From: Escherichia coli | Lineage (GTDB): Bacteria > Pseudomonadota > Gammaproteobacteria > Enterobacterales > Enterobacteriaceae | Length of the DNA: 64,000 bases | Direction: 5' to 3' (one strand) | NCBI RefSeq assembly: GCF_011045215.1 | Contig: NZ_CP049201.1 | Part shown: one piece after another, positions 1 to 64,000 of the stretch | Numbering within the stretch: position 1 is the stretch's first letter | How the letters are laid out: each line of letters starts with the position of its first letter | The notes under the pieces: generated by a model | The model's database searches: none | Seen by the model: only the letters and a program-made list of their open reading frames with translations | What the model was told of the DNA's origin: nothing | Made by a program: the position numbers and the translations under genes

Positions 1-1
1 T

Positions 2-478
2 TACAATTTACTCCTGTTGATTGATGTCGGTGAATCTGGTCAACACAAACAATCTTTTGCCACCATAGCCACACAAGTTTTTGAAAAAGGCTATGATTTC
101 AGGCACGGTATTGCACTGGCTATTCCTGTGCTCATTACTGAATTATTAACCCGGTTAATGTGGACATGTAAACAATGGTTATATCATAAAAAGCCCTTGA
201 CTGAGTGTGTACCTGTAGAAAATGATCCGGAGTTAAGAAGAATGTTACTGATTGCTCATGGAACGCTCTGTATGATTGATGCTGGTGATGCAGCATTTAG
301 ATCCGGTGGTAATTTGATGACGTTTCTGCTGAGAACTAATATGGTCGGCTGGGTTCGGTTTGGTATGCTTGCGTTAAAAGAAGTTCATGGGTTATACAAC
401 ACAGGTCATATTGATGTTGATTCGGTTGATAAATATCTGGATACTGAATTAGAAAGATTATCATCTCATCTATACTAA
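2..478 (+). CDS. Hypothetical protein, C-terminal fragment; reading frame is open to the left window edge, so the 5' end is missing
   Basis: ORF track 17..478 begins at a TTG, but the same frame has no stop back to position 2. No recognisable motif. Lies inside the selC island. Confidence 0.4.
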   Translation, partial: YNLLLLIDVGESGQHKQSFATIATQVFEKGYDFRHGIALAIPVLITELLTRLMWTCKQWLYHKKPLTECVPVENDPELRRMLLIAHGTLCMIDAGDAAFRSGGNLMTFLLRTNMVGWVRFGMLALKEVHGLYNTGHIDVDSVDKYLDTELERLSSHLY

Positions 479-703
479 TCCCTCTGACAGGCCATTCTGC
501 TATAAAGACATGGGATGAATGATAATGATTGTCGGCGCTTTTTTCACGAAGGAAAGGGTAGTGACAGCCAGGTTTACAATGTACCGCTGCATATGTGGCG
601 GTTGACTATATCGGCTTCACGGTTTTCAGGATAAAGCATTAATCAGTAGTCCTGTATTAAGTATATCTGCCTCAGGCGAACATACTGTATTTTATAAATT
701 TTT

Positions 704-2308
704 ATGAAAAACAACCTTCTTTTTATATTCCTGTCGCGGATTAATAATGATAAAAGTATTGTGTTATCTGTGATTGTTTTTACGCTTGCTAATATGATTG
801 TATCATCAGGTGCACATCTGATTTATCGGGTATTATTCTTTACCCTGACTCTCCTTATTATCAAGAAGATAAAGTTATTTACGCTGCGTTTGATTCTTGC
901 TTTTCCGTTCACGTTACTGACTGCTGCAGATATCAGTATCAGCCTGTATTCATGGTGTACATTTGGCACAACATTTAATGATGGTTTTGCAATCAGTATC
1001 CTTCAGACAGATCCTGATGAAGTAATAAGAATGTTCAGGATGTATGTTGTTTATGTTATCGCATTTATTATCCTCTTTTTATTGTTCTTCTGTTCAGCAA
1101 TAAATAAAACGTCCTCATTGCCATCGGAAAAGGTCACGGTAATTACATTTTTATTGTTAATTACAGTAACGTTATATTCTTCCTTTCAGTTTGCGTTGAA
1201 GAAACAGTATCAAATAAATGAAGTTGATCCTTACATAGTCGCTTCCCGGTTTGCCACATATACCCCTTTCTTTAATCTGAACTATTTTGCACTGGCCGCA
1301 AAGGAGCATCAGAGATTAATGACGATTGCTGATACCATACCTCACTACGAGCTGATGATTACAGACAATAATATTGATGAATTTGTACTGATCATCGGTG
1401 AATCAGCAAGGACTGATAACATGTCCATTTACGGGTATTCGCGCCCAACCACACCAGAACTTCAGAAACAGAAATCACGGCTGAAACTGTTCACTCAGGC
1501 AATCAGTGGCGCACCTTACACTGCGCTGGCTGTTCCTCTGGCGTTGTCTGCCGATAGTGTACTGCATCATGATATCCGTAATTACCCTGATAACATTATC
1601 AACATGGCGAATCAGGCAGGGTTCGATACCTGGTGGCTCAGTGCGCAGTCCGCTTTCCGGCAGAACGGAACGGCTGTGGCCAGTATCGCCATACGGGCCA
1701 GAAACAGAATTTATGTCAGAGGCTATGATGAGTTACTGCTCCCACATCTGGCTGAAGCACTGAACAGTAATCCGGGAAGAAGGAAACTGATTGTTCTGCA
1801 TCTGACGGGCAGCCATGAACCAGTCTGCAGTAACTGGCCCAGAGATAAAGCCGTGTTTAAACCACTGGATACAGAAGAAGTCTGCTACGATAATTCCATT
1901 CATTATACCGACAGTTTGTTGGGGCGGGTTTTCGCCATGCTGGAAACGCGTCAGGCATCAGTCATGTATTTTTCAGATCACGGTCTGGAGTATGACCCGA
2001 CAAAAGAACATGCCTATCTTCATGGCGGAATAAAACCCAGCCAGCAGGCTTATCATGTTCCGATGTTTATCTGGTACAGCCCGGCTCTGGGAGAGCATGT
2101 CGATCGCCAGACGGTGAACAGCGTTTTTTCTACTGCGTATAATGATTATCTGATTAATGTATGGATGGGCGTAACCAGACCAGCTCAACCGAAAACGCCG
2201 GAGGAGGTGATCACCCGCTGGCAGGGGAAATCAAATGTTATTGATGCAAACCATAACGTGTTTGACTACAACGTATTACGAAAGAACTTTAATGAACCCC
2301 TGGAATAA
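704..2308 (+). CDS. Phosphoethanolamine transferase family protein (N-terminal multi-pass membrane region plus sulfatase-like catalytic domain; EptA/EptB/OpgE-like)
   Basis: 534 aa. Hydrophobic N-terminal third (e.g. LIIKKIKLFTLRLILAFPFTLL, VVYVIAFIILFLLFF). Periplasmic domain has the LIIGESARTDNMSIYGY motif typical of PEtN transferases, a candidate Thr nucleophile region (ISGAPYTALAVP) and a C-terminal HxxG-type region. Visibly AT-rich compared with the flanking core genes. Confidence 0.7.
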   Translation: MKNNLLFIFLSRINNDKSIVLSVIVFTLANMIVSSGAHLIYRVLFFTLTLLIIKKIKLFTLRLILAFPFTLLTAADISISLYSWCTFGTTFNDGFAISILQTDPDEVIRMFRMYVVYVIAFIILFLLFFCSAINKTSSLPSEKVTVITFLLLITVTLYSSFQFALKKQYQINEVDPYIVASRFATYTPFFNLNYFALAAKEHQRLMTIADTIPHYELMITDNNIDEFVLIIGESARTDNMSIYGYSRPTTPELQKQKSRLKLFTQAISGAPYTALAVPLALSADSVLHHDIRNYPDNIINMANQAGFDTWWLSAQSAFRQNGTAVASIAIRARNRIYVRGYDELLLPHLAEALNSNPGRRKLIVLHLTGSHEPVCSNWPRDKAVFKPLDTEEVCYDNSIHYTDSLLGRVFAMLETRQASVMYFSDHGLEYDPTKEHAYLHGGIKPSQQAYHVPMFIWYSPALGEHVDRQTVNSVFSTAYNDYLINVWMGVTRPAQPKTPEEVITRWQGKSNVIDANHNVFDYNVLRKNFNEPLE

Positions 2309-2364
2309 TTCGTTAAAGTAATTTACGACTCTATTCTTTTTTAAAGGAAACTTTCAGAAAATAA

Positions 2365-2385
2365 CCCCAGGGCGATAACCTGGGG
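2365..2385. terminator. Hairpin between the convergent PEtN-transferase and TPR-like genes; possible bidirectional terminator
   Basis: ccccagggcgataacctgggg: a 6-bp GC stem (cccagg/cctggg) flanked by A/T-rich sequence. Confidence 0.35.
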
Positions 2386-2454
2386 AAGGGGGTTTAGTGT
2401 GTTATTACTGGTGGATAAATTATTACTTGTTTGAAAAATACACTAATGCAATAT

Positions 2455-3498
2455 CTACTGATGCTGGATGCTTGAGTGTTTCATTCCTGCCGCTGAAAAC
2501 GGCAATATCCAGGGCCAGACATATTCACCGTTAATATTTCTGCATTTCTGTACAATTTCCTCAGAAAGTGTCTCATCAATTCTTTCCCACAACAACTTCT
2601 GCTGTCTTAAAATGCTTTCGCATATTTCGAAATCATCTTCCTGCATCAGCATTTCGGCGCATTTAATGATTTCTGCCCGTTCATGCAGCACAGAGGAATG
2701 GTTATAGAGCCAGTTTACAAACAGCAATGCTTCCGGATATTGTCCCCATAATGGTGAGTATGTTGCATAATAATCTTCGGCAGTATCCGGCCCGGCAGAA
2801 TAGTTATGCCATACAGCAAGAGGAAATGGATGCAGATTTCCGCACAGTATTTCTGCGATGTAAGTATTTGCCGTAAAGCCACGACGAAATGCAGTTGCAG
2901 CTTTTTCCAGTTCCCCATTAAGAAAATGCAGAAGGCCGAGTTCATACCAGTAAGGTGAAAATTCATCAGCGTACTCATTCAGTACACGGAAAGCTCGCTC
3001 ATGATCACCTGTTCGTAACAGTTCTGAACCCAACAACCAGCGGGTACCCTGATTATCTTCAGGATTGTATGCCAGTATTTTCTCAATGAGCATGATGGCA
3101 TCCTGATGACGTTGTAAATGTACATTTGCCAGGATTGCTGCATAAAGCGCGCGCAGATAAGGCCGGTTTTCGGGATGCATCCAGATGATTTCACCACTGA
3201 AACTTTCCGGGATGAGACGATTACCTGCCGCCAGTCCTTTAAGAGCGGCGTTCAGTGCCTTACGCGGGGCATTCTGCTCCAGAAATGCATATGCCAGATG
3301 AGCGTGTATATCAATAAAGTCAGGCTCCTGTTGAGCAAGGCGTCTGAGTTTGTTGATGTAACTCGCCTCACTGATTTCACCAGTATCGTATGTATCAAGC
3401 AGTTTTTCAAACTCCCCCGGTAATGGGCAAAACCAGGTATCCGGAAATACGAAACGCCCTTGGTTATCGTTTACTTTAAAGCGTAATTTGTCGTTCAT
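2455..3498 (-). CDS. Hypothetical protein with TPR-like helical repeats, function unknown
   Basis: 347-aa ORF with a clean start and an AT-rich upstream region. Ala/Leu-rich helical repeat character (e.g. ALKGLAAGNRL, YAAILANVHLQRHQDAIMLIEKILAYNPEDNQG, ELGLLHFLNGELEKAATAFRRG). No catalytic motif recognised. Confidence 0.55.
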   Translation of the reverse strand: MNDKLRFKVNDNQGRFVFPDTWFCPLPGEFEKLLDTYDTGEISEASYINKLRRLAQQEPDFIDIHAHLAYAFLEQNAPRKALNAALKGLAAGNRLIPESFSGEIIWMHPENRPYLRALYAAILANVHLQRHQDAIMLIEKILAYNPEDNQGTRWLLGSELLRTGDHERAFRVLNEYADEFSPYWYELGLLHFLNGELEKAATAFRRGFTANTYIAEILCGNLHPFPLAVWHNYSAGPDTAEDYYATYSPLWGQYPEALLFVNWLYNHSSVLHERAEIIKCAEMLMQEDDFEICESILRQQKLLWERIDETLSEEIVQKCRNINGEYVWPWILPFSAAGMKHSSIQHQ

Positions 3499-3850
3499 TT
3501 TCTGAGCCTGTAAAACGGATTGGACACAATCTGAAAAGCATAAAAGTCGTGATGTTGTGTATCAAGTCTTGTTTTTGTCCGGGATGAATGTTGTTTACAA
3601 TATCATCGACAGTGTTTTTATATGAGAATGAAAATTTATCTTTATCTGCATTCCAATGTATTGTGAATTGTCAGCTGAAACAGCATATTAATCGATTTTT
3701 TGATAATGGTGCTGAAATAACGACAGGATGATGATTGAAACTACTGGTATCAAAATTGTTAGCGGTCCATAATGGTGTGATGTTTTGAGATTGTTTATAG
3801 ATGCAATATTAAATATTTTGTCAAAAAACAAAAAATACCTAAAAATAAAG

Positions 3851-3888
3851 CATAAAAACAAAATTCCTCCGGACCAGGAGGCCGGAGG
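3851..3888 (-). terminator. Rho-independent terminator downstream of the integrase gene
   Basis: Stem cctccgg...ccggagg (3866-3888) followed on the minus strand by a T-rich run. Confidence 0.4.
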
Positions 3889-3928
3889 AGAATTTGTGGA
3901 TTGAGAGAAAATATCAGGACAAGTGCTC

Positions 3929-5119
3929 TTAACCCTGACTCTCTTGCTTAGAAAGCGAATCAATATAATCTGCGTACCACTGCATCATTTCACGGCGACC
4001 ATCGAGATACTGGGCATGATTATAGGTACCCCTGATGGCGTTTTTATCCACATGAGCTAACTGCATTTCAATCCAGGCGGAATTAAAGCCCTGTTCGTGC
4101 AGAATGGTACTCATGGTGTGTCTGAAACCGTGCCCTGTGAGTCTTCCCTTATATCCCAGTAATTCAATGACTTGGTTAATGCTTTCCTTACTAATTGGCT
4201 TGCGAGGATCGTTCCTACCGATAAAGACCAGAGGATGATGTTTTGTGATGGGTTCAAGTTGCTTAAATAGGGCAATGACCTGCTCAGAGAGCGGCACAAT
4301 ATGAGGTCGCTTCATCTTCATTACTTTTGCCGGAATCTCCCATAATTTTGTCTCAAAATCGATATCCTCCCAGCGTGCGAAACGTAATTCTTGTGTTCGT
4401 ACACCAGTTAACATAATGATCTGAGTAGCTGTCTTAGTGATGATACTTCCGGTATAACCCGCCAGATCGTTGAGGAAGTGGGGAAGTTCATTAGCAGTAA
4501 GAAAGGGAAAATGTACTTTTTTCGGTGTAGCTAAAGCACAGGCAAGATCGGGAGCAGGGTTGTAGTCTGCCCGACCAGTAACAATTGCATAGCGGAACAC
4601 TTCACCACAGCGCTGGCGGACTTTGCGCATTTTCTCCAGAGCTCCACGTTTTTCCATTTTACGCAGTGCTTCCAGTAACTCCATTGGTTTGATTTCGGCG
4701 ATAGGGCGTTTGCCAATGTAGGGAAAAATGTCTTTTTCAAAGGTATCAATGATTTCATCACGATAGCGTAATGACCACCGATCGGCTTTTGACTGATGCC
4801 ATTCGCGAGCAATGGCCTCGAACGTATTTTTCAAACTCATTTGTTGCGCGATTTTTTCTTCTTTTTTTGCCACCCCTGGATCGCCTCCAGCAGCGAGGAT
4901 TTTTCTGGCTTCGCTGCGTTTTTCACGAGCGTCGGCTAGCGTTACATCGGGGTATACGCCAATAGAAAGCATCTTTTCTTTACCAGCAAAGCGGTACTTC
5001 ATACGCCAGTATTTAGAACCATTAGTGTTAATCAGTAGATACATACCGCCGCCATCAGCAAGTTTATAGGGCTTTTCTTTTGGTTTTGCGGTTTTCACTT
5101 TAATATCGGTTAATGCCAT
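3929..5119 (-). CDS. int: P4-family tyrosine integrase (site-specific recombinase)
   Basis: 396 aa. C-terminal catalytic region with the conserved R...HxxR...Y residues (LTGHGFRHTMSTIL, IRGTYNHAQY). Same orientation as, and directly downstream of, the tRNA 3' end, the canonical layout for tRNA-targeting islands. Confidence 0.9.
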   Translation of the reverse strand: MALTDIKVKTAKPKEKPYKLADGGGMYLLINTNGSKYWRMKYRFAGKEKMLSIGVYPDVTLADAREKRSEARKILAAGGDPGVAKKEEKIAQQMSLKNTFEAIAREWHQSKADRWSLRYRDEIIDTFEKDIFPYIGKRPIAEIKPMELLEALRKMEKRGALEKMRKVRQRCGEVFRYAIVTGRADYNPAPDLACALATPKKVHFPFLTANELPHFLNDLAGYTGSIITKTATQIIMLTGVRTQELRFARWEDIDFETKLWEIPAKVMKMKRPHIVPLSEQVIALFKQLEPITKHHPLVFIGRNDPRKPISKESINQVIELLGYKGRLTGHGFRHTMSTILHEQGFNSAWIEMQLAHVDKNAIRGTYNHAQYLDGRREMMQWYADYIDSLSKQESQG

Positions 5120-5417
5120 GACATCCTCCGGCTTTTAATGAATTCATGTTCCTGAGGGGGACTTCTGCCAGTAATTAACCTGATACCCCCAATGCACCCC
5201 TTGTATAACAAAGATGTTGTTGAAAGCCGTTGTTATATATCATATTTTACCAATTATGGGGGTGCTGATATTTCAATAGGAAATAATACCCCCTAAAGTA
5301 CCCCCAAAAGCAACTTGATACGGGGTGAAGTCGGTTGACTTCTGGATACAAAGGAATCCTGATATACAAGGGATTAGAAGGGGTGGTTGACATCGGGGGA
5401 GTTCAGAAGATGTTAAT

Positions 5418-5512
5418 TGGCGGAAGATCACAGGAGTCGAACCTGCCCGGGACCGCTGGCGGCCCCAACTGGATTTGAAGTCCAGCCGCCTCACCGGAGA
5501 CGACGATCTTCC
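5418..5512 (-). tRNA. selC: tRNA-Sec (selenocysteine tRNA)
   Basis: 95-nt reverse-complement match to the E. coli selC sequence (GGAAGATCGTCGTCTCCGGTGAGGCGGCTGGACTTCAAATCCAGTTGGGGCCGCCAGCGGTCCCGGGCAGGTTCGACTCCTGTGATCTTCCGCCA) as I remember it; the 3' CCA is at 5418-5420. Confidence 0.95.
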
Positions 5513-5804
5513 GCGCCTCGATTGCTACATGGAGGCGGGGCGCATTATAGCTACTTCCTTGAGTTTCTACATCCCCCAGATCAGTTTTTTCCGCCTAATA
5601 CACGCAGCGTATTATCACGAAAGCATTATAGTTCATATAAAACCCATATTTTACAATGATATATGAGCGGAATTAACGCTACCACGATCACATAAAACAA
5701 GAATCATAAATTAATAACCAGATATCGGAATATTCGCTCTCACAGGGATGGTTTACAAAATGCGTTATCGGTCTCAGCACCCCTATAGCATCAAGGAAAA
5801 GCAG

Positions 5805-7187
5805 ATGAAGAGTGAAGTGTTGTCCGTTAAAGAGAAAATTGGTTATGGCATGGGAGACGCCGCCAGCCACATTATTTTCGATAACGTAATGTTATATATG
5901 ATGTTCTTTTATACCGATATTTTTGGCATTCCTGCCGGATTTGTCGGAACCATGTTTTTGGTCGCTCGTGCACTGGATGCGATTTCCGATCCTTGCATGG
6001 GGTTGTTGGCCGATCGAACGCGCTCTCGCTGGGGTAAATTTCGTCCGTGGGTACTGTTTGGCGCACTGCCATTCGGGATCGTCTGTGTACTGGCCTATAG
6101 CACGCCAGATCTCAGTATGAACGGCAAAATGATCTATGCAGCAATTACTTACACCCTACTTACCTTACTTTATACCGTCGTCAATATCCCTTACTGCGCA
6201 TTGGGTGGTGTAATCACCAATGAACCGACTCAGCGTATCTCGCTGCAATCCTGGCGTTTTGTGCTGGCGACCGCGGGAGGCATGCTCTCTACTGTTCTGA
6301 TGATGCCACTGGTTAATTTAATTGGTGGTGATAATAAACCACTCGGTTTCCAGGGCGGTATCGCGGTCCTTTCCGTGGTGGCATTCATGATGCTGGCATT
6401 CTGTTTTTTCACCACTAAAGAACGCGTTGAAGCACCACCTACAACGACGTCTATGCGGGAAGATTTACGTGATATCTGGCAAAACGACCAGTGGCGGATT
6501 GTCGGTTTACTAACCATTTTCAATATCCTGGCGGTGTGCGTACGCGGTGGAGCGATGATGTATTACGTCACATGGATTTTGGGTACGCCGGAAGTGTTTG
6601 TCGCTTTTCTCACCACTTATTGCGTGGGTAACCTGATTGGTTCCGCACTGGCAAAACCGCTGACCGACTGGAAATGTAAAGTCACTATCTTCTGGTGGAC
6701 GAACGCCCTGCTGGCAGTGATTAGCCTCGCGATGTTCTTTGTTCCCATGCAGGCCAGCATCACTATGTTTGTCTTCATCTTCGTGATTGGTGTGTTGCAT
6801 CAACTGGTGACACCTATCCAGTGGGTAATGATGTCCGATACCGTCGACTACGGCGAGTGGTGCAATGGTAAACGCCTGACCGGGATCAGTTTTGCTGGCA
6901 CGCTGTTTGTGCTCAAACTGGGGTTGGCCTTCGGCGGCGCTCTTATCGGCTGGATGCTGGCTTATGGCGGATATGATGCGGCAGAAAAAGCGCAGAACAG
7001 CGCCACGATTAGCATCATTATTGCGCTATTCACGATTGTTCCGGCGATCTGTTATTTGCTGAGCGCGATTATCGCTAAACGCTACTACTCACTCACGACG
7101 CACAATCTGAAAACCGTTATGGAACAGCTGGCTCAGGGTAAACGCCGTTGCCAGCAACAATTCACCTCTCAAGAAGTGCAGAACTAA
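5805..7187 (+). CDS. yicJ: GPH-family sugar:cation symporter (putative xyloside transporter)
   Basis: 460 aa from MKSEVLSVKEKIGYGMGD; 12-TM MFS/GPH profile; directly upstream of yicI. Confidence 0.85.
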   Translation: MKSEVLSVKEKIGYGMGDAASHIIFDNVMLYMMFFYTDIFGIPAGFVGTMFLVARALDAISDPCMGLLADRTRSRWGKFRPWVLFGALPFGIVCVLAYSTPDLSMNGKMIYAAITYTLLTLLYTVVNIPYCALGGVITNEPTQRISLQSWRFVLATAGGMLSTVLMMPLVNLIGGDNKPLGFQGGIAVLSVVAFMMLAFCFFTTKERVEAPPTTTSMREDLRDIWQNDQWRIVGLLTIFNILAVCVRGGAMMYYVTWILGTPEVFVAFLTTYCVGNLIGSALAKPLTDWKCKVTIFWWTNALLAVISLAMFFVPMQASITMFVFIFVIGVLHQLVTPIQWVMMSDTVDYGEWCNGKRLTGISFAGTLFVLKLGLAFGGALIGWMLAYGGYDAAEKAQNSATISIIIALFTIVPAICYLLSAIIAKRYYSLTTHNLKTVMEQLAQGKRRCQQQFTSQEVQN

Positions 7188-7196
7188 GGAACGGCA

Positions 7197-9515
7197 ATGA
7201 AAATTAGCGATGGAAACTGGTTGATTCAACCTGGCCTCAATTTGATTCACCCGCTTCAGGTGTTCGAGGTTGAACAGCAGGGTAATGAAATGGTGGTCTA
7301 TGCTGCCCCCCGTGATGTGCGTGAACGTACCTGGCAGCTTGACACGCCTTTATTTACGCTGCGCTTTTTCTCCCCACAGGAAGGTATTGTCGGTGTGCGG
7401 ATTGAGCATTTTCAGGGGGCGCTGAATAACGGTCCTCATTATCCGCTCAATATTTTGCAGGACGTGAAGGTCACAATCGAAAACACAGAACGTTATGCTG
7501 AGTTTAAAAGTGGCAACTTAAGCGCGCGTGTCAGCAAAGGTGAGTTCTGGTCACTGGATTTTCTGCGCAACGGCGAACGTATTACCGGTAGTCAGGTGAA
7601 AAATAATGGCTACGTGCAGGACACGAATAATCAACGAAATTATATGTTTGAGCGGCTTGATCTTGGCGTTGGCGAAACAGTTTATGGTCTGGGAGAGCGC
7701 TTTACTGCCCTGGTGCGCAATGGTCAGACGGTAGAAACCTGGAACCGGGACGGCGGCACAAGTACTGAACAGGCGTATAAAAATATCCCGTTCTACATGA
7801 CTAACCGTGGTTATGGGGTACTGGTCAATCATCCCCAATGCGTCTCTTTTGAAGTGGGATCGGAGAAAGTCTCCAAAGTGCAGTTCAGCGTTGAGAGTGA
7901 ATATCTCGAATACTTTGTTATCGACGGCCCGACGCCGAAAGCGGTACTTGATCGTTATACCCGCTTTACTGGTCGTCCGGCGCTGCCGCCCGCGTGGTCC
8001 TTCGGTCTGTGGCTAACCACTTCATTTACCACCAACTACGACGAAGCGACGGTAAATAGCTTTATTGATGGTATGGCGGAACGCAATCTGCCGCTGCATG
8101 TTTTCCACTTTGACTGTTTCTGGATGAAAGCCTTCCAGTGGTGCGATTTTGAGTGGGACCCGCTGACTTTCCCGGACCCGGAAGGGATGATCCGCCGCCT
8201 GAAAGCGAAAGGGCTGAAAATCTGCGTCTGGATTAACCCCTATATTGGGCAAAAATCCCCCGTCTTTAAAGAGTTACAAGAGAAAGGTTATTTACTCAAA
8301 CGCCCGGACGGTTCGCTGTGGCAGTGGGATAAATGGCAGCCAGGTCTGGCGATTTATGACTTTACCAATCCGGATGCCTGCAAATGGTACGCCGACAAAC
8401 TGAAAGGTCTGGTCGCGATGGGCGTTGATTGCTTTAAGACCGACTTTGGCGAACGTATCCCAACCGATGTTCAGTGGTTTGACGGTTCCGATCCGCAGAA
8501 AATGCATAACCATTATGCGTACATCTACAACGAACTGGTGTGGAACGTGCTCAAGGACACCGTTGGTGAGGAAGAAGCTGTCTTGTTTGCCCGCTCGGCC
8601 TCCGTCGGTGCGCAGAAATTCCCGGTACACTGGGGTGGCGACTGTTACGCTAACTACGAATCAATGGCGGAAAGCCTGCGCGGTGGTTTGTCTATTGGCC
8701 TTTCAGGTTTTGGCTTCTGGAGCCACGATATCGGCGGCTTTGAGAATACCGCGCCGGCGCACGTTTACAAACGCTGGTGCGCGTTTGGTTTGCTCTCCAG
8801 CCATAGTCGTTTACATGGCAGCAAATCTTATCGTGTGCCGTGGGCCTACGATGATGAGTCCTGTGATGTGGTGCGCTTCTTCACGCAACTGAAATGCCGC
8901 ATGATGCCGTATCTGTATCGTGAAGCTGCGCGTGCGAACGCGCGGGGTACGCCGATGATGCGGGCCATGATGATGGAGTTCCCGGACGATCCGGCTTGTG
9001 ATTACCTTGACCGTCAATACATGCTAGGCGACAACGTGATGGTTGCTCCGGTGTTCACTGAGGAGGGCGAGGTGCAGTTCTACTTGCCGGAAGGTCGCTG
9101 GACACACCTGTGGCACAACGATGAGCTCGACGGTAGTCGCTGGCATAAACAGCAGCACGGCTTCCTGAGTCTGCCCGTTTATGTGCGTGATAACACCCTA
9201 CTGGCGCTGGGCAACAACGATCAACGTCCCGATTACGCGTGGCACGAAGGTACGGCATTCCAGCTCTTTAAACTGCAAGACGGGCATGAAGCCGTCTGTG
9301 AAGTGCCCGCTGCTGACGGTTCGGTGATCTTTACTTTAAAAGCAGCACGTACTGGCAACACGATTACTGTGACTGGTGCGGGCGAGGCGAAGAACTGGAC
9401 GCTGTGCTTGCGCAATGTTGTGAAAGTAAATGGTCTGCAAGGCGGTTCGCAGGCTGAAAGTGAGCAGGGACTGGTGGTGACTCCTCAAGGGAATGCGCTG
9501 ACAATTACGGTGTAA
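7197..9515 (+). CDS. yicI: Alpha-xylosidase, glycoside hydrolase family 31
   Basis: 772 aa with GH31 signature regions ([18 protein letters not shown]); length and synteny match YicI. Confidence 0.9.
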
Positions 9516-9567
9516 TCTATTGATGGAATGCCGGGTACGTCTGAGTCGTACCCGGCGAGATTGATGT

Positions 9568-11277
9568 TTACTGCACCAGCTCTGCCGACGTAACTTCACC
9601 GCTGGAAACGATGCCAGCATTCATGGTTTGAGTCACTTGCTGCTTTGCGGCATTCACGGCATGCAATTGCCCGCTAACCGTAGGTTTCAGCGGGACATTG
9701 GCCTGAATATCGCCACTGGCGGTAAGCTGAATATTGCCGTCGCCAGTCAACGGTAATTCAGGCCATCCCCAATGTTGCAAAATATTCACCGGCACACCGC
9801 GTCCATTCAGGCTGATATGGGTCTGACGTTGTGGCGTTTGTGAAACACTGGCGGTGGCTTCCAGAATGCCTTTTTCAGTAAATGCACTCAGTTCGCTGAT
9901 ATTCACCGTGCTGCTGTTGGCGGTTAGCGCCAGCGATGGACGACGGACATCAACACGATTAAACGTCGCGGCGGCGGCATTCAGATTCGCCGAACCACTC
10001 CAGACGCCCCATTTATGATCGGTAACCAGCGTCAGGTTGGCACCGTAACCATCGAGCGCGGTGAGCTGCCACGGGAAGTCAGGGTCGATATCAATGATCA
10101 GATTGCGGCTGGCGCTAAATCTCTTCAGTTGCAGGCTGTTTAACCAACCCGGTGTCGTTTCCATCCACAACTGTTGCCAGTTTTTCGGCAAGGTATATTC
10201 CAGCCCGGCAATTGCCGCATCATCAAGGAGTAACGTTTTCCCGTCACGCAGCCAGTTCCCTGACGTTCTGACCATACCCCCTTCCCAGCGGCTGGTGAAC
10301 TGGCGCAGCGCTACGCCCTGCGGGGAAAATTCCGCGTTTATAATCGGGTCAAATAAATGCAGCGAACCATAAATGAACTCGCTGGCGTTCATCGACAGTT
10401 TGCCTTCTTGTGTCTGCCAGTCATCTTTACTGAAGGTCATGTTGCGCAAGCTGAGATCGAGGTCGGTCACCGCCCAGTCCGGACCTTGCAGACGAGCATC
10501 GATCACTTCCAGGCGACCAATCTGCAACGACGGGACAGAGCGTAATGGCGCAAAGAAGTCGGCTAGCGATTTTTCGCTTTGTAGACGGATATCCGCCATG
10601 CGCAGATTTTCCACTTGCCAGCTGCCGTCGGCGTTACGCTGCGCGTTTCCGGTTAATGTCCCGCGCGCGATGTCGGCACCCAGGTTAGTCAGCGTAACGC
10701 GATCGTTATCAATACTGCCTTCAATCAGTACATTGGTGGCAGGAATATCATTGAGCGAAAGCGATCCGGCACTAAACTGAATCTGCGCCTTCGTACCCAG
10801 CACTTTACCGGCTTCTGGTGACCACGGAACCACGCCGCCATTTACCCGCTGCGCGCTCAGTTTCCATTCGCTATTCGGGCTATTAAACGCCATATCACGC
10901 AGTTGCAGACGATCGGCTTTGAACGGTAGCGGCGCGGTCTGGTCGGTGAGATTCAGCGTTCCGTTTTCCAGCAGGATGGTATCGACATGGCGTGGTTCGG
11001 TCAGTTGCCGACTGCTTAGCGCAATGTCGACACTTTTTGCCACCAGGGTCGCGGGCTGACCATCACGACCAAATGTGACGTTCTCCAGCACGATATGAGA
11101 TGGCGCGGAAAAACGGTGATCCATCGCCCCGAAGGCCAGATGATAGTCGCTATTCTCGGAAACCCATGCGCTGATATGTTCTGCTCCCCAGCGGGTTTGC
11201 AGAAGAAAATAGAGGCCAGCGATCACCACTAACAGAGCGATGAGAATGTAGAGAAGCAGCTTCCCAATAAATTTCAT
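9568..11277 (-). CDS. yicH: AsmA-family membrane protein
   Basis: 569 aa from MKFIGKLLLYILIALLVVIAG (N-terminal anchor); conserved position between yicI and xanP. Confidence 0.85.
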   Translation of the reverse strand: MKFIGKLLLYILIALLVVIAGLYFLLQTRWGAEHISAWVSENSDYHLAFGAMDHRFSAPSHIVLENVTFGRDGQPATLVAKSVDIALSSRQLTEPRHVDTILLENGTLNLTDQTAPLPFKADRLQLRDMAFNSPNSEWKLSAQRVNGGVVPWSPEAGKVLGTKAQIQFSAGSLSLNDIPATNVLIEGSIDNDRVTLTNLGADIARGTLTGNAQRNADGSWQVENLRMADIRLQSEKSLADFFAPLRSVPSLQIGRLEVIDARLQGPDWAVTDLDLSLRNMTFSKDDWQTQEGKLSMNASEFIYGSLHLFDPIINAEFSPQGVALRQFTSRWEGGMVRTSGNWLRDGKTLLLDDAAIAGLEYTLPKNWQQLWMETTPGWLNSLQLKRFSASRNLIIDIDPDFPWQLTALDGYGANLTLVTDHKWGVWSGSANLNAAAATFNRVDVRRPSLALTANSSTVNISELSAFTEKGILEATASVSQTPQRQTHISLNGRGVPVNILQHWGWPELPLTGDGNIQLTASGDIQANVPLKPTVSGQLHAVNAAKQQVTQTMNAGIVSSGEVTSAELVQ

Positions 11278-11397
11278 GGTCTTCCATCCCGTGAAATGCA
11301 CATAAGGGAGTTATGCACGATTTACGCGCAATCCTCAAGGCGGGAATGGTGAAAGAGGTGAGACTGCGGCGGTAATTATCTTACCGCCGCCAGTGAA

Positions 11398-12789
11398 TTA
11401 CTGTTTTTCTGGTGGGAAAATCAGATTCAGCACGATGGCAGTAATACCGCCCGCGGCGATCCCGGAGGAGAGCAGGTTTTTCAGCCATTCAGGGGCAAAC
11501 TGCAAAATCAGCGGCTGCTGAGACACGCCCAGACCAACCGCCAGCGACAGCGCGATAATCAGAATCGCCCGACGGTTCAGCGGCTCACGAGACACAATGC
11601 GCACACCGGAGGCGGCAATGGTGCCAAACATTACAAGCGTTGCGCCGCCCAGAACCGGTTCTGGAATGTGTTGTACAAAACCGCTCACTGCCGGGAACAG
11701 ACCCAGCACGATCAACATCAGCGCGACGACAAAACCGACATAGCGGCTGGCAACACCGGTCAACTGGATCACTCCGTTGTTCTGCCCGAAGCAGGAGTTC
11801 GGGAAGGTGTTAAACACCGCCGAAACAAACGAGTTCAGGCCGTTTGCCAGCACGCCGCCTTTCAGGCGTTTCATGTACAGCGGACCGGACACTGGCTGTT
11901 CGGAAACGTCAGAGGTCGCCGTGATATCGCCAATGGTTTCCAGCGAAGTGATCATAAAGACCAGCATCAGCGGCAGCAGCAGACTCCATTCAATGCCAAG
12001 ACCGTAATAGAGCGGCGTTGGCACCATAATCAGTTCTTGCGTCATCGGTTCGTTGCTTTCTGGCAACATGCCCATAAACCACGCCAGCGCATATCCGGCC
12101 GCCATCGCAATCACCAGTGAGGCCACGCGTAAGTAAGGGTTACGTTGACGGTTAAGCAGGATAATTAAGGCTAAGACCACGCCTGCCAGCAGCAGATTTT
12201 TCGGTGCGCCGAAGGTGTTATCGCTCATGGCTGCGTAACCGCCGCCAATTGAGGTCAGCCCCACCTGAATTAGCGACAGGCCGATAATCATCACCACAAC
12301 GCCAGAAACCAGCGGCGTAATAATGCGGCGCGCCAGATGCAGAACACGGGAGATCACCATCTCGGTGCAACTTGCCAGCATCAACGTGCCGAACAAAGCC
12401 GCCATCATGGTAGGAACATCAGCACCACCGGTTTTCAGCGCGGTACCGCCCATAATCAGCGGGGCAACAAAGTTGAAGCTGGTGCCCTGAATAGACAACA
12501 GCCCGGAGCCAACCGGACCCCAGGCCTTAATTTGAATAATCGATGCCACACCGGAGGCAAACAGCGACATACTAATAATGTGTTGCGTGTCTTGTGCCGG
12601 TAAACCCAGCGCCTGGCAGATTAATAGCGCTGGCGTGATCACCGCAACGAACATCGCCAGCAAATGCTGACAGGCGGCAAACAGGGTTTGAGGAAGCGGC
12701 GGACGATCTTCAAGACGGTAAATCAGTTCGCTGTTTTGAGTCTGCGCAACCGGTTGCGCATTTTCTGACTCGAGGGTGGAAACAGACAT
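11398..12789 (-). CDS. xanP: Xanthine permease (NCS2 family)
   Basis: 463 aa from [12 protein letters not shown]; polytopic NCS2 profile; synteny. Confidence 0.85.
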
Positions 12790-13068
12790 CGAAAACAATC
12801 CCGTGGTAGCAAAGCGGGCATTTTAGCTGACCGAAAGAGAAAAGCAAACGTTTGCCACATCCTCATATAAATATTTAAATGAGATAAATGCACTTTTTTA
12901 TATAACTTTTGGTATTTTTCTGCTTAAAATCCATGCCATTTGTTCATTAACAGCTGAGAATTTGACCCAGGAAAGCATAACTCGATACCCGTCATAGTTC
13001 ATGAAGTTGCCACTGCGCGATGAAGTATGACGAGTATGAAAGAGTGATGCGGATACAAAGGAGTAACT

Positions 13069-14274
13069 ATGTTTCATCTCGATACTTTAGCAACGCTTGT
13101 TGCCGCAACGCTGACGTTGCTGCTCGGGCGTAAGTTGGTCCATTCCGTCTCCTTTTTGAAGAAATACACCATACCGGAACCTGTTGCGGGTGGTTTGTTG
13201 GTGGCGCTGGCGCTACTGGTACTGAAAAAAAGCATGGGCTGGGAAGTCAACTTTGATATGTCCCTGCGCGATCCGTTAATGCTGGCTTTCTTCGCCACCA
13301 TTGGCCTGAACGCCAACATTGCCAGTTTGCGTGCCGGTGGGCGTGTGGTTGGCATCTTCCTGATTGTGGTTGTTGGTCTGTTGGTGATGCAAAATGCCAT
13401 TGGCATTGGTATGGCTAGCCTGTTAGGGCTTGATCCGCTGATGGGGCTGTTGGCCGGTTCTATTACGCTTTCCGGCGGTCACGGTACGGGAGCTGCATGG
13501 AGTAAATTGTTCATTGAACGTTATGGCTTCACCAATGCGACGGAAGTGGCGATGGCCTGTGCAACGTTCGGTCTGGTGCTGGGCGGCTTGATTGGCGGTC
13601 CGGTGGCGCGCTATCTGGTGAAACACTCCACCACGCCGAACGGTATTCCGGATGACCAGGAAGTCCCGACGGCGTTTGAAAAGCCGGATGTGGGACGCAT
13701 GATCACCTCGTTGGTGCTGATTGAAACTATTGCGCTGATTGCTATCTGCCTGACGGTGGGGAAAATTGTTGCGCAACTTTTGGCTGGCACTGCTTTTGAA
13801 CTGCCGACCTTCGTCTGTGTACTGTTTGTTGGCGTGATTCTGAGCAACGGTCTGTCAATAATGGGTTTTTACCGCGTCTTTGAGCGTGCGGTATCCGTGC
13901 TGGGTAACGTAAGCTTGTCGTTGTTCCTGGCGATGGCGTTGATGGGGCTGAAACTGTGGGAGCTGGCTTCGCTGGCGCTGCCGATGCTGGCGATTCTGGT
14001 GGTACAGACCATCTTCATGGCGTTGTATGCCATCTTCGTTACCTGGCGCATGATGGGCAAAAACTACGATGCGGCAGTGCTGGCTGCGGGTCACTGTGGT
14101 TTTGGCCTCGGTGCAACGCCAACGGCAATCGCCAACATGCAGGCGATCACTGAACGTTTTGGCCCGTCGCACATGGCGTTTCTGGTGGTGCCGATGGTCG
14201 GTGCGTTCTTTATCGATATCGTCAATGCGCTGGTGATTAAGCTGTATTTGATGTTGCCGATTTTTGCGGGTTAA
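13069..14274 (+). CDS. gltS: Sodium/glutamate symporter
   Basis: 401 aa, polytopic membrane protein; length and synteny match GltS. Confidence 0.9.
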   Translation: MFHLDTLATLVAATLTLLLGRKLVHSVSFLKKYTIPEPVAGGLLVALALLVLKKSMGWEVNFDMSLRDPLMLAFFATIGLNANIASLRAGGRVVGIFLIVVVGLLVMQNAIGIGMASLLGLDPLMGLLAGSITLSGGHGTGAAWSKLFIERYGFTNATEVAMACATFGLVLGGLIGGPVARYLVKHSTTPNGIPDDQEVPTAFEKPDVGRMITSLVLIETIALIAICLTVGKIVAQLLAGTAFELPTFVCVLFVGVILSNGLSIMGFYRVFERAVSVLGNVSLSLFLAMALMGLKLWELASLALPMLAILVVQTIFMALYAIFVTWRMMGKNYDAAVLAAGHCGFGLGATPTAIANMQAITERFGPSHMAFLVVPMVGAFFIDIVNALVIKLYLMLPIFAG

Positions 14275-14449
14275 TCGATGAAGCGGCGGTAGAAGTGCCG
14301 CCGCAACAAAGACAAATGCCTGATACGCTTCGCTTATCAAGGCTGCGCATTGATTCACAATTTATTGAATTTATAAGTTTCTGTAGGACGAAGCACATCC
14401 GGCAGGAAGGTAGGGTAACCTGAAATGGCGGTCTTCTCACCGCCGCCTT

Positions 14450-16531
14450 TTACGCATTCGAGTAACGTTCCGTCTCCGGCATCCAGCGTTCTATCAGGGC
14501 TTTTGCCTGTTGTGGGTAACGTTCGTGAATATGGCGTGCCAGGCGCTGAACTTCCGGGATCATCGCCTGATCGCGCAGTAAATCCGCCACTTTAAATTCA
14601 GCATTACCCGTCTGACGAGTGCCTAACAATTCGCCAGGGCCGCGAATCTCCAGATCTTTTTGTGCAATCACAAACCCGTCGTTGCTGTCGCGCAGCACTT
14701 GCAGGCGAATTTGCGCCGTTTTAGAAAGCGGCGTTTTATAGAGCAGCACGCAGTGAGAAGCCACCGCGCCACGACCTACACGCCCACGTAGCTGGTGCAA
14801 CTGCGCCAGACCCAGACGCTCCGGGTTTTCGATAATCATCAGACTGGCGTTAGGCACATCAACGCCGACTTCAATAACGGTTGTGGCAACCAGCAGGTGT
14901 AGCTCACCTTGTTTAAACGACGCCATCACCGCCTGTTTCTCGGCAGGTTTCATCCGCCCGTGTACCAGGCCAACATTCAACTCTGGTAGCGCCAGTTTCA
15001 ACTCTTCCCAGGTAGCTTCCGCCGCCTGCGCTTCCAGCAATTCCGACTCTTCAATCAACGTACAAACCCAGTACGCCTGACGACCTTCAGTCATGCAGGC
15101 GTGGCGCACGCGGTCAATGATGTCGGTACGGCGAGTATCAGGAATAGCGACCGTAGTCACTGGCGTGCGGCCTGGCGGCAGCTCATCTATCACCGAGGTG
15201 TCGAGATCAGCATACGCAGTCATCGCCAGCGTGCGGGGGATCGGCGTGGCGGTCATGATCAACTGATGCGGATGGAAGCCTTGCTGCTGGCCTTTCTCCC
15301 ACAATGCCAGACGCTGATGCACGCCAAAACGATGCTGTTCATCGATAATCACCAGCGCCAGACCGTTAAACTGCACCTGTTCCTGGAAGATGGCGTGCGT
15401 ACCAACAATCATCTGCACCTGACCGCTGGCGATGGCTTCCTGCTGAGACAGTCGCGCTTTACCTTTCTGCTTACCGGCGAGCCAGCCCACTTCGATACCG
15501 AGCGGTGCAAACCAGTTGCGGAAGTTATTGGCGTGCTGTTCGGCGAGTAATTCGGTTGGTGCCATCAATGCCACCTGTTTGCCGTGGGCAATCGCACGCA
15601 GCGCGGCGAGGGCAGCGACCAGCGTTTTACCGGAACCTACATCGCCCTGTACCAGGCGCATCATCGGCACATCCAGCGCCATATCGCGCTCGATCTCCGC
15701 CACCACGCGAGCCTGAGCGCCCGTTGGCTTGAACGGTAAGGCGGCAAGAAGTTTATTTTTCAGCGTGTCATTGGCGCTCAGCGGCTGGGCATGGAAACGT
15801 TGCGCTCCGGCGCGTAAGGCTAACATGCTGAGGTTATGCGCCAGCAGTTCTTCCAGAATCAGACGACGTTGCGCCGGATGCTGCCCGGTTTCCAGATCGC
15901 TAAGTTGCAGCGTCGGCGGCGGGCGGTGCAAAGTGCGCAACGCTTCCGGTAGCGTCATCATTCCTTGTGACAGTTCCGGCGGCAGGAGTTCTTCAATGGC
16001 GCAGGTGTCGAGCAGATCCAGCGCCTGGTCGGTTAATTTACGCAGCGTGGCCTGCTTTACGCCTTCGGTTGTTGGATAAACCGGCGTGAGCGTTTCCTGC
16101 AACTCTGGCGTACTGAGATCGCCCTGCACGCGGTATTCCGGGTGGATCATTTCCGCGCCATATTTACCGCGCTTTGCTTCGCCATAAGCCAGTACACGGC
16201 GGCCCGTCGCCAGGCTATTTTTCATTGCCGCGTTGAAGTTGAAAAAGCGCATGGTGAGAATGCCGGAACCGTCGCTGATCTGGCAGGTCATCATCCGCCG
16301 ACCGCCGAAGGAGATATTGCAGTTCAGCACTTCGCCTTCCACCGTTGCATAAACGCCCGGCAGTAGTTCACCGATGGGGTAGAGATGGGTGCGATCTTCG
16401 TAGCGCAGGGGAAGGTGTAAGAGTAGATCCTGCACAGTCTGCAGGTTGATTTTCGCCAGCTTATTACTAAGCGCTGCGCCAACGCCCGTTAGGGAACTGA
16501 GCGGGACAGCATCTAACAGGCGACCTTTCAT
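14450..16531 (-). CDS. recG: ATP-dependent DNA helicase RecG
   Basis: 693 aa from MKGRLLDAVPLSSLTGVG; helicase motifs (GDVGSGKT Walker A, DEQH box). Confidence 0.95.
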   Translation of the reverse strand: MKGRLLDAVPLSSLTGVGAALSNKLAKINLQTVQDLLLHLPLRYEDRTHLYPIGELLPGVYATVEGEVLNCNISFGGRRMMTCQISDGSGILTMRFFNFNAAMKNSLATGRRVLAYGEAKRGKYGAEMIHPEYRVQGDLSTPELQETLTPVYPTTEGVKQATLRKLTDQALDLLDTCAIEELLPPELSQGMMTLPEALRTLHRPPPTLQLSDLETGQHPAQRRLILEELLAHNLSMLALRAGAQRFHAQPLSANDTLKNKLLAALPFKPTGAQARVVAEIERDMALDVPMMRLVQGDVGSGKTLVAALAALRAIAHGKQVALMAPTELLAEQHANNFRNWFAPLGIEVGWLAGKQKGKARLSQQEAIASGQVQMIVGTHAIFQEQVQFNGLALVIIDEQHRFGVHQRLALWEKGQQQGFHPHQLIMTATPIPRTLAMTAYADLDTSVIDELPPGRTPVTTVAIPDTRRTDIIDRVRHACMTEGRQAYWVCTLIEESELLEAQAAEATWEELKLALPELNVGLVHGRMKPAEKQAVMASFKQGELHLLVATTVIEVGVDVPNASLMIIENPERLGLAQLHQLRGRVGRGAVASHCVLLYKTPLSKTAQIRLQVLRDSNDGFVIAQKDLEIRGPGELLGTRQTGNAEFKVADLLRDQAMIPEVQRLARHIHERYPQQAKALIERWMPETERYSNA

Positions 16532-16536
16532 GGCAC

Positions 16537-17226
16537 TTACCCTGCAGCCTGCATGGTAGCCCACCAGTCGGCATCAGCTTCGATCTCGCCTTGCTGATTG
16601 ACGTGGGGGTAAGGCAGGCCTTTGCGTTTTGCGACTTTCGCCAGCACCGGATAGCCGCCTTCAAACAACAGGCGTTGTTGCTCTGCTTCCGGCAACATGC
16701 TGTTTTCACGCAGGTACATGCCTGCATTTTGCCGCTGACGCTGGGCTTCGTAAAGAATGAGGGCTGAGGCAACGGAAACATTCAGCGACTGCACCATGCC
16801 GATCATCGGAATGATGATGTCCTGATCCGCCAGGGCCAACGCTTCCTCAGTGATGCCCGTTTTCTCCTGACCCATCAAAATGCAGGTCGGGCGAGTGTAA
16901 TCAATTTCGCGAAAATCGACAGCGTTATCAGAAAGATGGGTTGCCAGAATTTGCATGCCCTGGCCTTTCAGATGGGTGACGGCATCGCCAATGGTGCGGT
17001 GCGTTTTCACCTGCACCCAACTGTTGCTACCCGCCGCCGCAGAGGCCATGGTACGCATGCGGCTACCAGGCCAGACGGCGTGAACTTCATGTACGCCAAC
17101 GGCATCTGCGGTACGAATAATCGCAGAAACGTTATGAGGTTTGTGGACCTGCTCCATGCAGACGGTCAGATCAGGCTGCCGCCTGGCGAGCATTTCGCAG
17201 ATGCGTGCATAACGTGTTGGGTTCAT
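16537..17226 (-). CDS. trmH: tRNA (guanosine18-2'-O)-methyltransferase
   Basis: 229 aa SpoU-family methyltransferase; operon position between spoT and recG. Confidence 0.9.
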   Translation of the reverse strand: MNPTRYARICEMLARRQPDLTVCMEQVHKPHNVSAIIRTADAVGVHEVHAVWPGSRMRTMASAAAGSNSWVQVKTHRTIGDAVTHLKGQGMQILATHLSDNAVDFREIDYTRPTCILMGQEKTGITEEALALADQDIIIPMIGMVQSLNVSVASALILYEAQRQRQNAGMYLRENSMLPEAEQQRLLFEGGYPVLAKVAKRKGLPYPHVNQQGEIEADADWWATMQAAG

Positions 17227-17232
17227 AAAACA

Positions 17233-19341
17233 TTAATTTCGGTTTCGGGTGACTTTAATCACGTCTGGCATCACGCGGATTTTGCGCATGATATTCGCCA
17301 GATGCACACGGTCACGAGCGGTCAGACGAATAAAGGCGCTGTAGACGCGACCATCTTTCTCTTCCGTATTCAAACTTTGAATATTCGAAGTCGTGGTGTT
17401 AATTGCCGCCGTCAGGTTTGCCAGCGCGCCCTGATGATTGAACATCTCCACCTTGATTTCGGTGATGAACTCCTGCGCCGTCTCTTTATCCCATTCCACA
17501 GCCATAAACTTCTCTGGCTCTTTCTGGTAGCCACGGATGTTACGGCAGGATTCATGGTGGATCACCAGACCTTTACCGGGGCTGACGTGGGCGATAATCG
17601 GGTCGCCAGGAATAGGGCGGCAGCATTTCGCAAAGGTGATCAGCACGCCATCGGCACCTTTAATGGGCAGATGTCCGTGACTTTGGGTTGCCGGTGGAAT
17701 GGAGGCGTCCCCATGTTGCAGATTTTTCGCGACCACCACGCTCATTGCGTTACCAAGTCCGATTTCTGCCAGCAGATCGTCAAGCGTTGCCAGCTTCATA
17801 CGATCCAGCTCGCGCTGAATATTTTCCTGCGGGATTTCATTGAGCTTACGGCTGCCACCCAACGCATGGTTGAGCAGACGACGGCCCAGACTAACGGAAT
17901 CATCACGCTTGAGGTTTTTCAGCAACTGACGAATTTTGGCGCGCGCTTTCGAGCTGACGACAAAGTTCAGCCACGCGGCATTCGGGCGAGCGCCCGGTGC
18001 GGTAATGATTTCAACGGTTTGACCGCTAGTAAGCGGCTGCGACAGCGGGTAAGGCTGGCGGTCGACGCGTGCGCCCACGCAGGCATGACCGATATCGGTA
18101 TGCACCGCATAAGCGAAGTCGACGGGCGTTGCACCGGCAGGCAGCTCGACAATGCGCCCTTCCGGTGTGAAAACGTAAATCTCATCCGGGAAGAGATCGG
18201 ATTTAACGCTCTCGATAAATTCAAACGAGCTACCGGCACTCTGTTGCAGCTCCAGCAGGCTTTGCATCCAGCGCTGGGCGCGGATTTGTGCGGTAGTACT
18301 GGTTTCGCCGTGCTCTTTATAAGCCCAGTGCGCGGCAACACCCATCTCCGCCATCTGGTCCATATCTTCGGTACGGATCTGGACCTCAACCGGCACACCG
18401 TGCGGGCCGATCATCGAGGTGTGCAAAGACTGATAGCCGTTCGCTTTTGGAATGGCGATATAGTCTTTCACGCGGCCCGGACGCGGCTTGTACAGGCTGT
18501 GCATCTGGCCCAGCACGCGATAACAGGTGTCAGAATCATTGACGATCACGCGGAAAGCGTAGATGTCCATGATTGAGTGAAAACGCTGCTCTTTGAGCAC
18601 CATTTTGCAGTAAATCGAATAAAGATGCTTTTCGCGACCACTGACGCGGCACGGTATTCCCGCTTCCTGCAAACGCCCTTCGATTTCAGAAAGAATCTTC
18701 TGGATCATCTCTTTACGGTTGCCGCGCGCGGCTTTCACCACTTCTTTGATTACGCGATAACGGTTGGGATACAGCGCCTCAAAACCCAGCTCTTCGAGTT
18801 CGGTTTTAATGTGGTGGATACCTAAACGGTGCGCCAGCGGGCTATAAATTTCGAGAGTTTCACGGGCGATGCGGCGACGTTTGTCCGGGCGAAGTGAGCC
18901 CAGCGTGCGCATGTTGTGGGTACGGTCGGCAAGTTTGATGAGGATGACGCGGATATCCTGCACCATCGCCATAATCATCTTGCGAAAGTTTTCGGCCTGC
19001 GCCTCTTTCTTATCGCGGAACTTGAGTTTATCAAGTTTCGACACCCCCTCTACCAGCTCGGCGACGCTTTTACCAAAAAGCTGTTCCATGTCCTGGTAGG
19101 TGGCGGGAGTATCTTCAATCACGTCATGCAGCAGCGCTGCCATAAGCGTTTCATAGTCGAGTTTCATCTCGGCCAGAATGCAGGCAACAGCTACCGGGTG
19201 CGTGATATAGGGTTCACCGCTTGAACGTGTTTGCCCCTCGTGAGCATCACGTGCAACGAGATACGCCTGCCGCAGACGCTTGATTTGGTCTTCCGGCAGG
19301 TAGTTTTGAATCAGCTGATTCAGGCTTTCAAACAGATACAA
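17233..19341 (-). CDS. spoT: Bifunctional (p)ppGpp synthase/hydrolase SpoT
   Basis: 702 aa; HD-domain histidines (HDVIEDT), RelA/SpoT synthetase domain, TGS and ACT regions. Confidence 0.95.
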   Translation of the reverse strand: MYLFESLNQLIQNYLPEDQIKRLRQAYLVARDAHEGQTRSSGEPYITHPVAVACILAEMKLDYETLMAALLHDVIEDTPATYQDMEQLFGKSVAELVEGVSKLDKLKFRDKKEAQAENFRKMIMAMVQDIRVILIKLADRTHNMRTLGSLRPDKRRRIARETLEIYSPLAHRLGIHHIKTELEELGFEALYPNRYRVIKEVVKAARGNRKEMIQKILSEIEGRLQEAGIPCRVSGREKHLYSIYCKMVLKEQRFHSIMDIYAFRVIVNDSDTCYRVLGQMHSLYKPRPGRVKDYIAIPKANGYQSLHTSMIGPHGVPVEVQIRTEDMDQMAEMGVAAHWAYKEHGETSTTAQIRAQRWMQSLLELQQSAGSSFEFIESVKSDLFPDEIYVFTPEGRIVELPAGATPVDFAYAVHTDIGHACVGARVDRQPYPLSQPLTSGQTVEIITAPGARPNAAWLNFVVSSKARAKIRQLLKNLKRDDSVSLGRRLLNHALGGSRKLNEIPQENIQRELDRMKLATLDDLLAEIGLGNAMSVVVAKNLQHGDASIPPATQSHGHLPIKGADGVLITFAKCCRPIPGDPIIAHVSPGKGLVIHHESCRNIRGYQKEPEKFMAVEWDKETAQEFITEIKVEMFNHQGALANLTAAINTTTSNIQSLNTEEKDGRVYSAFIRLTARDRVHLANIMRKIRVMPDVIKVTRNRN

Positions 19342-19359
19342 GGGCGACCCGCTTTGTGA

Positions 19360-19635
19360 TTAACGACGACCTTCAGCAATAGCGGTAACGGCTTGTAATT
19401 CAGCGGCTTCCTGCTCTTGCTGTTCCTGGCGTTCGCGAACGTCGAGGATCTGGTTGTTGATCAGACCTTCTTCGATTTCGCGCAGCGCGATTACAGTGGT
19501 TTTATCGTTTTCTTCCGGTACCAGCGGATCCTTTCCGCCTACCTGCATCTGACGAGCGCGACGCGCGGCGACCAGTACCAGGTCAAAACGGTTACCAATT
19601 TTCTCTACAGCGTCCTGAACAGTTACGCGTGCCAT
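19360..19635 (-). CDS. rpoZ: RNA polymerase omega subunit
   Basis: 91 aa, [29 protein letters not shown]. Confidence 0.95.
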
Positions 19636-19689
19636 ACTTAAAAAGCTCCACAGGTGAAGAAATGACTGGGCATGATACTGAAATCAGGT

Positions 19690-20451
<762 letters not shown>

Positions 20452-20478
20452 AGTGATTCACTGCAATAAAGACGATTC

Positions 20479-22867
<2,389 letters not shown>

Positions 22868-23158
22868 GGTTCTCTCCCTAAAAATCTGTCTGGCAGGGTA
22901 GCGATTTGTGCGTATTGTCACGATTGAGATTTTTTAAGGTGAGGGGGAATTGATAACTTGTAGTTATGTGAAATCGCTATTTTCTGTAGCGGAGATGCAT
23001 TCTTCTGACTTCTTGTCTGAGAAAATGCATAAGAAAAAATAGGTTAAAACTGAGGGGTGGAAAAGAAAGGTGCAATGTTTAGCTATTGTATTCACCGCAC
23101 CTGGACTTTGGCTTACGCATCGGGTGTCTCAATCAACAAAAAGAGTTTTTAGTTTCTG

Positions 23159-23983
23159 CTATTTCTTCTCTGTAATTTTTACACAGTTTTCCAACTGCTT
23201 GATGCTGATCTGCGGGGTCGGCAACTCTTCAGGCATGGTTCCGCCAAGTTCCTGAATGGTTTGTCTCACCTTGCGACCCACGTCAAAGTGTGTGGTGTTA
23301 GCTTGCTGTTTTGAATTCACGCCATCCCGCTTGAGTTTTTCTTCTGTTTGGGTAGCTCGAAAGAGATTAGCCGCCAGTTCTGTTGAACCCATATAATCCA
23401 GGATCTTCTGACTCTTTTTCAGCCCCTTCCGCTGATGGATGGCTTTCTGATCTAATCCACCATACAGCCCCCGGTAACCATGATTCTGAAATATGGCGAA
23501 ATCGATAGCTGTCGCTACCCCAGCTTGCTGCGCTGCCTCAACTAATTGTTTGTTATGTTCTTTCAATTCATTTCTCAGAAAAAGACGCTTTTCGTCTTCA
23601 CGAAGTTGCCTGAAAGCTTCATCGTCAGCCAGCTCCTGCCGTCGGGTCTGGATAGCAAAATAAGTTTGCCCTGCCGCAATAACCGGTTTCGCAGGGTCGC
23701 CGTTTTGTACTACCAGGTAACAGGCATAGCGGGAGAGATGAACATCTTCAAGTTCTCGTTGAGCCCCTGAACCTAATACAACCATTTTGGTGGTTTCAAC
23801 GAAATGGTCAGATGCAGCTTGATTGCTGGCTTCGCACGCTTGAGTCGCGCGGGCAAGTACCTTTTGAAAATTGCGCCAGTCCCGATAATCCAGTAACGGT
23901 GCCAATTCTCTCGCTGACCAAAATTCTTGCCCTTCAGTGCCATAATGCCGTATTTCTTCAAAAGGTTGATGATGTTCGTTCAT
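23159..23983 (-). CDS. dinD: DNA-damage-inducible protein D
   Basis: 274 aa from MNEHHQPFEEIRHYGTEGQEFW; a LexA box lies about 45 bp upstream. Confidence 0.85.
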   Translation of the reverse strand: MNEHHQPFEEIRHYGTEGQEFWSARELAPLLDYRDWRNFQKVLARATQACEASNQAASDHFVETTKMVVLGSGAQRELEDVHLSRYACYLVVQNGDPAKPVIAAGQTYFAIQTRRQELADDEAFRQLREDEKRLFLRNELKEHNKQLVEAAQQAGVATAIDFAIFQNHGYRGLYGGLDQKAIHQRKGLKKSQKILDYMGSTELAANLFRATQTEEKLKRDGVNSKQQANTTHFDVGRKVRQTIQELGGTMPEELPTPQISIKQLENCVKITEKK

Positions 23984-24028
23984 TGCCCACTCCATGTGAT
24001 ATCGATTGCAAAGAAAGTAAATCTGTAA

Positions 24029-24044
24029 CTGTATTTATATACAG
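24029..24044. promoter_or_regulatory. LexA operator (SOS box) in the dinD promoter
   Basis: CTGTATTTATATACAG fits the CTGT-N8-ACAG consensus, just upstream of the dinD start. Confidence 0.7.
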
Positions 24045-24130
24045 TTGTGAGTATCTCACGTTCTCAGTGTGCTGGGCAAAAAGACATCGCAAAATCTGGA
24101 ACAGGCACGCAAAACAGAATTGAAAGTTGC

Positions 24131-24169
24131 GGAGAAGAAAAATGCCGCTCTGTTTGAGTGGGCGGCATT
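24131..24169 (-). terminator. Rho-independent terminator downstream of yicC
   Basis: Stem aatgccgc/gcggcatt followed on the minus strand by a T-run. Confidence 0.45.
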
Positions 24170-24204
24170 TGTGAAGGCTGAAAAGTAAGAATTGGCGTTA
24201 CGAG

Positions 24205-25068
24205 TTATTCAATGTTCTGAATCTGCTCGCGCATCTGCTCAATCAACACTTTCAGCTCAATCGCGGAGTTTGTCACTTCGGCATTGATAGACTTCGAAGC
24301 AAGAGTGTTCGACTCGCGGTTGAACTCCTGCATCATAAAGTCCAGACGACGACCAACGGCTTCTTTTTTCTTCAGAATGTTGTACGTCTCTTTAACATGC
24401 GCTTCGAGGCGGTCCAGTTCTTCGGCAACGTCAATTCGTTGTGCCAGCAGAACCAACTCCTGCTCCAGACGGTTGTTTTCCAACTGCACCTGAGCATCTT
24501 CCAGCTTCGCGACCAAGCGTTCACGCTGCCATTGCAGGATTTCCGGCATATGGGAGCGGACTTTGACCACTTCGGCGGTGACGCCTTCCAGACGCTGCTC
24601 AATCAACGCTTTCAGCGCCTGACCTTCGGTTTCGCGAGCGATGATAAAGTCATCCAGGGTGCCATCCAACGCCGCGAGAATTTCAGCGGCAATCGCGTCG
24701 AGATCCTGCTCCTGGGCTGCCATCACGCCCGGCCAGCGTAGAATATCAACCGGGTTGATTTCCCCTTCGTCACTCTGCATTTTTACCCAGTTCGCGGCAG
24801 TTACCAGCTGTTTAGCCAGTTTTTCATTGAGGATCAGCTCACCTTGTGCGCTAACATCTGGCTCATAGCGCAGGGTACATTCCACTTTACCGCGCGTCAG
24901 GCGAGAACGAATACGCTCACGAACGACAGGTTCAAGGCTACGGAACTGCTCCGGCAGACGAAAGTAAGTTTCCAGATAACGCTGGTTTACCGAGCGCATT
25001 TCCCAGGTTGCGCTCCCCCATTCACCCTTGATTTCACGCCGGGCGTAGGCGGTCATACTGCGGATCAT
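24205..25068 (-). CDS. yicC: YicC-family (UPF0701) stress-induced protein
   Basis: 287 aa from MIRSMTAYARREIKGEWGSATWEMRSVNQRYLE; synteny. Confidence 0.9.
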   Translation of the reverse strand: MIRSMTAYARREIKGEWGSATWEMRSVNQRYLETYFRLPEQFRSLEPVVRERIRSRLTRGKVECTLRYEPDVSAQGELILNEKLAKQLVTAANWVKMQSDEGEINPVDILRWPGVMAAQEQDLDAIAAEILAALDGTLDDFIIARETEGQALKALIEQRLEGVTAEVVKVRSHMPEILQWQRERLVAKLEDAQVQLENNRLEQELVLLAQRIDVAEELDRLEAHVKETYNILKKKEAVGRRLDFMMQEFNRESNTLASKSINAEVTNSAIELKVLIEQMREQIQNIE

Positions 25069-25194
25069 AGACGTTCCTGTTTATAAAAGGAGAGGTGGAA
25101 GGATTATAGCCATCGATGCCTTGTCAGGATAGGAATAACCGCCGGAAGTCCGTATAATGCGCAGCCACATTTGTTTCAAGCCGGAGATTTCAAT

Positions 25195-25911
25195 ATGCGT
25201 CCAGCAGGCCGTAGCAATAATCAGGTGCGTCCCGTTACCCTGACTCGTAACTATACAAAACATGCAGAAGGCTCGGTGCTGGTCGAATTTGGCGATACCA
25301 AAGTGTTGTGTACCGCCTCTATTGAAGAAGGCGTGCCGCGCTTCCTGAAAGGTCAGGGCCAGGGCTGGATCACCGCAGAGTACGGCATGCTGCCACGTTC
25401 TACCCACACCCGTAACGCTCGTGAAGCGGCGAAAGGTAAGCAGGGTGGACGCACAATGGAAATCCAGCGTCTGATCGCCCGTGCTCTTCGCGCGGCAGTA
25501 GATTTGAAAGCGCTGGGTGAGTTCACCATTACGCTGGACTGCGACGTGCTTCAGGCTGATGGTGGCACGCGTACCGCGTCGATTACGGGTGCCTGCGTGG
25601 CGCTGGCAGATGCGCTACAGAAGCTGGTGGAAAACGGCAAGCTGAAAACCAACCCGATGAAAGGGATGGTAGCCGCAGTTTCTGTCGGAATTGTGAACGG
25701 CGAAGCGGTTTGCGATCTGGAATACGTTGAAGACTCAGCCGCAGAGACCGACATGAACGTAGTGATGACCGAAGACGGGCGCATCATTGAAGTGCAGGGG
25801 ACGGCAGAAGGCGAGCCGTTCACCCATGAAGAGTTACTCACCTTGTTGGCGCTGGCCCGAGGGGGAATCGAATCCATTGTAGCGACGCAGAAGGCGGCGC
25901 TGGCAAACTGA
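25195..25911 (+). CDS. rph: Ribonuclease PH, intact full-length form
   Basis: 238 aa from [41 protein letters not shown]; reads through to the wild-type C-terminus. Confidence 0.9.
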
Positions 25912-25916
25912 TTTTT

Positions 25917-25944
25917 AAGGCGACTGATGAGTCGCCTTTTTTTT
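25917..25944 (+). terminator. pyrE attenuator hairpin in the rph-pyrE intercistronic region
   Basis: aaggcgactgatgagtcgcc followed by tttttttt, between the rph stop and the pyrE start. Confidence 0.6.
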
Positions 25945-25976
25945 GTCTGTAGAAAAGTAAGATGAGGAGCGAAGGC

Positions 25977-26618
25977 ATGAAACCATATCAGCGCCAGTTT
26001 ATTGAATTTGCGCTTAGCAAGCAGGTGTTAAAGTTTGGCGAGTTTACGCTGAAATCCGGGCGTAAAAGCCCCTATTTCTTCAACGCCGGGCTGTTTAATA
26101 CCGGGCGCGATCTGGCACTGTTAGGCCGTTTTTACGCTGAAGCATTGGTGGATTCCGGCATTGAGTTCGATCTGCTGTTTGGCCCTGCTTACAAAGGGAT
26201 CCCGATTGCTACCACAACCGCCGTGGCGCTGGCGGAGCATCATGACCTGGACCTGCCGTACTGCTTTAACCGCAAAGAGGCAAAAGACCACGGTGAAGGC
26301 GGCAATCTGGTCGGTAGCGCGTTACAAGGACGCGTAATGCTGGTGGATGATGTGATCACCGCCGGAACGGCGATTCGCGAGTCGATGGAAATTATTCAGG
26401 CTAATGGCGCGACGCTTGCTGGCGTGTTGATTTCGCTCGATCGTCAGGAACGTGGGCGCGGCGAGATTTCGGCGATTCAGGAAGTTGAGCGTGATTACAA
26501 CTGCAAGGTGATCTCTATCATTACCCTGAAAGACTTGATTGCTTACCTGGAAGAGAAGCCAGAAATGGCGGAACATCTGGCGGCGGTTAAGGCCTATCGC
26601 GAAGAGTTTGGCGTTTAA
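25977..26618 (+). CDS. pyrE: Orotate phosphoribosyltransferase
   Basis: 213 aa from [38 protein letters not shown]. Confidence 0.95.
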
Positions 26619-26624
26619 AAATAT

Positions 26625-26905
26625 GCGCTGTGCAGGGTTTTTGCTGTGCACAGCGTGATGCGCTTTAAGATATCGTGTTAATCTGCTTTCGCCAGCAGTG
26701 GCAATAGCGTTTCCGGCCTTTTGTGCCGGGAGGGTCGGCGAGTCGCTGACTTAACGCCAGTAGTATGTCCATATACCCAAAGTCGCTTCATTGTACTTAA
26801 GTACGCTTCGCGTACGTCGCGCTGACGCGCTCAGTACAGTTACGCGCCTTCGGGATGGTTTAATGGTATTGCCGCTGTTGGCACCTCTTTTGGCCGCCGT
26901 GATGT
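26625..26905 (+). ncRNA. Putative retron msr/msd non-coding region (template for msDNA); boundaries approximate
   Basis: About 290 bp non-coding stretch between the pyrE stop and the RT start, with several inverted repeats (cgctgtgca...tgcacagcg at 26626-26655; ccggc...gccgg at 26713-26729; gtacttaagtac at 26793-26804). The position immediately 5' of a retron-type RT is the canonical msr-msd location. Exact a1/a2 repeats and the branching G were not resolved by eye. Confidence 0.45.
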
Positions 26906-26915
26906 GGAGAGTGGA

Positions 26916-27875
26916 ATGGATGCTACCCGGATACCCCTTCTGACGCTCGATTTGTTCGGCTCGCCGGGCTGGAGCGCCGATAAAGAAATACAGCGGCTGT
27001 ATGCGCTCAGTAATCATGCCGGACGCCATTACCGACGCATTATTCTTTCTAAACGCCACGGTGGCCAGCGGTTGGTATTAGCCCCTGATTACTTGCTCAA
27101 AACCGTACAGCGCAACATTCTTAAGAACGTCCTTTCACAATTTCCGCTTTCCCCTTTTGCTACAGCCTACCGACCAGGTTGCCCAATCGTCAGCAACGCG
27201 CAGCCACACTGCCAACAGCCGCAGATCCTGAAACTCGATATCGAAAACTTTTTCGATAGCATTAGCTGGTTACAGGTCTGGCGTGTGTTTCGCCAGGCCC
27301 AGTTGCCACGTAATGTGGTAACCATGCTGACCTGGATTTGTTGTTATAACGACGCGTTACCGCAGGGGGCACCAACTTCGCCAGCCATTTCCAATCTTGT
27401 GATGCGCTGTTTTGATGAACGCATAGGGGAATGGTGTCAGGCTCGGGGAATTACCTACACCCGCTACTGCGATGACATGACCTTTTCAGGTCACTTCAAT
27501 GCCCGCCAGGTTAAAAATAAAGTGTGCGGATTGTTAGCGGAGCTGGGCCTGAGCCTCAATCAACGCAAAAGCTGCCTGATAGCTGCCTGTAAGCGCCAGC
27601 AGGTAACCGGGATTGTTGTTAATCACAAACCACAGCTTGCCCGCGAAGCGCGCCGGGCGCTGCGTCAGGAAGTACACTTGTGCCAAAAATATGGCGTTAT
27701 TTCGCATCTTAGTCATCGTGGTGAACTTGATCCTTCTGGCGATCTCCACGCACAGGCAACGGCGTATCTTTATGCTTTGCAGGGAAGAATAAACTGGTTA
27801 TTGCAAATCAACCCTGAGGATGAGGCCTTTCAACAGGCGAGAGAGAGTGTTAAGCGAATGCTGGTTGCAGGGTAA
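26916..27875 (+). CDS. Retron-type reverse transcriptase
   Basis: 319 aa from MDATRIPLL. RT finger/palm motifs: QGAPTSPAISNLV, catalytic YCDD box (YTRYCDDMTFSG) and the retron-characteristic VTG region (RQQVTGIVVNHKP). No extra fused domains. Sits in an insertion between pyrE and slmA. Confidence 0.8.
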   Translation: MDATRIPLLTLDLFGSPGWSADKEIQRLYALSNHAGRHYRRIILSKRHGGQRLVLAPDYLLKTVQRNILKNVLSQFPLSPFATAYRPGCPIVSNAQPHCQQPQILKLDIENFFDSISWLQVWRVFRQAQLPRNVVTMLTWICCYNDALPQGAPTSPAISNLVMRCFDERIGEWCQARGITYTRYCDDMTFSGHFNARQVKNKVCGLLAELGLSLNQRKSCLIAACKRQQVTGIVVNHKPQLAREARRALRQEVHLCQKYGVISHLSHRGELDPSGDLHAQATAYLYALQGRINWLLQINPEDEAFQQARESVKRMLVAG

Positions 27876-27920
27876 GAAAAGCGTCAGGCAGACGTTTCTG
27901 CCTGACCGTTTAGGGGAGAA

Positions 27921-28517
27921 TTACTGCAACTGCGCGGCAATTAGCGGCCAGCGGGCGTCAAAATCATCCGTCGGGCGATATTTAAATTCGCTGCGGACAA
28001 AACGTGACAGCATACCTTCACAGAAGGCCAGGATCTGGCTTGCCAGCAGGGTTTCATCGGTGGTGTAACCTTCACTCTCACGCATTCTCTTTTCACGCAA
28101 TACCTGACGCAGCTGCGCTTCAATACGCTCGAAAAGTTGGTTGATGCGCCCTTGCAGGCGGTCTTGTTCAAACATCAGCGCATGCCCGGTAAGGATGCGG
28201 GTCAGGCCAGGATTACGCTCACCAAAACCGAGGAGCAACAACACGATCAGACGCAGGCGCGCTGTGGTGTCTTTCTCATCTTTCAGAATCAAATTGATGC
28301 GAGTAATCAGGCTATCTTCGATAAACTCAATCAGGCTATCGAACATGCGGGTCTTACTGGGGAAGTGGCGATACAGTGCCGCTTCGGAAACGCCGACAGA
28401 GGCGGCCAGTTTTGCCGTCGTGATACGTTGGCTTCCATCGCTGGATTCCAGCATCAGCGCCAGAGACTGAAGTATTTCCTCGCGACGGTTCCTTTTCGCA
28501 GTTTGTTTTTCTGCCAT
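27921..28517 (-). CDS. slmA: Nucleoid occlusion factor SlmA (TetR family)
   Basis: 198 aa from [52 protein letters not shown]. Confidence 0.9.
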
Positions 28518-28623
28518 GTTACAAAATACCCCTGAAAATAAGCACTTGCCAGGCGGCACCCACGCTATGACCGCAAACGAAATGTTTGCGGCTATGTTAT
28601 GACGTTATTCGGATGCGTATGTG

Positions 28624-29082
28624 TTACTGACGACCAGAGTGACCAAAGCCGCCTTCACCGCGGTCGGTGGCGTCGAAATCTTCCACCAGATTAAATTCAG
28701 CCTGTACTACCGGAACAAAAATCATCTGGGCGATGCGTTCGCCAGGTTGAATGGTGAAGCTGTCCTGACCACGGTTCCACACGGAAATCATCAACTGGCC
28801 CTGATAGTCAGAATCGATCAATCCTACCAGGTTACCAAGCACGATACCGTGCTTATGTCCCAATCCGGAGCGAGGCAGCATCATTGCCGCCAGTGAAGGA
28901 TCGGCAATATGAATCGCCAGCCCGGTCGGAACCAGCGTAGTGTCACCCGGAGCCAGTTCTACGGCGTCGTCGAGACAGGCACGCAGGTCAAGTCCGGCAG
29001 AGCCAGAGGTGGCATAAGTCGGGAGCGGAAATTCCTTCCCAACGCGCGGGTCCAGAATCTTAACGTCGATTTTTTTCATCAT
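28624..29082 (-). CDS. dut: dUTP diphosphatase
   Basis: 152 aa, [35 protein letters not shown]. Confidence 0.95.
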
Positions 29083-30280
29083 AACGGGTCACGATCTCGT
29101 CGAGTAATAATTGGCCAAGGAGCTCTTTTCGCTCAAGCGGTAAGACTTTATCTCCGTCCTGCCAGAAAAGGTGTAATGCGTTGTTGTCGCTGTTAAATCC
29201 TTGAGTTGGCTGGGAAACATCGTTCGCGCAGATCAGATCAAGGTTTTTACGGATACGTTTTTGCCGGGCGTATTCTTCCACATTATTTGTTTCGGCGGCA
29301 AATCCAACGACGTAGGGTCGATGGTCTTTTAGTGCGGCAACGCCTGCGACGATATCGGGGTTTTTAACCATTTTTATTGTTAATTCATCACCCTGCGTGG
29401 CCTGCTTTTTGATTTTTTCTGGGGCCACGGTAGCTGCGCGATAATCCGCCACGGCGGCGCAGCCGATAAAAATATTTTGCTGCTGTACAGAAGCATTCAC
29501 GGCGGCTTCCATTTCCAGCGCAGTCATCACATCAACACGTTTAACAAACGGTGGCGTCGGTAGTGATACCGGACCTGATATCAGCGTGACGTTCGCGCCA
29601 CGACGGGCGGCGGCGGCGGCGATAGCAAAACCCATCTTGCCGGAGCTGTGATTAGAGATATAACGCACCGGATCGAGCGGTTCACGCGTCGGGCCGGCGG
29701 TAATCATAATGTTCAGATGTTTCAGGTCGTTGACGGGCGAAAAATGCGCTACCGCCATATCCACAATGGTTAACGGATCGAGCATTCGCCCAGGGCCGAT
29801 ATCACCACAAGCCTGACTGCCACTGTCTGGCCCCCAGATGAGCAAACCACGGGAGGAAAGCACCTCTAAATTATGCTGCGTGGCAGCGGCACGGTACATC
29901 TGCTGGTTCATGGCGGGGAGCACGGCTACAGGCGCAGGTGTAGCCAGACAAATCGTCGATACCAGGTCATTCGCCATTCCGGCAGCAACACGGGCAATCA
30001 AATCTGCCGTGGCAGGGGCGAGAATCACTAAATCAGCCCATTTACCCAGCTCAATATGGCCCATAGCGGCTTCGGCTGCCGGGTCCAGCAGACTGTCGGA
30101 AACGGGATAACCAGAAACCGCCTGCAAGCTAAGTGGGGTGATAAAGGCTTTTGCCGCTTCGGTCATGGCTACGCGGACGTCGGCCCCGCGATCGCGCAAA
30201 CGACGCACCAGTTCAGGGGTTTTATAGGCAGCAATACCGCCGCTAACGCCGAGAACGATTTTTTTACCGGCCAGGCTCAT
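29060..30280 (-). CDS. coaBC: Bifunctional phosphopantothenoylcysteine decarboxylase / phosphopantothenate-cysteine ligase
   Basis: 406 aa from [20 protein letters not shown]; the track ORF has a 24-codon upstream extension. Confidence 0.95.
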
Positions 30281-30451
30281 GATGATTTTTCCTGTTGGGT
30301 GACACCAGAAGTTGGCGATTTTATCACAATACTTTTGTTGTCGTGCCTTCACCTGAGAATCACTTTGCGAGGCGCTTTCCAGGATTGAAAACTGGCCGTC
30401 GATTTAACGGAACGGCTATGACAGGATGCGAGCACCACAAAGGAGGTGAAG

Positions 30452-31120
30452 GTGAAAAACAATGCACTGCTGTTGATGCCGCGCGAAAAAATGCTGAAGT
30501 TTGGTATTAGCGCCTTAACGGATGTCGAGCTGCTGGCGCTATTTCTGCGTACCGGAACGCGCGGTAAAGATGTATTAACCCTGGCAAAAGAGATGCTGGA
30601 GAATTTCGGCTCTCTTTATGGCTTGTTAACCTCTGAATATGAACAATTTAGTGGTGTTCATGGAATTGGCGTGGCGAAATTTGCCCAGTTAAAGGGGATT
30701 GCTGAACTGGCGCGGCGTTACTACAACGTGCGGATGCGTGAAGAAAGCCCTTTACTCAGCCCGGAGATGACGCGGGAATTTTTACAAAGCCAGCTCACGG
30801 GTGAGGAGCGGGAGATCTTTATGGTGATCTTTCTCGACTCACAACACCGGGTTATAACGCATAGCCGTCTTTTTTCCGGCACGCTAAACCATGTTGAAGT
30901 CCATCCTCGGGAAATTATCCGCGAAGCGATAAAAATAAACGCCTCGGCGCTGATCCTTGCACATAATCACCCTTCGGGTTGTGCTGAACCCAGTAAAGCG
31001 GATAAACTCATTACTGAACGGATAATAAAGAGTTGTCAGTTCATGGATTTACGCGTGCTCGACCATATCGTGATTGGGCGTGGAGAGTATGTTTCTTTTG
31101 CCGAACGCGGCTGGATTTAA
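30452..31120 (+). CDS. yicR: RadC-like JAB-domain protein (UPF0758)
   Basis: 222 aa from a GTG start 5 nt downstream of an AGGAGG Shine-Dalgarno; JAMM-type motif HNHPSG. Confidence 0.85.
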
Positions 31121-31315
31121 CCCGCTATGCGCGATCCTTCGGGATCTTTGTCTGTTCGGGACTTGAGCACATCGCTGAGTCAGCGTATACTACGCCACCT
31201 TTGAGAATCTCGGGTTTGGCATTTGGGCCTGGCAATCGAGAGTTCACATAGAACTGCGATGACCGGGCTGTAAAGCCTGACGAGGCGCCAATACCCCATA
31301 CGAAGCTCGAGCTAA

Positions 31316-31573
<258 letters not shown>

Positions 31574-31590
31574 GTACTTAGAGGAAATAA

Positions 31591-31761
<171 letters not shown>

Positions 31762-31778
31762 TTCTCGCTTTGATGTAA

Positions 31779-31808
31779 CAAAAAACCTCGCTCCGGCGGG
31801 GTTTTTTG
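31779..31808 (+). terminator. Rho-independent terminator of rpmBG
   Basis: aaaaacctcgctccggcggggttttttg: GC-rich hairpin followed by a T-run. Confidence 0.5.
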
Positions 31809-31858
31809 TTATCTGCTTGCCCCCATATTGACTGCATCTGTTCATTCCTGGAGATGCT

Positions 31859-32668
31859 ATGCCTGAATTACCCGAAGTTGAAACCAGCCGTCGCGGCATA
31901 GAACCGCATCTCGTTGGTGCAACCATTCTTCATGCGGTGGTGCGCAACGGACGCTTGCGCTGGCCGGTTTCAGAAGAGATCTACCGTTTAAGCGACCAAC
32001 CAGTGCTTAGCGTGCAGCGGCGGGCTAAATATCTGCTGCTGGAGCTGCCTGAGGGCTGGATTATCATTCATTTGGGGATGTCTGGCAGCCTGCGCATCCT
32101 TCCAGAAGAACTTCCCCCTGAAAAGCATGACCATGTGGATTTGGTGATGAGCAACGGTAAAGTGCTGCGCTACACCGATCCGCGCCGCTTTGGTGCCTGG
32201 CTGTGGACCAAAGAGCTGGAAGGGCACAACGTGCTGGCTCATCTTGGACCGGAGCCGCTTAGCGACGATTTCAATGGTGAGTACCTGCATCAGAAGTGCG
32301 CGAAGAAAAAAACGGCGATTAAACCGTGGCTGATGGATAACAAGCTGGTGGTAGGGGTAGGGAATATCTATGCCAGCGAATCACTGTTTGCGGCGGGGAT
32401 CCATCCGGATCGGCTGGCGTCATCACTGTCGCTGGCAGAGTGTGAATTGTTAGCTCGGGTGATTAAAGCGGTGTTGCTGCGTTCGATTGAGCAGGGTGGT
32501 ACAACGCTGAAAGATTTTCTGCAAAGTGATGGTAAACCGGGCTATTTCGCGCAGGAATTGCAGGTTTACGGGCGAAAAGGCGAGCCCTGTCGGGTGTGCG
32601 GTACGCCGATTGTGGCGACTAAACATGCGCAGCGGGCAACGTTTTATTGTCGGCAGTGCCAGAAGTAA
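31859..32668 (+). CDS. mutM: Formamidopyrimidine-DNA glycosylase
   Basis: 269 aa starting MPELPEVET (N-terminal Pro-Glu catalytic dyad); C-terminal zinc finger CRVCGTPI...CRQCQ. Confidence 0.95.
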
Positions 32669-32706
32669 TTCATGCGCGCCGGATGGCATACCATCCGGCA
32701 TAAACG

Positions 32707-34471
<1,765 letters not shown>

Positions 34472-34822
34472 AGTAAATAGCTGACTTATGGATGTGCTGG
34501 GGATTCTATGTATTTAGCTGTGGCTTTACCATTACTTTTCCCGTTTTTGACTTAAATAGCAATTTACCCGCCAATTCTTGCTGAACATCTATACTTTTTT
34601 TGTATTTTTATGCGATTCATTGATTTCTGCTGTACGTGCAGGAAGGAATCGCAGAGCAACAGTGAAAGAATATGGTTGCTAATGATTATATTTGATTGAT
34701 TTCTTTATTGAAAATCAACAATGTGCTTAAAAATCATTCGGGTCGGATTGCCGCGAAAGAAGTGATACACTAGCGCGTCAATATCAGTGCGGTATCAGTA
34801 TTCAGGTAGCTGTTGAGCCTGG

Positions 34823-34834
34823 GGCGGTAGCGTG
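34823..34834 (+). promoter_or_regulatory. ops element (RfaH-dependent antitermination signal) in the JUMPstart region upstream of waaQ
   Basis: GGCGGTAGCGTG in the 5' leader of the waaQ operon. Confidence 0.7.
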
Positions 34835-34883
34835 CTTTTTCTGCTTCACCTTAATCGGATAATCTCAACAAAAAGAGTTACTT

Positions 34884-35942
34884 GTGGATAAGCCATTTCG
34901 AAGAATTTTGCTCATTAAGATGCGTTTTCATGGGGATATGTTATTAACTACTCCCGTCATTAGTTCGCTGAAAAAAAATTACCCTGACGCAAAAATCGAT
35001 GTGCTGCTTTATCAGGACACCATCCCGATCCTGTCTGAAAATCCAGAGATTAACGCGCTCTACGGCATAAAAAATAAAAAAGCAAAAGCCTCAGAAAAAA
35101 TTGCCAACTTTTTTCATCTCATCAAGGTATTACGTGCCAATAAGTATGACCTTATCGTCAATCTTACCGATCAATGGATGGTTGCTATACTGGTTCGCTT
35201 ATTAAATGCCCGTGTGAAAATTTCCCAGGATTATCATCATCGGCAGTCTGCTTTTTGGCGTAAAAGTTTCACCCATTTGGTGCCGTTGCAGGGTGGAAAT
35301 GTGGTGGAAAGTAACTTATCCGTGCTGACACCATTGGGACTTGATTCGTTGGTGAAGCAGACAACCATGAGTTACCCGCCTGCAAGCTGGAAACGTATGC
35401 GTCGCGAACTTGATCACGCTGGTGTTGGACAAAATTATGTGGTTATCCAACCTACGGCGCGGCAAATCTTCAAATGCTGGGACAACGCCAAGTTTTCCGC
35501 TGTGATTGATGCCTTACATGCTCGTGGTTATGAAGTCGTTCTGACGTCCGGCCCAGATAAAGACGATCTGGCCTGCGTCAATGAAATTGCGCAGGGATGC
35601 CAGACGCCACCAGTAACGGCGCTGGCTGGAAAGGTGACCTTCCCGGAACTTGGTGCGTTAATCGATCATGCGCAGCTGTTTATTGGCGTTGATTCCGCAC
35701 CGGCGCATATTGCCGCTGCAGTTAATACGCCGCTGATATCGCTGTTTGGTGCGACAGACCATATTTTCTGGCGTCCCTGGTCAAATAACATGATTCAATT
35801 CTGGGCGGGAGATTACCGGGAAATGCCAACGCGCGATCAGCGTGACCGAAATGAGATGTATCTTTCGGTTATTCCGGCGGCAGATGTCTTTGCTGCTGTC
35901 GATAAATTACTGCCCTCCTCCACGACAGGTACGTCGTTATGA
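34884..35942 (+). CDS. waaQ: LPS heptosyltransferase III
   Basis: GT9 heptosyltransferase; first gene of the long waa operon. The start is uncertain (GTG at 34884 or a downstream codon). Confidence 0.85.
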   Translation: MDKPFRRILLIKMRFHGDMLLTTPVISSLKKNYPDAKIDVLLYQDTIPILSENPEINALYGIKNKKAKASEKIANFFHLIKVLRANKYDLIVNLTDQWMVAILVRLLNARVKISQDYHHRQSAFWRKSFTHLVPLQGGNVVESNLSVLTPLGLDSLVKQTTMSYPPASWKRMRRELDHAGVGQNYVVIQPTARQIFKCWDNAKFSAVIDALHARGYEVVLTSGPDKDDLACVNEIAQGCQTPPVTALAGKVTFPELGALIDHAQLFIGVDSAPAHIAAAVNTPLISLFGATDHIFWRPWSNNMIQFWAGDYREMPTRDQRDRNEMYLSVIPAADVFAAVDKLLPSSTTGTSL

Positions 35943-37063
35943 TCGTTGCTTTTTGTTTATATAAATATTTTCCCTTTGGCGGTTTGCAGCGCGATTTTAT
36001 GCGTATTGCTCAGACAGTCGCCGCCCGAGGTCATCATGTTCGGGTTTATACCCAGTCGTGGGAAGGCGAATGCCCTGATGTATTTGAACTGATCAAAGTG
36101 CCGGTTAAATCGCATACCAATCACGGGCGCAATGCGGAGTATTTTGCCTGGGTGCAAAAACATTTACGCGAACATCCCGTCGATAAAGTCGTTGGATTCA
36201 ACAAAATGCCGGGGCTGGACGTTTATTATGCCGCTGATGTTTGTTATGCCGAGAAAGTAGCGCAGGAAAAAGGCTTTTTCTATCGCCTGACGTCACGTTA
36301 TCGCCATTATGCCGCCTTTGAGCGGGCAACCTTCGAACAGGGCAAGCCGACACAGCTGCTAATGCTGACAGATAAGCAAATCGCCGATTTCCAGAAACAT
36401 TATCAGACTGAAGCGGAGCGTTTTCATATTCTGCCACCGGGGATTTATCCTGATCGTAAATATAGCCAGCAGCCAGCTAATAGCCGTGAAATCTTCCGTA
36501 AGAAGAATGGAATAACCGAACAACAATATTTATTGTTGCAGGTCGGTTCAGACTTCACGCGTAAAGGTGTCGATCGTTCCATTGAAGCACTTGCTTCGTT
36601 ACCGGATTCGCTGCGCCACAACACATTGCTATATGTTGTTGGGCAGGATAAACCGCGAAAATTTGAGGCGCTGGCAGAAAAACGCGGCGTGCGCAGTAAT
36701 GTTCACTTCTTCTCGGGGCGCAACGATGTCTCGGAATTAATGGCGGCGGCGGATTTATTACTGCATCCTGCCTACCAGGAAGCGGCGGGAATTGTGCTGC
36801 TGGAAGCGATTACTGCAGGATTACCGGTACTAACAACAGCCGTTTGTGGCTATGCGCATTATATTGTCGAGGCCAATTGCGGCGAGGCTATTGTTGAGCC
36901 ATTCCGCCAGGAAACATTGAATGAGATTTTACGCAAAGCGTTAACGCAATCTTCATTGCGCCAGGCCTGGTCGGAAAATGCGCGACATTATGCTGATACA
37001 CAAGATTTATACAGTCTGCCAGAGAAAGCGGCGGATATCATAACGGGTGGTCTGGATGGTTGA
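35939..37063 (+). CDS. waaG: LPS core glucosyltransferase I (GT4)
   Basis: 374 aa; overlaps the waaQ stop by 4 nt (ATGA). Confidence 0.9.
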
Positions 37064-37853
37064 ACTTAAAGAGCCGTTTGCCACGTTATGGCGCGGTAAA
37101 GATCCTTTTGAGGAAGTTAAAACCTTGCAGGGTGAGGTATTTCGTGAACTGGAAACTCGCCGTACTCTGCGCTTTGAAATGGCGGGCAAAAGCTATTTTC
37201 TCAAATGGCATCGCGGCACGACCCTGAAAGAGATAATCAAAAATTTACTCTCATTGCGGATGCCAGTATTAGGCGCAGACCGCGAATGGAATGCGATTCA
37301 TCGACTGCGGGATGTCGGCGTTGATACTATGTATGGGGTGGCATTTGGCGAAAAAGGCATGAATCCGCTGACCAGAACTTCATTTATTATTACCGAAGAT
37401 CTGACACCAACCATAAGTCTGGAAGATTACTGTGCTGACTGGGCGACTAACCCTCCAGATGTTCGCGTAAAGCGTATGCTTATTAAGCGTGTCGCGACGA
37501 TGGTGCGCGATATGCATGCTGCGGGCATTAACCACCGTGACTGTTATATCTGTCATTTCCTGCTGCACTTGCCTTTTTCCGGTAAGGAAGAGGAGTTAAA
37601 AATTTCGGTAATTGACCTGCACCGGGCGCAGCTTCGCACGCGCGTTCCACGTCGTTGGCGCGATAAAGATCTTATTGGGCTTTATTTTTCTTCGATGAAT
37701 ATCGGCCTGACTCAGCGGGATATCTGGCGGTTTATGAAAGTGTATTTTGCCGCCCCGCTTAAAGACATTCTCAAGCAGGAACAAGGACTGCTGTCGCAAG
37801 CAGAAGCAAAAGCCACAAAAATCAGGGAAAGAACGATTCGAAAATCGTTGTAA
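37056..37853 (+). CDS. waaP: LPS core heptose(I) kinase
   Basis: 265 aa from [14 protein letters not shown]; kinase-like region [17 protein letters not shown]. Confidence 0.85.
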
Positions 37854-37895
37854 CCCGTAACTTATTTTTGCCAAAATTTTGGATACAGAATAAAT

Positions 37896-38903
37896 ATGTC
37901 TCAACTCAATGATAGTGACATCATCCTTTTTGAGTATAATTTTCATTATCAAAATATAAGATCTAAAAATACTCTTGATATAGCATTTGGTATTGACAGA
38001 AATTTTCTTTTTGGATGTGGTGTAGCCATCGCATCTATTCTATTAAACAATAGAGAAATCTCTTGTGAATTTCATGTTTTCACAGATTATATCAGTGATA
38101 AAGACAAGTTATATTTTTCCGATTTAGCAAAACAATATAATTCAAGAATTAATATTTATGTTATCAATTGTGATAAGCTGAAGTCATTACCAAGCACGAA
38201 AAACTGGACTTACGCTACATATTTTCGATTTATAATTGCAGACTATTTCTATAATAAACATGAAAAAATACTATATCTTGATGCAGATATTGCTTGCAAG
38301 GGTAGTATTAAAGAACTCTTAGATTATCAATTCTCTACTAATGAAATTGCCGCAGTTGTAGCTGAAAGAGATGTTGAATGGTGGCAGAATCGAGCCTCGG
38401 TATTAACTACACCACAATTAGCTTCTGGATATTTCAATGCTGGTTTTTTACTGATAAATATTGATGAGTGGAATCTTAATAACATTTCGTCAAAAGCTAT
38501 TGAAATGTTGCGTGATCCAGATTGGGTAAGTAAAATCACCCACCTTGATCAAGATGTACTGAATGTATTATTGAATGGTAAAGTGAAGTTTATTTCTGGG
38601 AAATATAATACCCGATATAGTATTAACTATGAATTAAAAGACAAAGTTGATAATCCAGTCAATGATGACACTGTGTTTATACACTATGTGGGACCTACAA
38701 AACCCTGGCATGAATGGGCTGACTATCCGGTGTCACGTAGTTTTTTGATCGCCAAAGCATCTTCTCCGTGGTGTAAAGAAGATTTACTTAAACCTGTAAA
38801 TAGCAATCAGTATCGGTATTGTGCAAAACATAAATTTAAACAAAAGCATTATATGGCGGGCATTTTTAATTATTTAAAGTATTATAAAGAAAAATGCTTT
38901 TAA
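37896..38903 (+). CDS. waaI: GT8-family LPS outer-core glycosyltransferase (position matches waaI of the R3 core type)
   Basis: 335 aa; GT8 hallmarks (LYLDADI DxD motif, HYxGxxKPW). Symbol assigned from gene order only. AT-rich. Confidence 0.5.
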   Translation: MSQLNDSDIILFEYNFHYQNIRSKNTLDIAFGIDRNFLFGCGVAIASILLNNREISCEFHVFTDYISDKDKLYFSDLAKQYNSRINIYVINCDKLKSLPSTKNWTYATYFRFIIADYFYNKHEKILYLDADIACKGSIKELLDYQFSTNEIAAVVAERDVEWWQNRASVLTTPQLASGYFNAGFLLINIDEWNLNNISSKAIEMLRDPDWVSKITHLDQDVLNVLLNGKVKFISGKYNTRYSINYELKDKVDNPVNDDTVFIHYVGPTKPWHEWADYPVSRSFLIAKASSPWCKEDLLKPVNSNQYRYCAKHKFKQKHYMAGIFNYLKYYKEKCF

Positions 38904-38928
38904 AGATTTAAGGTTAAAATAATTCAAT

Positions 38929-39636
38929 ATGATATATAATAAAACGATAAATGGGTTGAAAGTTTTCATAAAAGATAATGATCCCTTTTATGAGCAAGTT
39001 CTGAATGACTTTTTAACTTGCAGGGTTAAAACATTAAAAGTTTTTCGTTCTATTGATGATACTAAAGTTATTCTTATTGACACTGCTCGTGGACCTCTTG
39101 TACTTAAAGTTTATGCGCCAAAGCATAAAATGATCGAACGTTTCTTAAAATCTTGCATAAAAAAAGATTATTATGAAAATTTAATTTATCAAACCGATCG
39201 GGTACGTGGTGAAGGCATTCAATCAATTAATGACTATTTTTTGCTTGCTGAACGTAAAACATTAAATTTCGCGCATTATTATATTATGCTCATTGAGTAT
39301 ATTGAAGGTGTCGGGTTAAATGAGTATTTGGAAATTTCTGAAGAACTGAAGGATCAATTATCAGAATCGATAAAAGAGTTGCATCAGCATGGAATGGTGT
39401 CTGGCGATCCTCATAAAGGAAATTTTATAGTATCCGAAAAAGGTTTAAGACTAATTGACCTTTCAGGTAAAAAAACAACCGCAGTTTTAAAAGCAAAAGA
39501 TCGCATTGATCTTGAACGGCACTATAATATAAAAAATGAATTGAAAGACTTTGGCTATACATATCTTATATTCAAAAAGAAAATTAAAAAAGCAATCAGG
39601 GATGTAAAAGTCAAACTAGGTTTGAAGAGCAAATAA
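38929..39636 (+). CDS. waaY: LPS core heptose(II) kinase
   Basis: 235 aa, WaaP/WaaY-like small kinase, placed between the two GT8 genes. AT-rich. Confidence 0.6.
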   Translation: MIYNKTINGLKVFIKDNDPFYEQVLNDFLTCRVKTLKVFRSIDDTKVILIDTARGPLVLKVYAPKHKMIERFLKSCIKKDYYENLIYQTDRVRGEGIQSINDYFLLAERKTLNFAHYYIMLIEYIEGVGLNEYLEISEELKDQLSESIKELHQHGMVSGDPHKGNFIVSEKGLRLIDLSGKKTTAVLKAKDRIDLERHYNIKNELKDFGYTYLIFKKKIKKAIRDVKVKLGLKSK

Positions 39637-39660
39637 TGATTATGATGAAGGGTAATTAAA

Positions 39661-40674
39661 TTGGATTTTAAACATCTTACTCAATTTAAAGATATAATTG
39701 AACTGGACAAGCGCCCCGTTAAACTTGATGAACGGGAAACGTTTAATGTCTCATGGGGTATTGATGAGAACTACCAGGTTGGGGCTGCGATTTCAATTGC
39801 TTCAATTCTTGAAAATAATAAACAAAACAAATTTACCTTTCACATAATCGCTGATTACTTAGACAAAGATTATATTGAATTATTATCACAATTAGCAACG
39901 AAGTATCAAACAGTAATTAAATTATATCATATTGATTCTGAGCCATTGAAGACGCTACCTCAATCAAATATCTGGCCAGTATCTATTTATTATCGTTTGC
40001 TTTCATTTGACTATTTTTCTGCGCGATTGGATTCATTATTATATCTTGATGCTGATATCGTCTGTAAGGGTTCATTGAACGAGTTAATAGCATTAGAGTT
40101 TAAAGATGAATATGGGGCTGTGGTAATTGATGTAGATGCTATGCAAAGTAAAAGCGCTGAGCGTTTAGGTAATGAGGATTTTAACGGTAGCTATTTTAAC
40201 TCTGGTGTAATGTATATTAATTTACGGGAATGGTTAAAACAAAGACTAACGGAGAAATTCTTTGATCTATTATCAGATGAGTCAATTATCAAAAAATTAA
40301 AATATCCGGATCAAGATATTTTAAACTTAATGTTTCTACATCATGCTAAAATATTACCGAGAAAATATAACTGTATTTATACTATAAAGTCAGAATTTGA
40401 AGAAAAAAATAGTGAATATTACACCCGGTTTATTAATGATGAAACTGTCTTCATACATTATACTGGTGTAACTAAGCCATGGCATGATTGGGCGAACTAC
40501 GCATCTGCAGATTATTTTCGTAATATTTATAATATATCACCATGGAGAAATATACCTTATAAAAAAGCTGTTAAAAAACATGAGTACAAAGAAAAATATA
40601 AACACTTGCTTTACCAGAAAAAATTTCTCGATGGTTTTTTTACAGCAATTAAATATAATTTTATGAAAGGTTAA
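39661..40674 (+). CDS. waaJ: GT8-family LPS outer-core glycosyltransferase (position matches waaJ of the R3 type)
   Basis: 337 aa; GT8 hallmarks (LYLDADI, HYTGVTKPW). Appears to use a TTG start at 39661 because in-frame stops lie immediately upstream. Symbol from gene order only. Confidence 0.5.
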   Translation: MDFKHLTQFKDIIELDKRPVKLDERETFNVSWGIDENYQVGAAISIASILENNKQNKFTFHIIADYLDKDYIELLSQLATKYQTVIKLYHIDSEPLKTLPQSNIWPVSIYYRLLSFDYFSARLDSLLYLDADIVCKGSLNELIALEFKDEYGAVVIDVDAMQSKSAERLGNEDFNGSYFNSGVMYINLREWLKQRLTEKFFDLLSDESIIKKLKYPDQDILNLMFLHHAKILPRKYNCIYTIKSEFEEKNSEYYTRFINDETVFIHYTGVTKPWHDWANYASADYFRNIYNISPWRNIPYKKAVKKHEYKEKYKHLLYQKKFLDGFFTAIKYNFMKG

Positions 40675-40682
40675 CATTCGAG

Positions 40683-41825
40683 ATGGTTGATAAAATAATA
40701 TTTACAGTTACTCCTATTTTTTCAATTCCTCCTCGCGGAGCGGCCGCTGTTGAAACGTGGATGTATCAGGTCGCTCAGCGTACCAATTTCCCAAATCGTA
40801 TTGTTTGTATCAAGAATCCAGGATACTCAAATTACACCTTTGTTAATGATAATTGTAGTATTCATAGGGTTGGATTCAGTCGCATATATAAGCGGTTATT
40901 TCAAAAATGGACAAGACTTGATCCTCTTCCATATTCACAGAGAATATTGAATATTGCACATGATTTTCCTATAACGAAAGAAAGTGTTATTGTAGTTCAT
41001 AATAGTATGAAGCTATACACTCAAATTCGTAAGCGAGCTCCTCAGGCAAGAGTGGTTATACATATGCATAATGCATTTGAACCAAAATTGCTTGAGCAAA
41101 ATGTTAAAATGATAGTGCCTAGTTTATACTTGAAAAAGTATTACCAATCTTATTTAGCAAATGCAGATATTGAGATTGTACCAAATGGAATTGATTTAGA
41201 AACCTATCAATCTACTTTTCAGCCGATCACTAGAAGCGAACTTAATATCTCCCCTGAAGAGAAAATTATTTTTTATGCTGGGCGTATCGTCCCTGACAAA
41301 GGCATATTGCTGTTGATGCAATCATTCGAAAAATTGGCCGCTGCTCACAAAAATTTAAAATTAGTTGTGATTGGTGATTATACAGAAATGAGTAAAAGTG
41401 ACAAAGGTGCATATCAACGCAATGTCAGGGAAATTGCAAAACGTTTGAAGGATCGTTGCATTATGTTAGGAAGCATACCGCCTGAAAAGATGCATTGTTA
41501 TTACCCACTGGCAGATTTAGTCGTCATTCCTTCCCAGTTCCAGGAACCATTTTGCATGGTGGCAATTGAAGCTATGGGGGCTGGTAAGCCTGTTTTAGTG
41601 AGTACGCGTGGGGGGATGACGGAATTTGTCAAAGAAAATACTACGGGATTCCATTTAAAAGAACCTATGACTGCAGACTCCATAAGCAGCGATATTTTAA
41701 AAACGTTAGCGAATCCTGAATTAACAGCAGTTGCAAAGCAAGGTCAGGATTTTGTGTTTGATCACTACAGTTGGGATGGCGTAACTCAAAGATTCGAAGA
41801 GGTTATTCATAATTGGTTTGAATAA
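40683..41825 (+). CDS. waaD: GT4-family glycosyltransferase, last gene of the waaQ operon (position matches waaD of the R3 type)
   Basis: 380 aa; GT4 EX7E-type region (IPSQFQEPFCMVAIEAMGAGKPVLVSTRGGMTEFV). Followed by a hairpin with T-run (aaaaaggccgcattatgcagccttttttatttttt). Confidence 0.45.
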   Translation: MVDKIIFTVTPIFSIPPRGAAAVETWMYQVAQRTNFPNRIVCIKNPGYSNYTFVNDNCSIHRVGFSRIYKRLFQKWTRLDPLPYSQRILNIAHDFPITKESVIVVHNSMKLYTQIRKRAPQARVVIHMHNAFEPKLLEQNVKMIVPSLYLKKYYQSYLANADIEIVPNGIDLETYQSTFQPITRSELNISPEEKIIFYAGRIVPDKGILLLMQSFEKLAAAHKNLKLVVIGDYTEMSKSDKGAYQRNVREIAKRLKDRCIMLGSIPPEKMHCYYPLADLVVIPSQFQEPFCMVAIEAMGAGKPVLVSTRGGMTEFVKENTTGFHLKEPMTADSISSDILKTLANPELTAVAKQGQDFVFDHYSWDGVTQRFEEVIHNWFE

Positions 41826-41860
41826 ATAAAAAGGCCGCATTATGCAGCCTTTTTTATTTT

Positions 41861-43069
41861 TTACTTGTTTTTCATCGCTAATAATAAGCCGGCGTAAACG
41901 CCTAATAAATTTGGTTCAATTTGTTCTACGTTTCCACGGATAACAAAATAACCTATAAAAGATAGTAAGATTATATAATATGCATTATATGGTGAGCGGT
42001 ATATATTCTGGACGCCATTTTTTATACACTCTTTCAATATTGCACAGTATAGCATCATAAGACTTACCAGCCCTAATAAACCAGTGCCAAACCAGATGAA
42101 TAGCGCAAAATTATGTGGCCCTATTGATTGTCTAAAGGTCCATTCTGGATAATCAACGACACGTTTATTATAGACATCTTTATATGCAAAGTTACCGTAA
42201 CCATAACCAATAACAGGATTTTCTAATATTAGATCGAGTGCGCTGCCTTGAGTACCATTTGCATAGCGATAAGAACTATTAGTTTGTTGAAGTTTATACG
42301 TTAGCTTTGCGGTCATCTCCTTATGTGTGAAAATAACCGACAATGCAATGATGGAAACCATTACTCCTACTAATAGTAACTTCCATTGTTTAAACATCAG
42401 AATCCATATTAATCCAATGACTAACACGGAAAGCCAGGCCCCTCTGGATAAAGTTCCTAATATCAGAAAAATAAAAATAAAGCTTAGAACCACAAAAGAA
42501 ATGCGGTATTTTGCTGATTTAATAAGCCAGAGATTTAACAATGCAGGGAATAAAAAGACCATCGAGTCAGAAATGCTACGGTGTCTATAATCTGCGAATG
42601 GCATTATCCCTTGTTGATAGTCCTTATAATAGGCAATCAATTCAGAAAAACAGCGTAAGCTCAACGCACTAATAAATGAGAAGAAAACGATTTTTTCGAT
42701 ATCTTCTCTTTTTTCGTCTCTCAATATGACCGGTATTGCTATTGTGCATAGTAAAGTATTCTCAATGATAGCTTTGAAAATTTCCTTCATGCTAGCACCT
42801 GCATCTGGAGATTGAAGAAGTGACAGCAATGCAGCAATAGTTAATATGGCAACACTACCAAAAAGAAATGTTTTAAATAGTGATAGATAGTGTTTTGGCC
42901 GTTTGCAGAGATAGACGATTGTCGTTATTGTCATAAGAATAACAATAAGATGTTTATACCTTGTAATCCCACCCAAAAAATAGGTGGTAATAAATAAGAA
43001 TACGAGAGCTCTGTTCCAGTACGCTATCCAGTTTTTTTTCTCGAGAGAGAAAAATAATGTTGAGGTCAT
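41861..43069 (-). CDS. waaL: O-antigen ligase
   Basis: 402 aa, very hydrophobic polytopic protein; position immediately downstream of waaC in the hldD-waaF-waaC-waaL operon. AT-rich. Confidence 0.7.
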   Translation of the reverse strand: MTSTLFFSLEKKNWIAYWNRALVFLFITTYFLGGITRYKHLIVILMTITTIVYLCKRPKHYLSLFKTFLFGSVAILTIAALLSLLQSPDAGASMKEIFKAIIENTLLCTIAIPVILRDEKREDIEKIVFFSFISALSLRCFSELIAYYKDYQQGIMPFADYRHRSISDSMVFLFPALLNLWLIKSAKYRISFVVLSFIFIFLILGTLSRGAWLSVLVIGLIWILMFKQWKLLLVGVMVSIIALSVIFTHKEMTAKLTYKLQQTNSSYRYANGTQGSALDLILENPVIGYGYGNFAYKDVYNKRVVDYPEWTFRQSIGPHNFALFIWFGTGLLGLVSLMMLYCAILKECIKNGVQNIYRSPYNAYYIILLSFIGYFVIRGNVEQIEPNLLGVYAGLLLAMKNK

Positions 43070-44058
43070 CTTATCTCCGATGTCAACTTATTGATTATTA
43101 TTTCAAGATTTAAATTTTGAAAAACGGTTTGAGCTGGCAAATCTGCAAGAGACATACTTGTAGAACGACACTCTACTTGATTCTTCCCATACCCGCCAAT
43201 TAATCCCGGATCGGTTGGTCCATAAACCGTGATATTGGGTCTATCCAGTGCCGCCGTTAAATGGCTTAACCCCGTATCCACCGACACTACAAATTTAGCC
43301 CCGGCCAGCACGCGGGCAACGCCTTCCAGACTCATCTTCGGTAATACTTCAACATAAGCAAATCCTTCCGCCAGTCGTTTCGCCCGTTCTTCCTCATGCG
43401 GCGCGCCCCACGGAAGTTTAATCCGTATTCCTGAATCAGCCAGTAAACCAATCAATTCTCGCCAGTGTTCTTCCGGCCAGTGTTTATCATCACGGGTCGT
43501 CGCATGAAGAAATACGGCATATTCGCCAGCATCTGTAGGCAGATTCGTCAGGAAATGCTGTGCAATAGCATAATCGCCCTGGGTTTGCGGTTTGCTATAG
43601 CCCAGACTTTTGGCAAACAGTTCGCGGGTGCGTTCTACGGCGTGCTGCTGTTTTGCAATATGATGCTTACGATTGTAAAACAGACTGGCTAAAGGTTCGC
43701 GAGCGGTTTTCCAGTCCATGCCATGCTTTACGCCATGCGCCAGACGCGTCACCAGCGCCGCGCTTTTTACCAGCCCCTGAGCGTCGATAACTGCGTCATA
43801 GTTCTCTGCTTGTAGCGCTTCACGAAACGCTTTGCGTTCCGCTTTTATGGGGGCCGAGAACCAGGCTTTACGCCAGCGACGTATTGCCACAGGAATAACT
43901 CGCTCAACGGCAGCGTGCCAGGAAGGAATCTGTGCGAACCCTTCTTCCACCACCCAGTCAAACTTAATCCCTGGGATTGCCTGCTGGGCATCAGTGAGTG
44001 CGGGCAACGTATGGAGAACATCGCCCATCGACGATGTTTTAACGATCAAAACCCGCAT
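43066..44058 (-). CDS. waaC: LPS heptosyltransferase I
   Basis: 330 aa from MRVLIVKTSSMGDVLHTLPALTDAQQAIPGIKFDWVVEEGFAQIP. Confidence 0.9.
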   Translation of the reverse strand: MRVLIVKTSSMGDVLHTLPALTDAQQAIPGIKFDWVVEEGFAQIPSWHAAVERVIPVAIRRWRKAWFSAPIKAERKAFREALQAENYDAVIDAQGLVKSAALVTRLAHGVKHGMDWKTAREPLASLFYNRKHHIAKQQHAVERTRELFAKSLGYSKPQTQGDYAIAQHFLTNLPTDAGEYAVFLHATTRDDKHWPEEHWRELIGLLADSGIRIKLPWGAPHEEERAKRLAEGFAYVEVLPKMSLEGVARVLAGAKFVVSVDTGLSHLTAALDRPNITVYGPTDPGLIGGYGKNQVECRSTSMSLADLPAQTVFQNLNLEIIINKLTSEIR

Positions 44059-44061
44059 CCG

Positions 44062-45108
44062 TCAGGCTTCCTCTTGTAACAATAGCGCGTTGAGTTCTTC
44101 CAGTACGCGCTGGGGAGTAATGTCGATTAAGCTCTGGTGATAACCCTCCGCAGCGTCACCTTTACGCACTTTGTGATAGCCGGTAATCAAACGGATCACG
44201 CGCGCTTTATGGGATAGCGGCGGTGTGAAGTCCGGGCTACTCGGACCATACAGGGCAACCAGCGGACGATTGAGCGCCGCCGCAACATGCATCAGGCCAG
44301 AATCGTTAGTGACAATGGCTTTACAGGCTGCAATCAGGATAACCGCTTGATCAAGCTGTGTTTCCCCCGCCAGGTTCCGACACCATGCCTGCTGCTCGGT
44401 ATTCAAAGCGGCAAGAATCTCATTGCCCGCTTCATGATCTTTCGCCGAGCCAAACAGAACCACCTGATAACCTTCATCAATCAGCTGCTTTGCCAGCTCC
44501 GCATAGTGGTAGTGTGGCCAGCGTTTTGCCGGACCAAACTCCGCACCCGGGCAAAAACCAATCATCGGACGTTCTGATGAAAGCGAAAATTGATTACAGG
44601 TATATGATTTTTCACCTTCGCTCACCTGCAACTGCGGCCATAACAATGGCTGCGGCAGATCTTGTGCTGTGCGCATAATGCCTTTGTCATAGGCCAGCGC
44701 TATATAGCGTTCCACCATTAGCGGCCAGGCTTCTTTATCGAGCACGCGTACATCGTTGAGTAAACCGTAGCGCATCTCGCCGCGCCAGCCGGTGCGATGA
44801 GGAATACCCGCGAAGAAAGGCACTAATGCAGATTTGAAGGAGTTGGGTAAGACGTAGGCGCGGTCGTAGCGCTTTTCACGCAGGCTATGACCCAGTTTGC
44901 GGCGTTCGCCGATTTCCAGCGCTCCGTGACCGAGAGGCATAGGAATAGCTTCGTTAACTTCCGGCATCCGCGATAATAATGGACGGCACCATGCCGGTGC
45001 CATCACATCGATTATCGCCTGGGGATAGCGCGCCTGGAGCGTGCGATAGAGACTTTGCGACATCATCATGTCGCCAACCCAAGACGGGCCGATCACCAGT
45101 ATTTTCAT
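44062..45108 (-). CDS. waaF: LPS heptosyltransferase II
   Basis: 348 aa from MKILVIGPSWVGDMMMSQSLYRTLQARYPQAIIDVMAPAWCRPLLSRMPEV. Confidence 0.95.
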   Translation of the reverse strand: MKILVIGPSWVGDMMMSQSLYRTLQARYPQAIIDVMAPAWCRPLLSRMPEVNEAIPMPLGHGALEIGERRKLGHSLREKRYDRAYVLPNSFKSALVPFFAGIPHRTGWRGEMRYGLLNDVRVLDKEAWPLMVERYIALAYDKGIMRTAQDLPQPLLWPQLQVSEGEKSYTCNQFSLSSERPMIGFCPGAEFGPAKRWPHYHYAELAKQLIDEGYQVVLFGSAKDHEAGNEILAALNTEQQAWCRNLAGETQLDQAVILIAACKAIVTNDSGLMHVAAALNRPLVALYGPSSPDFTPPLSHKARVIRLITGYHKVRKGDAAEGYHQSLIDITPQRVLEELNALLLQEEA

Positions 45109-45117
45109 GCAGAGCTC

Positions 45118-46050
45118 TTATGCGTCGCGATTCAGCCAGGCCATGTATTCCGTTACACCTTCAGCAACGGTTTTGAACGGTTTGTCGTAACCCGCCGCGC
45201 GCAGATTTGTCAGATCTGCCTGAGTGAACGCCTGGTAGCGGCCTTTCAGCTTATCCGGGAACGGAATGTATTCGATCTGGCCTTTCTTGTGATAAGCCAG
45301 CGTAGCATCAGCTACAGCCTGGAAGGATTCCGCACGACCGGTGCCGAGGTTGAAGATGCCGGAAACGCCATTTTCCAGGAACCACAGGTTTACATCTGCC
45401 ACGTCGCCCACATAGACGAAGTCACGTTTGAAGTTCTCGCTACCTTCGAACAGTTTTGGCGATTCACCGTTGTTAAGCTGGGTGTTGAGATGGAAAGCGA
45501 CGCTCGCCATGCTGCCTTTATGGCCTTCACGCGGTCCATAAACGTTGAAATAACGGAAGCCAACAATCTGCGAGTTCGCTTCAGGCAGGATTTGACGAAC
45601 ATATTCATCAAACAGGAATTTTGAGTAACCGTAGACGTTCAACGGTTTTTCGTACTCGCGGGATTCAATAAAGTCGGAGGTGCGTCCGCCGTAAGTGGCC
45701 GCGGAAGATGCATACAGGAACGGGATTTCGCGCTCCATACAGTAGTGCAGCAGCTCTTTGGAATATTGATAGTTGTTATCCATCATATACTTGCCATCCC
45801 ACTCGGTGGTGGAAGAGCATGCGCCTTCGTGGAAAATCGCTTCGACATCGCCGAACTCTTCGCCAGCCATAATCTGGATCAGGAAGTCTTCCTTATCCAT
45901 ATAGTCCGCGATATCCAGATCCACCAGGTTCACAAACTTGGTGCCGTCTTTCAGGTTGTCCACCACCAGAATATCGGTGATGCCTTTATCATTCAGGGCC
46001 TTAACGATGTTGCTGCCGATAAAGCCCGCGCCGCCGGTAACGATGATCAT
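45118..46050 (-). CDS. hldD: ADP-L-glycero-D-manno-heptose-6-epimerase
   Basis: 310 aa from [33 protein letters not shown] (Rossmann GxGxxG). Confidence 0.95.
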
Positions 46051-46351
46051 AACTGTAACCTTCGAATTATGGAGTCAGAGACAATCTCAGACATGAATGT
46101 CTGTAATCATACCATCACATCCGAATCCCTTCAGCCCTTTACATAGAGATGCAAGAATGCTAATTGCAACAAACTAGTTTGGGTTTTAGCTAGTCCTTCA
46201 TGGCGGATGTTGGTTTTGCACGTGAATAGTGCTTTAGTATCAATATTCCGATGTATGGTAAATAACGGAAGCATTTGAATGGATAATATACAGTATACAT
46301 TCTGTTAATATTTATGATATAATTCTTTTTATATTAATGGTCTTATTAGTA

Positions 46352-47209
46352 ATGAAATCATCCACCACAATTATCACTGCATATTTTGACATTGGTAGAG
46401 GGGATTGGACTGCTAATAAAGGGTTCCGTGAAAAACTAGCTCGTTCAGTTGATGTTTATTTTAGTTACTTTGAGCGTCTGGCCGTACTTGAAAATGAGAT
46501 GATTATTTTCACTTCTCCCGATTTGAAACCAAGGGTTGAAGCGATTCGCAACGGAAAACCAACAACGGTTATCGCTATCGATATAAAAAAGAAATTTAGA
46601 CATATCAGAAGTCGTATCGAAAAAATTCAAAAAGATGAGTCGTTTACAAATAGACTTGAGCCTCGACAATTAAAAAACCCAGAGTACTGGTCACCAGAGT
46701 ATGTTTTGGTATGTAACCTTAAGGCCTATTTTGTAAATAAAGCTATCAACATGGGCTTAGTGAAAACGCCTCTTGTTGCGTGGATAGATTTTGGCTATTG
46801 CCGTAAGCCAAATGTGACTCGAGGATTGAAAATTTGGGATTTCCCATTTGATGAAAATAAGATGCATCTTTTCACTATAAAAAAAGGGCTTACTGTTACA
46901 TCTCAACAACAGGCTTTTGATTTCATGATTGGCAATCATGTATATATTATTGGGGGCGCAATTGTTGGTTCACAGCATAAATGGAAAGAATTCTATAAAT
47001 TAGTTCTGGAAAGTCAAAAAATAACACTAAACAATAACATTGTGGACGATGACCAGGGCATTTTTGTCATGTGCTATTACAAACGTTCCGATCTCTTCAA
47101 CCTAAACTATCTGGGGAGAGGAAAATGGTTCGATTTGTTTCGCTGCTTCAGGAGTAACACTTTAGGGGCAAAAATGCAGGCGCTGAGAATTTTCCTTTCA
47201 AGAAAATAG
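46352..47209 (+). CDS. htrL: HtrL/YibB-family protein
   Basis: 285 aa from MKSSTTIITAYFDIGRGDWTANKGFREKLARSVDVYFSYFERL; AT-rich; synteny. Confidence 0.8.
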   Translation: MKSSTTIITAYFDIGRGDWTANKGFREKLARSVDVYFSYFERLAVLENEMIIFTSPDLKPRVEAIRNGKPTTVIAIDIKKKFRHIRSRIEKIQKDESFTNRLEPRQLKNPEYWSPEYVLVCNLKAYFVNKAINMGLVKTPLVAWIDFGYCRKPNVTRGLKIWDFPFDENKMHLFTIKKGLTVTSQQQAFDFMIGNHVYIIGGAIVGSQHKWKEFYKLVLESQKITLNNNIVDDDQGIFVMCYYKRSDLFNLNYLGRGKWFDLFRCFRSNTLGAKMQALRIFLSRK

Positions 47210-47483
47210 GTTTCCCGCCATTAGTGGGTAGCGTTTTGATGCCAACTGAGATAGGAAAAATGATGTTTTGGCATCATTTTTTCTTTTTATATCAATGCAG
47301 TAAAATCACTCATCATTATGCTCAGCCAAAACTGTACAGTTTTTCTACTATCTGTAGGTGTTGAGAGACATCAAGATACACGTTATTTATCCTGAATTTT
47401 GCAGAAGTGTTAACGCGTCATCTCGTCGCGACCTATAAGTTTGGGTAATATGTGCTGGAATTTGCCCTGTCTGGAGAATCGCA

Positions 47484-48680
47484 ATGCGTGGAGAATTTTA
47501 TCAGCAGTTAACCAACGATCTGGAAACCGCACGGGCGGAAGGGTTGTTTAAAGAAGAGCGCATTATTACGTCTGCGCAGCAAGCAGATATCACTGTGGCT
47601 GATGGAAGCCACGTCATTAACTTTTGTGCCAATAACTATCTCGGGCTGGCGAATCATCCGGATCTGATTGCGGCGGCAAAGGCGGGAATGGATTCTCACG
47701 GTTTCGGCATGGCTTCGGTGCGTTTTATTTGCGGCACTCAGGACAGCCATAAAGAGCTTGAACAAAAACTGGCGGCATTCCTGGGGATGGAAGATGCGAT
47801 TCTCTACTCTTCCTGCTTTGATGCTAACGGTGGCCTGTTTGAAACGCTGCTGGGCGCGGAAGACGCCATTATCTCCGACGCACTGAACCACGCGTCTATT
47901 ATTGATGGTGTGCGTCTGTGTAAAGCTAAACGCTATCGCTATGCCAACAACGATATGCAGGAGCTTGAAGCTCGTCTGAAAGAAGCGCGTGAAGCCGGTG
48001 CGCGTCATGTGCTGATTGCCACCGATGGTGTGTTCTCGATGGACGGCGTGATTGCCAATCTGAAGGGCGTTTGCGATCTGGCAGATAAATACGATGCCCT
48101 GGTGATGGTAGACGACTCCCACGCGGTCGGTTTTGTCGGTGAAAATGGTCGTGGTTCCCATGAATACTGCGATGTGATGGGCCGGGTCGATATTATCACC
48201 GGTACGCTTGGTAAAGCGCTGGGCGGGGCTTCTGGTGGTTATACCGCGGCGCGCAAAGAAGTGGTTGAGTGGCTGCGCCAGCGTTCTCGTCCGTACCTGT
48301 TCTCCAACTCGCTGGCACCGGCTATTGTCGCCGCTTCCATTAAAGTGCTGGAGATGGTTGAAGCGGGTAGCGAGCTGCGTGACCGTCTGTGGGCGAACGC
48401 GCGTCAGTTCCGTGAGCAAATGTCGGCGGCGGGCTTTACCCTGGCGGGAGCCGATCACGCCATTATTCCGGTCATGCTTGGCGATGCGGTAGTGGCGCAG
48501 AAATTTGCTCGTGAGCTGCAAAAAGAGGGCATTTACGTCACCGGTTTCTTCTATCCGGTCGTTCCGAAAGGTCAGGCGCGTATTCGTACCCAGATGTCTG
48601 CGGCGCATACCCCTGAGCAAATTACGCGCGCAGTAGAAGCATTCACGCGTATTGGTAAACAACTGGGCGTTATCGCCTGA
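47484..48680 (+). CDS. kbl: 2-amino-3-ketobutyrate CoA ligase (glycine C-acetyltransferase)
   Basis: 398 aa, PLP-dependent fold; operon with tdh. Confidence 0.95.
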
Positions 48681-48689
48681 GGATGTGAA

Positions 48690-49715
48690 ATGAAAGCGTT
48701 ATCCAAACTGAAAGCGGAAGAGGGCATCTGGATGACCGACGTTCCTGAGCCGGAACTGGGTCATAACGATCTGCTAATTAAAATCCGTAAAACAGCCATC
48801 TGCGGGACTGACGTTCACATCTACAACTGGGATGAGTGGTCGCAAAAAACTATCCCGGTGCCGATGGTTGTCGGTCATGAATATGTCGGTGAAGTAGTAG
48901 GCATCGGTCAGGAAGTGAAAGGTTTTAAGATTGGCGATCGCGTCTCTGGAGAAGGCCATATCACCTGCGGTCACTGTCGCAACTGTCGTGGCGGTCGTAC
49001 CCATCTGTGCCGCAACACGATCGGCGTCGGCGTTAACCGTCCGGGCTGCTTCGCCGAATATCTGGTGATCCCGGCGTTCAACGCCTTCAAAATCCCAGAC
49101 AATATCTCCGACGACCTGGCTTCCATTTTTGATCCCTTCGGTAACGCCGTGCATACCGCGCTGTCGTTCGATCTGGTTGGCGAGGATGTGCTGGTCTCTG
49201 GTGCAGGGCCGATAGGTATCATGGCTGCGGCGGTGGCGAAACACGTTGGTGCACGCAACGTGGTGATCACAGATGTTAATGAATACCGCCTTGAGCTGGC
49301 GCGTAAAATGGGTATCACCCGTGCGGTTAACGTCGCCAAAGAAAATCTCAATGACGTGATGGCGGAGTTAGGCATGACCGAAGGCTTTGATGTCGGTCTG
49401 GAAATGTCTGGTGCGCCGCCAGCGTTTCGTACCATGCTCGACACCATGAACCACGGCGGTCGCATTGCGATGCTGGGTATTCCACCGTCTGATATGTCTA
49501 TCGACTGGACCAAAGTGATCTTTAAAGGCTTGTTCATTAAAGGTATTTACGGTCGTGAGATGTTTGAAACCTGGTACAAGATGGCGGCGCTGATTCAGTC
49601 TGGCCTCGATCTTTCGCCGATCATTACCCATCGTTTCTCTATCGATGATTTCCAGAAGGGCTTTGACGCTATGCGTTCGGGCCAGTCCGGGAAAGTTATT
49701 CTGAGCTGGGATTAA
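48690..49715 (+). CDS. tdh: L-threonine 3-dehydrogenase
   Basis: 341 aa, zinc-dependent alcohol-dehydrogenase family. Confidence 0.95.
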
Positions 49716-49722
49716 CACGAAC

Positions 49723-49747
49723 AAGGGCTGGTATTCCAGCCCTTTTA
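49723..49747 (+). terminator. Rho-independent terminator after tdh
   Basis: aagggctgg-tatt-ccagccctt followed by tt. Confidence 0.5.
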
Positions 49748-49953
49748 TCTGAGGATAATCTGTTAAATATGTAAAATCCTGTCAGTGTAATAAAGAGTTC
49801 GTAATTGTGCTGATCTCTTATATAGCTGCTCTCATTATCTCTCTACCCTGAAGTGACTCTCTCACCTGTAAAAATAATATCTCACAGGCTTAATAGTTTC
49901 TTAATACAAAGCCTGTAAAACGTCAGGATAACTTCAGAGGTCGTCGGTAATTT

Positions 49954-50988
49954 ATGATGAACAGCACCAATAAACTTAGTGTTATTATTCCGTTATATAA
50001 TGCGGGCGATGATTTCCGCACTTGTATGGAATCTTTAATTACGTAAACCTGGACTGCTCTGGAAATCATTATTATTAACGATGGTTCAACGGATAATTCT
50101 GTTGAAATAGCAAAGTATTACGCAGAAAACTATCCGCACGTTCGTTTGTTGCATCAGGCGAATGCTGGCGCATCGGTGGCGCGTAATCGTGGGATTGAAG
50201 TGGCAACGGGCAAATATGTCGCTTTTGTCGATGCTGACGATGAAGTCTATCCCACCATGTACGAAACGCTGATGACCATGGCGTTAGAGGACGACCTCGA
50301 CGTGGCGCAGTGCAACGCTGACTGGTGTTTTCGTGAAACGGGAGAAACCTGGCAATCCATCCCCACCGATCGCCTTCGCTCAACCGGCGTCTTAACCGGC
50401 CCGGACTGGCTGCGGATGGGGCTTTCTTCGCGCCGTTGGACACACGTGGTCTGGATGGGGGTTTATCGCCGCGATGTTATTGTTAAAAATAACATTAAAT
50501 TTATTGCCGGATTACATCATCAGGATATTGTCTGGACAACAGAATTCATGTTTAACGCGCTGCGTGCGCGATATACCGAGCAATCATTATATAAATATTA
50601 TCTGCATAATACGTCAGTGAGTCGGTTGCATAGACAAGGGAATAAAAACCTTAATTATCAACGTCACTATATTAAGATTACCCGCCTGCTGGAGAAATTA
50701 AATCGAAATTATGCCGACAAAATTACGATTTATCCGGAATTTCATCAGCAAATAACTTACGAAGCATTGCGTGTTTGCCATGTGGTGCGCAAAGAGCCGG
50801 ATATTCTTACCCGCCAACGGATGATTGCCGAGATATTTACTTCCGGTATGTATAAGCGCCTGATTACCAATGTGCGCAGCGTGAAGGTGGGTTACCAGGC
50901 GTTACTGTGGTCTTTCCGCTTATGGCAATGGCGCGACAAAACGCGGTCGCACCATCGCATTACGCGTAGCGCCTTTAATTTGCGCTAG
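49954..50988 (+). pseudogene. waaH: waaH (yibD) GT2 glycosyltransferase interrupted by an in-frame TAA stop at codon 31
   Basis: Translation from the ATG at 49954 gives MMNSTNKLSVIIPLYNAGDDFRTCMESLIT, then TAA at 50044-50046, then the same frame continues TWTALEIIIINDGSTDNS... for another 313 codons to the normal stop at 50988. The track reports only the internal-Met remainder (50146..50988, 280 aa). Confidence 0.8.
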
Positions 50989-51934
50989 CGTTAAGTTTTG
51001 CCGCTTCGGGCTGTTTGCCCCAGCCTTGCCACTGATGCTGGAAGTAAACGATCAGCGTGCTCTGGCTGATGCTTTCGCTTAATACTTCAAAGAAGCGATT
51101 AGCATAAACAGGTTCTATCGGTTTCTTCGGTTTGCACAGCTTCACGCCACGGAACGGATTACGCGGTGTGTCGGGCACAGTGTTTTTCGGCGGTGTAGAC
51201 GTATCAACCTGCGGTTCATTCAGCAAGCTGCTGGCTTTCACCAGCGTAATGTCTGGCGGCAGGTTATAAACCATCTGTTGTAGCACGCGTACCGTTGAAG
51301 GGTGAGGATGCCCAATGGCAATGGTTGAACCGTTGCGACGCGCCAGATCAATTGCGCGATTGAACTGCACACGGATGTCCGCTTCGTTCTGTGAATCGTC
51401 GAGGAACACCTTCCGTTTAATAACCTTCACGCCAGTGCCTTGCGCGGCGCGCATCGCCTGGGTATTACCAATGGTTACGCTGTCGAGGAAGTAAAGATTG
51501 TAACGCTCCAGTGCCTGCATCACTTTCTGCATACCAAACAGGTTAGAGGTCATCTTGCTACCCATGTGGTTGTTGATCCCCACGGCATAGGGCACGTTAT
51601 TGACCGCACTACGAATAATGCGCTCAATTTCGTCGCTGCTCATCTCTGGGCGCAGCGTATTTTTCTCCAGCGGCTGTTTACTCAACGGTGCCATTGGTAG
51701 ATGAATCAACACTTCGTGACCGCTGTTATGCGCTTTGGTCGCCATCTCTCTGGCGTGCGGTGAATCGGGTAATACAGCGACGGAGATAGCGGAAGGCATC
51801 GCCAGCACCTGGTTTTCGTTGTGCGGGCGATACCCAAAATCATCAATGACGATGGCAAGTTTGCCAGCAAGTACGGGGGAGGAGAGCGCCAACAGAGCGG
51901 CAAATGCAAGAACGTTACGACGAAATGGAAACAA
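50975..51934 (-). CDS. yibQ: Divergent polysaccharide deacetylase family protein
   Basis: 319 aa; signal peptide; synteny with envC. Confidence 0.85.
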   Translation of the reverse strand: MFPFRRNVLAFAALLALSSPVLAGKLAIVIDDFGYRPHNENQVLAMPSAISVAVLPDSPHAREMATKAHNSGHEVLIHLPMAPLSKQPLEKNTLRPEMSSDEIERIIRSAVNNVPYAVGINNHMGSKMTSNLFGMQKVMQALERYNLYFLDSVTIGNTQAMRAAQGTGVKVIKRKVFLDDSQNEADIRVQFNRAIDLARRNGSTIAIGHPHPSTVRVLQQMVYNLPPDITLVKASSLLNEPQVDTSTPPKNTVPDTPRNPFRGVKLCKPKKPIEPVYANRFFEVLSESISQSTLIVYFQHQWQGWGKQPEAAKLNASAN

Positions 51935-51937
51935 AGC

Positions 51938-53197
51938 TTATCTTCCCAACCACGGCTGTGGATTGACCGCCTGACCCTGGCGGCGAATTTCGAAATAGAG
52001 TGAAGGCCGACCCTGACCGCCACTGCTGCCCACCAGTGCAATCGGCTGGCCCGCGCGAACCTGCGAACCAACGCTCACCAGCGCGCTCTGATTATAGCCG
52101 TAAAGACTCATGTCGCCTTTACCATGCTCAACCACCACCACCAAGCCATAACCTTGCAGCCAGTCAGCCAGAATCACCCGACCGTCGGCAATCGCTTTAA
52201 CTTCAGTACCTTCAGAGGCACCGATCACCATTCCTTTCCAGCGTAATTCACCCTGTAGCTGCTCGCCATAGCGATGCAGCGTAGGGCCACGAACTGGCCA
52301 GAATGCCTGACCACGCGGCGCACCCAGGCCACCAGTTCGGGACATCAGCGATTTTTCGCTTTCAGTCGGTTTGTAGGTGGTGCCTTTACGCGTCGCTTCT
52401 TTCTGGCGGTCGCGAACCGCCTGGGCCTCACGTGCTTCTCGTTCTGCACGCGCTTTCGCCGCGGCTTCCGCACGGGCAATGCTGTTACGCAGACGGGATT
52501 CGTTGGCGCGCAGCTCGCTCAACTGTTGCTGACCTTGCTGGATGGAAGACTCCAGCCCTGCCAGCGTCTTTTTACGCTCGTTCAGCGCCTGAGTCAGTTT
52601 CGCCTGTTGGGCGCGCTGCTCATATAACAGCGTTTGTTGCTCGCTCTGTTTCTCTTCCAGTTCAGCACGCTGCATGGCGACTTCTTCACGCGTTTGCTTC
52701 AACTGGGCAATGGATTCTTGTCGCGCCTGGTTGAGATAGCCGAAATAAGCCTGTAAACGCTGTCCACGCTGGCTTTCTTCACCGCTGAGAATCAGCTGAA
52801 TACCGGTATGCTCGCCCTGACGGAATGCGGCATCCAGTTGTGCGGCGAGGCTGCGCTCCTGGGCGGCTTTTTGCTGCTCCAGTTTGGCAATCGACGCGTT
52901 CATCTCATCAATCTGTTTATTGAGTTGATTGAGCGTGTTTTGCGTTTCGCGCAGCTTACGGGTGGCTTCCGAGATCGCTTCTTCCTGCTTTTTCAATTGT
53001 GCGAGCAGGCTTGCGCGTTGTTGTTGCTTTTGGCGTACCGCGCGCTCTTTCGCGGCGATATCGGCCTGAATAGATTTGAGTTGGTCACGCTCATCCGCGT
53101 GGGCGGAAAAGGCGCACAACAATACGCCAGCGCTAAGAACGCTGGCGTAGATGATGGGCCTGATTGCAAACCTGCGCGGTTTCACGGCCCGTGTCAT
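51938..53197 (-). CDS. envC: Murein hydrolase activator EnvC (coiled-coil plus LytM/M23-like domain)
   Basis: 419 aa from MTRAVKPRRFAIRPIIYASVLSAGVLLCAFSAHA; long Q/A/E-rich coiled coil; C-terminal M23-like domain. Confidence 0.9.
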   Translation of the reverse strand: MTRAVKPRRFAIRPIIYASVLSAGVLLCAFSAHADERDQLKSIQADIAAKERAVRQKQQQRASLLAQLKKQEEAISEATRKLRETQNTLNQLNKQIDEMNASIAKLEQQKAAQERSLAAQLDAAFRQGEHTGIQLILSGEESQRGQRLQAYFGYLNQARQESIAQLKQTREEVAMQRAELEEKQSEQQTLLYEQRAQQAKLTQALNERKKTLAGLESSIQQGQQQLSELRANESRLRNSIARAEAAAKARAEREAREAQAVRDRQKEATRKGTTYKPTESEKSLMSRTGGLGAPRGQAFWPVRGPTLHRYGEQLQGELRWKGMVIGASEGTEVKAIADGRVILADWLQGYGLVVVVEHGKGDMSLYGYNQSALVSVGSQVRAGQPIALVGSSGGQGRPSLYFEIRRQGQAVNPQPWLGR

Positions 53198-53230
53198 GGT
53201 ATTAATCGCCTTTCCCCTCATGGGGAGGGA

Positions 53231-54775
53231 TTATTCCACGATGAACAGCGGCTTACCAGTCATCTCTTGCGGGATTTCCATACCCATCAGCGACAACATG
53301 GTCGGCGCGATGTCAGAAAGTTTGCCGCCTTCAACCGCTTTCACGTTCTTATCACCAACGTAAATCAGCGGAACTGGCAGGTTGGTGTGTGCCGTGTGTG
53401 CCTGACCCGTTGCCGGATCGCGCATCTGTTCAGCGTTACCGTGGTCAGCGGTGATCAGCAGTTGTCCACCTACAGACTCAACCGCTTTCGCAACTTCATT
53501 CACGCAGTGATCCAGCGCTTCAACGGCTTTAACTGCTGCTTCCATCACCCCGGTGTGACCTACCATGTCACCGTTCGGGTAGTTACAGATGATGGTGTCG
53601 TATTTGCCGCTCTTGATTGCCGCAACCAGTTTTTCGGTCAGCTCTGCGGAGCTCATTTCCGGTTGCAGATCGTAGGTAGCCACTTTCGGTGAGTTGATCA
53701 GAATGCGATCTTCGCCTTTGAACGACTCTTCTACGCCACCGTTGAAGAAGAAAGTAACGTGGGCATATTTTTCGGTTTCGGAAATACGCAACTGAGTTTT
53801 GTCGTTTTTCGCCATCCACTCGCCGAAGGTGTTAACCAGGGAAGCGGGTGGGTAAGCAACCGCAGTTTTGATGTCAGCGGCGTATTCGGTCAGCATCACG
53901 AAATCGACGTTAACCACTTTCTTACGCGCGAAGCCATCGAAATCAGCGTTCACGAAAGCACGAGTGATTTCACGCGCACGGTCAGCACGGAAGTTCATGA
54001 AAATCAGCGCATCGCCGTCTTCCATTGCCGCATCTGGCTGACCTTCTGCACGAATAACGGTCGCTTTCACGAACTCGTCGTTTTCGTCGCGAGCATAAGC
54101 TGCCTGCAAACCAGCAACGGCGGTATCGGCCTGGAACTCACCTTGCGCCAGAGTCAGCAGGTCATAAGCTTTTTCAACGCGATCCCAACGGTTATCGCGG
54201 TCCATCGCGTAGTAACGACCAATGATGGACGCTACGCGGCCTTTACCCAGCGCGGCAAATTTCTCTTCGAATTTTTTCAGCGAGGATTCAGCACTGCGCG
54301 GCGGAGTGTCGCGACCGTCAAGGAATGCGTGCAGGTAGATTTTTTCTGCGCCGCGTTCAGCTGCCAGTTCTACCATCGCCATGATGTGATCTTCGTGGCT
54401 GTGTACGCCGCCTGCGGAGAGCAGACCCATAATGTGTACCGCTTTGCCTGCGTTTTTCGCTTTATCTACCGCGCCAGTCAGCACTGGATTAGCAAAGAAA
54501 GCGCGATTTTTGATTTCAACGTCCAGACGAGTCAGGTCCTGATACACGATGCGGCCGGCACCCAGGTTAACGTGGCCTACTTCGGAGTTACCCATCTGAC
54601 GGTCAGGCAGACCGACTTCCAGACCGGAAGCGTCGATCAGGGTATGCGGACGATTGGCCCACAGTGCATCCATTACCGGGGTTTTAGCACTAAAAATGGC
54701 GTTATCCTGCTGTTCTTCGCGATAGCCATAGCCATCCAGAATCACCAGTACCATAGGTTTTTTAGAAACCGACAT
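53231..54775 (-). CDS. gpmM: 2,3-bisphosphoglycerate-independent phosphoglycerate mutase
   Basis: 514 aa from [21 protein letters not shown]; the track ORF has a 48-codon upstream extension. Confidence 0.95.
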
Positions 54776-55019
54776 TGCGACAACCTCATACTCAAGAGTC
54801 AAAATTTGCGTAATTTTACTACAGCTGAATCGATAAAATAGCCTCTGAAGATCAAAATATACGACCGCTCGCGGCAAGCCGATGCCAGATTTGCGCTTTT
54901 TTTTCGTCGTGCCCCGCAAAATTGCATTCCAGTTAACGCGCTGGCTGTATTTGCCGCACCGCGCAGGTATACTCCTTTCCTGGTTTTTTTAATCACTACG
55001 TCGGGAGTTGTTACCCCCC

Positions 55020-55451
55020 ATGCAAGAAATTATGCAATTTGTTGGCCGTCATCCCATACTGAGTATCGCCTGGATCGCGTTACTGGTGGCGGTTCTTGTG
55101 ACTACGTTTAAGAGCCTGACCTCGAAAGTGAAGGTGATTACTCGTGGTGAAGCTACGCGTCTGATCAACAAAGAAGACGCTGTGGTTGTGGATTTACGTC
55201 AGCGTGATGACTTCCGTAAAGGCCATATCGCAGGTTCTATCAATCTGTTGCCGAGCGAAATCAAAGCCAACAATGTTGGTGAGCTTGAGAAGCACAAAGA
55301 CAAACCGGTTATCGTGGTAGACGGTTCTGGCATGCAGTGCCAGGAGCCTGCAAACGCACTGACGAAAGCTGGTTTTGCGCAAGTATTCGTGCTGAAAGAA
55401 GGCGTCGCTGGCTGGGCTGGCGAAAACTTGCCTTTGGTGCGCGGCAAATAA
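55020..55451 (+). CDS. yibN: Rhodanese-domain inner membrane protein
   Basis: 143 aa from [27 protein letters not shown]; rhodanese fold; synteny. Confidence 0.85.
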
Positions 55452-55592
55452 TTTACCTGTCGTCTTTCATGATGCAGGCCGTTAGCTGCAATTAGGCCCC
55501 CAGTGACTTATTGTTATAAGCTTCTGGGGACACTCCATTTTGCTGCCGCCCTGCAACATGAAATTTCAGGGTAAAAAAACAGGAGCTAATTT

Positions 55593-55844
55593 ATGGCCAA
55601 TGTTGAAATCTATACCAAAGAAACCTGCCCGTATTGCCATCGTGCAAAAGCACTGCTGAGCAGCAAGGGTGTGAGTTTCCAGGAGCTGCCGATCGATGGC
55701 AACGCCGCCAAGCGTGAAGAGATGATCAAACGCAGCGGTCGCACCACGGTTCCCCAGATTTTTATTGACGCACAGCACATTGGCGGCTGTGATGACTTGT
55801 ATGCATTGGATGCACGTGGTGGACTGGATCCCCTGCTGAAATAA
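55593..55844 (+). CDS. grxC: Glutaredoxin 3
   Basis: 83 aa, [22 protein letters not shown] (CPYC active site). Confidence 0.95.
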
Positions 55845-55906
55845 CGTGTGAACGTTGGCATTACATTGCGCAGTATTTAAGGACAACACTTAAGGGTTTT
55901 CTACAC

Positions 55907-56374
55907 ATGTCAGAACAAAACAACACCGAAATGACTTTCCAGATCCAACGTATTTATACCAAGGATATTTCTTTCGAAGCGCCGAACGCGCCGCACGTTT
56001 TCCAGAAAGATTGGCAGCCAGAAGTTAAACTTGATCTGGATACGGCATCTACTCAACTGGCAGATGACGTTTACGAAGTGGTACTGCGTGTTACCGTAAC
56101 GGCCTCCCTGGGCGAAGAAACCGCGTTCCTGTGTGAAGTTCAGCAGGGCGGTATTTTCTCCATCGCGGGTATCGAAGGCACCCAGATGGCACATTGCCTG
56201 GGCGCATACTGCCCGAACATTCTGTTCCCGTATGCTCGTGAGTGCATCACCAGCATGGTATCCCGCGGTACATTCCCGCAACTGAACCTTGCGCCGGTTA
56301 ACTTCGATGCGCTGTTCATGAACTATTTGCAGCAGCAGGCTGGCGAAGGTACTGAAGAACATCAGGATGCCTGA
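55907..56374 (+). CDS. secB: Protein-export chaperone SecB
   Basis: 155 aa, [29 protein letters not shown]. Confidence 0.95.
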
Positions 56375-57393
56375 TGAACCAACGTAATGCTTCAATGACT
56401 GTGATCGGTGCCGGCTCGTACGGCACCGCTCTTGCCATCACCCTGGCAAGAAATGGCCACGAGGTTGTCCTCTGGGGCCATGACCCTGAACATATCGCAA
56501 CGCTTGAACGCGACCGCTGTAACGCCGCGTTTCTCCCCGATGTGCCTTTTCCCGATACGCTCCATCTTGAAAGCGATCTCGCCACTGCGCTGGCAGCCAG
56601 CCGTAATATTCTCGTCGTCGTACCCAGCCATGTCTTTGGTGAAGTGCTGCGCCAGATTAAACCGCTGATGCGTCCTGATGCGCGTCTGGTGTGGGCGACC
56701 AAAGGGCTGGAAGCGGAAACCGGGCGTCTGTTACAGGACGTGGCCCGCGAGGCGTTAGGCGATCAAATTCCGCTGGCGGTTATCTCTGGCCCAACGTTTG
56801 CGAAAGAACTGGCGGCAGGTTTACCGACAGCCATTTCGCTGGCCTCGACCGACCAAACTTTTGCTGATGATCTTCAGCAGCTGCTGCACTGCGGCAAAAG
56901 TTTCCGCGTTTACAGCAATCCGGATTTCATTGGCGTGCAGCTTGGCGGCGCGGTGAAAAACGTCATTGCCATTGGTGCGGGGATGTCCGACGGTATCGGT
57001 TTTGGTGCGAATGCGCGTACGGCGCTAATCACCCGTGGCCTGGCTGAAATGTCGCGTCTTGGCGCGGCGCTGGGTGCCGATCCTGCCACCTTTATGGGCA
57101 TGGCGGGGCTGGGGGATCTGGTGCTTACCTGTACCGACAACCAGTCGCGTAACCGCCGTTTTGGCATGATGCTCGGTCAGGGCATGGATGTACAAAGTGC
57201 GCAGGAGAAGATTGGTCAGGTGGTGGAAGGCTACCGCAATACGAAAGAAGTCCGCGAACTGGCGCATCGCTTCGGCGTTGAAATGCCAATAACCGAGGAA
57301 ATTTATCAAGTATTATATTGCGGAAAAAACGCGCGCGAGGCAGCATTGACGTTATTAGGTCGTGCACGCAAGGACGAGCGCAGCAGCCACTAA
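56374..57393 (+). CDS. gpsA: NAD(P)H-dependent glycerol-3-phosphate dehydrogenase
   Basis: 339 aa, [35 protein letters not shown]; start overlaps the secB stop by 1 nt. Confidence 0.95.
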
Positions 57394-57472
57394 CCCCAGG
57401 GAACCTTTGTTACCGCTATGACCCGGCCCGCGCAGAACGGGCCGGTCATTATCTCATCGTGTGGAGTAAGCA

Positions 57473-58294
57473 ATGTCGTGTGAAGAACTGGAAATTGTCT
57501 GGAACAATATTAAAGCCGAAGCCAGAACGCTGGCGGACTGTGAGCCAATGCTGGCCAGTTTTTACCACGCGACGCTACTCAAGCACGAAAACCTTGGCAG
57601 TGCACTGAGCTACATGCTGGCGAACAAGCTGTCATCGCCAATTATGCCTGCTATTGCTATCCGTGAAGTGGTTGAAGAAGCCTACGCCGCTGACCCGGAA
57701 ATGATCGCCTCTGCGGCCTGTGATATTCAGGCGGTGCGTACCCGCGACCCGGCAGTCGATAAATACTCAACCCCGTTGTTATACCTGAAGGGTTTTCATG
57801 CCTTGCAGGCCTATCGCATCGGTCACTGGTTGTGGAATCAGGGGCGTCGCGCACTGGCAATCTTTCTGCAAAACCAGGTTTCTGTGACGTTCCAGGTTGA
57901 TATTCACCCAGCAGCAAAAATTGGTCGCGGTATCATGCTTGACCACGCCACGGGTATCGTTGTGGGTGAAACGGCGGTGATTGAAAACGACGTGTCGATT
58001 CTGCAATCCGTCACCCTTGGCGGTACTGGGAAAACTAGCGGCGACCGTCACCCGAAAATTCGTGAAGGCGTGATGATTGGCGCGGGCGCGAAGATTCTCG
58101 GCAATATTGAAGTTGGTCGCGGCGCGAAGATTGGCGCAGGTTCCGTGGTGCTGCAACCGGTGCCGCCGCATACCACCGCCGCCGGCGTTCCGGCACGCAT
58201 TGTCGGTAAACCAGACAGCGATAAGCCATCAATGGATATGGACCAGCATTTCAACGGTATTAACCATACATTTGAGTATGGGGATGGGATCTGA
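57473..58294 (+). CDS. cysE: Serine O-acetyltransferase
   Basis: 273 aa, MSCEELEIVWNNIKAEARTLADCEPMLASFYHATLLKHENLGSAL; hexapeptide repeats. Confidence 0.95.
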   Translation: MSCEELEIVWNNIKAEARTLADCEPMLASFYHATLLKHENLGSALSYMLANKLSSPIMPAIAIREVVEEAYAADPEMIASAACDIQAVRTRDPAVDKYSTPLLYLKGFHALQAYRIGHWLWNQGRRALAIFLQNQVSVTFQVDIHPAAKIGRGIMLDHATGIVVGETAVIENDVSILQSVTLGGTGKTSGDRHPKIREGVMIGAGAKILGNIEVGRGAKIGAGSVVLQPVPPHTTAAGVPARIVGKPDSDKPSMDMDQHFNGINHTFEYGDGI

Positions 58295-58346
58295 TGTCCT
58301 GTGATCGTGCCGGATGCGATGTAATCATCTATCCGGCATGGCGTCA

Positions 58347-58820
58347 CTAATCTCTCAACACCGCTCCCGGATATCCCAGCTGCCGCCAGGCTTCATACAC
58401 CACTACCGACACCGCATTGGACAGGTTCATGCTGCGGCTGTCTGGCACCATCGGAATGCGAATTTTTTGTTCAGCGGGCAGGGCATCAAGAATGCTCGCT
58501 GGCAGGCCGCGTGTTTCCGGGCCGAACATCAGATAATCGCCATCCTGATAGCTTACGGCGCTGTGAGCAGGCGTACCTTTCGTGGTGAGGGCAAACAGGC
58601 GCTGGGGATTTTCTGCTTCGAGGAACGCGCTGTAGTCATGATGACGCGTAACGGCGGTAAACTCGTGATAGTCCAGCCCCGCGCGGCGCAGGCGCTTATC
58701 GTCCCAGGCAAATCCCATCGGTTCGATGATATGCAGACGAAAGCCGGTATTAGCGCAAAGACGGATGATGTTGCCAGTATTTGGCGGAATTTCTGGTTCG
58801 TAAAGTACGATGTTTAGCAT
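58347..58820 (-). CDS. trmL: tRNA (cytidine/uridine-2'-O)-methyltransferase
   Basis: 157 aa SPOUT methyltransferase, [34 protein letters not shown]. Confidence 0.9.
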
Positions 58821-58871
58821 ACTGCCCCCTTAGTGCGGGGGCAGGATAGCAGAAAATTGGTGAGCAGTGCG

Positions 58872-58968
58872 GCCTTTTCCCCTCACCCCGGCCCTCCCCC
58901 TGTCTCTTGATCAGGAGATCTGATCAAGAGACAGCTCCCTGAGGGAGAGGGTTAGGGTGAGGGGGCGC
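58872..58968. repeat. GC-rich imperfect palindrome (about 95 bp) whose 35-bp core is two inverted copies of an IS50 inside-end-like 16-19-mer
   Basis: Core at 58900-58934: ctgtctcttgatcag gag atctgatcaagagacag. Flanking arms ccctcaccccggccctcccc and ctccctgagggagagggttagggtgaggg are also roughly reverse-complementary. Sits between the lldD stop and the trmL start. Confidence 0.6.
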
Positions 58969-58974
58969 AAACGA

Positions 58975-60165
58975 CTATGCCGCATTCCCTTTCGCCATGG
59001 GAGCCAGTGCCGCAGGCAACTCTTTACCCAGCCCCTGCACCAGCGAATCTTGCGTAATTTCATTGATCGATTTCGCGCCAGTCAGCGTCATCGCCACTTT
59101 CATCTCTTTTTCGATCAGATTTAGCAGGTTAGCTACACCCGCCTGGCCCGCTGTTGCCAGCGCATACAGGAAAGCACGACCCAGCAGTACGGTGTCGGCA
59201 CCGAGCGCAATCATACGCACGACATCAAGCCCGTTACGAATTCCGCTATCCGCCAGAATGGCTATATCACCTTTCACCGCATCTGCAATAGCGGGCAACG
59301 CACGAGCGGAAGAGAGTACACCGTCCAGCTGGCGGCCACCGTGGTTAGAAACTACAATCCCATCAGCACCAAAACGTACTGCATCGCGCGCATCTTCCGG
59401 ATCGAGGATCCCTTTGATCACCATCGGGCCATCCCAGAAATCGCGGATCCACTCAAGGTCTTTCCATGAGATGGACGGATCGAAGTTATTCCCCAGCCAG
59501 CCGATGTAATCTTCCAGTCCGGTCGGTTTGCCGAGATAAGCTGAGATATTACCTAAATCATGTGGACGACCGTTCAGGCCCACATCCCACGCCCATTGCG
59601 GATGTGTCACCGCTTGCAAATAGCGGCGCATTGCCGCGTTCGGGCCGCTCATTCCAGAATGCGCATCACGATAACGCGCTCCCGGTGTCGGCATATCCAC
59701 GGTGAAAACCAGCGTCGAACAACCCGCTGCTTTTGCTCGCTCCAGCGCGTTACGCATAAAGCCGCGATCGCGCAGTACATAAAGCTGGAACCACATTGGG
59801 CGCTTGATGGCTGGCGCGACTTCTTCAATCGGGCAAACGGAAACCGTCGAGAGAGTAAACGGAATGCCATGCGCATCCGCCGCTTTGGCTGCCTGAACTT
59901 CGCCGCGTCGCGCATACATGCCACACAAACCTACCGGACCTAGCGCCACCGGCATCGACAATTTCTCATTAAACAGCGTCGTTTCCAGGCTTAAGTCGGA
60001 CATGTTTTTCAGAATACGCTGGCGCAGCGCCACTTCTGACAAATCTTCCACGTTGCGGCGCAGCGTGTATTCAGAATATGCACCCCCATCCATATAGTGG
60101 AACAGGAACGGCGGCAGAATGCGTTGCGCTGCGGCGCGATAATCGCTGGCTGCGGAAATAATCAT
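58975..60165 (-). CDS. lldD: L-lactate dehydrogenase (FMN-dependent)
   Basis: 396 aa, [42 protein letters not shown]. Confidence 0.95.
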
Positions 60166-60938
60166 GCGTTTTTCTCCCTCGAATGCTCATTATGCTCACC
60201 GGGCAGGCGGGTAATCCGTGCGTGGCGAGCCTGATCTTCATCGAATCGTTTCATGGTGGTGTGAACAAAACTAAGGTGCGCCATCATTGCTTTACGCGCC
60301 CCATCGGCATCACCAGCAAAAATGGCGTCAATGACAGCCTGATGTTGTTCGGTCAGTTGTGAAAAAACCGGTGGCACCAGATACATCCGCTGACGGCTAT
60401 GCTTCACTGAGGATTGCAGGACATCGAAGAAACCGCGCATGGTTTGCAGCAGCACGATGTTATGTGAGGCTTCGGCAATCGCCAGATGAAAACGAACGTC
60501 CGCTTGTGAGGCGATATCCGGGTCTTCACTTAGCGTTGCTTCAAAGCAAAGCTGAATCTTTTCTTTGTCGCCAGGTGTGGCGCGCATTGCCGCATGCCAT
60601 GCGGTGCTGGCTTCAATGGCGTAGCGGGCTTCCAGAATATCGAAACTGTAATCCGGATCATCGGCCATCAGCGTTTTTAGCGGCTGGACGATGTTTTGCT
60701 CCGACCATGTGTCATGACGCCAGCGAATAAACGTCCCGCCGCCGCGTCGACTGAGCAGCACGCCTTCGCTCACCAGTTTTGCCAGCGCCTCGCGCAGTGA
60801 ATTACGTGATACGCCGAGTTGCATCGCCAGTTGACGTTCAGCGGGCAACTTCATGCCCGCTTCCAGGTTTTTTTCATCAATCAGCGCCCGCACACGATCG
60901 GCAACCTCGTCTGACAGGCGTCTGGGTAAAACAATCAT
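60162..60938 (-). CDS. lldR: GntR-family regulator of the lld operon
   Basis: 258 aa from [52 protein letters not shown] (HTH). Confidence 0.9.
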
Positions 60939-62593
60939 TAAGGAATCATCCACGTTAAGACATAAGCCTGAAGCGTGGTGATCACGCCCACCATACAGGT
61001 GAAGATCAGGCTGTGTTTGACAGTAAAGCGGAACAAATCAGACTCTTTGCCCACCAGGCCTACCGCCGCACAGGCGATAGCGATAGATTGCGGGGAGATC
61101 ATCTTACCGGTGACGCCACCGGTGGTATTGGCGGCAACCAGCAACAGATCAGAGACGCCAATTTGTTGTGCTGCGGTGGCTTGCAGCGCGGCGAACAGGG
61201 CGTTAGATGAGGTATCCGACCCGGTCAGGAATACCCCCAGCCAGCCGAGGAACGGCGAGAAGAAGGTGAATGCATGACCGGTGTGCGCCAGTGCCAGCGC
61301 CAGTGTTGATGACAGTCCGGAATAGTTCGAAATAAAGGCGAATGCCAGCACCATACCGATGGAGTAGATGGGCAGAGCCAGTTCTTTCAGCGTGCTGCCG
61401 AAGGTGCTGATAGCGTCAGACGGTTTCATCTTCAGCCAGACAACCGAGAGCAGCGCAGCAAACAGAATGGCGGTACCGGTGGCAGAGAACCAGTCGAACT
61501 TAAACACGGCGGCATAGGCTGTAGCCTCGCTGACCACTGGCGGCATACGGGCAACCAGTTTATCGAGGTACGGCACCGGAATATTGATCACCCATTCATA
61601 CAGCGCACCACCCGAAGCGAACAGGGCTTTAAACGGCGGGATGCTCCACAGTGTAACGGTAGCGGTCAGGAACAGGAACGGTGTCCAGGCACGTAACACC
61701 TGACCCGCAGTGTAACCGGTGTGGGCCAGCGTCATATCAACCTGTGACGCCCCCAAATCACCAAAACGGAATACGCGCACTGGCTGCCAGCGTTTGAGGA
61801 ACAGCGTCAGGCAGAGCAGTGATACCAGTGAAGAGATAATGTCCGGCAGCTCCGGCCCAATGAAGTTAGAGCTAAGGTACTGAGCGATGGCAAACGAGCC
61901 GCCCGCAACCACGACCGCAGGCCAGGTTTCTTTGATACCGCGCCAGCCGTCCATAATCGCCATGATCCAGAACAGCACGATAATGGTCATAAACGGTAGC
62001 TGCCGCCCCACCATCTGACCAATCTCAAAGCTGTCGATACCTGTTACCTGTCCGGCAACCAGGATTGGAATGCCCATCGCGCCAAATGCCACTGGCGCGG
62101 TGTTAACAATCAGGCACAGCCCAGCGGCGTACAGCGGTTTAAAGCCCAGGCCGACCAGCAATGCGGCGGTAATTGCTACCGGTGCGCCAAAGCCTGCGGC
62201 TCCTTCAAGGAAAGCGCCGAAACAGAAACCGACGATCAGCATTTGCAGACGCTGGTCAGGGGTTATCGAAAGAATAGACGAGCGAATGATGTCAAACTGC
62301 CCGGTTTTCACCGAGATCTTATAGACGAACACTGCTGCAATAATGATCCACGCGATGGGCCACAACCCGTAGAAGAAGCCATAAACCACCGAGGCCAGCG
62401 CGTTAGCGACCGGCATTTTATAGAACAGCAAAGCCACGGCAAGGGCGATTGCCACTGTCCATGAGGCGGCGATGTATCCTTTCAGTTTGAGCTTAATCAG
62501 CGCAAAGAAGAAAAACAGGATGGGAAGCGATGCTATCAGGCTGGAAAGCCAGATATTCCCGGCGGGACCGTAGTTTTGTTGCCAGAGATTCAT
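60938..62593 (-). CDS. lldP: L-lactate permease
   Basis: 551 aa from [30 protein letters not shown]; stop overlaps the lldR start by 1 nt (TAATG). Confidence 0.9.
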
Positions 62594-62830
62594 TGCAGGT
62601 CTCCTGGAGTCCACGCACATCGTGTAATGAGTCTGTTGCTCATCTCCTTGTCACACGTTGTGTAAAAGTGGCACTGCCAATTGTGTTGTGTAGGGATAAT
62701 GACAATGAATGGTTAACTAAATGTTATGTATTGGCAACATTGATGTGAGTTTTAATTGGGGAATTGTGAACCAGAGGTCAGATAAGCGAAGAATTGGTAG
62801 GGCCAATTCTTGTGGGGGGAGATGTCTGGT

Positions 62831-62866
62831 AAAGAAAAGGGCAATCCTCATCAGAGAATTGCCCTT
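62831..62866 (-). terminator. Hairpin terminator, minus strand, downstream of the adhesin gene
   Basis: Stem aagggcaat/attgccctt followed on the minus strand by ttttcttt. Confidence 0.4.
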
Positions 62867-62879
62867 AGATTGTTGACCC

Positions 62880-62985
62880 GGTGCGCCTTATCTTGCCAGA
62901 TGCGGCGTGAACACCTTACTCGGCCTATAGGAATGTGCAGAATCACCCTGTAGGCCTGATAAGCGTAGCGCATCAGGCAATTTGG
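62880..62985. repeat. REP/BIME-like extragenic palindromic repeats (two inverted REP units)
   Basis: gccagatgcggcgtgaacaccttactcggcctatagg and ccctgtaggcctgataagcgtagcgcatcaggca resemble the enterobacterial REP (PU) consensus. Confidence 0.55.
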
Positions 62986-63019
62986 CGTTTGCCCTTAGTC
63001 ACACTAACTTAATGGATCA

Positions 63020-64000
63020 TTACCACTGAATACCGGCACCGAGTGCGGCGGAGTATTCACCCTGGCTATTGGTACTACCTTGTAATTTGTAGACCCAACG
63101 ACCATTGGCGCTCACCATCGATACACCTAAAGCAACTGCCGATTCACCGTTGTAAGTACCGCCACCAATAGAAGCCATGCTGGCACCTGGAGTGTAAGCC
63201 TGCGGCAGACCGGTCATTGCCATTGCAGAAGCGATACCACCGCTCAACTTGCTTTCAGTTTTAGACAGTTTGTTATCCATCTCAACCATCCGCTGATCGG
63301 TGTATTGCTTCGTTTCCTGCACGCTTTGCTTCAACTGCGCGTAGTTCACCGCGTCGTTGTTGTTGACGCCAGCGGAGACGTTGCTGATACGAGTCGTACC
63401 GCCGTTGCCGCCACCGAGGGTGATATTGCTATAGTCGATAGAACCATCAGCTTTGGTGTCGTAACGCACGCCGCCCGCCTCAGAAGACTTCAACTGCGCA
63501 ACGTTAACAGCATCGGTAGCATTTTTACCTGCGGCAACGTTAGTAATACGGCGTTGGTTAGTGGAAGAACCTACAGAGATTGTATTTTCTTCATCTGCAA
63601 CGGAACCGGTACCCAGTGCGACACTGTTGTCAGCGGCAGCAATGGAACCAGAACCAATAGCAACGCTATCTTTACCCTGGGCGTTGGCATCTACGCCATC
63701 GGTGTTGGTCTTGAAGTACTTGGTGCTACCGGTGGTTACAATGTCGCCAATACCGTTTTCGATATTAGTAACGCGAGTATCCAGATTAGTGACCTGATTG
63801 TTCAGGTTAGTAATGCTCTGGGTATTTTGCGCTACGCGCTCATCAGTGACTTTCAACTGACCCACGTTAACCGCATCGGTATCCGCTGAACCAGCTGCGA
63901 CGTTTGTGATCTGACGTTGACCGTCTTCACTACCAACAGAAAACTCACCTACAGAGTTCTGTGGTGCGTCCATGTTGTAGGCGGTGTAGCCAGTCTGTGC
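63020..64000 (-). CDS. Trimeric autotransporter adhesin (YadA-like), C-terminal part only; gene continues beyond the right window edge
   Basis: Frame is open to the window end. Repetitive Gly/Ser/Thr/Asn-rich head/stalk repeats ([54 protein letters not shown]), a coiled-coil neck and a YadA-type C-terminal anchor ending ...[10 protein letters not shown]. Confidence 0.75.

Follow-up and report, generated by a model that had tools for sequence, protein, structure and literature searches.

Defence-carrying mobile islands of Escherichia coli have their hotspot #1 in the setC-yicJ interval, which contains selC and is occupied in 228 of 905 genomes (Hochhauser). No island hotspot of the species is better known than selC, so that an occupied selC is ordinary in itself. 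Among the islands described there, the Tia-PAI (PAI tia, ROD-20) of the ETEC strain H10407 measures 46 kb (Fleckenstein 2000; Crossman 2010; reviewed in PMC7545054), and its integrase-proximal module consists of an integrase gene (int), a TPR gene and a PEtN-transferase-family gene (PMC7545054). The Leo operon of the same strain was named by Millman et al. as a homologue of their own defence system.

Here, we analysed a 64,000-nucleotide stretch of E. coli DNA, referred to as the window, whose first 5,512 positions lie on the island side of selC and include the tRNA gene (Table 1). These positions very probably represent the end nearest the tRNA gene of an island that is mosaic, was acquired horizontally and was integrated at the selC 3' end by a P4/CP4-type integrase, and that shares the Tia-PAI scaffold, with bnzAB in its variable slot. 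The same module resides at selC in H10407 (beside leoABC-tia), TL-14, the ST131 strain 751, F2_407_2_2, 14EC029 and AH19B041.

Table 1. Annotated features of the island end and its selC junction (window coordinates)
Feature	Position	Strand	Basis
bnzB 3' end, C-terminal 158 aa of a 499-aa protein, runs off left edge	1-478	+	
Slot right-hand junction, decayed remnant of small ORF	479-703	.	alignment
PEtN-transferase-family membrane protein, 534 aa, N-terminal TM domain and sulfatase-fold domain	704-2308	+	
Terminator-like hairpin between convergent PEtN and TPR genes	2365-2385	-	consensus scan, weak
TPR protein, 347 aa, conserved partner of int in this selC island family	2455-3498	-	
Terminator-like hairpin downstream of int	3866-3881	-	consensus scan, weak
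P4/CP4-type tyrosine integrase, 396 aa, apparently intact	3929-5119	-	NF007246
selC-int spacer, 298 bp, G5(T) cluster, candidate int promoter region	5120-5417	.	
21-mer TTTGGGGGTACTTTAGGGGGT in selC-int spacer	5288-5308	-	
selC, tRNA-Sec, anticodon UCA, intact, integration target	5418-5512	-	ARAGORN; Rfam RF01852, 83.8 bits
24-nt att core TTCGACTCCTGTGATCTTCCGCCA = selC 3' end, tRNA-proximal junction copy	5418-5441	-	

A precise junction at the selC 3' end

An initial sequence-only reading of the window had called selC from a 95-nt match and proposed an island inserted at this gene; the call was borne out by ARAGORN, Rfam and 95/95 identity to K-12 selC. It had further described the genes beside selC as foreign to the K-12 backbone, which it saw resuming from yicJ onward on the other side, and had suggested a comparison with an empty selC as well as a GC profile across the junction. 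Our results agree on each of these points. Homology to K-12 stops sharply at 5417/5418, exactly at the selC 3' end, and a search of the K-12 selC-setC interval for remnants of int, the TPR gene and the PEtN gene found none, K-12 thus representing the empty site. The backbone that resumes on the right-hand side of selC (yicJ-yicI-yicH-xanP and onward) is 98-99.5% identical to E. coli genomes. GC content is 0.34-0.47 across positions 1-5500 versus 0.50-0.57 from about 6000 onward. The locus thereby displays the hallmarks of a tRNA-associated island, namely an intact tRNA gene at one junction, an integrase gene by its 3' end in the same orientation, absence from an empty-site strain, a precise boundary and deviating base composition. 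One detail of the earlier description had to be corrected: the integrase gene does follow selC in the same orientation, but not directly, as the spacer with its G5T repeats lies between them.

The 64-kb window contains a single copy of the 24-nt att core, and the complete arrangement of junction and direct repeat was seen in the relatives H10407 and 14EC029. The distal end of the H10407 island repeats TTCGACTCCTGTGATCTTCCGCCA exactly, the 14EC029 copy carries one mismatch, and in both strains the repeat is followed by 636 bp with 99.8% identity to the K-12 post-selC sequence. The repeats yield exact island sizes of 45,262 bp for H10407 and 39,672 bp for 14EC029.

The integrase and its putative arm-type sites

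Residues 3-388 of the integrase match NCBIfam NF007246 (E 1e-93), and its arm-binding, core-binding and catalytic domains match PDB chains of a CP4-like integrase, the CPS-53 integrase and XerC-like proteins, respectively. The motifs TGVRTQEL, HGFRHT, LAHV and GTYNH are readable in the translation; the residue roles within the catalytic set R/K/H-x-x-R/H/Y we take to be those of the family. The protein is 100% identical to the TL-14 integrase; of 5,426 complete E. coli genomes, 2010 carry related int genes.

In the selC-int spacer, we found four of the window's 12 GGGGGT copies, with 0.06 expected, and the 21-mer TTTGGGGGTACTTTAGGGGGT has been reported in identical form as a repeat of GIselC17584/1 and EPI-I. 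The G5(T) motifs are candidate arm-type sites to which the integrase may bind. A scan for sigma-70 promoters was not above chance (17 sites, 14 expected). Judging from its family, the integrase would act on the 24-nt core and on an attP carried by the circularized island, and their recombination is expected to rebuild an intact selC beside int and to leave a partial copy at the far end.

Envelope- and defence-linked cargo

The PEtN-transferase-family protein was recognized by NCBIfam models (P_eth_NH2_trans, 1e-46; CptA, 2e-41), with the scores of all 19 families falling far below the curated cut-offs (best, 159.6 bits against a cut-off of 500). On these scores, we place it in the superfamily, outside every named orthologue group (EptA, EptB, CptA/EptC and MCR). 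Residues 43-471 align to NmEptA (5fgn), and E233, T273, H371, D425, H426 and H451 match the metal-binding (Zn) residues and the threonine nucleophile of that enzyme. With this complete catalytic site, the transferase presumably decorates an envelope glycolipid. The gene is present in 511 of 5,426 complete genomes with at most 94.5% identity. Because the window allele differs from its relatives by E216N and L439F, an exact-protein search with the PEtN transferase returned no match, and the TPR protein was used as an anchor instead.

The TPR protein matches Pfam TPR_16 and ANAPC3 (about 7e-5), and its AlphaFold model (pLDDT 92.5) is an all-alpha TPR superhelix, for which Foldseek returned generic TPR matches only, without a functional lead. 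Its 90% cluster comprises 1952 members from E. coli and Salmonella, and an SXT-like ICE carries a homologue with 50% identity. The TPR-like and PEtN-transferase-family assignments of the sequence-only reading are thus confirmed. Its third cargo item, a truncated ORF, is indeed cut by the left edge and can now be named: PADLOC identified it as BnzB (PDLC03834, E 6.4e-65), covering profile positions 346-502 of 504, that is, the C-terminal third. PADLOC alone made this identification; Pfam and NCBIfam gave no match for the ORF.

Seven draft E. coli genomes carry a full-length bnzB that agrees with positions 1-478 without a mismatch; in these genomes, bnzA lies directly upstream, and the full-length BnzB and BnzA score 2.5e-200 and 3.4e-188 in PADLOC, respectively. 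BnzA of these identical relatives contains a glycine-rich TM segment and a TerB-like region, as described for the BnzA family. By homology, the truncated ORF is the second gene of a two-gene Bunzi anti-phage system with a predicted role in defence; for the window's own genome, the complete bnzAB pair and the distal island content are extrapolated from near-identity to other strains. Bunzi would act as a membrane-associated defence system of the abortive or surveillance type. With the PEtN transferase and Bunzi among them, the visible cargo genes appear to be mostly envelope- or phage-defence-linked.

None of 5,426 complete RefSeq E. coli genomes contains the Bunzi-bearing island, which is present in roughly a hundred-plus draft contigs, with the Bunzi proteins annotated only as "hypothetical". 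Even at a blastn word size of 11, window positions 1-700 gave no match to the 5,426 genomes. The nearest BnzB found outside E. coli is only 71% identical, and tblastn of BnzB against phages and plasmids returned distant matches only, of which a Vibrio plasmid gave the best, with 51.5%. The accessible part of Hochhauser's supplementary tables holds no "Bunzi" entry. The locus supplies a native E. coli Bunzi for mechanistic work.

The island beyond the left edge

As the sequence-only reading had anticipated, the island continues past the left edge: draft E. coli genomes match its part of positions 1-5512 with 0-9 mismatches and extend at least 36 kb further left. Their leftward content comprises bnzB, bnzA, a tia homologue, IS elements, two defence-type helicases and cdiBCAI. 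We walked leftward through relatives by exact-protein matches and reached cdiB about 36 kb out, CdiC being too widespread to be specific; a cdiA of 3075 aa was not among the called genes of the long relative contig. The leftward segment includes a NERD-UvrD helicase, a large AAA helicase, PerC, an Ail/Lom outer-membrane protein and two-partner-secretion/CDI genes, and is about 95% identical to O91:H21 genomes.

Between strains whose backbones differ by 1-1.6%, the island differs by only 0-9 bases in 5.5 kb and 0-3 bases in 9.2 kb, and divergence starts 0.1-0.8 kb beyond selC. Because 0-9 differences in 5.5 kb stand against 1-1.6% in the adjacent backbone, the island would be much younger than its hosts. 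Neither an excisionase nor a circular form was observed, and the island is presumably mobile at present; it may also have passed between strains through homologous recombination whose breakpoints lay near selC.

A variable slot between tia and the PEtN gene

Comparison of relatives reveals a conserved scaffold in the order selC - int - TPR - PEtN transferase - variable slot - tia. The slot would hold bnzAB here, with BnzA as a TerB-domain membrane protein, and holds leoABC (dynamin-like "Eleos") or a WYL-linked candidate cassette in other strains. The slot is bounded by the tia stop and by a point 14 nt before the PEtN start. Its alternative contents were detected as PADLOC LeoA/B/C (leoABC), as WYL + PDC-M09A + PDC-M40B (the WYL-linked candidate cassette) or as Bunzi, the variant of the window, and measure 4.8 kb for leoABC versus 3.6 kb for bnzAB. 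From position 690 onward, homology to the other variants is strong; the leoABC and WYL variants retain an intact copy of the small ORF at the right-hand junction, which is decayed in the window.

It is conceivable, if rather doubtful, that the slot, seen in islands at selC and pheV, is a dedicated exchange site for membrane-associated anti-phage systems, forming one surface-and-membrane phage-resistance module with the products of the conserved envelope genes on either side, the outer-membrane protein Tia and the PEtN transferase. If this were true, the "Tia pathogenicity island" would in large part serve defence rather than virulence. The presence of Bunzi in the exact position of leoABC supports re-reading the ETEC LeoABC region as anti-phage cargo, and the slot offers a small, well-bounded place in which new defence cassettes could be mined.

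Alternative explanations

We considered whether the locus could instead be what is left of an old selC island that has become fixed and lost its mobility, being inherited vertically or exchanged only by homologous recombination in its flanks, with an integrase that has no current role. Signs of decay fit this picture, as related islands carry IS3, IS903B, Tn10, an internal stop in the PEtN gene and, in L017, a split bnzB, the small ORF at 479-703 has decayed, and no excisionase was seen in the window. However, no catalytic motif is missing from the full-length integrase, and a near-identical island in backbones up to 1.6% apart, with divergence setting in within 0.1-0.8 kb of selC, is the pattern expected from site-specific acquisition, which leaves an immobile remnant improbable.

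The P4/CP4 family of the integrase, together with P4-like satellites reported at the selC hotspot #1 of E. coli, could also suggest a P4-like phage satellite or prophage rather than a genomic island. We rejected this explanation, which we consider very unlikely: about 36 kb of relatives contained no capsid, tail, primase-helicase alpha or Sid/Psu/Delta genes, with no alpha, sid/psu/delta Pfam families among their called genes, and instead held IS elements, helicases, outer-membrane proteins, cdiBCAI and defence genes. In the same line, related complete islands end in a CP4-type module of YeeU/CbtA, antirestriction and RadC genes, not in phage genes. More remote still is a LEE or SHI-2 variant whose hallmark genes lie further left and out of view. 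Such islands have close integrases (the int genes of O157:H7 genomes are 90.5% identical to that of the window), and the arm repeat is common to islands sharing sequence with SHI-2; yet shiA adjoins int in SHI-2-type islands, whereas the TPR gene does so here, and the module matches Tia-PAI at 92-99%. LEE and SHI-2 were rejected, as T3SS genes, iucABCD-iutA and shiA are absent from the window and about 36 kb of identical relatives. The remark in the sequence-only reading that no type III secretion or aerobactin genes are visible therefore extends to these relatives, and its suggestion of a different, poorly characterised island holds insofar as this is neither LEE nor SHI-2. It does not hold for the scaffold, which is known from the H10407 Tia-PAI; only the combination with Bunzi cargo is uncharacterised. 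A mosaic, horizontally acquired selC island thus remains the preferred explanation.

Comparison with known islands and systems

Several islands share the general theme of a tRNA gene, a P4-type integrase and a PEtN-family gene. In the K-12 leuX element (intB - yjgX), as in other CP4-type islands, these components recur as distant paralogues (43% and 30% aa identity for int and PEtN, respectively), both of which are pseudogenes in K-12. GIselC17584/1 and the LAA/PAI-ICL3-type islands of LEE-negative STEC (Schmidt 2001; Saile 2018; Montero 2017) likewise integrate at selC (or pheV) and have in common with the window the TTCGACTCCTGTGATC core, the TTTGGGGGTACTTTAGGGGGT repeat and a PEtN-family gene a few kb from int. 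In GIselC17584/1, however, shiA adjoins int, an EcoHK31I R-M system lies further in and Bunzi is missing. The leftward part of the island in relatives resembles LAA/PAI-ICL3-type segments of STEC; ibrAB, iha and lesP, which are parts of this group of islands, were not seen in these relatives.

Set against the Bunzi system of Millman et al. 2022 (BnzA/BnzB), the ORF at the left edge corresponds to the last third of BnzB, and the relatives match both genes over their full length. The E. coli version, which is not known to have been tested, is predicted from its genes, 158 codons of which lie in the window.

The Tia-PAI shares with the window the integration site, the 24-nt core and a colinear int-TPR-PEtN order and orientation, with identities of 98.7% over int and selC and 92.3% over the TPR and PEtN genes; beyond the slot, relatives of the window carry a tia homologue with 90% aa identity to Tia. 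In contrast, bnzAB replaces leoABC, and the region left of tia contains IS21, IS4, helicases and cdiBCAI in the window's relatives but a type I R-M system and other genes in the Tia-PAI. The island is hence a relative of the Tia-PAI, not the Tia-PAI proper: this kind of selC island and its scaffold are known, whereas the variant with Bunzi in the leoABC position, missing from complete genomes, is new.

Architecture and boundaries of the selC island

The gene arrangement described in the sequence-only reading, with selC followed by an integrase gene and then by genes for a TPR-like protein, a PEtN-transferase-family protein and a truncated ORF, was confirmed by tRNA prediction, by analysis of the individual genes and by GC content, which is 0.34-0.47 in the island stretch versus 0.50-0.57 in the backbone. 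Window selC does not differ from K-12 selC at any of its 95 nt, K-12 homology ends at base 5417, and no trace of the int, TPR or PEtN genes was detected in the K-12 selC-setC interval. From 5513 on, the backbone is ordinary E. coli (yicJ, yicI, yicH, xanP and so on), with a best identity of 99.5% to complete genomes and 97-98% to K-12.

Three parts of the integrase match solved domains, that is, a CP4-like integrase, the CPS-53 integrase and a XerC-like catalytic domain, and its translation contains the recombinase motifs TGVRTQEL, HGFRHT, LAHV and GTYNH. Of the 12 GGGGGT motifs in the 64-kb window, 4 lie in the 298-bp spacer separating selC and int, versus 0.06 expected, and these include the 21-mer TTTGGGGGTACTTTAGGGGGT, reported by Saile et al. 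in GIselC17584/1 and EPI-I. The motifs are plausible candidates for arm-type integrase sites.

Among 5,426 complete E. coli genomes, 69 have segment 690-5512 as a single block adjoining selC, with identities of 96.3% or below; in further genomes it is interrupted by IS elements or transposons (Tn10 in TL-14, IS3 in H10407, IS903B in F2_407_2_2). The far end was located in the H10407 and 14EC029 islands, which measure exactly 45,262 bp and 39,672 bp, respectively. There, the 3'-terminal 24 nt of selC recur as TTCGACTCCTGTGATCTTCCGCCA (one mismatch in 14EC029) and are followed at once by the K-12 post-selC sequence (99.8% over 636 bp), so that the island family has a classical attL/attR structure and K-12 represents a true empty site. 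In the window variant, the distal junction would be expected to read TTCGACTCCTGTGATCTTCCGCCA, then AAATGCCTCTCCTGACG, between cdiB and setC. At the distal ends of the H10407 and 14EC029 islands lies the usual CP4-type module: YeeP GTPase, antirestriction protein, RadC and a YeeU/CbtA pair. The proposed integration at selC is supported, as is the view, judged from the window and the 36 kb read in relatives, that the element is neither LEE nor SHI-2.

The 'empty' selC-setC interval of K-12 itself contains the pseudogene yicT (10426-10557 in the K-12 selC region, L003). In H10407 and 14EC029, this stretch lies just beyond the distal repeat and carries the annotation of a RhuM-family remnant (19975-20136 in comparison locus L012). 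The empty site, too, thus bears the scar of an older element.

Features of the window, of the further island content in its relatives and of the tia-PEtN slot in island variants. Relatives are draft E. coli contigs near-identical to the island part.
Feature	Position	Strand	Evidence or remarks
tRNA-Sec (selC)	5418-5512	-	ARAGORN, sole tRNA in 1-12000; Rfam, 83.8 bits
Integrase, 396 aa	3929-5119	-	Downstream of selC 3' end, orientation as selC; NF007246, E 1e-93
TPR protein, 347 aa	2455-3498	-	Pfam TPR_16 and ANAPC3 at ~7e-5
PEtN-transferase-family protein, 534 aa	704-2308	+	ORF
Truncated ORF	Left edge to stop at 478		Enters from left window edge
Reverse transcriptase ORF, 323 aa	26904-27875	+	Motif YCDDMTF; PADLOC RT_Ec107-like, E 3e-132
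JUMPstart	34796-34834		Upstream of waaQ
bnzB, full length, 499 aa	Left of window in relatives		PADLOC, 2.5e-200
bnzA, 555 or 562 aa	Left of window in relatives		PADLOC, 3.4e-188
tia homologue	Left of window in relatives		90% identical to H10407 Tia
IS21 and IS4-family element	Left of window in relatives		
perC	Left of window in relatives		
AAA_11/AAA_12 helicase with DUF2726, 893 aa	Left of window in relatives		MkoA-like, 5e-44
NERD-UvrD helicase	Left of window in relatives		PADLOC C3a187, 1e-138
Ail/Lom outer-membrane protein	Left of window in relatives		
Orphan cdiA-CT and immunity modules	Left of window in relatives		
cdiB-cdiC-cdiA-cdiI locus	Left of window in relatives		cdiA, 3075 aa
leoCBA	Slot		H10407, TL-14, ST131 strain 751, F2_407_2_2
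WYL regulator, PDC-M09A, PDC-M40B, YkgJ-type protein	Slot		AH19B041 (selC), W2-5 (pheV); PDC proteins match PADLOC candidates
bnzAB	Slot		Window variant

Island content beyond the left edge

An exact-protein look-up returned no identical record for the window PEtN protein, while the exact TPR protein occurs in draft E. coli assemblies, on at least 23 contigs that are colinear with window 1-12000. These contigs carry at least 36 kb of further island content, which bears out the expectation that the island continues to the left and allowed us to read the left-hand content by proxy, as far as a cdi locus short of setC.

Against the window, relatives show 0-9 base differences in 1-5512 versus 62-99 in the adjoining 6.5 kb of backbone, with divergence starting 0.1-0.8 kb past selC; most show just three differences in the island part, all within the PEtN gene (E216N, L439F). 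Among themselves, relatives differ by 0-3 bases per 9.2 kb of island versus 3-73 per 8 kb of backbone. A near-identical island on diverged backbones indicates an island far younger than its hosts, acquired on repeated occasions and, in the simplest reading, by site-specific integration. In two draft genomes with an identical island (L018 and L019), selC itself shows a single-base difference at the position equivalent to window 5486; this is a genuine variant of tRNA-Sec or a sequencing error.

The truncated ORF encodes the end of Bunzi BnzB

The truncated ORF had no match in Pfam or NCBIfam and only 18 relatives in a search of 5.8 billion proteins (best identity 71%), which elsewhere form the last gene of a small cassette amid R-M, McrBC, AbiJ and WYL genes. 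In PADLOC, it matched BnzB (E 6.4e-65; profile positions 346-502 of 504), of which it covers the 158 C-terminal residues, and the upstream partners of BnzB-like genes in other contigs were identified as BnzA. Bunzi, described by Millman et al., is a two-gene anti-phage system whose BnzA combines a TerB domain with transmembrane helices, with 'membrane surveillance' as a possible mode of action. The E. coli Bunzi proteins are all 'hypothetical protein' in public records, their 90% cluster comprising 16 sequences from about 130 contigs. BnzB is recorded there as, for example, EFA5327411.1 / EEV8731832.1, encoded on contigs of 5.41 and 4.89 Mb. By blastn of window 1-700, which gave no match, the variant is absent from complete RefSeq E. 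coli genomes (0/5,426).

Several unrelated contigs have bnzB broken into two ORFs, with frameshifts or small deletions at differing positions (L004 9025-10528, L006 2390-3906, L007 8971-10774, L017 13021-14528), one of them being an E. coli relative (200 + 143 aa). The splits may mean that a costly gene has been inactivated repeatedly, or may come from errors in assembly. A tblastn search of plasmids with E. coli BnzB matched 491 (270 Enterobacter, 58 Salmonella, 41 Klebsiella and others), 436 of them predicted to be conjugative, all at below 60% identity and mostly over part of the protein; a BnzB-like domain seems common on enterobacterial conjugative plasmids.

The PEtN-transferase-family and TPR proteins

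Residues 43-471 of the PEtN-family protein align with Neisseria EptA (5fgn), with E233, T273, H371, D425, H426 and H451 corresponding to EptA E240, T280, H383, D452, H453 and H465. With the roles of these conserved residues taken from the EptA/MCR-1 literature, the protein is probably active. Its scores fall far short of the curated cut-offs for EptA, EptB, CptA and every MCR family, and it therefore receives no substrate assignment from the named families. The gene is common in E. coli islands, being carried by 511 of 5,426 genomes (selC, pheV and elsewhere) and never exceeding 94.5% identity to the window allele; Saile et al. found PEtN-transferase genes at every tRNA site studied. A like theme is seen at K-12 leuX with the distant paralogues intB (43% amino acid identity) and yjgX (30%).

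The AlphaFold model of the TPR protein is confident (pLDDT 92.5) and shows a TPR superhelix, for which a fold search returned generic TPR matches only. The family, of about 340 aa, occurs on mobile elements of several proteobacteria. In a JGI metagenome contig (L054 6001-8327), a 50%-identical homologue lies within an SXT/R391-like conjugative element, between setCD (FlhCD-like) and an AAA_22 ATPase gene, with which it may form a conserved two-gene unit.

Other features of the window backbone

Relative to K-12, the window carries a 1.3-kb insertion (26620-27920) between pyrE (ending at 26618) and slmA (27921-28559, minus strand). It contains the reverse transcriptase ORF and looks like retron Ec107, which is described at the pyrE-ttk (slmA) site; its msr/msd RNA was not located, Rfam giving no match at gathering score. 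The waa (LPS core) locus at 37750-43180 is not of K-12 type, aligning only in fragments of 64-70%, and its genes (waaG, waaP, alpha-1,3-galactosyltransferase, waaY, second GT8, GlcNAc transferase (PRK15484), waaL) are in an order that fits the R3 core type. The dinD-yicC interval (15741-26619), ranked by Hochhauser et al. 2023 as hotspot #2 for defence islands, is unoccupied and colinear with K-12.

A variable slot and kinship with Tia-PAI

Across island variants, homology extends up to the tia stop codon and resumes 14 nt before the PEtN start codon, and the slot in between is filled by three different cassettes. The WYL cassette is decayed in 14EC029, and decay in the window has affected a small ORF (479-703) that directly precedes the PEtN gene and is intact in other variants. 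LeoA, LeoB and LeoC match PADLOC Leo families, and Millman et al. explicitly linked a dynamin-like defence system of their own with the Leo operon of H10407, questioning its virulence assignment. Counting the PADLOC candidates and Bunzi, each of the three fillings is thus a known or candidate defence system, in agreement with the setC-yicJ (selC) interval being hotspot #1 in E. coli for mobile islands that carry defence genes, with 228 of 905 genomes occupied there. A speculative and rather unlikely extension is that the tia-PEtN interval serves as a dedicated slot for defence systems associated with the membrane, working with envelope-modifying neighbours.

The window block corresponds to the tRNA-proximal end of Tia-PAI, the selC pathogenicity island of ETEC H10407, described as 46 kb, whose gene order is selC, int, TPR, PEtN transferase, leoA, leoB, leoC, tia (review PMC7545054). 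Part of the LAA/PAI-ICL3-type islands of O91:H21 STEC, in turn, is about 95% identical to the distal segment of the relatives. The interpretation of the sequence-only reading is supported, with the qualification that the element is of a known kind: it is a mosaic related to Tia-PAI, in which Bunzi takes the place of leoABC and the distal content is LAA-like.

Follow-up and report, generated by a model that had tools for sequence, protein, structure and literature searches.

What protein ends in the first few hundred bases of this 64,000-nucleotide stretch of an Escherichia coli genome (contig NZ_CP049201.1 of assembly GCF_011045215.1; hereafter the window), whose reading frame runs off the left edge, and does the frame encode a protein at all? 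On the + strand, frame 2 reads without interruption from base 2 to a TAA stop at 476-478, which gives 158 sense codons. An ORF listing that requires a start codon reports 17..478 instead, and there is still no in-frame stop between position 17 and the window edge. Local GC content is ~39%, at which we estimate ~0.065 stops per random codon and a chance of ~3e-5 for a run of 158 stop-free codons. Comparison with the closest relatives gave pN values of 0.13-0.16 against pS values of 0.67-0.81 (dN/dS ~0.07-0.10, with dS near saturation), and because of this disparity 2-478 is, on its substitution pattern, a real and conserved coding sequence under purifying selection. Alignments of relatives additionally place five family-invariant residues in the fragment, namely D32, R34, P42, D93 and N113 (D373, R375, P383, D434 and N454 in full-length numbering), encoded at nucleotides 95-97, 101-103, 125-127, 278-280 and 338-340 respectively, and the fragment keeps all columns that are invariant across 13 relatives.

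The family to which the frame belongs is BnzB. Against the PADLOC BnzB profile (PDLC03834) the fragment scores E=6.4e-65 and 218 bits, with its residues 1-155 aligned to profile positions 346-502 of 504, collinear with the C-terminal end of the profile, and in a PADLOC scan at E<=1 BnzB was the sole match, with no LeoA, LeoBC or LeoC. BnzB is the hypothetical-protein partner in Bunzi, a two-gene anti-phage system whose other component, BnzA, carries a TerB domain, transmembrane helices and a putative lipid-binding domain (Millman et al. 2022). We are therefore close to certain that 2-478 encodes the final third of bnzB, which comes second in a bnzA-bnzB anti-phage cassette; taken whole, as the 3′ end of an anti-phage gene carried as island cargo, this explanation is very likely right. 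The original prediction had found no recognisable family here, and to the extent that it concerns Pfam, NCBIfam and the PDB this holds: the fragment and its full-length relatives match no Pfam or NCBIfam family, 86 BnzB members scanned singly gave no consistent family, and the PDB likewise yielded no match. Since BnzB has no Pfam or NCBIfam model, standard annotation calls it a ‘hypothetical protein’. What did not survive is the view of an unknown protein, as homology and domain searches led to the clear BnzB membership described above and to a ~90%-identical E. coli homologue in Table S2 of Millman et al. (2022). Domain searches also found TerB or DUF533 signal to be absent from both the fragment and full-length BnzB; the TerB-like domain is a feature of the partner BnzA.

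Search method had a strong effect on the apparent size of the family. Queried with the 158-aa fragment, a first, word-indexed protein search gave 18 matches, all at <=71% identity, and missed a 99%-identical protein (P0169). The 18 matches were fragmentary or frameshifted proteins, and judged by them the family seemed much scarcer than it really is. With the ~400 printed residues of the published E. coli BnzB as query, 1,936 clusters were recovered at E<=1e-30, with P0169 on top.

P0169 provides the full-length view of the truncated gene. Its residues 342-499, out of 499, are identical to the fragment at 157 of 158 positions, and its gene is found on three independent Logan contigs (L067-L069) to which window positions 1-478 are identical at 477 of 478 nucleotides. 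The earlier expectation that the ORF starts outside the window and forms the C-terminus of a larger protein is thus borne out, since frame 2 is stop-free to base 2 and alignment to P0169 puts 341 codons of bnzB to the left of the window. All three contigs share one gene order: a 136-aa gene in opposite orientation, a 248-aa outer membrane protein (OMP) gene, a 555-aa gene, the P0169 gene, a 225-nt spacer and a sulfatase-family gene. The 555-aa protein covers the whole BnzA profile (E=3e-188) and the 499-aa protein the whole BnzB profile (positions 9-502, E=1.8e-201), so that bnzA and bnzB are both intact, and the start of the P0169 gene overlaps the stop of the 555-aa gene by 1 nt. Because these near-identical contigs carry an intact bnzA-bnzB pair, we infer that the missing 5′ 1,022 nt of bnzB lie immediately left of the window, and the 1,668-nt bnzA very probably lies immediately left of it too. 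A minor difference among the three contigs concerns BnzA residue 350 (gene at L067 2401-4065), inside a Gly-rich membrane segment, which is Pro in one contig and Leu in the other two; across 45 BnzA sequences this column holds M, L, F or V, and Pro350 probably reflects either a sequencing error or a variant confined to one contig.

To the right of bnzB, the window allows the genomic setting of the cassette to be interrogated. The spacer at 479..703 (+) travels with bnzB, being identical to the Bunzi contigs at 225 of 225 nucleotides (224 of 225 in L069); a scan of 479-703 found no terminator, and with a fold z-score of -0.26 there is no significant structured RNA. It is followed by genes of an island backbone: a 534-aa phosphoethanolamine (pEtN) transferase of the sulfatase family at 704..2308 on the + strand (Pfam Sulfatase, 4e-50) and, on the - strand, a 347-aa TPR-repeat protein at 2455..3498 (Pfam TPR, with the same annotation in E. 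coli islands). The island tyrosine integrase of 396 aa lies at 3929..5119 (-), with Pfam Arm-DNA-bind_3, Phage_int_M and Phage_integrase domains, and the integration site is the tRNA-Sec gene selC at 5418..5512 (-), found with ARAGORN. The core genes yicJ, yicI, yicH and xanP come after selC, and positions 5400-12000 are 99.5% identical to the E. coli chromosome. The reading frame had originally been assigned to island cargo, which agrees with this integrase-bearing island at selC, and the mobile-element and defence context of the fragment further includes low GC content and an insertion slot that is common to leoCBA.

The boundary between cargo and backbone can be placed closely. Sixty-nine complete E. 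coli genomes carry the backbone at selC, with ~96% identity (the pEtN-transferase gene is ~93-96% identical to E. coli island copies), and in all 69 the homology begins at window position 690. Among 5,426 complete E. coli genomes, DNA searches in near and distant modes found none with window positions 1-700. Over window positions 1-2310, identity to the Bunzi contigs is ~95.5% overall, with nearly all of the ~100 mismatches in the pEtN-transferase gene; because bnzB and the spacer are 99.8-100% identical while the mismatches are concentrated in that gene, we place a mosaic junction near ~690-704. The flanks of the cassette in L067 match the island of E. coli JNU (L070), at 90% for the tia-type OMP gene and 92.5% for the pEtN-MFS segment, and between these flanks JNU carries leoC-leoB-leoA (L070 2380-7229, 4.9 kb) where L067 carries bnzA-bnzB (L067 2128-5785, 3.7 kb). 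We read the cassette as cargo that was acquired horizontally and now rides on an E. coli island of the tia/leo (‘Tia-PAI’) type integrated at selC. Homologues of the leo operon constitute a dynamin-like anti-phage system (Millman et al. 2022), and since the Bunzi cassette sits in the leoCBA slot, the arrangement suggests that part of the ‘Tia pathogenicity island’ of enterotoxigenic E. coli (ETEC) is a swap site for membrane-associated anti-phage systems. Much like Bunzi, leoCBA of ETEC H10407-type islands is membrane-associated and has homologues that defend against phage, but its proteins are unrelated dynamin-like GTPases, and it is a positional analogue of Bunzi, not a homologue. In further E. 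coli strains this slot is filled by genes for an HTH regulator, a ‘chemotaxis protein’ and a ‘cobalamin adenosyltransferase’.

Bunzi is an already described family, and an E. coli representative is already published and tested, so that the window holds the closing part of a defence gene that already has a name and whose E. coli version is in the literature. That representative, SG139 from E. coli CVM N34228PS, is entered with observed defence ‘x’ (Millman et al. 2022, Table S2). It shares with the lineage of the fragment its species, its two-gene layout and its protein sizes (BnzA 555 aa, BnzB 499 aa), but is a separate allele, ~7-12% diverged: SG139 BnzB is 93% identical to P0169 over 399 aa, SG139 BnzA is 89% identical to BnzA of the P0169 lineage, and the fragment itself matches at 51 of 58 residues (88%) in an overlap limited to 58 residues, the sequence being printed to ~400 residues. 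The tested system with a positive entry (‘v’, phage protection in B. subtilis) is SG138 of Ligilactobacillus animalis DSM 20602 (Millman et al. 2022, Table S2). It belongs to the same PADLOC BnzA and BnzB families with the same gene order and proteins of 546 and 487 aa, and shares the motifs NHH-K-S-x-H-x-PD, NW-GH-x-SD-x-GSS and GxP-PF as well as GYD/GFD-x-R, the last of which is visible in the window. SG138 is nevertheless a distant, Firmicute system (Firmicute BnzB proteins are ~41-50% identical to the fragment), and phage protection has been demonstrated for it and for no E. coli copy. A lactococcal Bunzi homologue likewise gave no protection.

There are possible alternative explanations for the copy in this strain. 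The first is that it is a decaying or inactive remnant, either truncated or frameshifted upstream of the window or intact and carried as passive, non-defending island cargo. This could be argued from the 5′ part of bnzB lying outside the window, from the lack of observed defence by the ~90%-identical E. coli system, from the absence of window positions 1-700 from the complete E. coli genomes, and from frameshifts in relatives, which affect bnzB and/or bnzA in a Magnetospirillum MAG (L002/L020), a Logan contig (L003), and Citrobacter koseri NCTC10786 (L045), and bnzA in Morganella (L007) and in L030. At such loci, whose frameshifts may be assembly errors or real pseudogenes, gene callers give ‘half’ proteins of ~175-260 aa. 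The 158 visible codons, however, contain neither stop nor frameshift and retain every family-invariant residue, the near-perfect nucleotide match is to three contigs in which both genes are intact, selection across the family is strongly purifying, and a negative plaque assay with about a dozen coliphages does not prove inactivity. We therefore regard a remnant as unlikely, and prefer the reading of an intact defence cassette.

A second alternative, which we hold to be improbable, is that bnzAB in E. coli serves primarily as a TerB-type envelope-stress or virulence membrane module that cooperates with the tia-like invasin and with the pEtN transferase acting on lipid A/LPS. The TerB domain has its origin in cassettes for tellurite and stress resistance (Millman et al. 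2022), the cassette does have a tia-like OMP gene on one side and a pEtN transferase on the other within an island of Tia-PAI type, neither the E. coli nor the lactococcal homologue gave observed defence, and the neighbours of the bnzAB relatives in L008 and L013, which gave no match to PADLOC, are not known defence genes. Against this, a pEtN transferase occurs near bnzB at 0 of 59 other BnzB loci, so that a functional link between Bunzi and this enzyme was rejected in favor of simple adjacency to the island backbone. One Bunzi homologue, moreover, does protect against phage, the slot alternates with leoCBA, whose homologues form a phage-defence system, and bnzAB relatives adjoin AbiJ, McrBC and restriction-modification (R-M) genes, as well as transposases. 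Finally, a three-gene Bunzi variant with a split BnzB and a separate ~257-aa C-terminal-half protein, as the database proteins P0002 and P0015 and the gene calls in L002 and L003 might imply (the first matches were proteins of 257-258 aa that cover only BnzB profile positions 253-502, with a separate ~260-aa upstream ORF matching the N-terminal half), is refuted by DNA-level alignment and can be practically discounted, since a Vibrio BnzB of full length can be followed without a gap through these loci, at the cost of one change of frame in L002 and two in L003 that mark the split ORFs as frameshifts, the N-terminal ORF of L003 reads through the supposed start motif, and the 99%-identical relative, like ~40 genome copies, is a single ORF (of 499 aa in the relative).

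The two-gene cassette that we favor is widespread and consistent in its organization. A survey restricted to one genome per species yielded the 59 BnzB loci, from Gamma-, Beta-, Alpha- and Epsilonproteobacteria, Desulfobacterota and Firmicutes, in which the closest relatives of the fragment are Morganella psychrotolerans (76%), Photobacterium aquae (74%) and Aeromonas bivalvium (73%). In ~50 of the 59, bnzB is a single frame of 490-530 aa with a bnzA of ~550 aa immediately upstream, and the A-then-B order is kept across Proteobacteria, Campylobacterota and Firmicutes. An exhaustive search with a Vibrio BnzB recovered 933 representative clusters at E<=1e-3, of which 182 reach E<=1e-30. Within BnzB the N-terminal third is variable and the remainder forms a conserved core, and the window holds the second half of this core, with 12 columns conserved at >=90%, including the invariant D, R, P, D and N. 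A single phage record, NatCom_3357 from human feces (PV036416.1), has similarity to the fragment, through a hypothetical protein at 43119-43526 with 39% identity over 76% of the fragment (E=1e-19).

How Bunzi works is where the remaining interest of the locus lies, together with BnzB as a confidently predicted fold without a solved relative. A role in ‘membrane surveillance’ has been proposed as possible (Millman et al. 2022), and in the literature to 2026 we found nothing on the mechanism beyond that 2022 description and surveys. The predicted model of BnzB (pLDDT 91, pTM 0.76) is almost wholly helical, with a long helix in the variable N-terminal part followed by a conserved all-helical core at residues ~146-499. 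One helix is strongly hydrophobic and glycine-rich, several others are moderately hydrophobic and carry invariant polar residues, and the invariant set of the core consists of His, Asp, Ser, Arg and Asn residues. In the model of BnzA from the P0169 lineage, a beta-rich domain at the N terminus leads into a helical domain, after which come a Gly-rich hydrophobic segment predicted at low confidence, long coiled helices and, at the C terminus, one further small domain; weak DUF533/TerB Pfam matches occur in 17 of 45 BnzA members, and as the model fits these matches we read the helical domain as TerB-like. The tight operon with its overlap of stop and start suggests that BnzA and BnzB are co-expressed and form a complex.

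One possible hypothesis, which we put forward tentatively, is a sensor-effector pair at the inner membrane that acts by abortive infection. BnzA would be a membrane-anchored sensor of phage-induced perturbation of the inner membrane, while BnzB, made in amounts coupled to BnzA, would bind it and act as the effector, most likely by damaging the integrity or the energetics of the membrane and thereby aborting infection. The helices in the window that carry D373, R375, D434 and N454 may then contribute to the functional site of BnzB or to its interface with BnzA or the membrane. We have counted against function of the window allele the ‘x’ of the ~90%-identical SG139, the negative lactococcal system, the frameshifted relatives and the L008 and L013 neighbours that lack PADLOC matches. 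A more ambitious version is doubtful: here BnzB would be a fold without solved representative, in which the invariant His, Ser, Asp, Arg and Asn residues, some of them encoded in the window, build a site close to the membrane for catalysis or ion conduction, Bunzi and Leo would be interchangeable membrane-acting cassettes in the Tia island, and E. coli Bunzi would be active only against other phage types than those tested.

Weak similarities connect Bunzi to other membrane-associated systems. The Gly-rich membrane segment of BnzA shows faint similarity to PADLOC LeoBC (E ~1e-3), and weak matches to LeoBC and PDC-M09A were seen for BnzA of L067 (~311-444), BnzA of L004 (329-459) and a small membrane protein in L005 (E ~1e-3), which hints, at the level of sequence, at a glycine-zipper membrane module common to Bunzi, Leo and PDC-M09. 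L005 is the E. coli IncHI2A plasmid pESC17ND16-1, where positions 3587-5477 encode a 165-aa protein and a 462-aa BnzB-like protein. The BnzB-like gene of such IncHI2-type plasmids matches the BnzB profile at 4.5e-53 and is 28% identical to the fragment, but in place of a full BnzA it is paired with the 165-aa membrane protein, whose match to BnzA (and to LeoBC) is confined to the Gly-rich segment. This distant, reduced Bunzi-like pair is found in 486 plasmid records, on conjugative IncHI2-type plasmids of Enterobacter, Salmonella, Klebsiella and E. coli. A BnzB-like gene on Lactobacillales plasmids, in PDC-M09 candidate pairs, matches the BnzB profile at 4.3e-100; it differs from Bunzi in Lactiplantibacillus plantarum (plasmid pMF1298-3, L006 4200-6753) in that the BnzB-like gene heads the pair and its downstream partner matches PDC-M09A, not BnzA. 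Plasmid copies of this kind account for the plasmid-borne Bunzi that surveys list in Salmonella. Because a BnzB-like gene here pairs with a PDC-M09A-type protein, Bunzi is tied to the PADLOC candidate system PDC-M09.

Follow-up and report, generated by a model that had tools for sequence, protein, structure and literature searches.

A yhbX-like phosphoethanolamine-transferase-family gene beside the P4-type integrase of a selC island in Escherichia coli

The window analysed here is a 64,000-nucleotide stretch of Escherichia coli contig NZ_CP049201.1 (assembly GCF_011045215.1), and only the right-hand end of the island described below lies inside it. Reading from the left edge, the 3′ part of a Bunzi BnzB gene is followed by a yhbX-like gene of the phosphoethanolamine (PEtN)-transferase family, a gene for a tetratricopeptide-repeat (TPR) protein, a tyrosine integrase gene and tRNA-Sec (Table 1). 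The core genes yicJ and yicI are found beyond the integrase and tRNA-Sec. The BnzB fragment matches positions 346-502 of the 504 of PADLOC profile PDLC03834 (E 6.4e-65). A contig look-up with the exact transferase protein, meant to extend the view past the left edge, gave no record. The integrase and its selC counterparts in H10407 and 14EC029 are 99.2-99.7% identical, and the arrangement at tRNA-Sec recurs in annotated genomes. The tRNA gene, the P4-type tyrosine integrase, a GC content of 38-45% compared to 52%, and a patchy presence among strains identify a horizontally acquired island, as the preliminary description of this DNA had proposed.

Table 1. Features at the island end of the window (positions are those of the window).
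Feature	Position	Strand	Basis or remark
Bunzi BnzB gene, C-terminal 158 codons	2..478	+	ORF runs past left window edge
Diverged 5′ flank of transferase gene	510..703	+	Alignment with H10407, W2-5 and MAG alleles; promoter scan
yhbX-like phosphoethanolamine-transferase-family gene	704..2308	+	534 aa; ORF, Pfam Sulfatase, exact database match
N-terminal membrane domain, five predicted TM helices	746..1207	+	Residues 15-168; hydropathy, AF2
Periplasmic sulfatase-fold catalytic domain	1379..2305	+	Residues 226-534; alignments to NmEptA, EcEptC
Catalytic-domain residues	E233 1400-1402; T273 (nucleophile) 1520-1522; H371 1814-1816; D425/H426 1976-1981; H440 2021-2023	+	
Terminator-like GC-rich hairpin with T-run	2365..2385	-	Between convergent transferase and TPR genes
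Tetratricopeptide-repeat protein gene, 347 aa	2455..3498	-	ORF; weak TPR-family matches
P4-type tyrosine integrase	3929..5119	-	NF007246, E 1.4e-93
tRNA-Sec (selC)	5418..5512	-	Integration site and right-hand island boundary; ARAGORN

The observation of the transferase gene is confirmed. Its open reading frame begins with ATG, and the predicted protein is an exact match to WP_164475339.1 / QIF11459.1; the protein is thus already in NCBI, and the gene is already known and annotated. The gene had been described as AT-rich, which agrees with its GC content of 42.6% (GC3 44.9%), compared to 52.0% across window positions 6000-37000 and a GC3 of 56.8% for the adjacent core gene yicJ. The ATG at 704 is kept in all alleles and aligns with the start of YhbX. 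A 557-residue form is annotated in other strains, but the corresponding upstream extension is not conserved, lacks an ATG and contains stops within the window. Therefore the 534-residue start was preferred. The 5′ flank is a remnant full of indels, and the same region in other islands holds a small ORF of 65 aa directly upstream of the transferase gene. Together with the first ~200 nt of the gene it forms a mosaic with 73-87% identity to other alleles, compared to 94-100% for the remainder. Neither a sigma-70 consensus site nor a Shine-Dalgarno sequence was recognised in this flank by promoter scan and inspection of the sequence.

The Pfam Sulfatase domain (PF00884) spans residues 227-474 with an E value of 5.9e-50, which places the family call far beyond chance; EptA_B_N matches residues 56-161 weakly. 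The GESARTDNMS motif occupies residues 232-241 (nt 1397-1426). Hydropathy analysis detects five hydrophobic segments within residues 17-165, and the AF2 model has long helices at residues 15-31, 36-54, 59-87, 104-133 and 142-168, with pLDDT mostly >88 in the helical N-terminal region. This membrane domain is followed by helices at 176-184 and 192-209, which are periplasmic and bridging. The AlphaFold model as a whole has a pLDDT of 93.7 and a pTM of 0.91. The top Foldseek matches are EcEptC (6a82), full-length NmEptA (5fgn) and MCR-1 (9nww), and the PDB matches obtained by sequence are the same three enzymes. Their catalytic domains are matched with a probability of 1.00 and a TM score (target) of 0.71-0.77, and the alignments to full-length NmEptA and MCR-1 extend over 508-551 columns, membrane domain included.

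All six catalytic and metal-binding residues of EptA/MCR-type enzymes are present, as seen in the alignments and by residue check: E233, T273, H371, D425, H426 and H440 align with NmEptA E240, T280, H383, D452, H453 and H465, and the six positions are invariant columns in our family alignment (A1). The catalytic domain also contains a pair of cysteines, C375 and C394, that is invariant in the clade defined below. The protein thus combines the sulfatase-fold domain, the five-helix membrane domain, and the catalytic Thr and Zn ligands of the EptA-type superfamily. The preliminary description had seen a 534-residue protein with a hydrophobic N-terminus and a sulfatase-like domain carrying the GESARTDNMS motif, and had placed it in the PEtN-transferase superfamily; both statements hold, the second on the Pfam match, the fold and a best NCBIfam match that is the generic P_eth_NH2_trans domain. 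An alignment had also been suggested as a check for a degenerate active site, and here the nucleophile and the metal ligands proved intact.

Assignment to a named subfamily was not obtained. The protein scores 37-72 bits with the NCBIfam models of MCR-1 to MCR-13, whose cut-offs are 1075-1250. The EptA equivalogs give 97.7 bits against 660 (NF008619) and 131 bits against 561 (NF007160), the equivalog NF008593 for EptB, the Kdo II PEtN transferase, gives 107.7 bits against 493, and the EptC/CptA models give 142 bits against 404 (NF007933) and 127.7 bits against 900 (NF012179). The CptA subfamily model, at 142 bits, is the best specific NCBIfam match. Identity to the K-12 paralogues is 21-28% for EptA, 22-30% for EptB, 23-25% for EptC and 22-30% for OpgE, the last falling short of orthology-level similarity. 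Membership in MCR, EptA, EptB or EptC was rejected on the missed cut-offs and the low identity. The protein is 64-66% identical over nearly its full length to K-12 YhbX (b3173, NP_417641.4; 'putative hydrolase/phosphoethanolamine transferase'). It shares a 50% cluster with P0135, and in a midpoint-rooted neighbour-joining tree of 11 sequences, drawn without support values, it groups with YhbX to the exclusion of EptA, EptB, EptC and OpgE. This coherent YhbX clade takes in homologues from Leminorella, Hafnia, Buttiauxella and Proteus. The Cys375/Cys394 pair and a short loop from H371 to C394 occur in all seven clade members examined, and the pair is invariant in A1. By sequence, then, the transferase is a YhbX paralogue outside all named subfamilies. 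It had been said earlier not to be a named mcr allele, and this stands with every MCR model far under its cut-off. Of the subfamilies listed there for a BLASTP or HMM assignment (EptA, EptB, EptC, OpgE and MCR) none fits, and no EptA, EptB, CptA or MCR cut-off is reached.

K-12 YhbX resembles the window protein in its five-TM and sulfatase-fold architecture, its catalytic residues, its Cys pair and its GC content (43.1% compared to 42.6% for the window gene). However, yhbX is present in 5,178 of 5,426 genomes (~95%), where it has a constant location between argG and leuU, whereas the copy in the window is accessory, carried by an island with an integrase and found in ~9% of genomes. A close island relative is ETEC_RS21210 (WP_001087989.1) of the H10407 selC tia-leoABC island, 92% identical at the protein level, in an identical tRNA-Sec/int/TPR/transferase module with a 99% identical integrase. 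It differs in an annotation that is 23 residues longer, in an IS3 element that separates its TPR gene from int, and in the upstream cargo, which is leoABC/tia in H10407 and Bunzi in the window; divergence from H10407 is far greater over the window allele's first ~60 codons than over the rest. EptC/CptA, the HepI-phosphate PEtN transferase (PDB 5zzu/6a82), is the top PDB match by sequence and fold, but it lacks the Cys pair and has a loop insertion: EptA, EptB and EptC carry 13-15 additional residues where the YhbX clade and OpgE have the short loop. The lipid A PEtN transferases EptA and MCR-1 match over the full-length structure and conserve the six residues, but miss subfamily identity by far, both in their model cut-offs and in an identity of 21-28%. 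YjgX, a K-12 pseudogene by intB at leuX, is likewise an integrase-adjacent, convergent PEtN-transferase-family gene of a tRNA island, and it was grouped with yhbX-like island genes in an earlier paper (PMC6174562). It is ~30% identical to the window protein over the catalytic domain and therefore belongs to a different subfamily; the identity with yjgX implied by that 2018 grouping was rejected.

Of 5,426 complete E. coli genomes, 511 (~9%) carry an allele with 90-95% identity to the window gene, and all of these alleles are chromosomal; apart from one 62-kb record, no close plasmid-borne copy was found. Carriers include ETEC H10407 and bloodstream isolates bearing pap islands. The full tRNA-Sec/int/TPR/transferase module is present in 69 of the 5,426 genomes, and the transferase and TPR pair also sits in other islands. 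The TPR gene faces the transferase gene in convergent orientation and accompanies it in a number of islands; the corresponding neighbours in loci L001, L002 and L007-L009 are 91-94% identical. An obligatory functional pairing was rejected: the genes are convergent and the TPR gene is missing from a tRNA-Phe island (L014). Other cargo separates the two in CP057032.1. The contigs of the closest metagenomic relatives, P0136 and P0137, were too short to add any gene context. No close homologue was present in 50,697 phage records, so that a phage-borne origin found no support there, and the PHROG matches are distant families of unknown function. A link of the whole YhbX clade to tRNA genes or integrases was also rejected, most of the homologues in other genera being near neither; an integrase lies within 8 kb only for alleles of the E. 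coli type and for a single locus in Buttiauxella. Integrase-adjacent genes of this type were reported in papers of 2018 and 2022 (PMC6174562, PMC8946752). Rather than unusual cargo, the gene is part of the backbone of tRNA-inserted E. coli islands, where it is widespread and already annotated.

The PEtN-transferase gene is intact, has the fold and catalytic residues of its family, and is under purifying selection. Its dN/dS is 0.16-0.25 against four other alleles; for the catalytic domain taken alone the values are about 0.10-0.14. Four of the five alleles inspected are intact; the 14EC029 allele is a pseudogene with an internal stop, and fragmentary alleles were found too. We consider it likely that its product is a YhbX-clade PEtN transferase active in the inner membrane, and that the gene belongs to the conserved, integrase-proximal backbone of the selC P4-integrase island. 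The gene is real, ordinary and already known, and it is probably functional. By analogy with EptA and MCR-1, the five-helix membrane domain would draw phosphatidylethanolamine from the periplasmic leaflet, and Zn2+ bound by E233, D425 and H426 would activate T273. Attack of T273 on the phosphodiester would then give a PEtN-Thr273 enzyme intermediate and release diacylglycerol, and H371 and H440 may help to transfer PEtN onto the acceptor at the periplasmic face. Donor and chemistry, like the acceptor and phenotype considered below, are what we infer for this transferase.

The preliminary description held that the substrate cannot be deduced from the sequence, and indeed the acceptor cannot be read from the window protein. 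In the literature searched, no acceptor assignment was found for any member of the YhbX clade, and yhbX and yjgX appeared only as strain-construction markers, false-positive screen hits or entries in lists. The earlier suggestion of effects on cationic-peptide resistance or phage adsorption found no direct support. In one reporter screen the yhbX knock-out was among six recovered (with hldE and four others). Five of the six were dismissed for envelope or permeability effects or rpoN reconstitution and the paper does not say which of these applies to yhbX, so we gave this hit no weight. Weak hints point to a glycan as acceptor: the C375/C394 pair and short loop are common to the YhbX clade and OpgE, and in Hafnia a homologue with 50% identity is flanked by envC-yibQ on one side and tdh-kbl-hldD-waaF on the other, which places it on the border of the LPS core locus. 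The two hints diverge in direction, with a single observation behind each. We tentatively put a glycan outside LPS and other than lipid A (periplasmic glucan, ECA, O-antigen or a capsule-type polymer) at the head of the candidates, with the LPS core a possibility ranked closely after it. A protein acceptor is the least probable of all.

OpgE (YbiP), which transfers PEtN to osmoregulated periplasmic glucans (PMC3818809), is the nearest K-12 paralogue of the YhbX clade in the tree. Among K-12 EptA, EptB, EptC and OpgE it alone shares the two cysteines and has the short, insertion-free loop, and annotation pipelines have named such island genes 'opgE' (PMC8946752). Nevertheless, a second OpgE acting on the same glucans is unlikely, for despite the common superfamily the identity is just 22-30%, OpgE has no His at the position of H440 and is already a core gene, and the Hafnia synteny favours LPS. 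The transferase gene lies on a mobile island and its product has the fold and catalytic residues of EptA and MCR, with H440 aligning with their 'YLH' histidine, as would be seen in a mobile lipid A PEtN transferase that lowers polymyxin susceptibility. Lipid A is nonetheless a very improbable acceptor and this reading equally so: the MCR (37-72 bits against 1075-1250) and EptA (98-131 against 561-660) scores and the low identity to K-12 EptA (21-28%) argue against it, as do the missing EptA/EptB loop insertion, the chromosomal location of the alleles (carried by 9% of the complete E. coli genomes) and the lack of close plasmid-borne copies other than one 62-kb record.

The gene could also be a silent or decaying passenger, an AT-rich backbone gene silenced by H-NS and idle in its source strain. 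The unrecognised promoter and Shine-Dalgarno sequence, the scrambled 5′ end beside newly inserted Bunzi cargo, the pseudogenised or fragmentary alleles elsewhere and the pseudogene state of the related K-12 island gene yjgX are compatible with this. The intact reading frame with its full catalytic residue set, the dN/dS of 0.14-0.25 at a dS of 0.13-0.26 and the four intact alleles of five make a silent or inactive transferase improbable. Serotype-converting phages place O-antigen-modifying genes next to int. By the same logic, the integrase-proximal transferase may serve a defence island by surface conversion: a phage receptor, either the LPS core or the O-antigen, would be modified and adsorption blocked. 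Its anti-phage neighbour in the window is Bunzi BnzB, the H10407 island has type I R-M, an AAA ATPase and DUF4365, and Dnd is found in the PK8566 and Leminorella neighbourhoods. On the other hand, neither the transferase nor the TPR protein has a PADLOC match, no close homologue occurs among the 50,697 phage records, most homologues in other genera are distant from integrases and tRNAs, and such islands commonly hold defence cargo whatever their backbone genes. We regard this explanation as doubtful. Just as speculative is its extension, in which YhbX-type enzymes would be a twelfth PEtN-transferase class with a new acceptor in E. coli (for example ECA, a position in the LPS core or some other surface glycan), and the island copy, placed close to the integrase, a 'conversion' gene acting on either a phage receptor or a surface epitope recognised by the host, alongside the anti-phage cargo Bunzi, R-M and Dnd. 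The preferred reading is still that of a functional YhbX-clade backbone gene.

In practical terms, the transferase gene at 704-2308 is not to be taken for a new mcr-type colistin-resistance determinant. Among the PEtN-transferase lineages of E. coli, the YhbX clade, core in ~95% of genomes and with an island copy in ~9%, is alone in having no assigned acceptor. Finding this acceptor would complete the map of PEtN decoration of the E. coli envelope, and might explain why the transferase is retained beside the integrase in tRNA-inserted islands.

The transferase gene of the window encodes a protein with a Pfam Sulfatase domain (residues 227-474, E 5.9e-50), a weak Pfam match to EptA_B_N in its N-terminal region and five hydrophobic segments, all located by hydropathy within residues 17-165. 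Its GC content is 42.6%, compared to 52.0% for window 6000-37000. The preliminary description, which had reported an AT-rich, island-borne ORF for a phosphoethanolamine (PEtN) transferase with a characteristic motif, a membrane region and a sulfatase-like domain, was borne out in each of these elements. In other strains the gene is annotated with a 557-aa product. When the 5′ regions are aligned, the ATG at window 704 is kept in all alleles, and the upstream extension contains no ATG and is broken by stops in the window; the 557-aa start was therefore rejected. K-12 YhbX starts at the position equivalent to ATG 704. The 534-aa form is the better gene model, and the identical protein has been deposited with this length as WP_164475339.1 / QIF11459.1 ("phosphoethanolamine transferase [Escherichia coli]").

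The window protein is a member of the YhbX clade. Its top NCBIfam match, with 160 bits against a cut-off of 500, was the generic PEtN-transferase domain model, and the protein stayed below the thresholds of all named subfamilies: CptA (142 bits versus 404), EptA (131 versus 561 and 98 versus 660), EptB (108 versus 493) and all MCR families (37-72 versus 1075-1250). Membership of EptA, EptB, EptC/CptA, OpgE or MCR was rejected on these thresholds and on the identities given below. A word-indexed protein search returned one cluster at 93% identity (2,955 member sequences), three lesser entries at 92% and 67%, and then a large E. coli/Shigella block of 541-aa proteins at 66%, named YhbX in UniRef. 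By direct comparison the protein is 64-66% identical to K-12 YhbX versus 22-30% for OpgE, EptC, EptB and EptA of K-12; the K-12 island pseudogene yjgX is only ~30% identical to the window gene. An exhaustive search of 1.84 billion representatives gave only 102 clusters at E<=1e-30, the nearest at 35-45% identity. Scanning of species-representative genomes revealed homologues in Leminorella (61%), Hafnia (50%), Buttiauxella, Kluyvera, Enterobacter and Citrobacter (37-41%), Proteus and Providencia (33-35%), as well as in Orbaceae, Snodgrassella and some Flavobacteriia. In a neighbor-joining tree of 11 sequences the window protein clusters with YhbX and its homologues, apart from EptA, EptB and EptC.

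Alignment to NmEptA (5fgn/4kav) and EcEptC (5zzu) matched E233, T273, H371, D425, H426 and H440 to NmEptA E240, T280, H383, D452, H453 and H465, numbered as in the published structures. All six residues were confirmed in the window sequence and are invariant in a 12-sequence alignment of the clade. With 71 sequences E233 and H371 still show no variation, and conservation at each of the other four is 90% or higher. The nucleophile and metal ligands, whose loss the preliminary description had named as the mark of an inactive enzyme, are all in place. The AlphaFold2 model based on the 71-sequence alignment (pLDDT 93.7, pTM 0.91) comprises five long N-terminal helices, bridging helices and an alpha/beta domain; Foldseek ranked the EcEptC periplasmic domain first, followed by full-length NmEptA and the MCR-1 cryo-EM structure. 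The dN/dS values of the window allele against four others (Nei-Gojobori) were 0.16-0.25 at dS 0.18-0.26, and the catalytic domain alone gave ~0.10-0.14. The window protein has the fold, membrane domain and catalytic residues of EptA/EptC/OpgE-type transferases and is predicted from sequence and model to work like these enzymes.

Features of the window at the selC island and the LPS core locus
Feature	Position	Strand	Evidence and remarks
BnzB C-terminus, 158 aa (Bunzi anti-phage defence)	2-478	+	PADLOC PDLC03834, E 6.4e-65; open at left window edge
Transferase ORF, ATG start, 534 aa	704..2308	+	ORF listing; includes 'IIGESARTDNMSIYGY'
TPR protein gene, 347 aa, cytoplasmic	2455-3498	-	Convergent with transferase gene; between it and tRNA-Sec
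P4-type tyrosine integrase	3929-5119		NF007246, E 1e-93; between tRNA-Sec and transferase gene
tRNA-Sec (selC)	5418-5512	-	ARAGORN; single tRNA in window
waaA, waaQ, unassigned GT at waaG position, waaP, 3-alpha-galactosyltransferase, waaY, second GT8, GlcNAc transferase (PRK15484), waaL	33194-43069		LPS core locus
htrL/yibB	46337-47209	+	NF008462, E 4e-164; GC ~37%; adjoins waa locus

To the right of selC lie the core genes yicJ, yicI and yicH, 95-99% identical to E. coli. The TPR protein gave only weak family matches (SctY-like TPR, E 2e-7); its gene co-occurs with the transferase gene in several different islands, at 91-94% identity. Blastn of window 1-700 against 5,426 complete E. coli genomes found nothing, so the cargo there is rare or absent in these genomes. 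The window allele is mosaic: from ~nt 1000 on, the tRNA/integrase/TPR/transferase module is 94-100% identical to other alleles, but between nt 690 and 1000 it is 73-87% identical, and the first 60 residues hold ~19-20 of the 35-46 amino-acid differences. Window 510-1000, which spans the 5′ flank and ~300 nt at the start of the gene, is 73-89% identical to other alleles; ~510-703 is a degenerate, indel-ridden remnant where other islands carry a 65-aa ORF upstream of the transferase. This segment looks like a recombination junction adjoining the Bunzi cargo. Simple scans of the bnzB-transferase interval showed no sigma-70 consensus promoter and no plus-strand terminator, and no Shine-Dalgarno sequence precedes the ATG. 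Expression of the transferase is therefore only putative, with read-through from the cargo possible.

Sixty-nine complete E. coli genomes carry the module (window 690-5700) at 95-96% identity. In one of these, ETEC H10407, the selC island has the transferase gene (ETEC_RS21210) immediately downstream of tia-leoCBA. Transferase alleles, mostly at 90-95% nucleotide identity, occur in 511 of the 5,426 genomes, and all 559 places are chromosomal. In other islands an outer-membrane protein, an HTH regulator and further genes precede the transferase-TPR pair, with Dnd nearby in one. In a MAG (locus L014) a 93% allele lies directly beside a different integrase (41% identical) and tRNA-Phe, and the TPR gene is absent. 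The 62,375-bp circular record CP057032.1 (locus L066), annotated as a non-mobilizable plasmid of a cattle-farm E. coli, carries a 91% allele with MFS, EcsC and GGDEF genes between transferase and TPR gene; the record may represent an island that was excised, or an artefact of the assembly. Core yhbX is found in 5,178 of the 5,426 genomes and may be what is left of an old insertion at a tRNA gene that has become fixed. The K-12 copy (locus L003, 5989-8159) has an island-like GC content of 43.1% and lies 458 bp from the tRNA gene leuU, to which it is oriented differently than the island copies are to their tRNA genes.

No acceptor for any YhbX-clade member is assigned in the accessible literature: YhbX has "no function established" and for the Proteus homologue PMI3040 "no function can be hypothesized" (PMC4013655), and the clade does not appear in a 2023 review covering eleven classes of PEA transferases. 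Two weak clues were obtained. The cysteine pair C375/C394 and a short loop are common to the clade and OpgE, its nearest K-12 paralogue in the 11-sequence tree; EptA, EptB and EptC lack the pair and carry a 13-15-residue insertion in place of the short loop. The Hafnia paralvei homologue (50%, locus L041, 7920-9542) has envC-yibQ on one side and tdh-kbl-hldD-waaF on the other. This position at the border of the LPS core locus is the only LPS-related synteny among the homologues examined; the neighbours of the others are unrelated and mutually different. We therefore commit ourselves only to PEtN-type transfer, which would follow the ping-pong mechanism of EptA; the acceptor would face the periplasm and is probably a glycan, but probably not lipid A. 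The gene recurs with defence cargo: the Leminorella grimontii homologue (61%, locus L015, 2695-9584) directly adjoins dndB-dndC-dndD (DNA phosphorothioation), and dndB is also near the E. coli island allele of PK8566 (locus L009). A surface-conversion role tied to the anti-phage cargo of the island seems unlikely.

The waa locus of the window includes an AT-rich stretch at 38-43 kb (GC 31-37%), and htrL/yibB is an ordinary neighbour of this locus. The waa gene order resembles that of the R3 core type; an R3-type core would define the core acceptor for any core-modifying enzyme of the strain.

"Putative opgE" genes have been described beside integrases in pap islands (PMC8946752, 2022). Databases and papers thus already contain the exact protein, the module and its repeated occurrence next to integrases of islands.

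Follow-up and report, generated by a model that had tools for sequence, protein, structure and literature searches.

The window analysed here is a stretch of 64,000 nucleotides from Escherichia coli (contig NZ_CP049201.1). Near its beginning lies a selC gene, and beyond selC follow the core genes yicJ and yicI, of which yicI is 99.5% identical to E. coli; the window thus starts inside a selC island of the E. coli chromosome. We focused on the gene that occupies the first cargo slot of this island (Table 1). It is flanked on one side by the P4-type integrase and on the other by a PEtN-transferase gene of convergent orientation, whose product stays below the equivalog cut-offs of the PEtN-transferase models in NCBIfam. 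Apart from the tRNA-Sec, an Rfam search of positions 1..6000 of the window returned nothing. In RefSeq, copies of the gene are designated merely as “tetratricopeptide repeat protein” or “hypothetical protein”.

Table 1. Position and strand of the features around the first cargo gene of the selC island, in window coordinates.
Feature	Position	Strand	Evidence or description
PEtN transferase (sulfatase-fold, EptA/CptA-like)	704..2308	plus	Pfam Sulfatase E=4e-50
Predicted intrinsic terminator of the shiA-family gene	2355..2385	minus	7-bp G+C-rich stem, 7-nt loop, T-run
shiA/sisA/sisB-family gene	2455..3498	minus	1,044 bp, 347 aa, ATG-to-stop ORF
Region coding for residues ~113-214	2857..3162	minus	only part matched by generic TPR sequence models
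Conserved 5' leader and predicted promoter	3499..3597	minus	promoter scan, upstream alignment
P4-type tyrosine integrase	3929..5119	minus	Pfam Arm-DNA-bind_3, Phage_int_M, Phage_integrase
tRNA-Sec (selC), island attachment site	5418..5512	minus	ARAGORN; Rfam tRNA-Sec 83.8 bits

A conserved gene with its own predicted promoter and terminator

The first-pass annotation of this DNA had described a clean 347-aa reading frame, and had named lack of conservation, that is a spurious ORF, as the finding that would speak against it. The frame is intact from ATG to stop, and its product is widely conserved. In a large protein database 83 clusters match the 347-aa protein, and full-length homologues (93–97% coverage) from Gamma- and Betaproteobacteria have identities as low as 34%. 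Moreover, an exhaustive profile search yielded 244 representatives (50% clustering) at E<=1e-30. Pairwise dN/dS values among six E. coli alleles range from 0.13 to 0.25, and the gene is under purifying selection. A chance ORF is ruled out by the conservation of the homologues together with these dN/dS values.

The region before the start codon is rich in A and T, with a GC content of 0.35 at 3401-4000 as against 0.44–0.48 inside the gene, and it contains a promoter-like site, TTGATA-17 nt-TATGCT, at 3565..3537. We aligned nine upstream regions, which represent three integrase lineages and plasmids, and found that conservation is confined to the ~100 nt next to the ATG. Behind the gene, a hairpin with the stem CCCCAGG-7 nt-CCTGGGG (2365..2385; RNA fold of -13.1 kcal/mol) leads, on the minus strand, into a T-run and is therefore read as the terminator of this gene and not as an element shared with the convergent neighbour. 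Other alleles carry the stem as CCCCTGG/CCAGGGG, a compensatory change from A/T to T/A, and the plasmid copies have a different hairpin at the same place. The leader conserved and the hairpin kept across contexts point to a predicted promoter, an ORF and a predicted terminator that form one autonomous unit and move between contexts. Three earlier suggestions are borne out in this way, namely an AT-rich upstream region belonging to the gene, a hairpin between it and the convergent PEtN-transferase gene, and an independent function within the island.

Identity and predicted fold of the product

Among the named relatives, ShiA comes from the SHI-2 island of Shigella flexneri, SisA and SisB are the “shiA-like inflammation suppressors” of UPEC, and SisA is also present on the LAA island of STEC. 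According to PMC6174562, the first 2.9 kb of a selC island, “including shiA”, are common with Shigella SHI-2 and are followed by a PEtN transferase. For the LAA island, PMC13340028 equates the PGAP “tetratricopeptide repeat protein” next to the PEtN transferase with SisA (“corresponds to SisA”) and gives it a length of “1,044 bp”, which is exactly that of the window ORF. We located the SisA ORF of strain CFT073 by mapping the published sisA qPCR primers; both fall within a 1,044-bp ORF after the pheV integrase, and the forward primer has a perfect match in the window ORF at 3257..3276. The window protein is 85% identical to CFT073 SisA over 347 of 347 residues with no gaps, 87% identical to the Shigella flexneri cluster P0003 and 88% identical to ECB_03517 of E. 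coli B (ShiA type). P0003 itself shows 83.0% identity to SisA and 96% to the selC copy of E. coli B; these values reproduce the published figures for ShiA (83.3% between SisA and ShiA, 97% between ECB_03517 and ShiA), so that P0003 can be taken as the Shigella-type ShiA.

The primer mapping, the gapless identity of 85% and the values for P0003 together identify the window gene, almost certainly, as a further and intact allele of shiA/sisA/sisB. It shares with the family full-length homology, the length of 1,044 bp or 347 aa and the position after a P4-type integrase. The window protein shares 93% identity with its nearest protein cluster, and among complete E. coli genomes the top ORF matches at 95.7% on the DNA level. 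We also looked for sisB at the pheU site of CFT073, where it is not present, and a search of the window with the sisB reverse primer, allowing <=3 mismatches, gave no match. The protein had been called uncharacterised, and a confident match to a known family had been named as the outcome that would overturn this description. Such a match was obtained: the gene is an ordinary island gene, already known and named, and its family has published infection phenotypes.

The relationship to each named member can be specified further. ShiA of SHI-2 and ECB_03517 are likewise 347 aa long, align over the full length without gaps, and lie directly after the integrase next to selC, but the window gene is an allele distinct from both. 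In E. coli B the downstream cargo consists of LacI, MFS and GH31 genes, whereas in the window it is the PEtN transferase and Bunzi. The LAA island with SisA and the island GIselC17584/1 have the same order as the window, integrase, gene and convergent PEtN transferase. In contrast, sisA of CFT073 is situated at pheV behind an integrase that is only 41% identical to that of the window, and the PEtN gene beside it is truncated and of another type.

The protein is rich in leucine (12.1%) and alanine (9.5%) and acidic, with 31 K+R and 48 D+E residues. Over residues ~113-214 the Pfam models ANAPC3 (31.8 bits, cut-off 27.2), TPR_19 (30, cut-off 25), TPR_2 (27.3, cut-off 27) and TPR_14 (26.3, cut-off 23.5) all match above their cut-offs, and TPR models match 37 of the 38 family members. 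An AlphaFold2 model built with the family alignment has a pLDDT of 93.2 and a pTM of 0.88. It consists of a short N-terminal beta-hairpin, 17 helices arranged as an all-alpha TPR-type solenoid of ~8-9 helical pairs, and a short C-terminal WPW segment, and its structural neighbours are exclusively TPR proteins. In searches for relatives with solved structures, with either the protein alone or the family profile as query, only generic TPR proteins were retrieved. The conserved motifs extend beyond the TPR core and include NRPYLRA, NPxDNQGxR, YPPYxYELGL, AATALRRGFxxNxYIAE, WLFNHSxVLxERA, IDDxLSxEIV and WPW; the polar ones along the protein also occur in the more general forms YPPYxYE and AATAxRRGFxxNxYIAE. 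Which conserved residues would face the groove was deduced from the alignment; candidates for the concave face are N111/R112, D148-R153, R162, E186, R205, N211 and E216.

No signal peptide or TM segment was detected, as the Kyte-Doolittle mean over 19 residues peaks at 0.88 and the protein begins with a hydrophilic N-terminus. Searches of Pfam, NCBIfam, PADLOC and PHROGs gave no enzyme, DNA-binding, secretion or membrane domains. The family product is thus predicted, from its sequence and the model, to be a soluble TPR solenoid devoid of a catalytic domain, signal peptide and TM segment. The TPR-like character and the absence of both an export signal and a recognisable catalytic motif had all been proposed in the first-pass annotation, and the structure prediction and fold comparison recommended there agree with them.

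We compared the protein with well-studied TPR systems as well. MamA, the T3SS proteins SctY and class II chaperones, and the PlcR/Rap receptors all remain below their family cut-offs, and generic TPR adaptor or chaperone models cover just the central 80-180 residues. Neither T3SS genes nor a magnetosome or HTH/peptide-gene context were found around the gene. A T3SS TPR chaperone (SctY/class II) is not supported, given an SctY score of 31.5 bits against a cut-off of 70 and the lack of T3SS genes nearby. A component of a defence system was rejected too, the best PADLOC match being only DrmC (E=0.044) and PHROGs giving nothing significant. A tblastn search against 50,697 phage records gave no match to the gene, and a viral fold library nothing specific for the protein. 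Twenty longer relatives were inspected by the Rosetta-stone approach. They carry mostly additional TPRs; the fusions among them comprise one PRiA4_ORF3, two DUF7713, one partial ABC_tran, which is probably an artefact of gene calling, and weak Tcf25 signals, and give no clear functional clue.

Genomic contexts of the family

Homologues with at least 80% DNA identity are present in 1,965 of 5,426 complete E. coli genomes (36%), in up to five copies each. We examined 15 chromosomal contexts, the window and 14 further loci, the majority picked at even intervals along the match ranking. In 14 of the 15 the order is tRNA (selC, pheV or pheU), integrase and gene, and in the remaining one an IS1 takes the place of the integrase. 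Three lineages are represented among the neighbouring integrases (41%, 63% and 97–100% identity to that of the window), while the gene itself is 85–94% identical. The stable linkage of the gene is with integrases and mobile elements, not with the PEtN transferase.

Ten of the 15 contexts have a convergent PEtN-transferase gene downstream, and the other five lack it; in three of the ten it is broken, that is pseudogenised or truncated. These genes are of two unrelated types, with ~92% and ~26–31% identity to the one in the window. A remnant of the PEtN 3'-end lies downstream of all Escherichia copies, including those without a PEtN gene and those on plasmids, which indicates that the pair is ancestral in Escherichia and that the PEtN gene was lost repeatedly while the shiA-family gene stayed intact. 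The window-type PEtN gene occurs in 511 genomes as against 1,965 with the shiA-family gene. Copies on plasmids, IncF and others, have a GGDEF gene after them, and no PEtN transferase is found near the distant homologues.

These contexts bear on the idea that the protein is a regulator or adaptor for the neighbouring cargo, in its specific form a cytoplasmic TPR adaptor of the PEtN transferase that alters envelope modification and thereby innate immune recognition. The ancestral pairing, the recurrence of two unrelated PEtN types in ten contexts and the remnant kept even on plasmids are what one would expect of it; moreover, PMC6174562 reports PEtN transferases at all tRNA sites analysed, and a modified envelope could plausibly lead to a change in inflammation. 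However, the repeated losses beside an intact gene, the 511 against 1,965 genomes, the GGDEF gene on the plasmids and the gene's own predicted terminator between the two convergent genes all argue against a dedicated partnership. We therefore hold it very likely that the shiA-family gene is independent of the PEtN transferase, and an adaptor role for this enzyme highly improbable. For the co-occurrence of the two genes, a check suggested in the first-pass annotation, the contexts show an ancestral pairing and not a constant one.

More distant homologues (46–53% identity) are carried by mobile elements. Vitreoscilla-like contigs have the gene between dtrJ and an SLT-OmpA-traL-traE-traK-traB block, which belongs to a conjugative element of the MOBH/MPF-F type. 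Betaproteobacterial ICEs carry it next to traI and a coupling-protein gene and divergent from an FlhDC-like pair that may be the activator of the element. In P. putida it is found among integrases, KfrA and type IV pilus genes, and in Rubrivivax rivuli it lies 60 nt behind an unrelated DUF3701-type integrase, with an AAA_22 ATPase gene and a type I R-M system next in line. An AAA_22 ATPase of 85% identity follows the gene in the ICE loci as in Rubrivivax, so that branch has a two-gene module; the module is absent in the other branches. The most distant members (34–40% identity) have ordinary chromosomal neighbourhoods. Across the branches the neighbours seen are the PEtN transferase, GGDEF, the AAA_22 ATPase, Fic, a Y4mA_C-domain protein and a 164-aa ORF, and no conserved partner gene was found among them. 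Some lineages pair the gene with the AAA_22 ATPase or the Fic protein. The species-wide genome scan gave eight loci, one of which is an E. coli-like contig binned as Collinsella, so that neighbour statistics across species are anecdotal.

Possible function

The genes shiA, sisA and sisB are used as virulence markers in Shigella, UPEC, EAEC and LEE-negative STEC, and roughly one in three complete E. coli genomes carries a homologue. Published accounts, PMC13340028 among them, report that the loss of shiA or of sisA/sisB leads to more host inflammation in animal models. Transcripts of sisA have been detected in the urine of six of eight UTI patients, shiA was no commoner in EAEC cases than in controls, and a review lists ShiA as a predicted cytoplasmic protein. 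In the 2026 STEC study sisA was deleted together with hes and part of atoS, and the study therefore says little on sisA alone.

The literature descriptions of the protein are inconsistent. It has been called a quinone reductase or NADPH oxidoreductase (“putative quinone reductase”, a label that goes back to the 1999 SHI-2 paper) and, in PMC6174562, a “transporter”; both terms come from the literature. Pfam and NCBIfam gave no oxidoreductase, Rossmann, flavodoxin or transporter domain, even at E<=1-10. The predicted all-alpha TPR solenoid, with its exclusively TPR neighbours and no TM segment, contradicts the oxidoreductase label and speaks against the transporter one, and we consider it extremely improbable that either is right. 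For virulence scoring it is relevant that the product is predicted to be a soluble TPR scaffold lacking an enzyme domain, that the gene appears to be an autonomous promoter-gene-terminator unit tied to integrases, and that a close relative exists in the laboratory strain E. coli B, while ICEs of environmental bacteria carry more distant ones. Fold, autonomy and distribution together shift the most useful work from host-cell assays to the search for the binding partner in the bacterium.

TPR solenoids work through their groove, in which they bind peptides or proteins. A cytoplasmic ShiA-family protein may likewise bind proteins or peptides as a scaffold and so change some bacterial process, in which case the anti-inflammatory phenotype would be an indirect result and not a direct action on host cells. 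With no export signal, and with a family that extends to E. coli B and environmental bacteria, a cytoplasmic adaptor is the simplest reading. As an account of the whole, a shiA-family allele that forms a self-contained unit and encodes a cytoplasmic scaffold with an indirect host effect is the best explanation, and we have good confidence in it; the scaffold and its indirect effect, taken by themselves, are put forward tentatively, as something a little short of probable. The published phenotypes, taken at face value, fit a host-directed role, which counts against an indirect effect.

The main rival is a factor that serves the mobile element itself, be it island, ICE or plasmid, by acting in integrase excision or integration, in regulation of the element or in defence against incoming DNA, with the effect on infection being secondary. 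The place directly after tRNA-linked integrases at selC, pheV and pheU, kept across three integrase lineages that diverge far more than the gene, is consistent with such a factor, as are the unrelated integrase upstream in Rubrivivax, the integrase adjoining the P. putida copy and the positions beside the FlhDC-like pair or between dtrJ and traL. In addition, the literature describes an ST131 island remnant that keeps “only intP4 and shiA”, and one longer relative is fused to a domain like ORF-3 of plasmid pRiA4b. However, adjacency may equally reflect positional hitch-hiking in the first cargo slot, PADLOC and PHROGs reveal no similarity to known recombination directionality factors, anti-restriction or defence proteins, and the most distant homologues reside in ordinary chromosomal contexts; we judge an element-serving role unlikely. 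Still less likely, on a par with neither the scaffold nor the element-serving role, is a secreted or translocated effector that suppresses inflammation directly in host cells. TPR and Sel1 repeat proteins do serve as effectors in some pathogens, and the more inflammatory shiA mutants, the part ascribed in the literature to sisA/sisB in suppressing the host response in UTI, and the expression of sisA in urine would suit one. Yet the protein has neither signal peptide nor TM segment and is predicted to be cytoplasmic, the family is found in E. coli B and on ICEs and islands of environmental Beta- and Gammaproteobacteria, and the presence in 36% of complete E. coli genomes, with no disease association in EAEC, accords poorly with a dedicated effector, which we regard as quite improbable. 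The adaptor of the PEtN transferase belongs, like the effector, behind the element-serving role.

An alternative view that combines several of these elements is doubtful in our estimation. It would make the protein an ancient accessory of mobile elements in Gamma- and Betaproteobacteria, a cytoplasmic TPR adaptor with an Rqc1/TCF25-like shape that sits in the first slot after integrases or in variable cargo positions of ICEs. Its target would be bacterial (integrase or element regulation, defence against incoming DNA, or the translation apparatus), and the infection phenotypes would again be indirect.

Rqc1/TCF25 is a eukaryotic subunit of ribosome-associated quality control, and its sequence is 15% identical to that of the window protein. 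TPR solenoids converge easily, and the likeness of the modelled overall shape is to be taken as a lead, not as membership. The window protein has no match to Tcf25 (PF04910, gathering score 24.2 bits) at E<=10, and Rqc1/TCF25 is absent from the best 60 of 139 matches (E<=10) of the family profile to PDB sequences. Weak matches to the Tcf25 model occur in six of the 38 family members, with a best E of 1.3e-4, and only the distant relative P0190 passes it (51.7 bits), in a region separate from its ShiA-like half.

Cargo around the selC island integrase

At the left edge of the window, PADLOC matched an ORF to the C-terminus of BnzB, a component of the Bunzi anti-phage system (positions 352-502 of 504, E=3e-63), and this match places a defence system, Bunzi, in the selC island immediately beyond the PEtN transferase. 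The Bunzi-PEtN junction of the window was found in no complete E. coli genome, window bases 1-690 being unmatched beside the PEtN gene. The slot that follows the integrase in the pheU island of CFT073 contains no shiA-family gene; a truncated AAA-domain gene, an IS3 element and an ATP-dependent nuclease gene are present instead. The position next to the integrase appears to accept variable cargo, which can include defence-like genes. Within the window, a terminator-like hairpin (CCTCC-6 nt-GGAGG, then a T-run) lies just 3' of the integrase stop codon, which fits separate transcription of the integrase and the shiA-family gene.

Coordinates of features at the window edge, in island slots and beside shiA-family genes
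Feature	Locus	Position	Strand	Remark
BnzB-like ORF, 153 aa	window	17..478	+	truncated by window start; PADLOC BnzB match
Terminator-like hairpin	window	3866..3881	-	3' of integrase
Truncated AAA-domain gene, IS3 element, ATP-dependent nuclease gene	L026, CFT073 pheU island	12926-16388
ShiA-like gene + AAA_22 ATPase	L028, Rubrivivax rivuli	6389-8645
ShiA-like gene + AAA_22 ATPase	L015, betaproteobacterial ICE contig	9001-11327
DUF4172-Fic gene	L031, betaproteobacterial MAG	8628-9980
ShiA-like ORF	L031, betaproteobacterial MAG	9977-10900
~230-bp 'hypothetical protein'	L020	8187-8417		RefSeq; similar elsewhere
~230-bp 'hypothetical protein'	L021	8179-8409		RefSeq
~230-bp 'hypothetical protein'	L024	3206-3424		RefSeq

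Neighbouring genes and fused domains of ShiA-like proteins

The ShiA-like gene precedes a gene for the same 382-aa AAA_22 ATPase both in Rubrivivax rivuli and in betaproteobacterial ICE contigs, and the two ATPases are 85% identical to each other. One of these pairs is preceded by a DUF3701-type integrase and followed by a type I R-M system, and the other is divergent from an FlhDC-like pair. The sole PADLOC signal was a weak one to mad8 (E=1e-4). The two genes may form a TPR + ATPase module. In the betaproteobacterial MAG, a DUF4172-Fic gene overlaps the start of the ShiA-like ORF by 4 nt, which suggests co-transcription of the two in this lineage. Fused domains were also found in distant relatives: P0200 (575 aa) carries a plasmid pRiA4b ORF-3-like domain (PF07929, E=9e-16) N-terminal to the ShiA-like region, while P0220 and P0226 have DUF7713 domains at the C-terminus.

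Doubtful annotation and binning

In many RefSeq genomes, a 'hypothetical protein' of ~230 bp is annotated just 3' of shiA/sisA. It is probably an annotation artefact, because its start falls inside the conserved 3'-end remnant of the PEtN-transferase gene, on the opposite strand. The 3.5-kb contig JAIJJM010000323.1, binned in a Collinsella sp. MAG, encodes an integrase 95-98% identical to that of the window and a shiA-family gene 87% identical to the window gene; it almost certainly comes from E. coli/Shigella and was wrongly binned into an actinobacterial MAG.

Follow-up and report, generated by a model that had tools for sequence, protein, structure and literature searches.

The LexA box upstream of dinD in an Escherichia coli strain is identical to the K-12 SOS site

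Escherichia coli encodes LexA, and multiple LexA boxes have been reported for one of its target genes, recN. How firmly does dinD (pcsA) belong to the LexA-controlled genes? In K-12, it is named among the genes with a known SOS box (PMC6590174), and RT-qPCR on lexA(Def) and lexA(Ind-) mutants has confirmed that its expression depends on LexA (PMC3009722), in keeping with the status of SOS gene given to it in a first-pass annotation of the DNA analyzed here. AZT induces K-12 dinD 9.8-fold, with a 12-fold dependence on LexA cleavage (PMC11228462); ciprofloxacin raises the transcript by up to log2 4.5 and the DinD protein as well (PMC11002266), and 5-azacytidine is a further inducer (PMC4924334). 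dinD-lacZ serves as a standard SOS reporter (PMC10327210), and DinD itself, at least in the account cited in PMC4786428 (Uranga 2011), has been reported to dismantle RecA filaments.

How does the present locus compare with this described case? Within the window (the whole 64-kb stretch of E. coli DNA that was analyzed), a canonical LexA box had been read at 24029-24044, and the 16-mer in question, CTGTATTTATATACAG, is found there exactly, on the plus strand and as a single copy; 0 of 100 dinucleotide-preserving shuffles contain it. It is the core of a 20-bp palindrome at 24027-24046, AACTGTATTTATATACAGTT, which reads AACTGTATATAAATACAGTT on the gene (minus) strand and which we assign as the LexA (SOS) box from its CTGT-N8-ACAG core, its matrix score, and its identity to K-12. 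Of the 20 positions of this palindrome, 17 agree with the consensus TACTG(TA)5CAGTA (PMC6590174) and 18 are self-complementary, and it has the CTGT-N8-ACAG inverted repeat with AT-rich spacer that characterizes the E. coli-type gammaproteobacterial LexA box. The only other copy of CTGT-N8-ACAG in the window, at 35742, carries a GC-rich spacer.

A matrix scan was the check proposed in the first-pass annotation, with a poor score as the outcome that would speak against a LexA site. Our symmetrised position weight matrix was built from 17 published E. coli LexA boxes with dinD left out (PMC3009722, Table 4) and scores the dinD box at 24.94 bits, with the runner-up in the 64-kb window at 11.24 bits. 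The 17 training boxes themselves span 13.5-28.1 bits on the same matrix, and the dinD score is the fourth-highest when set against them, behind istR2 and the identical sbmC and umuD boxes. The exact probability of reaching at least 24.94 bits is 1.4e-9 per position, which amounts to 9e-5 expected sites per window. The heterology index recomputed from these sites is 2.95 (asymmetric) or 3.73 (symmetrised); the published value for the K-12 dinD box is 2.2 (PMC11228462), and an index under about 15 is taken to indicate regulation by LexA (PMC11002266). By matrix score and heterology index alike, the dinD box lies within the range of proven LexA sites.

Comparison with K-12 gives the same picture. 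The published K-12 dinD motif, ACAACTGTATATAAATACAGTTACA (PMC3009722), is reproduced exactly in the window, so that the 20-mer is the regulatory site that had been anticipated for dinD. The match to the MG1655 locus runs without a difference from the candidate -35 hexamer through the box and 24 bp beyond, which answers the promoter comparison also proposed at the outset. The two loci also share the spacing between box and start codon and the neighboring genes—yicC upstream, yicG downstream—and the seven small differences in the 221-bp intergenic region all lie outside the box and the candidate hexamers. The dinD operator is thus already known, a textbook SOS site identical to the laboratory-strain version, and the palindrome at 24027-24046 is almost certainly its counterpart here. 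LexA dependence and induction by DNA damage are documented for the same sequence in K-12 and would carry over to it.

The downstream gene is dinD. Its 274-aa coding sequence (23159-23983, minus strand) scores 501.7 bits over aa 1-274 against the NCBIfam equivalog NF008573, "DNA damage-inducible protein D" (curated cut-off 242 bits), contains a Pfam Bro-N domain at aa 10-105, and is annotated dinD in RefSeq genomes; the gene order ligB-yicG-dinD-yicC-rph-pyrE is that of K-12. In the same neighborhood rph (25195-25911, plus strand) appears full length, ending ...ATQKAALAN, from which we presume that the strain is without the rph-1 frameshift of K-12 MG1655 and W3110. The dinD 3' end contains, at 23192-23207 on the plus strand, the 16-nt sequence CAACTGCTTGATGCTG, which in K-12 has been reported as a stretch of tisAB antisense to the 3' end of dinD; tisAB-dependent degradation of dinD mRNA was not seen by the authors of that work (PMC2577331).

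Where does the dinD reading frame begin? The minus-strand open reading frame (23159-23995) holds two in-frame ATGs, at 23995 and 23983. We place the start at 23983 because a GGAG Shine-Dalgarno element (23990-23993, minus strand, read directly from the sequence) stands 6 nt upstream, because RefSeq starts dinD at the equivalent position in MB51, a strain with 100% identity across window 23900-24260 (361 bp), and because the resulting protein matches the 274-aa family model at full length. The ATG at 23995 has no comparable Shine-Dalgarno element. Exactly 45 bases (24028 to 23984) separate the 16-mer from the ATG at 23983, in agreement with the roughly 45 bp first given. We rejected the box as a means of choosing between the two ATGs, since both lie equally downstream of it; of the earlier proposal that the box anchors the start, the position 23983 stands, while the box itself does not fix the start codon. 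Confirming the operator nonetheless lends support to the dinD annotation, and to the start codon assigned to the gene, in the present strain.

How might the operator act on its promoter? A permissive hexamer scan gave as the best pair of the intergenic region a candidate -35, TTGCCC (24074-24079, minus strand), and a candidate extended -10, TGaGATACT (24050-24058, minus strand), which ends 3 bp upstream of the LexA box; at 8 of 12 matches and with an 18-bp spacer, the pair is a weak match, and a stricter consensus sigma-70 scan of 23800-24400 returned nothing above threshold. K-12 and the divergent allele of MRY15-131 have the same candidate -10. Our literature search yielded no usable mapped transcription start for dinD (Ohmori et al. 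1995 was outside its reach), and we infer the placement of the operator relative to promoter and start site from the candidate hexamers, which would put transcription initiation at about 24040-24046. A LexA dimer would bind both CTGT/ACAG half-sites, and the operator, beginning 3 bp downstream of the candidate -10, would extend over the transcription start and the ~17 bases transcribed first; because the operator would lie over the start site, bound LexA would block RNA polymerase. An operator over the start site is in a usual position for repression by occlusion, here presumably acting on a weak candidate promoter (TTGCCC-18-TGnGATACT). Once DNA is damaged, RecA filaments formed on single-stranded DNA would stimulate LexA to cleave itself, the operator would be vacated, and dinD would be transcribed.

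On the upstream side, RNA folding finds a hairpin with U-tract resembling an intrinsic terminator 3' of yicC (24133-24170, minus strand), the yicC 3' end lying at 24205. The hairpin itself (24170-24140) has a folding energy of -12.4 kcal/mol (z = -3.7), and none of 200 shuffles is as stable; a consensus terminator scan of 23800-24400 missed it because of its 13-nt loop, in which K-12 has a 1-bp deletion relative to the window. The structure looks like the yicC terminator and would keep transcription of yicC from reaching the dinD promoter. The interval between dinD and yicG yielded no terminator-like site.

How widely is the box conserved? A 50-mer centered on it is present at ≥99% identity in 3,434 of 5,426 complete E. 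coli genomes. Within the 80-90% identity band (563 genomes) lies a divergent promoter type, of which MRY15-131 and KE47 were examined as examples; it keeps both CTGT/ACAG half-sites with one change in the spacer, AACTGTATATAAACACAGTT, and scores 22.95 bits. Of the eight bases that directly follow the box, four differ in this type, leaving a small footprint around the operator.

Beyond the species, searching for the exact 20-mer with one genome per species returned 96 stretches in Gamma- and Betaproteobacteria, in which the box stands 0-45 bp upstream of genes of SOS type as judged by their domains: dinB/Y-family polymerases, umuD-like S24 peptidases, lexA, dnaE2-like polymerases, yebG, and integron-type integrases. 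This distribution fits a generic high-affinity LexA operator. dinD adjoins the box in only 1 of the 96 stretches, a contig labeled as a Lentisphaeria metagenome-assembled genome (MAG), where the first 43 DinD residues equal those of the window; the contig is probably mis-binned E. coli, and the scan of the exact 20-mer gave no cross-genus footprint for dinD itself. Two public records deserve mention: E. coli-type dinD and its LexA box occur both in this Lentisphaeria-labeled MAG and in MG065691.1, "UNVERIFIED: Campylobacter phage A11a," the latter also with a K-12-type promoter. Both probably reflect contamination or mis-binning.

DinD homologues elsewhere are not preceded by the box in the two cases we inspected, a Klebsiella strain and a Thiothrix plasmid. 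The homologue of Klebsiella pneumoniae (L008 3001-3804) is 75.5% identical, follows ibpB, and is a pseudogene with an in-frame stop at codon 133; that of the Thiothrix plasmid (L010 2980-3822) adjoins parAB. With both homologues lacking the box, LexA control belongs to the E. coli locus and not to the protein family, and the name "DNA damage-inducible" that these two homologues bear is transferred by homology only.

In some E. coli strains, the operator itself is interrupted. EBJ001 carries the ISL3-family element ISKox3 exactly in the 8-bp spacer (equivalent to window 24033-24040), flanked by the target duplication ATTTATAT, and 227 complete genomes contain the ISKox3 junction 70-mer at full length. 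Another ISL3-family element, ISEc53, with a ClbS/DfsB-family passenger gene, occupies the same position in the variant box of IAI39, with the duplication GTTTATAT. The insertion junctions in our comparison loci are found in L003 (2672-2686 and 4001-4012), L005, and L011 (2528-2540 and 4420-4432). Since the two ISL3 elements differ, insertion seems to have happened independently at least twice. In both cases the operator is split, and more than 1.3 kb comes to lie between dinD and its promoter. An operator split by an ISL3-family element in several hundred sequenced E. coli genomes should uncouple dinD from LexA, and because dinD is a widely used SOS reporter gene, the insertion-split operators may merit separate study.

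Might the palindrome have another origin or another role? Short palindromes are frequent in AT-rich intergenic DNA, and among 30 mononucleotide shuffles of the window one gave a score of 20.3 bits; yet a palindrome arisen by chance and without regulatory role is extremely improbable, given that scores of 24.9 bits or more are expected only 9e-5 times per window, that the site has the sequence of an operator already studied by experiment, and that it is conserved in thousands of genomes. Equally far-fetched, in our estimation, is the idea that the sequence owes its preservation chiefly to being a target or hot spot of ISL3-family elements and not to serving as an operator. ISKox3 and ISEc53 do sit at exactly the 8-bp spacer in other strains, with the former's junction in 227 genomes, but being a target is a liability and offers no explanation for conservation, the window itself is without an insertion, and operator function is documented in K-12.

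The site could also be a LexA operator that serves another or additional transcript, either an antisense RNA running into yicC or yicG reached by read-through past dinD. In its favor, a palindrome has no direction, and the search for a terminator-like site between dinD and yicG came out empty. We rate this possibility slightly above the other two but still improbable: the plus-strand side holds only the yicC 3' end and its terminator, with no open reading frame or promoter-like site; Rfam (E<=1) reported no RNA family in 22000-25600; and the tables of SOS genes name dinD, not yicG or yicC (Table 1 of PMC6590174; Table 1 of PMC11228462). The reading of the palindrome as the LexA operator of dinD is the one we carry forward.

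Is the gene behind the operator uniform? DNA identity between window and K-12 dinD is 96-97% in codons 1-11 and 83-274 and 53.5% in codons 12-82 (window 23738-23950); with the promoter included, identity outside this segment is 96-100%. The divergent segment lies within the Bro-N domain; over aa 12-82 the K-12 DinD, a member of the other allele class, is 45% identical to the window protein, vs. 83% overall. The two allele classes are both common, with the window type in 2,808 and the K-12 type in 1,899 complete genomes, and either class occurs with both variants of the box. In O157:H7 strain TR01, a stretch matching one type lies next to a stretch matching the other, with some overlap, and its dinD may be a recombinant between them.

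Other strains have no dinD at the locus. In APEC17, which lacks the gene, yicG and yicC are adjacent, with about 250 bp of unrelated sequence between them (L006 3746-3998, corresponding to window ~22922-24204) and a slightly different 3' end of yicC. A query spanning dinD to yicC (window 23900-24260) has no match in 571 of the 5,426 complete genomes. By these sequence comparisons, the dinD region is a presence/absence polymorphism in E. coli.

Could such a polymorphic gene act in defense? DinD matches the PADLOC phage-defense candidate PDC-S13 (PDLC04919) over its full length (410.9 bits, E = 5.6e-124), and it also matches the N-terminal 266 positions of a 717-position profile for Type I specificity subunits. 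Homologues are found on Streptococcus satellite phages, other phages, and plasmids, and a dinD-domain gene has been described inside a Type I restriction-modification operon (PMC9881135); our literature search returned no mention of PDC-S13. The PDC-S13 match, the homologues on mobile elements, the absence in some strains, and the two Bro-N allele classes together raise the idea that dinD is an SOS-triggered, single-gene module against phages or other mobile elements, instead of modulating RecA as a housekeeping function, and that the LexA box ties it to DNA damage or to the induction of prophages. We regard this as unlikely on present evidence, though worth stating: the two sharply different classes over aa 12-82 may be what is expected of a target-recognition surface under diversifying or balancing selection, and a gene that looks polymorphic and associated with mobile elements may have a biological role different from the one usually assumed.

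How, then, does dinD sit among described LexA-controlled systems? The Gifsy prophage antirepressor modules of Salmonella present a similar layout, with a LexA box after a terminator-like palindrome and a small accessory gene module behind it (PMC3121763). The Bro-N domain of DinD weakly matches phage Ant antirepressor families; unlike the Gifsy modules, however, dinD lies outside any prophage, between the core genes yicC and yicG. We know of no antirepressor activity of DinD, and the likeness to the Gifsy modules is only a resemblance. Close to the dinD box are also the high-affinity boxes of umuDC, sbmC, tisB/istR-2, and recN, which have the same CTGT-N8-ACAG arrangement with an AT-rich spacer. 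The dinD box differs from the TACTG...CAGTA form in its outer positions, which are A and T (AACTG...CAGTT), and dinD, unlike recN, has a single box. In strength, nevertheless, the five belong to the same top tier: the umuDC, sbmC, tisB/istR-2, and recN boxes score 24.6-28.1 bits vs. 24.9 for dinD, and their published heterology indices are 1.8-3.5 vs. 2.2 (PMC11228462).

Follow-up and report, generated by a model that had tools for sequence, protein, structure and literature searches.

An intact rph-pyrE operon with a canonical attenuator, followed by retron Ec107, in a non-K-12 Escherichia coli

The pyrBI leader of Escherichia coli is subject to UTP-sensitive transcription-translation coupling, in which the ribosome masks an intrinsic terminator hairpin. 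The rph-pyrE operon follows the same working principle, with a ribosome moving close behind a UTP-starved RNA polymerase. The two systems differ in the element that is translated, which in pyrBI is a short dedicated leader peptide and in rph-pyrE the 3' end of rph, a housekeeping gene of full size. The product of this gene, RNase PH, is a phosphorolytic 3'-5' exoribonuclease that takes part in maturing the 3' ends of tRNAs. It is well established that the footprint of a ribosome at the rph stop codon extends over the 5' arm of the hairpin ahead of pyrE.

Four later papers (PMC11148124, PMC9997739, PMC5933015, PMC2784333) trace the attenuation model for pyrE to Bonekamp et al. 1984 and Jensen 1993. 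According to them, read-through of the UTP-sensitive attenuator into pyrE needs close coupling between rph translation and transcription. In the rph-1 allele, an early stop uncouples the two processes, which leads to pyrimidine starvation (same papers).

We compared this operon with its counterpart in a 64,000-nucleotide stretch of E. coli DNA (the window). The gene order is that of the wild-type E. coli operon, with yicC in reverse orientation followed by rph and pyrE in forward orientation. The features of the locus are as follows:

25153-25158, + strand: TATAAT hexamer, possible -10 of the rph-pyrE promoter region, 37 nt 5' of the rph ATG (sequence reading)
25195-25911, + strand: rph, full-length RNase PH, 238 aa plus TGA (translation, TIGR01966, Pfam, 1r6l alignment)
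25861-25865, + strand: G5 run, of which one G is lost in K-12 rph-1 (alignment with NC_000913.3)
25880-25882, + strand: TAG, out of frame in the window; after the rph-1 deletion it ends translation prematurely, 29 nt upstream of the natural stop (in-silico deletion)
25909-25911, + strand: natural rph stop TGA, with the extended stem 5 nt and its G+C core 7 nt further downstream
25912-25916, + strand: T5 run from the rph stop to the hairpin, identical in K-12 (sequence reading)
25917-25938, + strand: pyrE attenuator hairpin, AAGGCGACU / loop GAUG / AGUCGCCUU (terminator scan, RNA folds, K-12 identity)
25937-25944, + strand: T8 run belonging to the intrinsic terminator, overlapped by the extended stem in its first two positions (scan)
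25964-25969, + strand: GAGGAG, Shine-Dalgarno-like by inferred function, 7 nt upstream of the pyrE ATG (sequence reading)
25977-26618, + strand: pyrE, orotate phosphoribosyltransferase, 213 aa plus TAA (TIGR00336 at 240.6 bits, PF00156)

The interval 25195-25976, singled out in an earlier note on this DNA, consists exactly of rph and the rph-pyrE spacer, of which 25976 is the last base.

Translation from the ATG at 25195 yields a frame of 238 codons that closes with the TGA at 25909-25911. The product scores 380.8 bits against TIGR01966, the NCBIfam equivalog model for ribonuclease PH (cutoff 141.5 bits), with residues 2-236 matching profile positions 1-235/236. Its domains appear in the order of an RNase PH, namely PF01138 at residues 10-140 (107.1 bits) and then PF03725 at residues 157-222 (58.3 bits). 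Furthermore, residues 2-237 align with residues 3-238 of 1r6l, the solved structure of Pseudomonas aeruginosa RNase PH, at E = 3.7e-104. The C-terminal segment 223-238, which is missing from the rph-1 product, is complete, and the C-terminus is that of the K-12 rph+ protein. RefSeq annotates a 717-bp rph of the same span (WP_001247093.1) in Combat11I9, a genome that is 100% identical over window positions 25100-26000; a 717-bp rph is also found in TUM24564 and ST167, and the same 642-bp pyrE coding sequence is annotated in matching genomes. Judged from its sequence, the RNase PH is complete and presumably active.

Upstream of the gene, positions 25100-25194 are identical to MG1655. A scan for consensus sigma-70 promoters upstream of rph found no full -35/-10 pair, leaving a lone TATAAT visible. 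We regard the hexamer at 25153-25158 as a possible promoter element and claim no promoter here.

To define the allele, the window was aligned with the locus in MG1655 (NC_000913.3), whose rph carries the annotation 'truncated RNase PH'. Over 901 bp around rph, the two sequences differ by six substitutions and one indel. Two of the substitutions are non-synonymous, and the resulting V137A and I214T exchanges are the differences between the RNase PH of the window and the K-12 wild-type protein. The indel, the only one within rph, lies at 25861-25865, where the window reads GGGGG and K-12 reads GGGG. The MG1655 frame encodes 228 aa ending in GESNPL*, and removing one G from the window in silico recreates this very product.

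The K-12 strains that carry rph-1 (MG1655, W3110, EMG2, BW25113 and others) share the locus, the promoter-proximal sequence and the attenuator with the window. They also share the PyrE protein accession, WP_000806177.1, which occurs in K-12-type and non-K-12 genomes. The difference resides in rph itself, with four G, a truncated protein of 228 aa and a stop 29 nt early in the rph-1 allele, compared with five G and 238 aa in the window, from which the rph-1 allele is absent. An alignment with the wild-type rph of ST167 contained no indel at all.

The spacer between rph and pyrE (25912-25976, 65 nt) is identical to that of MG1655 base for base, including the hairpin and the T-run. The terminator scan returned AAGGCGACT-GATG-AGTCGCCTT at 25917-25938, followed by T8, so that hairpin and T-run together span 25917-25944. 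RNA folding agreed with the scan and gave a stem of 9 bp with -14.2 kcal/mol for the hairpin alone. In a region of 2 kb, the generic terminator scan found 4 sites against 2.6 expected, with no enrichment over shuffled sequences, and the fold z-score for the 77-nt spacer was weak (-1.64). We base the attenuator call on identity to the K-12 element characterised by experiment, and not on scan or fold statistics. Rfam at gathering thresholds had no match in the rph-pyrE spacer or in the ncRNA region of the retron described below, and thus there is no curated family for the pyrE attenuator; the only Rfam matches elsewhere in the window are tRNA-Sec and a JUMPstart element.

Taken up point by point, the earlier description of this segment stands. 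It had held that rph is intact, as the 238-aa frame and the full-length TIGR01966, Pfam and 1r6l matches bear out; that it differs from rph-1 of MG1655 and W3110 at the frameshift known near the 3' end, which corresponds to the one-G indel at 25861-25865; and that an attenuator hairpin with a T-run precedes pyrE, which both scan and folding recovered. Alignment with K-12 rph, the check it proposed, leaves the one-G difference as the only rph indel, and the indel against wild-type rph that would have refuted it is absent in the comparison with ST167.

Natural and laboratory variants of this element exist. About 9% of complete genomes, ST167 among them, carry an attenuator in which one C is missing from the 3' arm; up to 485 of the 5,426 contain an exact match to the corresponding 75-mer. 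With this deletion, the stem drops in stability, from -14.2 to about -11 kcal/mol. In ST167 (locus L003, 1313-1376), the 1-bp C deletion is equivalent to window position 25935-25936, and the form in the window is the canonical one. The same position is affected in pyrE[G-41deltaG], a suppressor that evolved from MG1655 in the laboratory (PMC5933015). A second alteration, the 82-bp deletion rph-pyrE delta-82 bp, recurs as an adaptive deletion in the laboratory evolution of MG1655 (PMC2784333). In the K-12 strain NBRC 3301 (locus L005, about 2201-2214), we found an 82-bp deletion over the 3' end of rph that matches it, and RefSeq annotates rph of this strain as a partial pseudogene. What both the delta-82 bp and the G-41 stem deletion affect is this same stop-to-hairpin geometry, or else how stable the hairpin is. 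In contrast, the window has neither the delta-82 bp nor a G-41-type deletion; its hairpin is not weakened and nothing is missing from the 3' end of its rph.

According to the established model, RNA polymerase would slow down at low UTP, and a ribosome near the end of rph would keep close behind it. Once at the rph stop, 5-7 nt before the hairpin, this ribosome would mask the 5' arm and no hairpin would form. With the hairpin blocked, transcription would proceed into pyrE. At high UTP, the polymerase would outrun the ribosome, the hairpin would form and transcription would terminate. In K-12 rph-1, translation stops 29 nt early, the hairpin is never masked and pyrE is under-expressed. The stop-to-stem distance of 5-7 nt in the window fits the published coupling geometry. 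As translation of rph in the window extends to the natural stop, coupling is expected to work normally. From published work we infer UTP-dependent read-through and normal PyrE levels. The normal rph-pyrE coupling that had been proposed for this DNA is thus what its canonical attenuator and spacer would predict.

Compared with the wild-type operon, the window has the same gene order and 238-aa product, the same 65-nt spacer, hairpin and T8, and the same distance between stop and hairpin; relative to wild-type K-12, it shows allelic substitutions only. The region is almost certainly the wild-type E. coli rph-pyrE bicistronic operon with its UTP-sensitive, translation-coupled attenuator.

An open rph frame could still encode a non-functional enzyme, or the operon could be uncoupled in some other way, through an inactivating substitution or an altered attenuator. 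The two exchanges that separate this RNase PH from the K-12 protein would be candidates for the former, and the 1-bp 3'-arm deletion in up to 485 genomes demonstrates that natural attenuator variants occur. We consider such a cryptic defect very unlikely. The protein reaches 380.8 bits across the full TIGR01966 profile, and the accession WP_001247093.1 is annotated in all three non-K-12 genomes checked, which are unrelated natural isolates; because of this annotation, the A137/T214 variant is unlikely to be defective. Furthermore, spacer and hairpin of the window are canonical and identical to K-12. On the full-profile score, the shared accession and the canonical attenuator, this explanation was rejected.

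Downstream of this wild-type operon, the window departs from K-12. A segment of 1,302 bp (26619-27920), identified as retron Ec107, is inserted after pyrE relative to MG1655:

26619-27920: retron Ec107 (Retron-Eco5) insertion, 1,302 bp, flanked by the stop codons of pyrE and slmA
26691-26711 and 26862-26882: a1/a2-type inverted repeats
26776-26797 / 26833-26854: inner stem of the retron
26916-27875: reverse transcriptase, 319 aa, with YCDD catalytic box (profile searches)

The retron takes the place of the palindromic pyrE-slmA spacer of K-12, a replacement by Ec107 that has been described previously (PMC6868368; PMC7736814). Hairpins flank both ends of the insertion, and there is no space for an effector gene. 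A search of the retron DNA against the phage collection gave no match. Of 5,426 complete E. coli genomes, 381 carry the retron.

The Ec107 reverse transcriptases form a sister clade to reverse transcriptases linked with PRTase-like effectors, and pyrE, which adjoins the retron, encodes a PRTase (Mestre et al. 2020, PMC7736814). PyrE, or the attenuator-controlled read-through of rph-pyrE, could on these grounds be functionally tied to the retron, and intact rph-pyrE coupling would then matter for retron function. We regard this tie as highly doubtful. A strong hairpin lies directly 3' of the pyrE stop and counts against it, as does the doubt voiced by Mestre et al. 2020 themselves (PMC7736814).

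The earlier note had also read the intact rph as confirmation of a non-K-12 background. The strain is indeed non-K-12, but this follows from other evidence; since there are K-12 strains that are rph+, a K-12 background can be neither assigned nor excluded from rph status alone. An rph+ genotype has been reported for K-12 strains WG1, JM83, JM109 and XL1-Blue (PMC9997739; PMC11148124), and the only branch of K-12 that an intact rph excludes is MG1655/W3110/EMG2 (PMC9997739). Likewise, the laboratory strain TUM24564 (locus L004, 145-3646) is a K-12 genome with an rph+ genotype: in 3,501 bp, the one G of rph is all that separates it from MG1655.

With such strains in existence, the window might be thought to derive from an rph+ K-12 strain, be it a repaired MG1655 or one of the early lineages (WG1, JM83 or DH1, for example). 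The divergence data rule this out and leave it practically no probability. Besides the six substitutions in 901 bp with their two amino acid changes in RNase PH, the window has 329 mismatches to MG1655 in 18.3 kb (98.2% identity). It is only 91% identical over 27920-37749 (9.9 kb), and its waa core genes at 37749-43178 have no alignable MG1655 counterpart. The 1,302-bp insertion weighs in the same direction: pyrE directly adjoins slmA in MG1655, TUM24564 and NBRC 3301, none of which has an insertion there. Near-identity to K-12, pyrE-slmA adjacency and a K-12 waa cluster, which mark a K-12 background, are all absent from the window. The window is non-K-12, as evidenced by the two RNase PH substitutions, a divergence of about 2%, the foreign waa region and the retron insertion.

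The frequency of the alleles was assessed by exact-match counts of a 64-mer for rph-1 and a 75-mer for the attenuator variant. The 901-bp query was matched in 5,424 of 5,426 complete E. coli genomes, and the rph-1 64-mer occurred in 167 of the 5,426. Among the matches listed (60 of the 167), all are K-12 laboratory derivatives, including MG1655, W3110, BW25113, J53, HMS174, MFDpir and evolved clones. With the rph-1 64-mer confined to 167 of 5,426 genomes, the intact allele is the norm (~97%). The use of intact rph as a strain marker, also suggested earlier, is justified in so far as it excludes the MG1655/W3110/EMG2 branch, but the marker is weak, with ~97% of genomes lacking the rph-1 64-mer. 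Retron Ec107, at 381 of 5,426 genomes, is a far better strain marker.

There is scarcely any chance that the G5 run is a homopolymer artefact of sequencing or assembly that hides a frameshifted strain. Some platforms do make errors in such runs, and only one base is at issue, but G5 is the majority state: the non-K-12 genomes inspected have it, as does TUM24564, an rph+ K-12 genome. An independent complete genome matches the 901 bp around the run at 100%, and rph-1 was seen, among the matches listed, only in K-12 derivatives, to which the window does not belong.

The genomic surroundings of the operon are of mixed affinity. Over the 16 kb of positions 18000-34000, identity to any complete E. 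coli genome reaches 98.9% at most. The rph segment matches Combat11I9, which has no retron, at 100%, and the retron is shared at 100% identity with strain 48, a deer isolate. Judging from these mixed identities, 18000-34000 is a local mosaic. Within it, dinD (23159-23995, - strand) contains about 215 bp in its 5' part (23737-23951) that blastn left unaligned with MG1655, with flanks at ~98%. The gene is an open frame of 278 aa in the window and is annotated as frameshifted in strain 48.

Further features were noted in the rest of the window:

704-2308: putative membrane protein ORF, 534 aa
2455-3498, - strand: ORF of 347 aa
3929-5119, - strand: putative P4-type integrase-like ORF
5422-5512, - strand: tRNA-Sec selC
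34796-34834: JUMPstart element (Rfam)

The left end of the window up to selC (1-5512) has no counterpart at the selC locus of K-12, and from its gene content this DNA looks like a genomic island inserted at selC. On the other side, the stretch from slmA to waaQ/waaG (27920-43178) runs at ~91% against MG1655, with 37749-43178, in the waa LPS-core cluster, unalignable. By its sequence, this non-aligning waa segment indicates a non-K-12 core type.

The finding as such is already known: a textbook operon in its ordinary, ancestral form. The informative markers of this strain are the adjacent retron and the overall divergence, and not rph. For physiology, the intact operon means that the strain should be free of the pyrimidine starvation and RNase PH defects that complicate work with MG1655- and W3110-derived strains.
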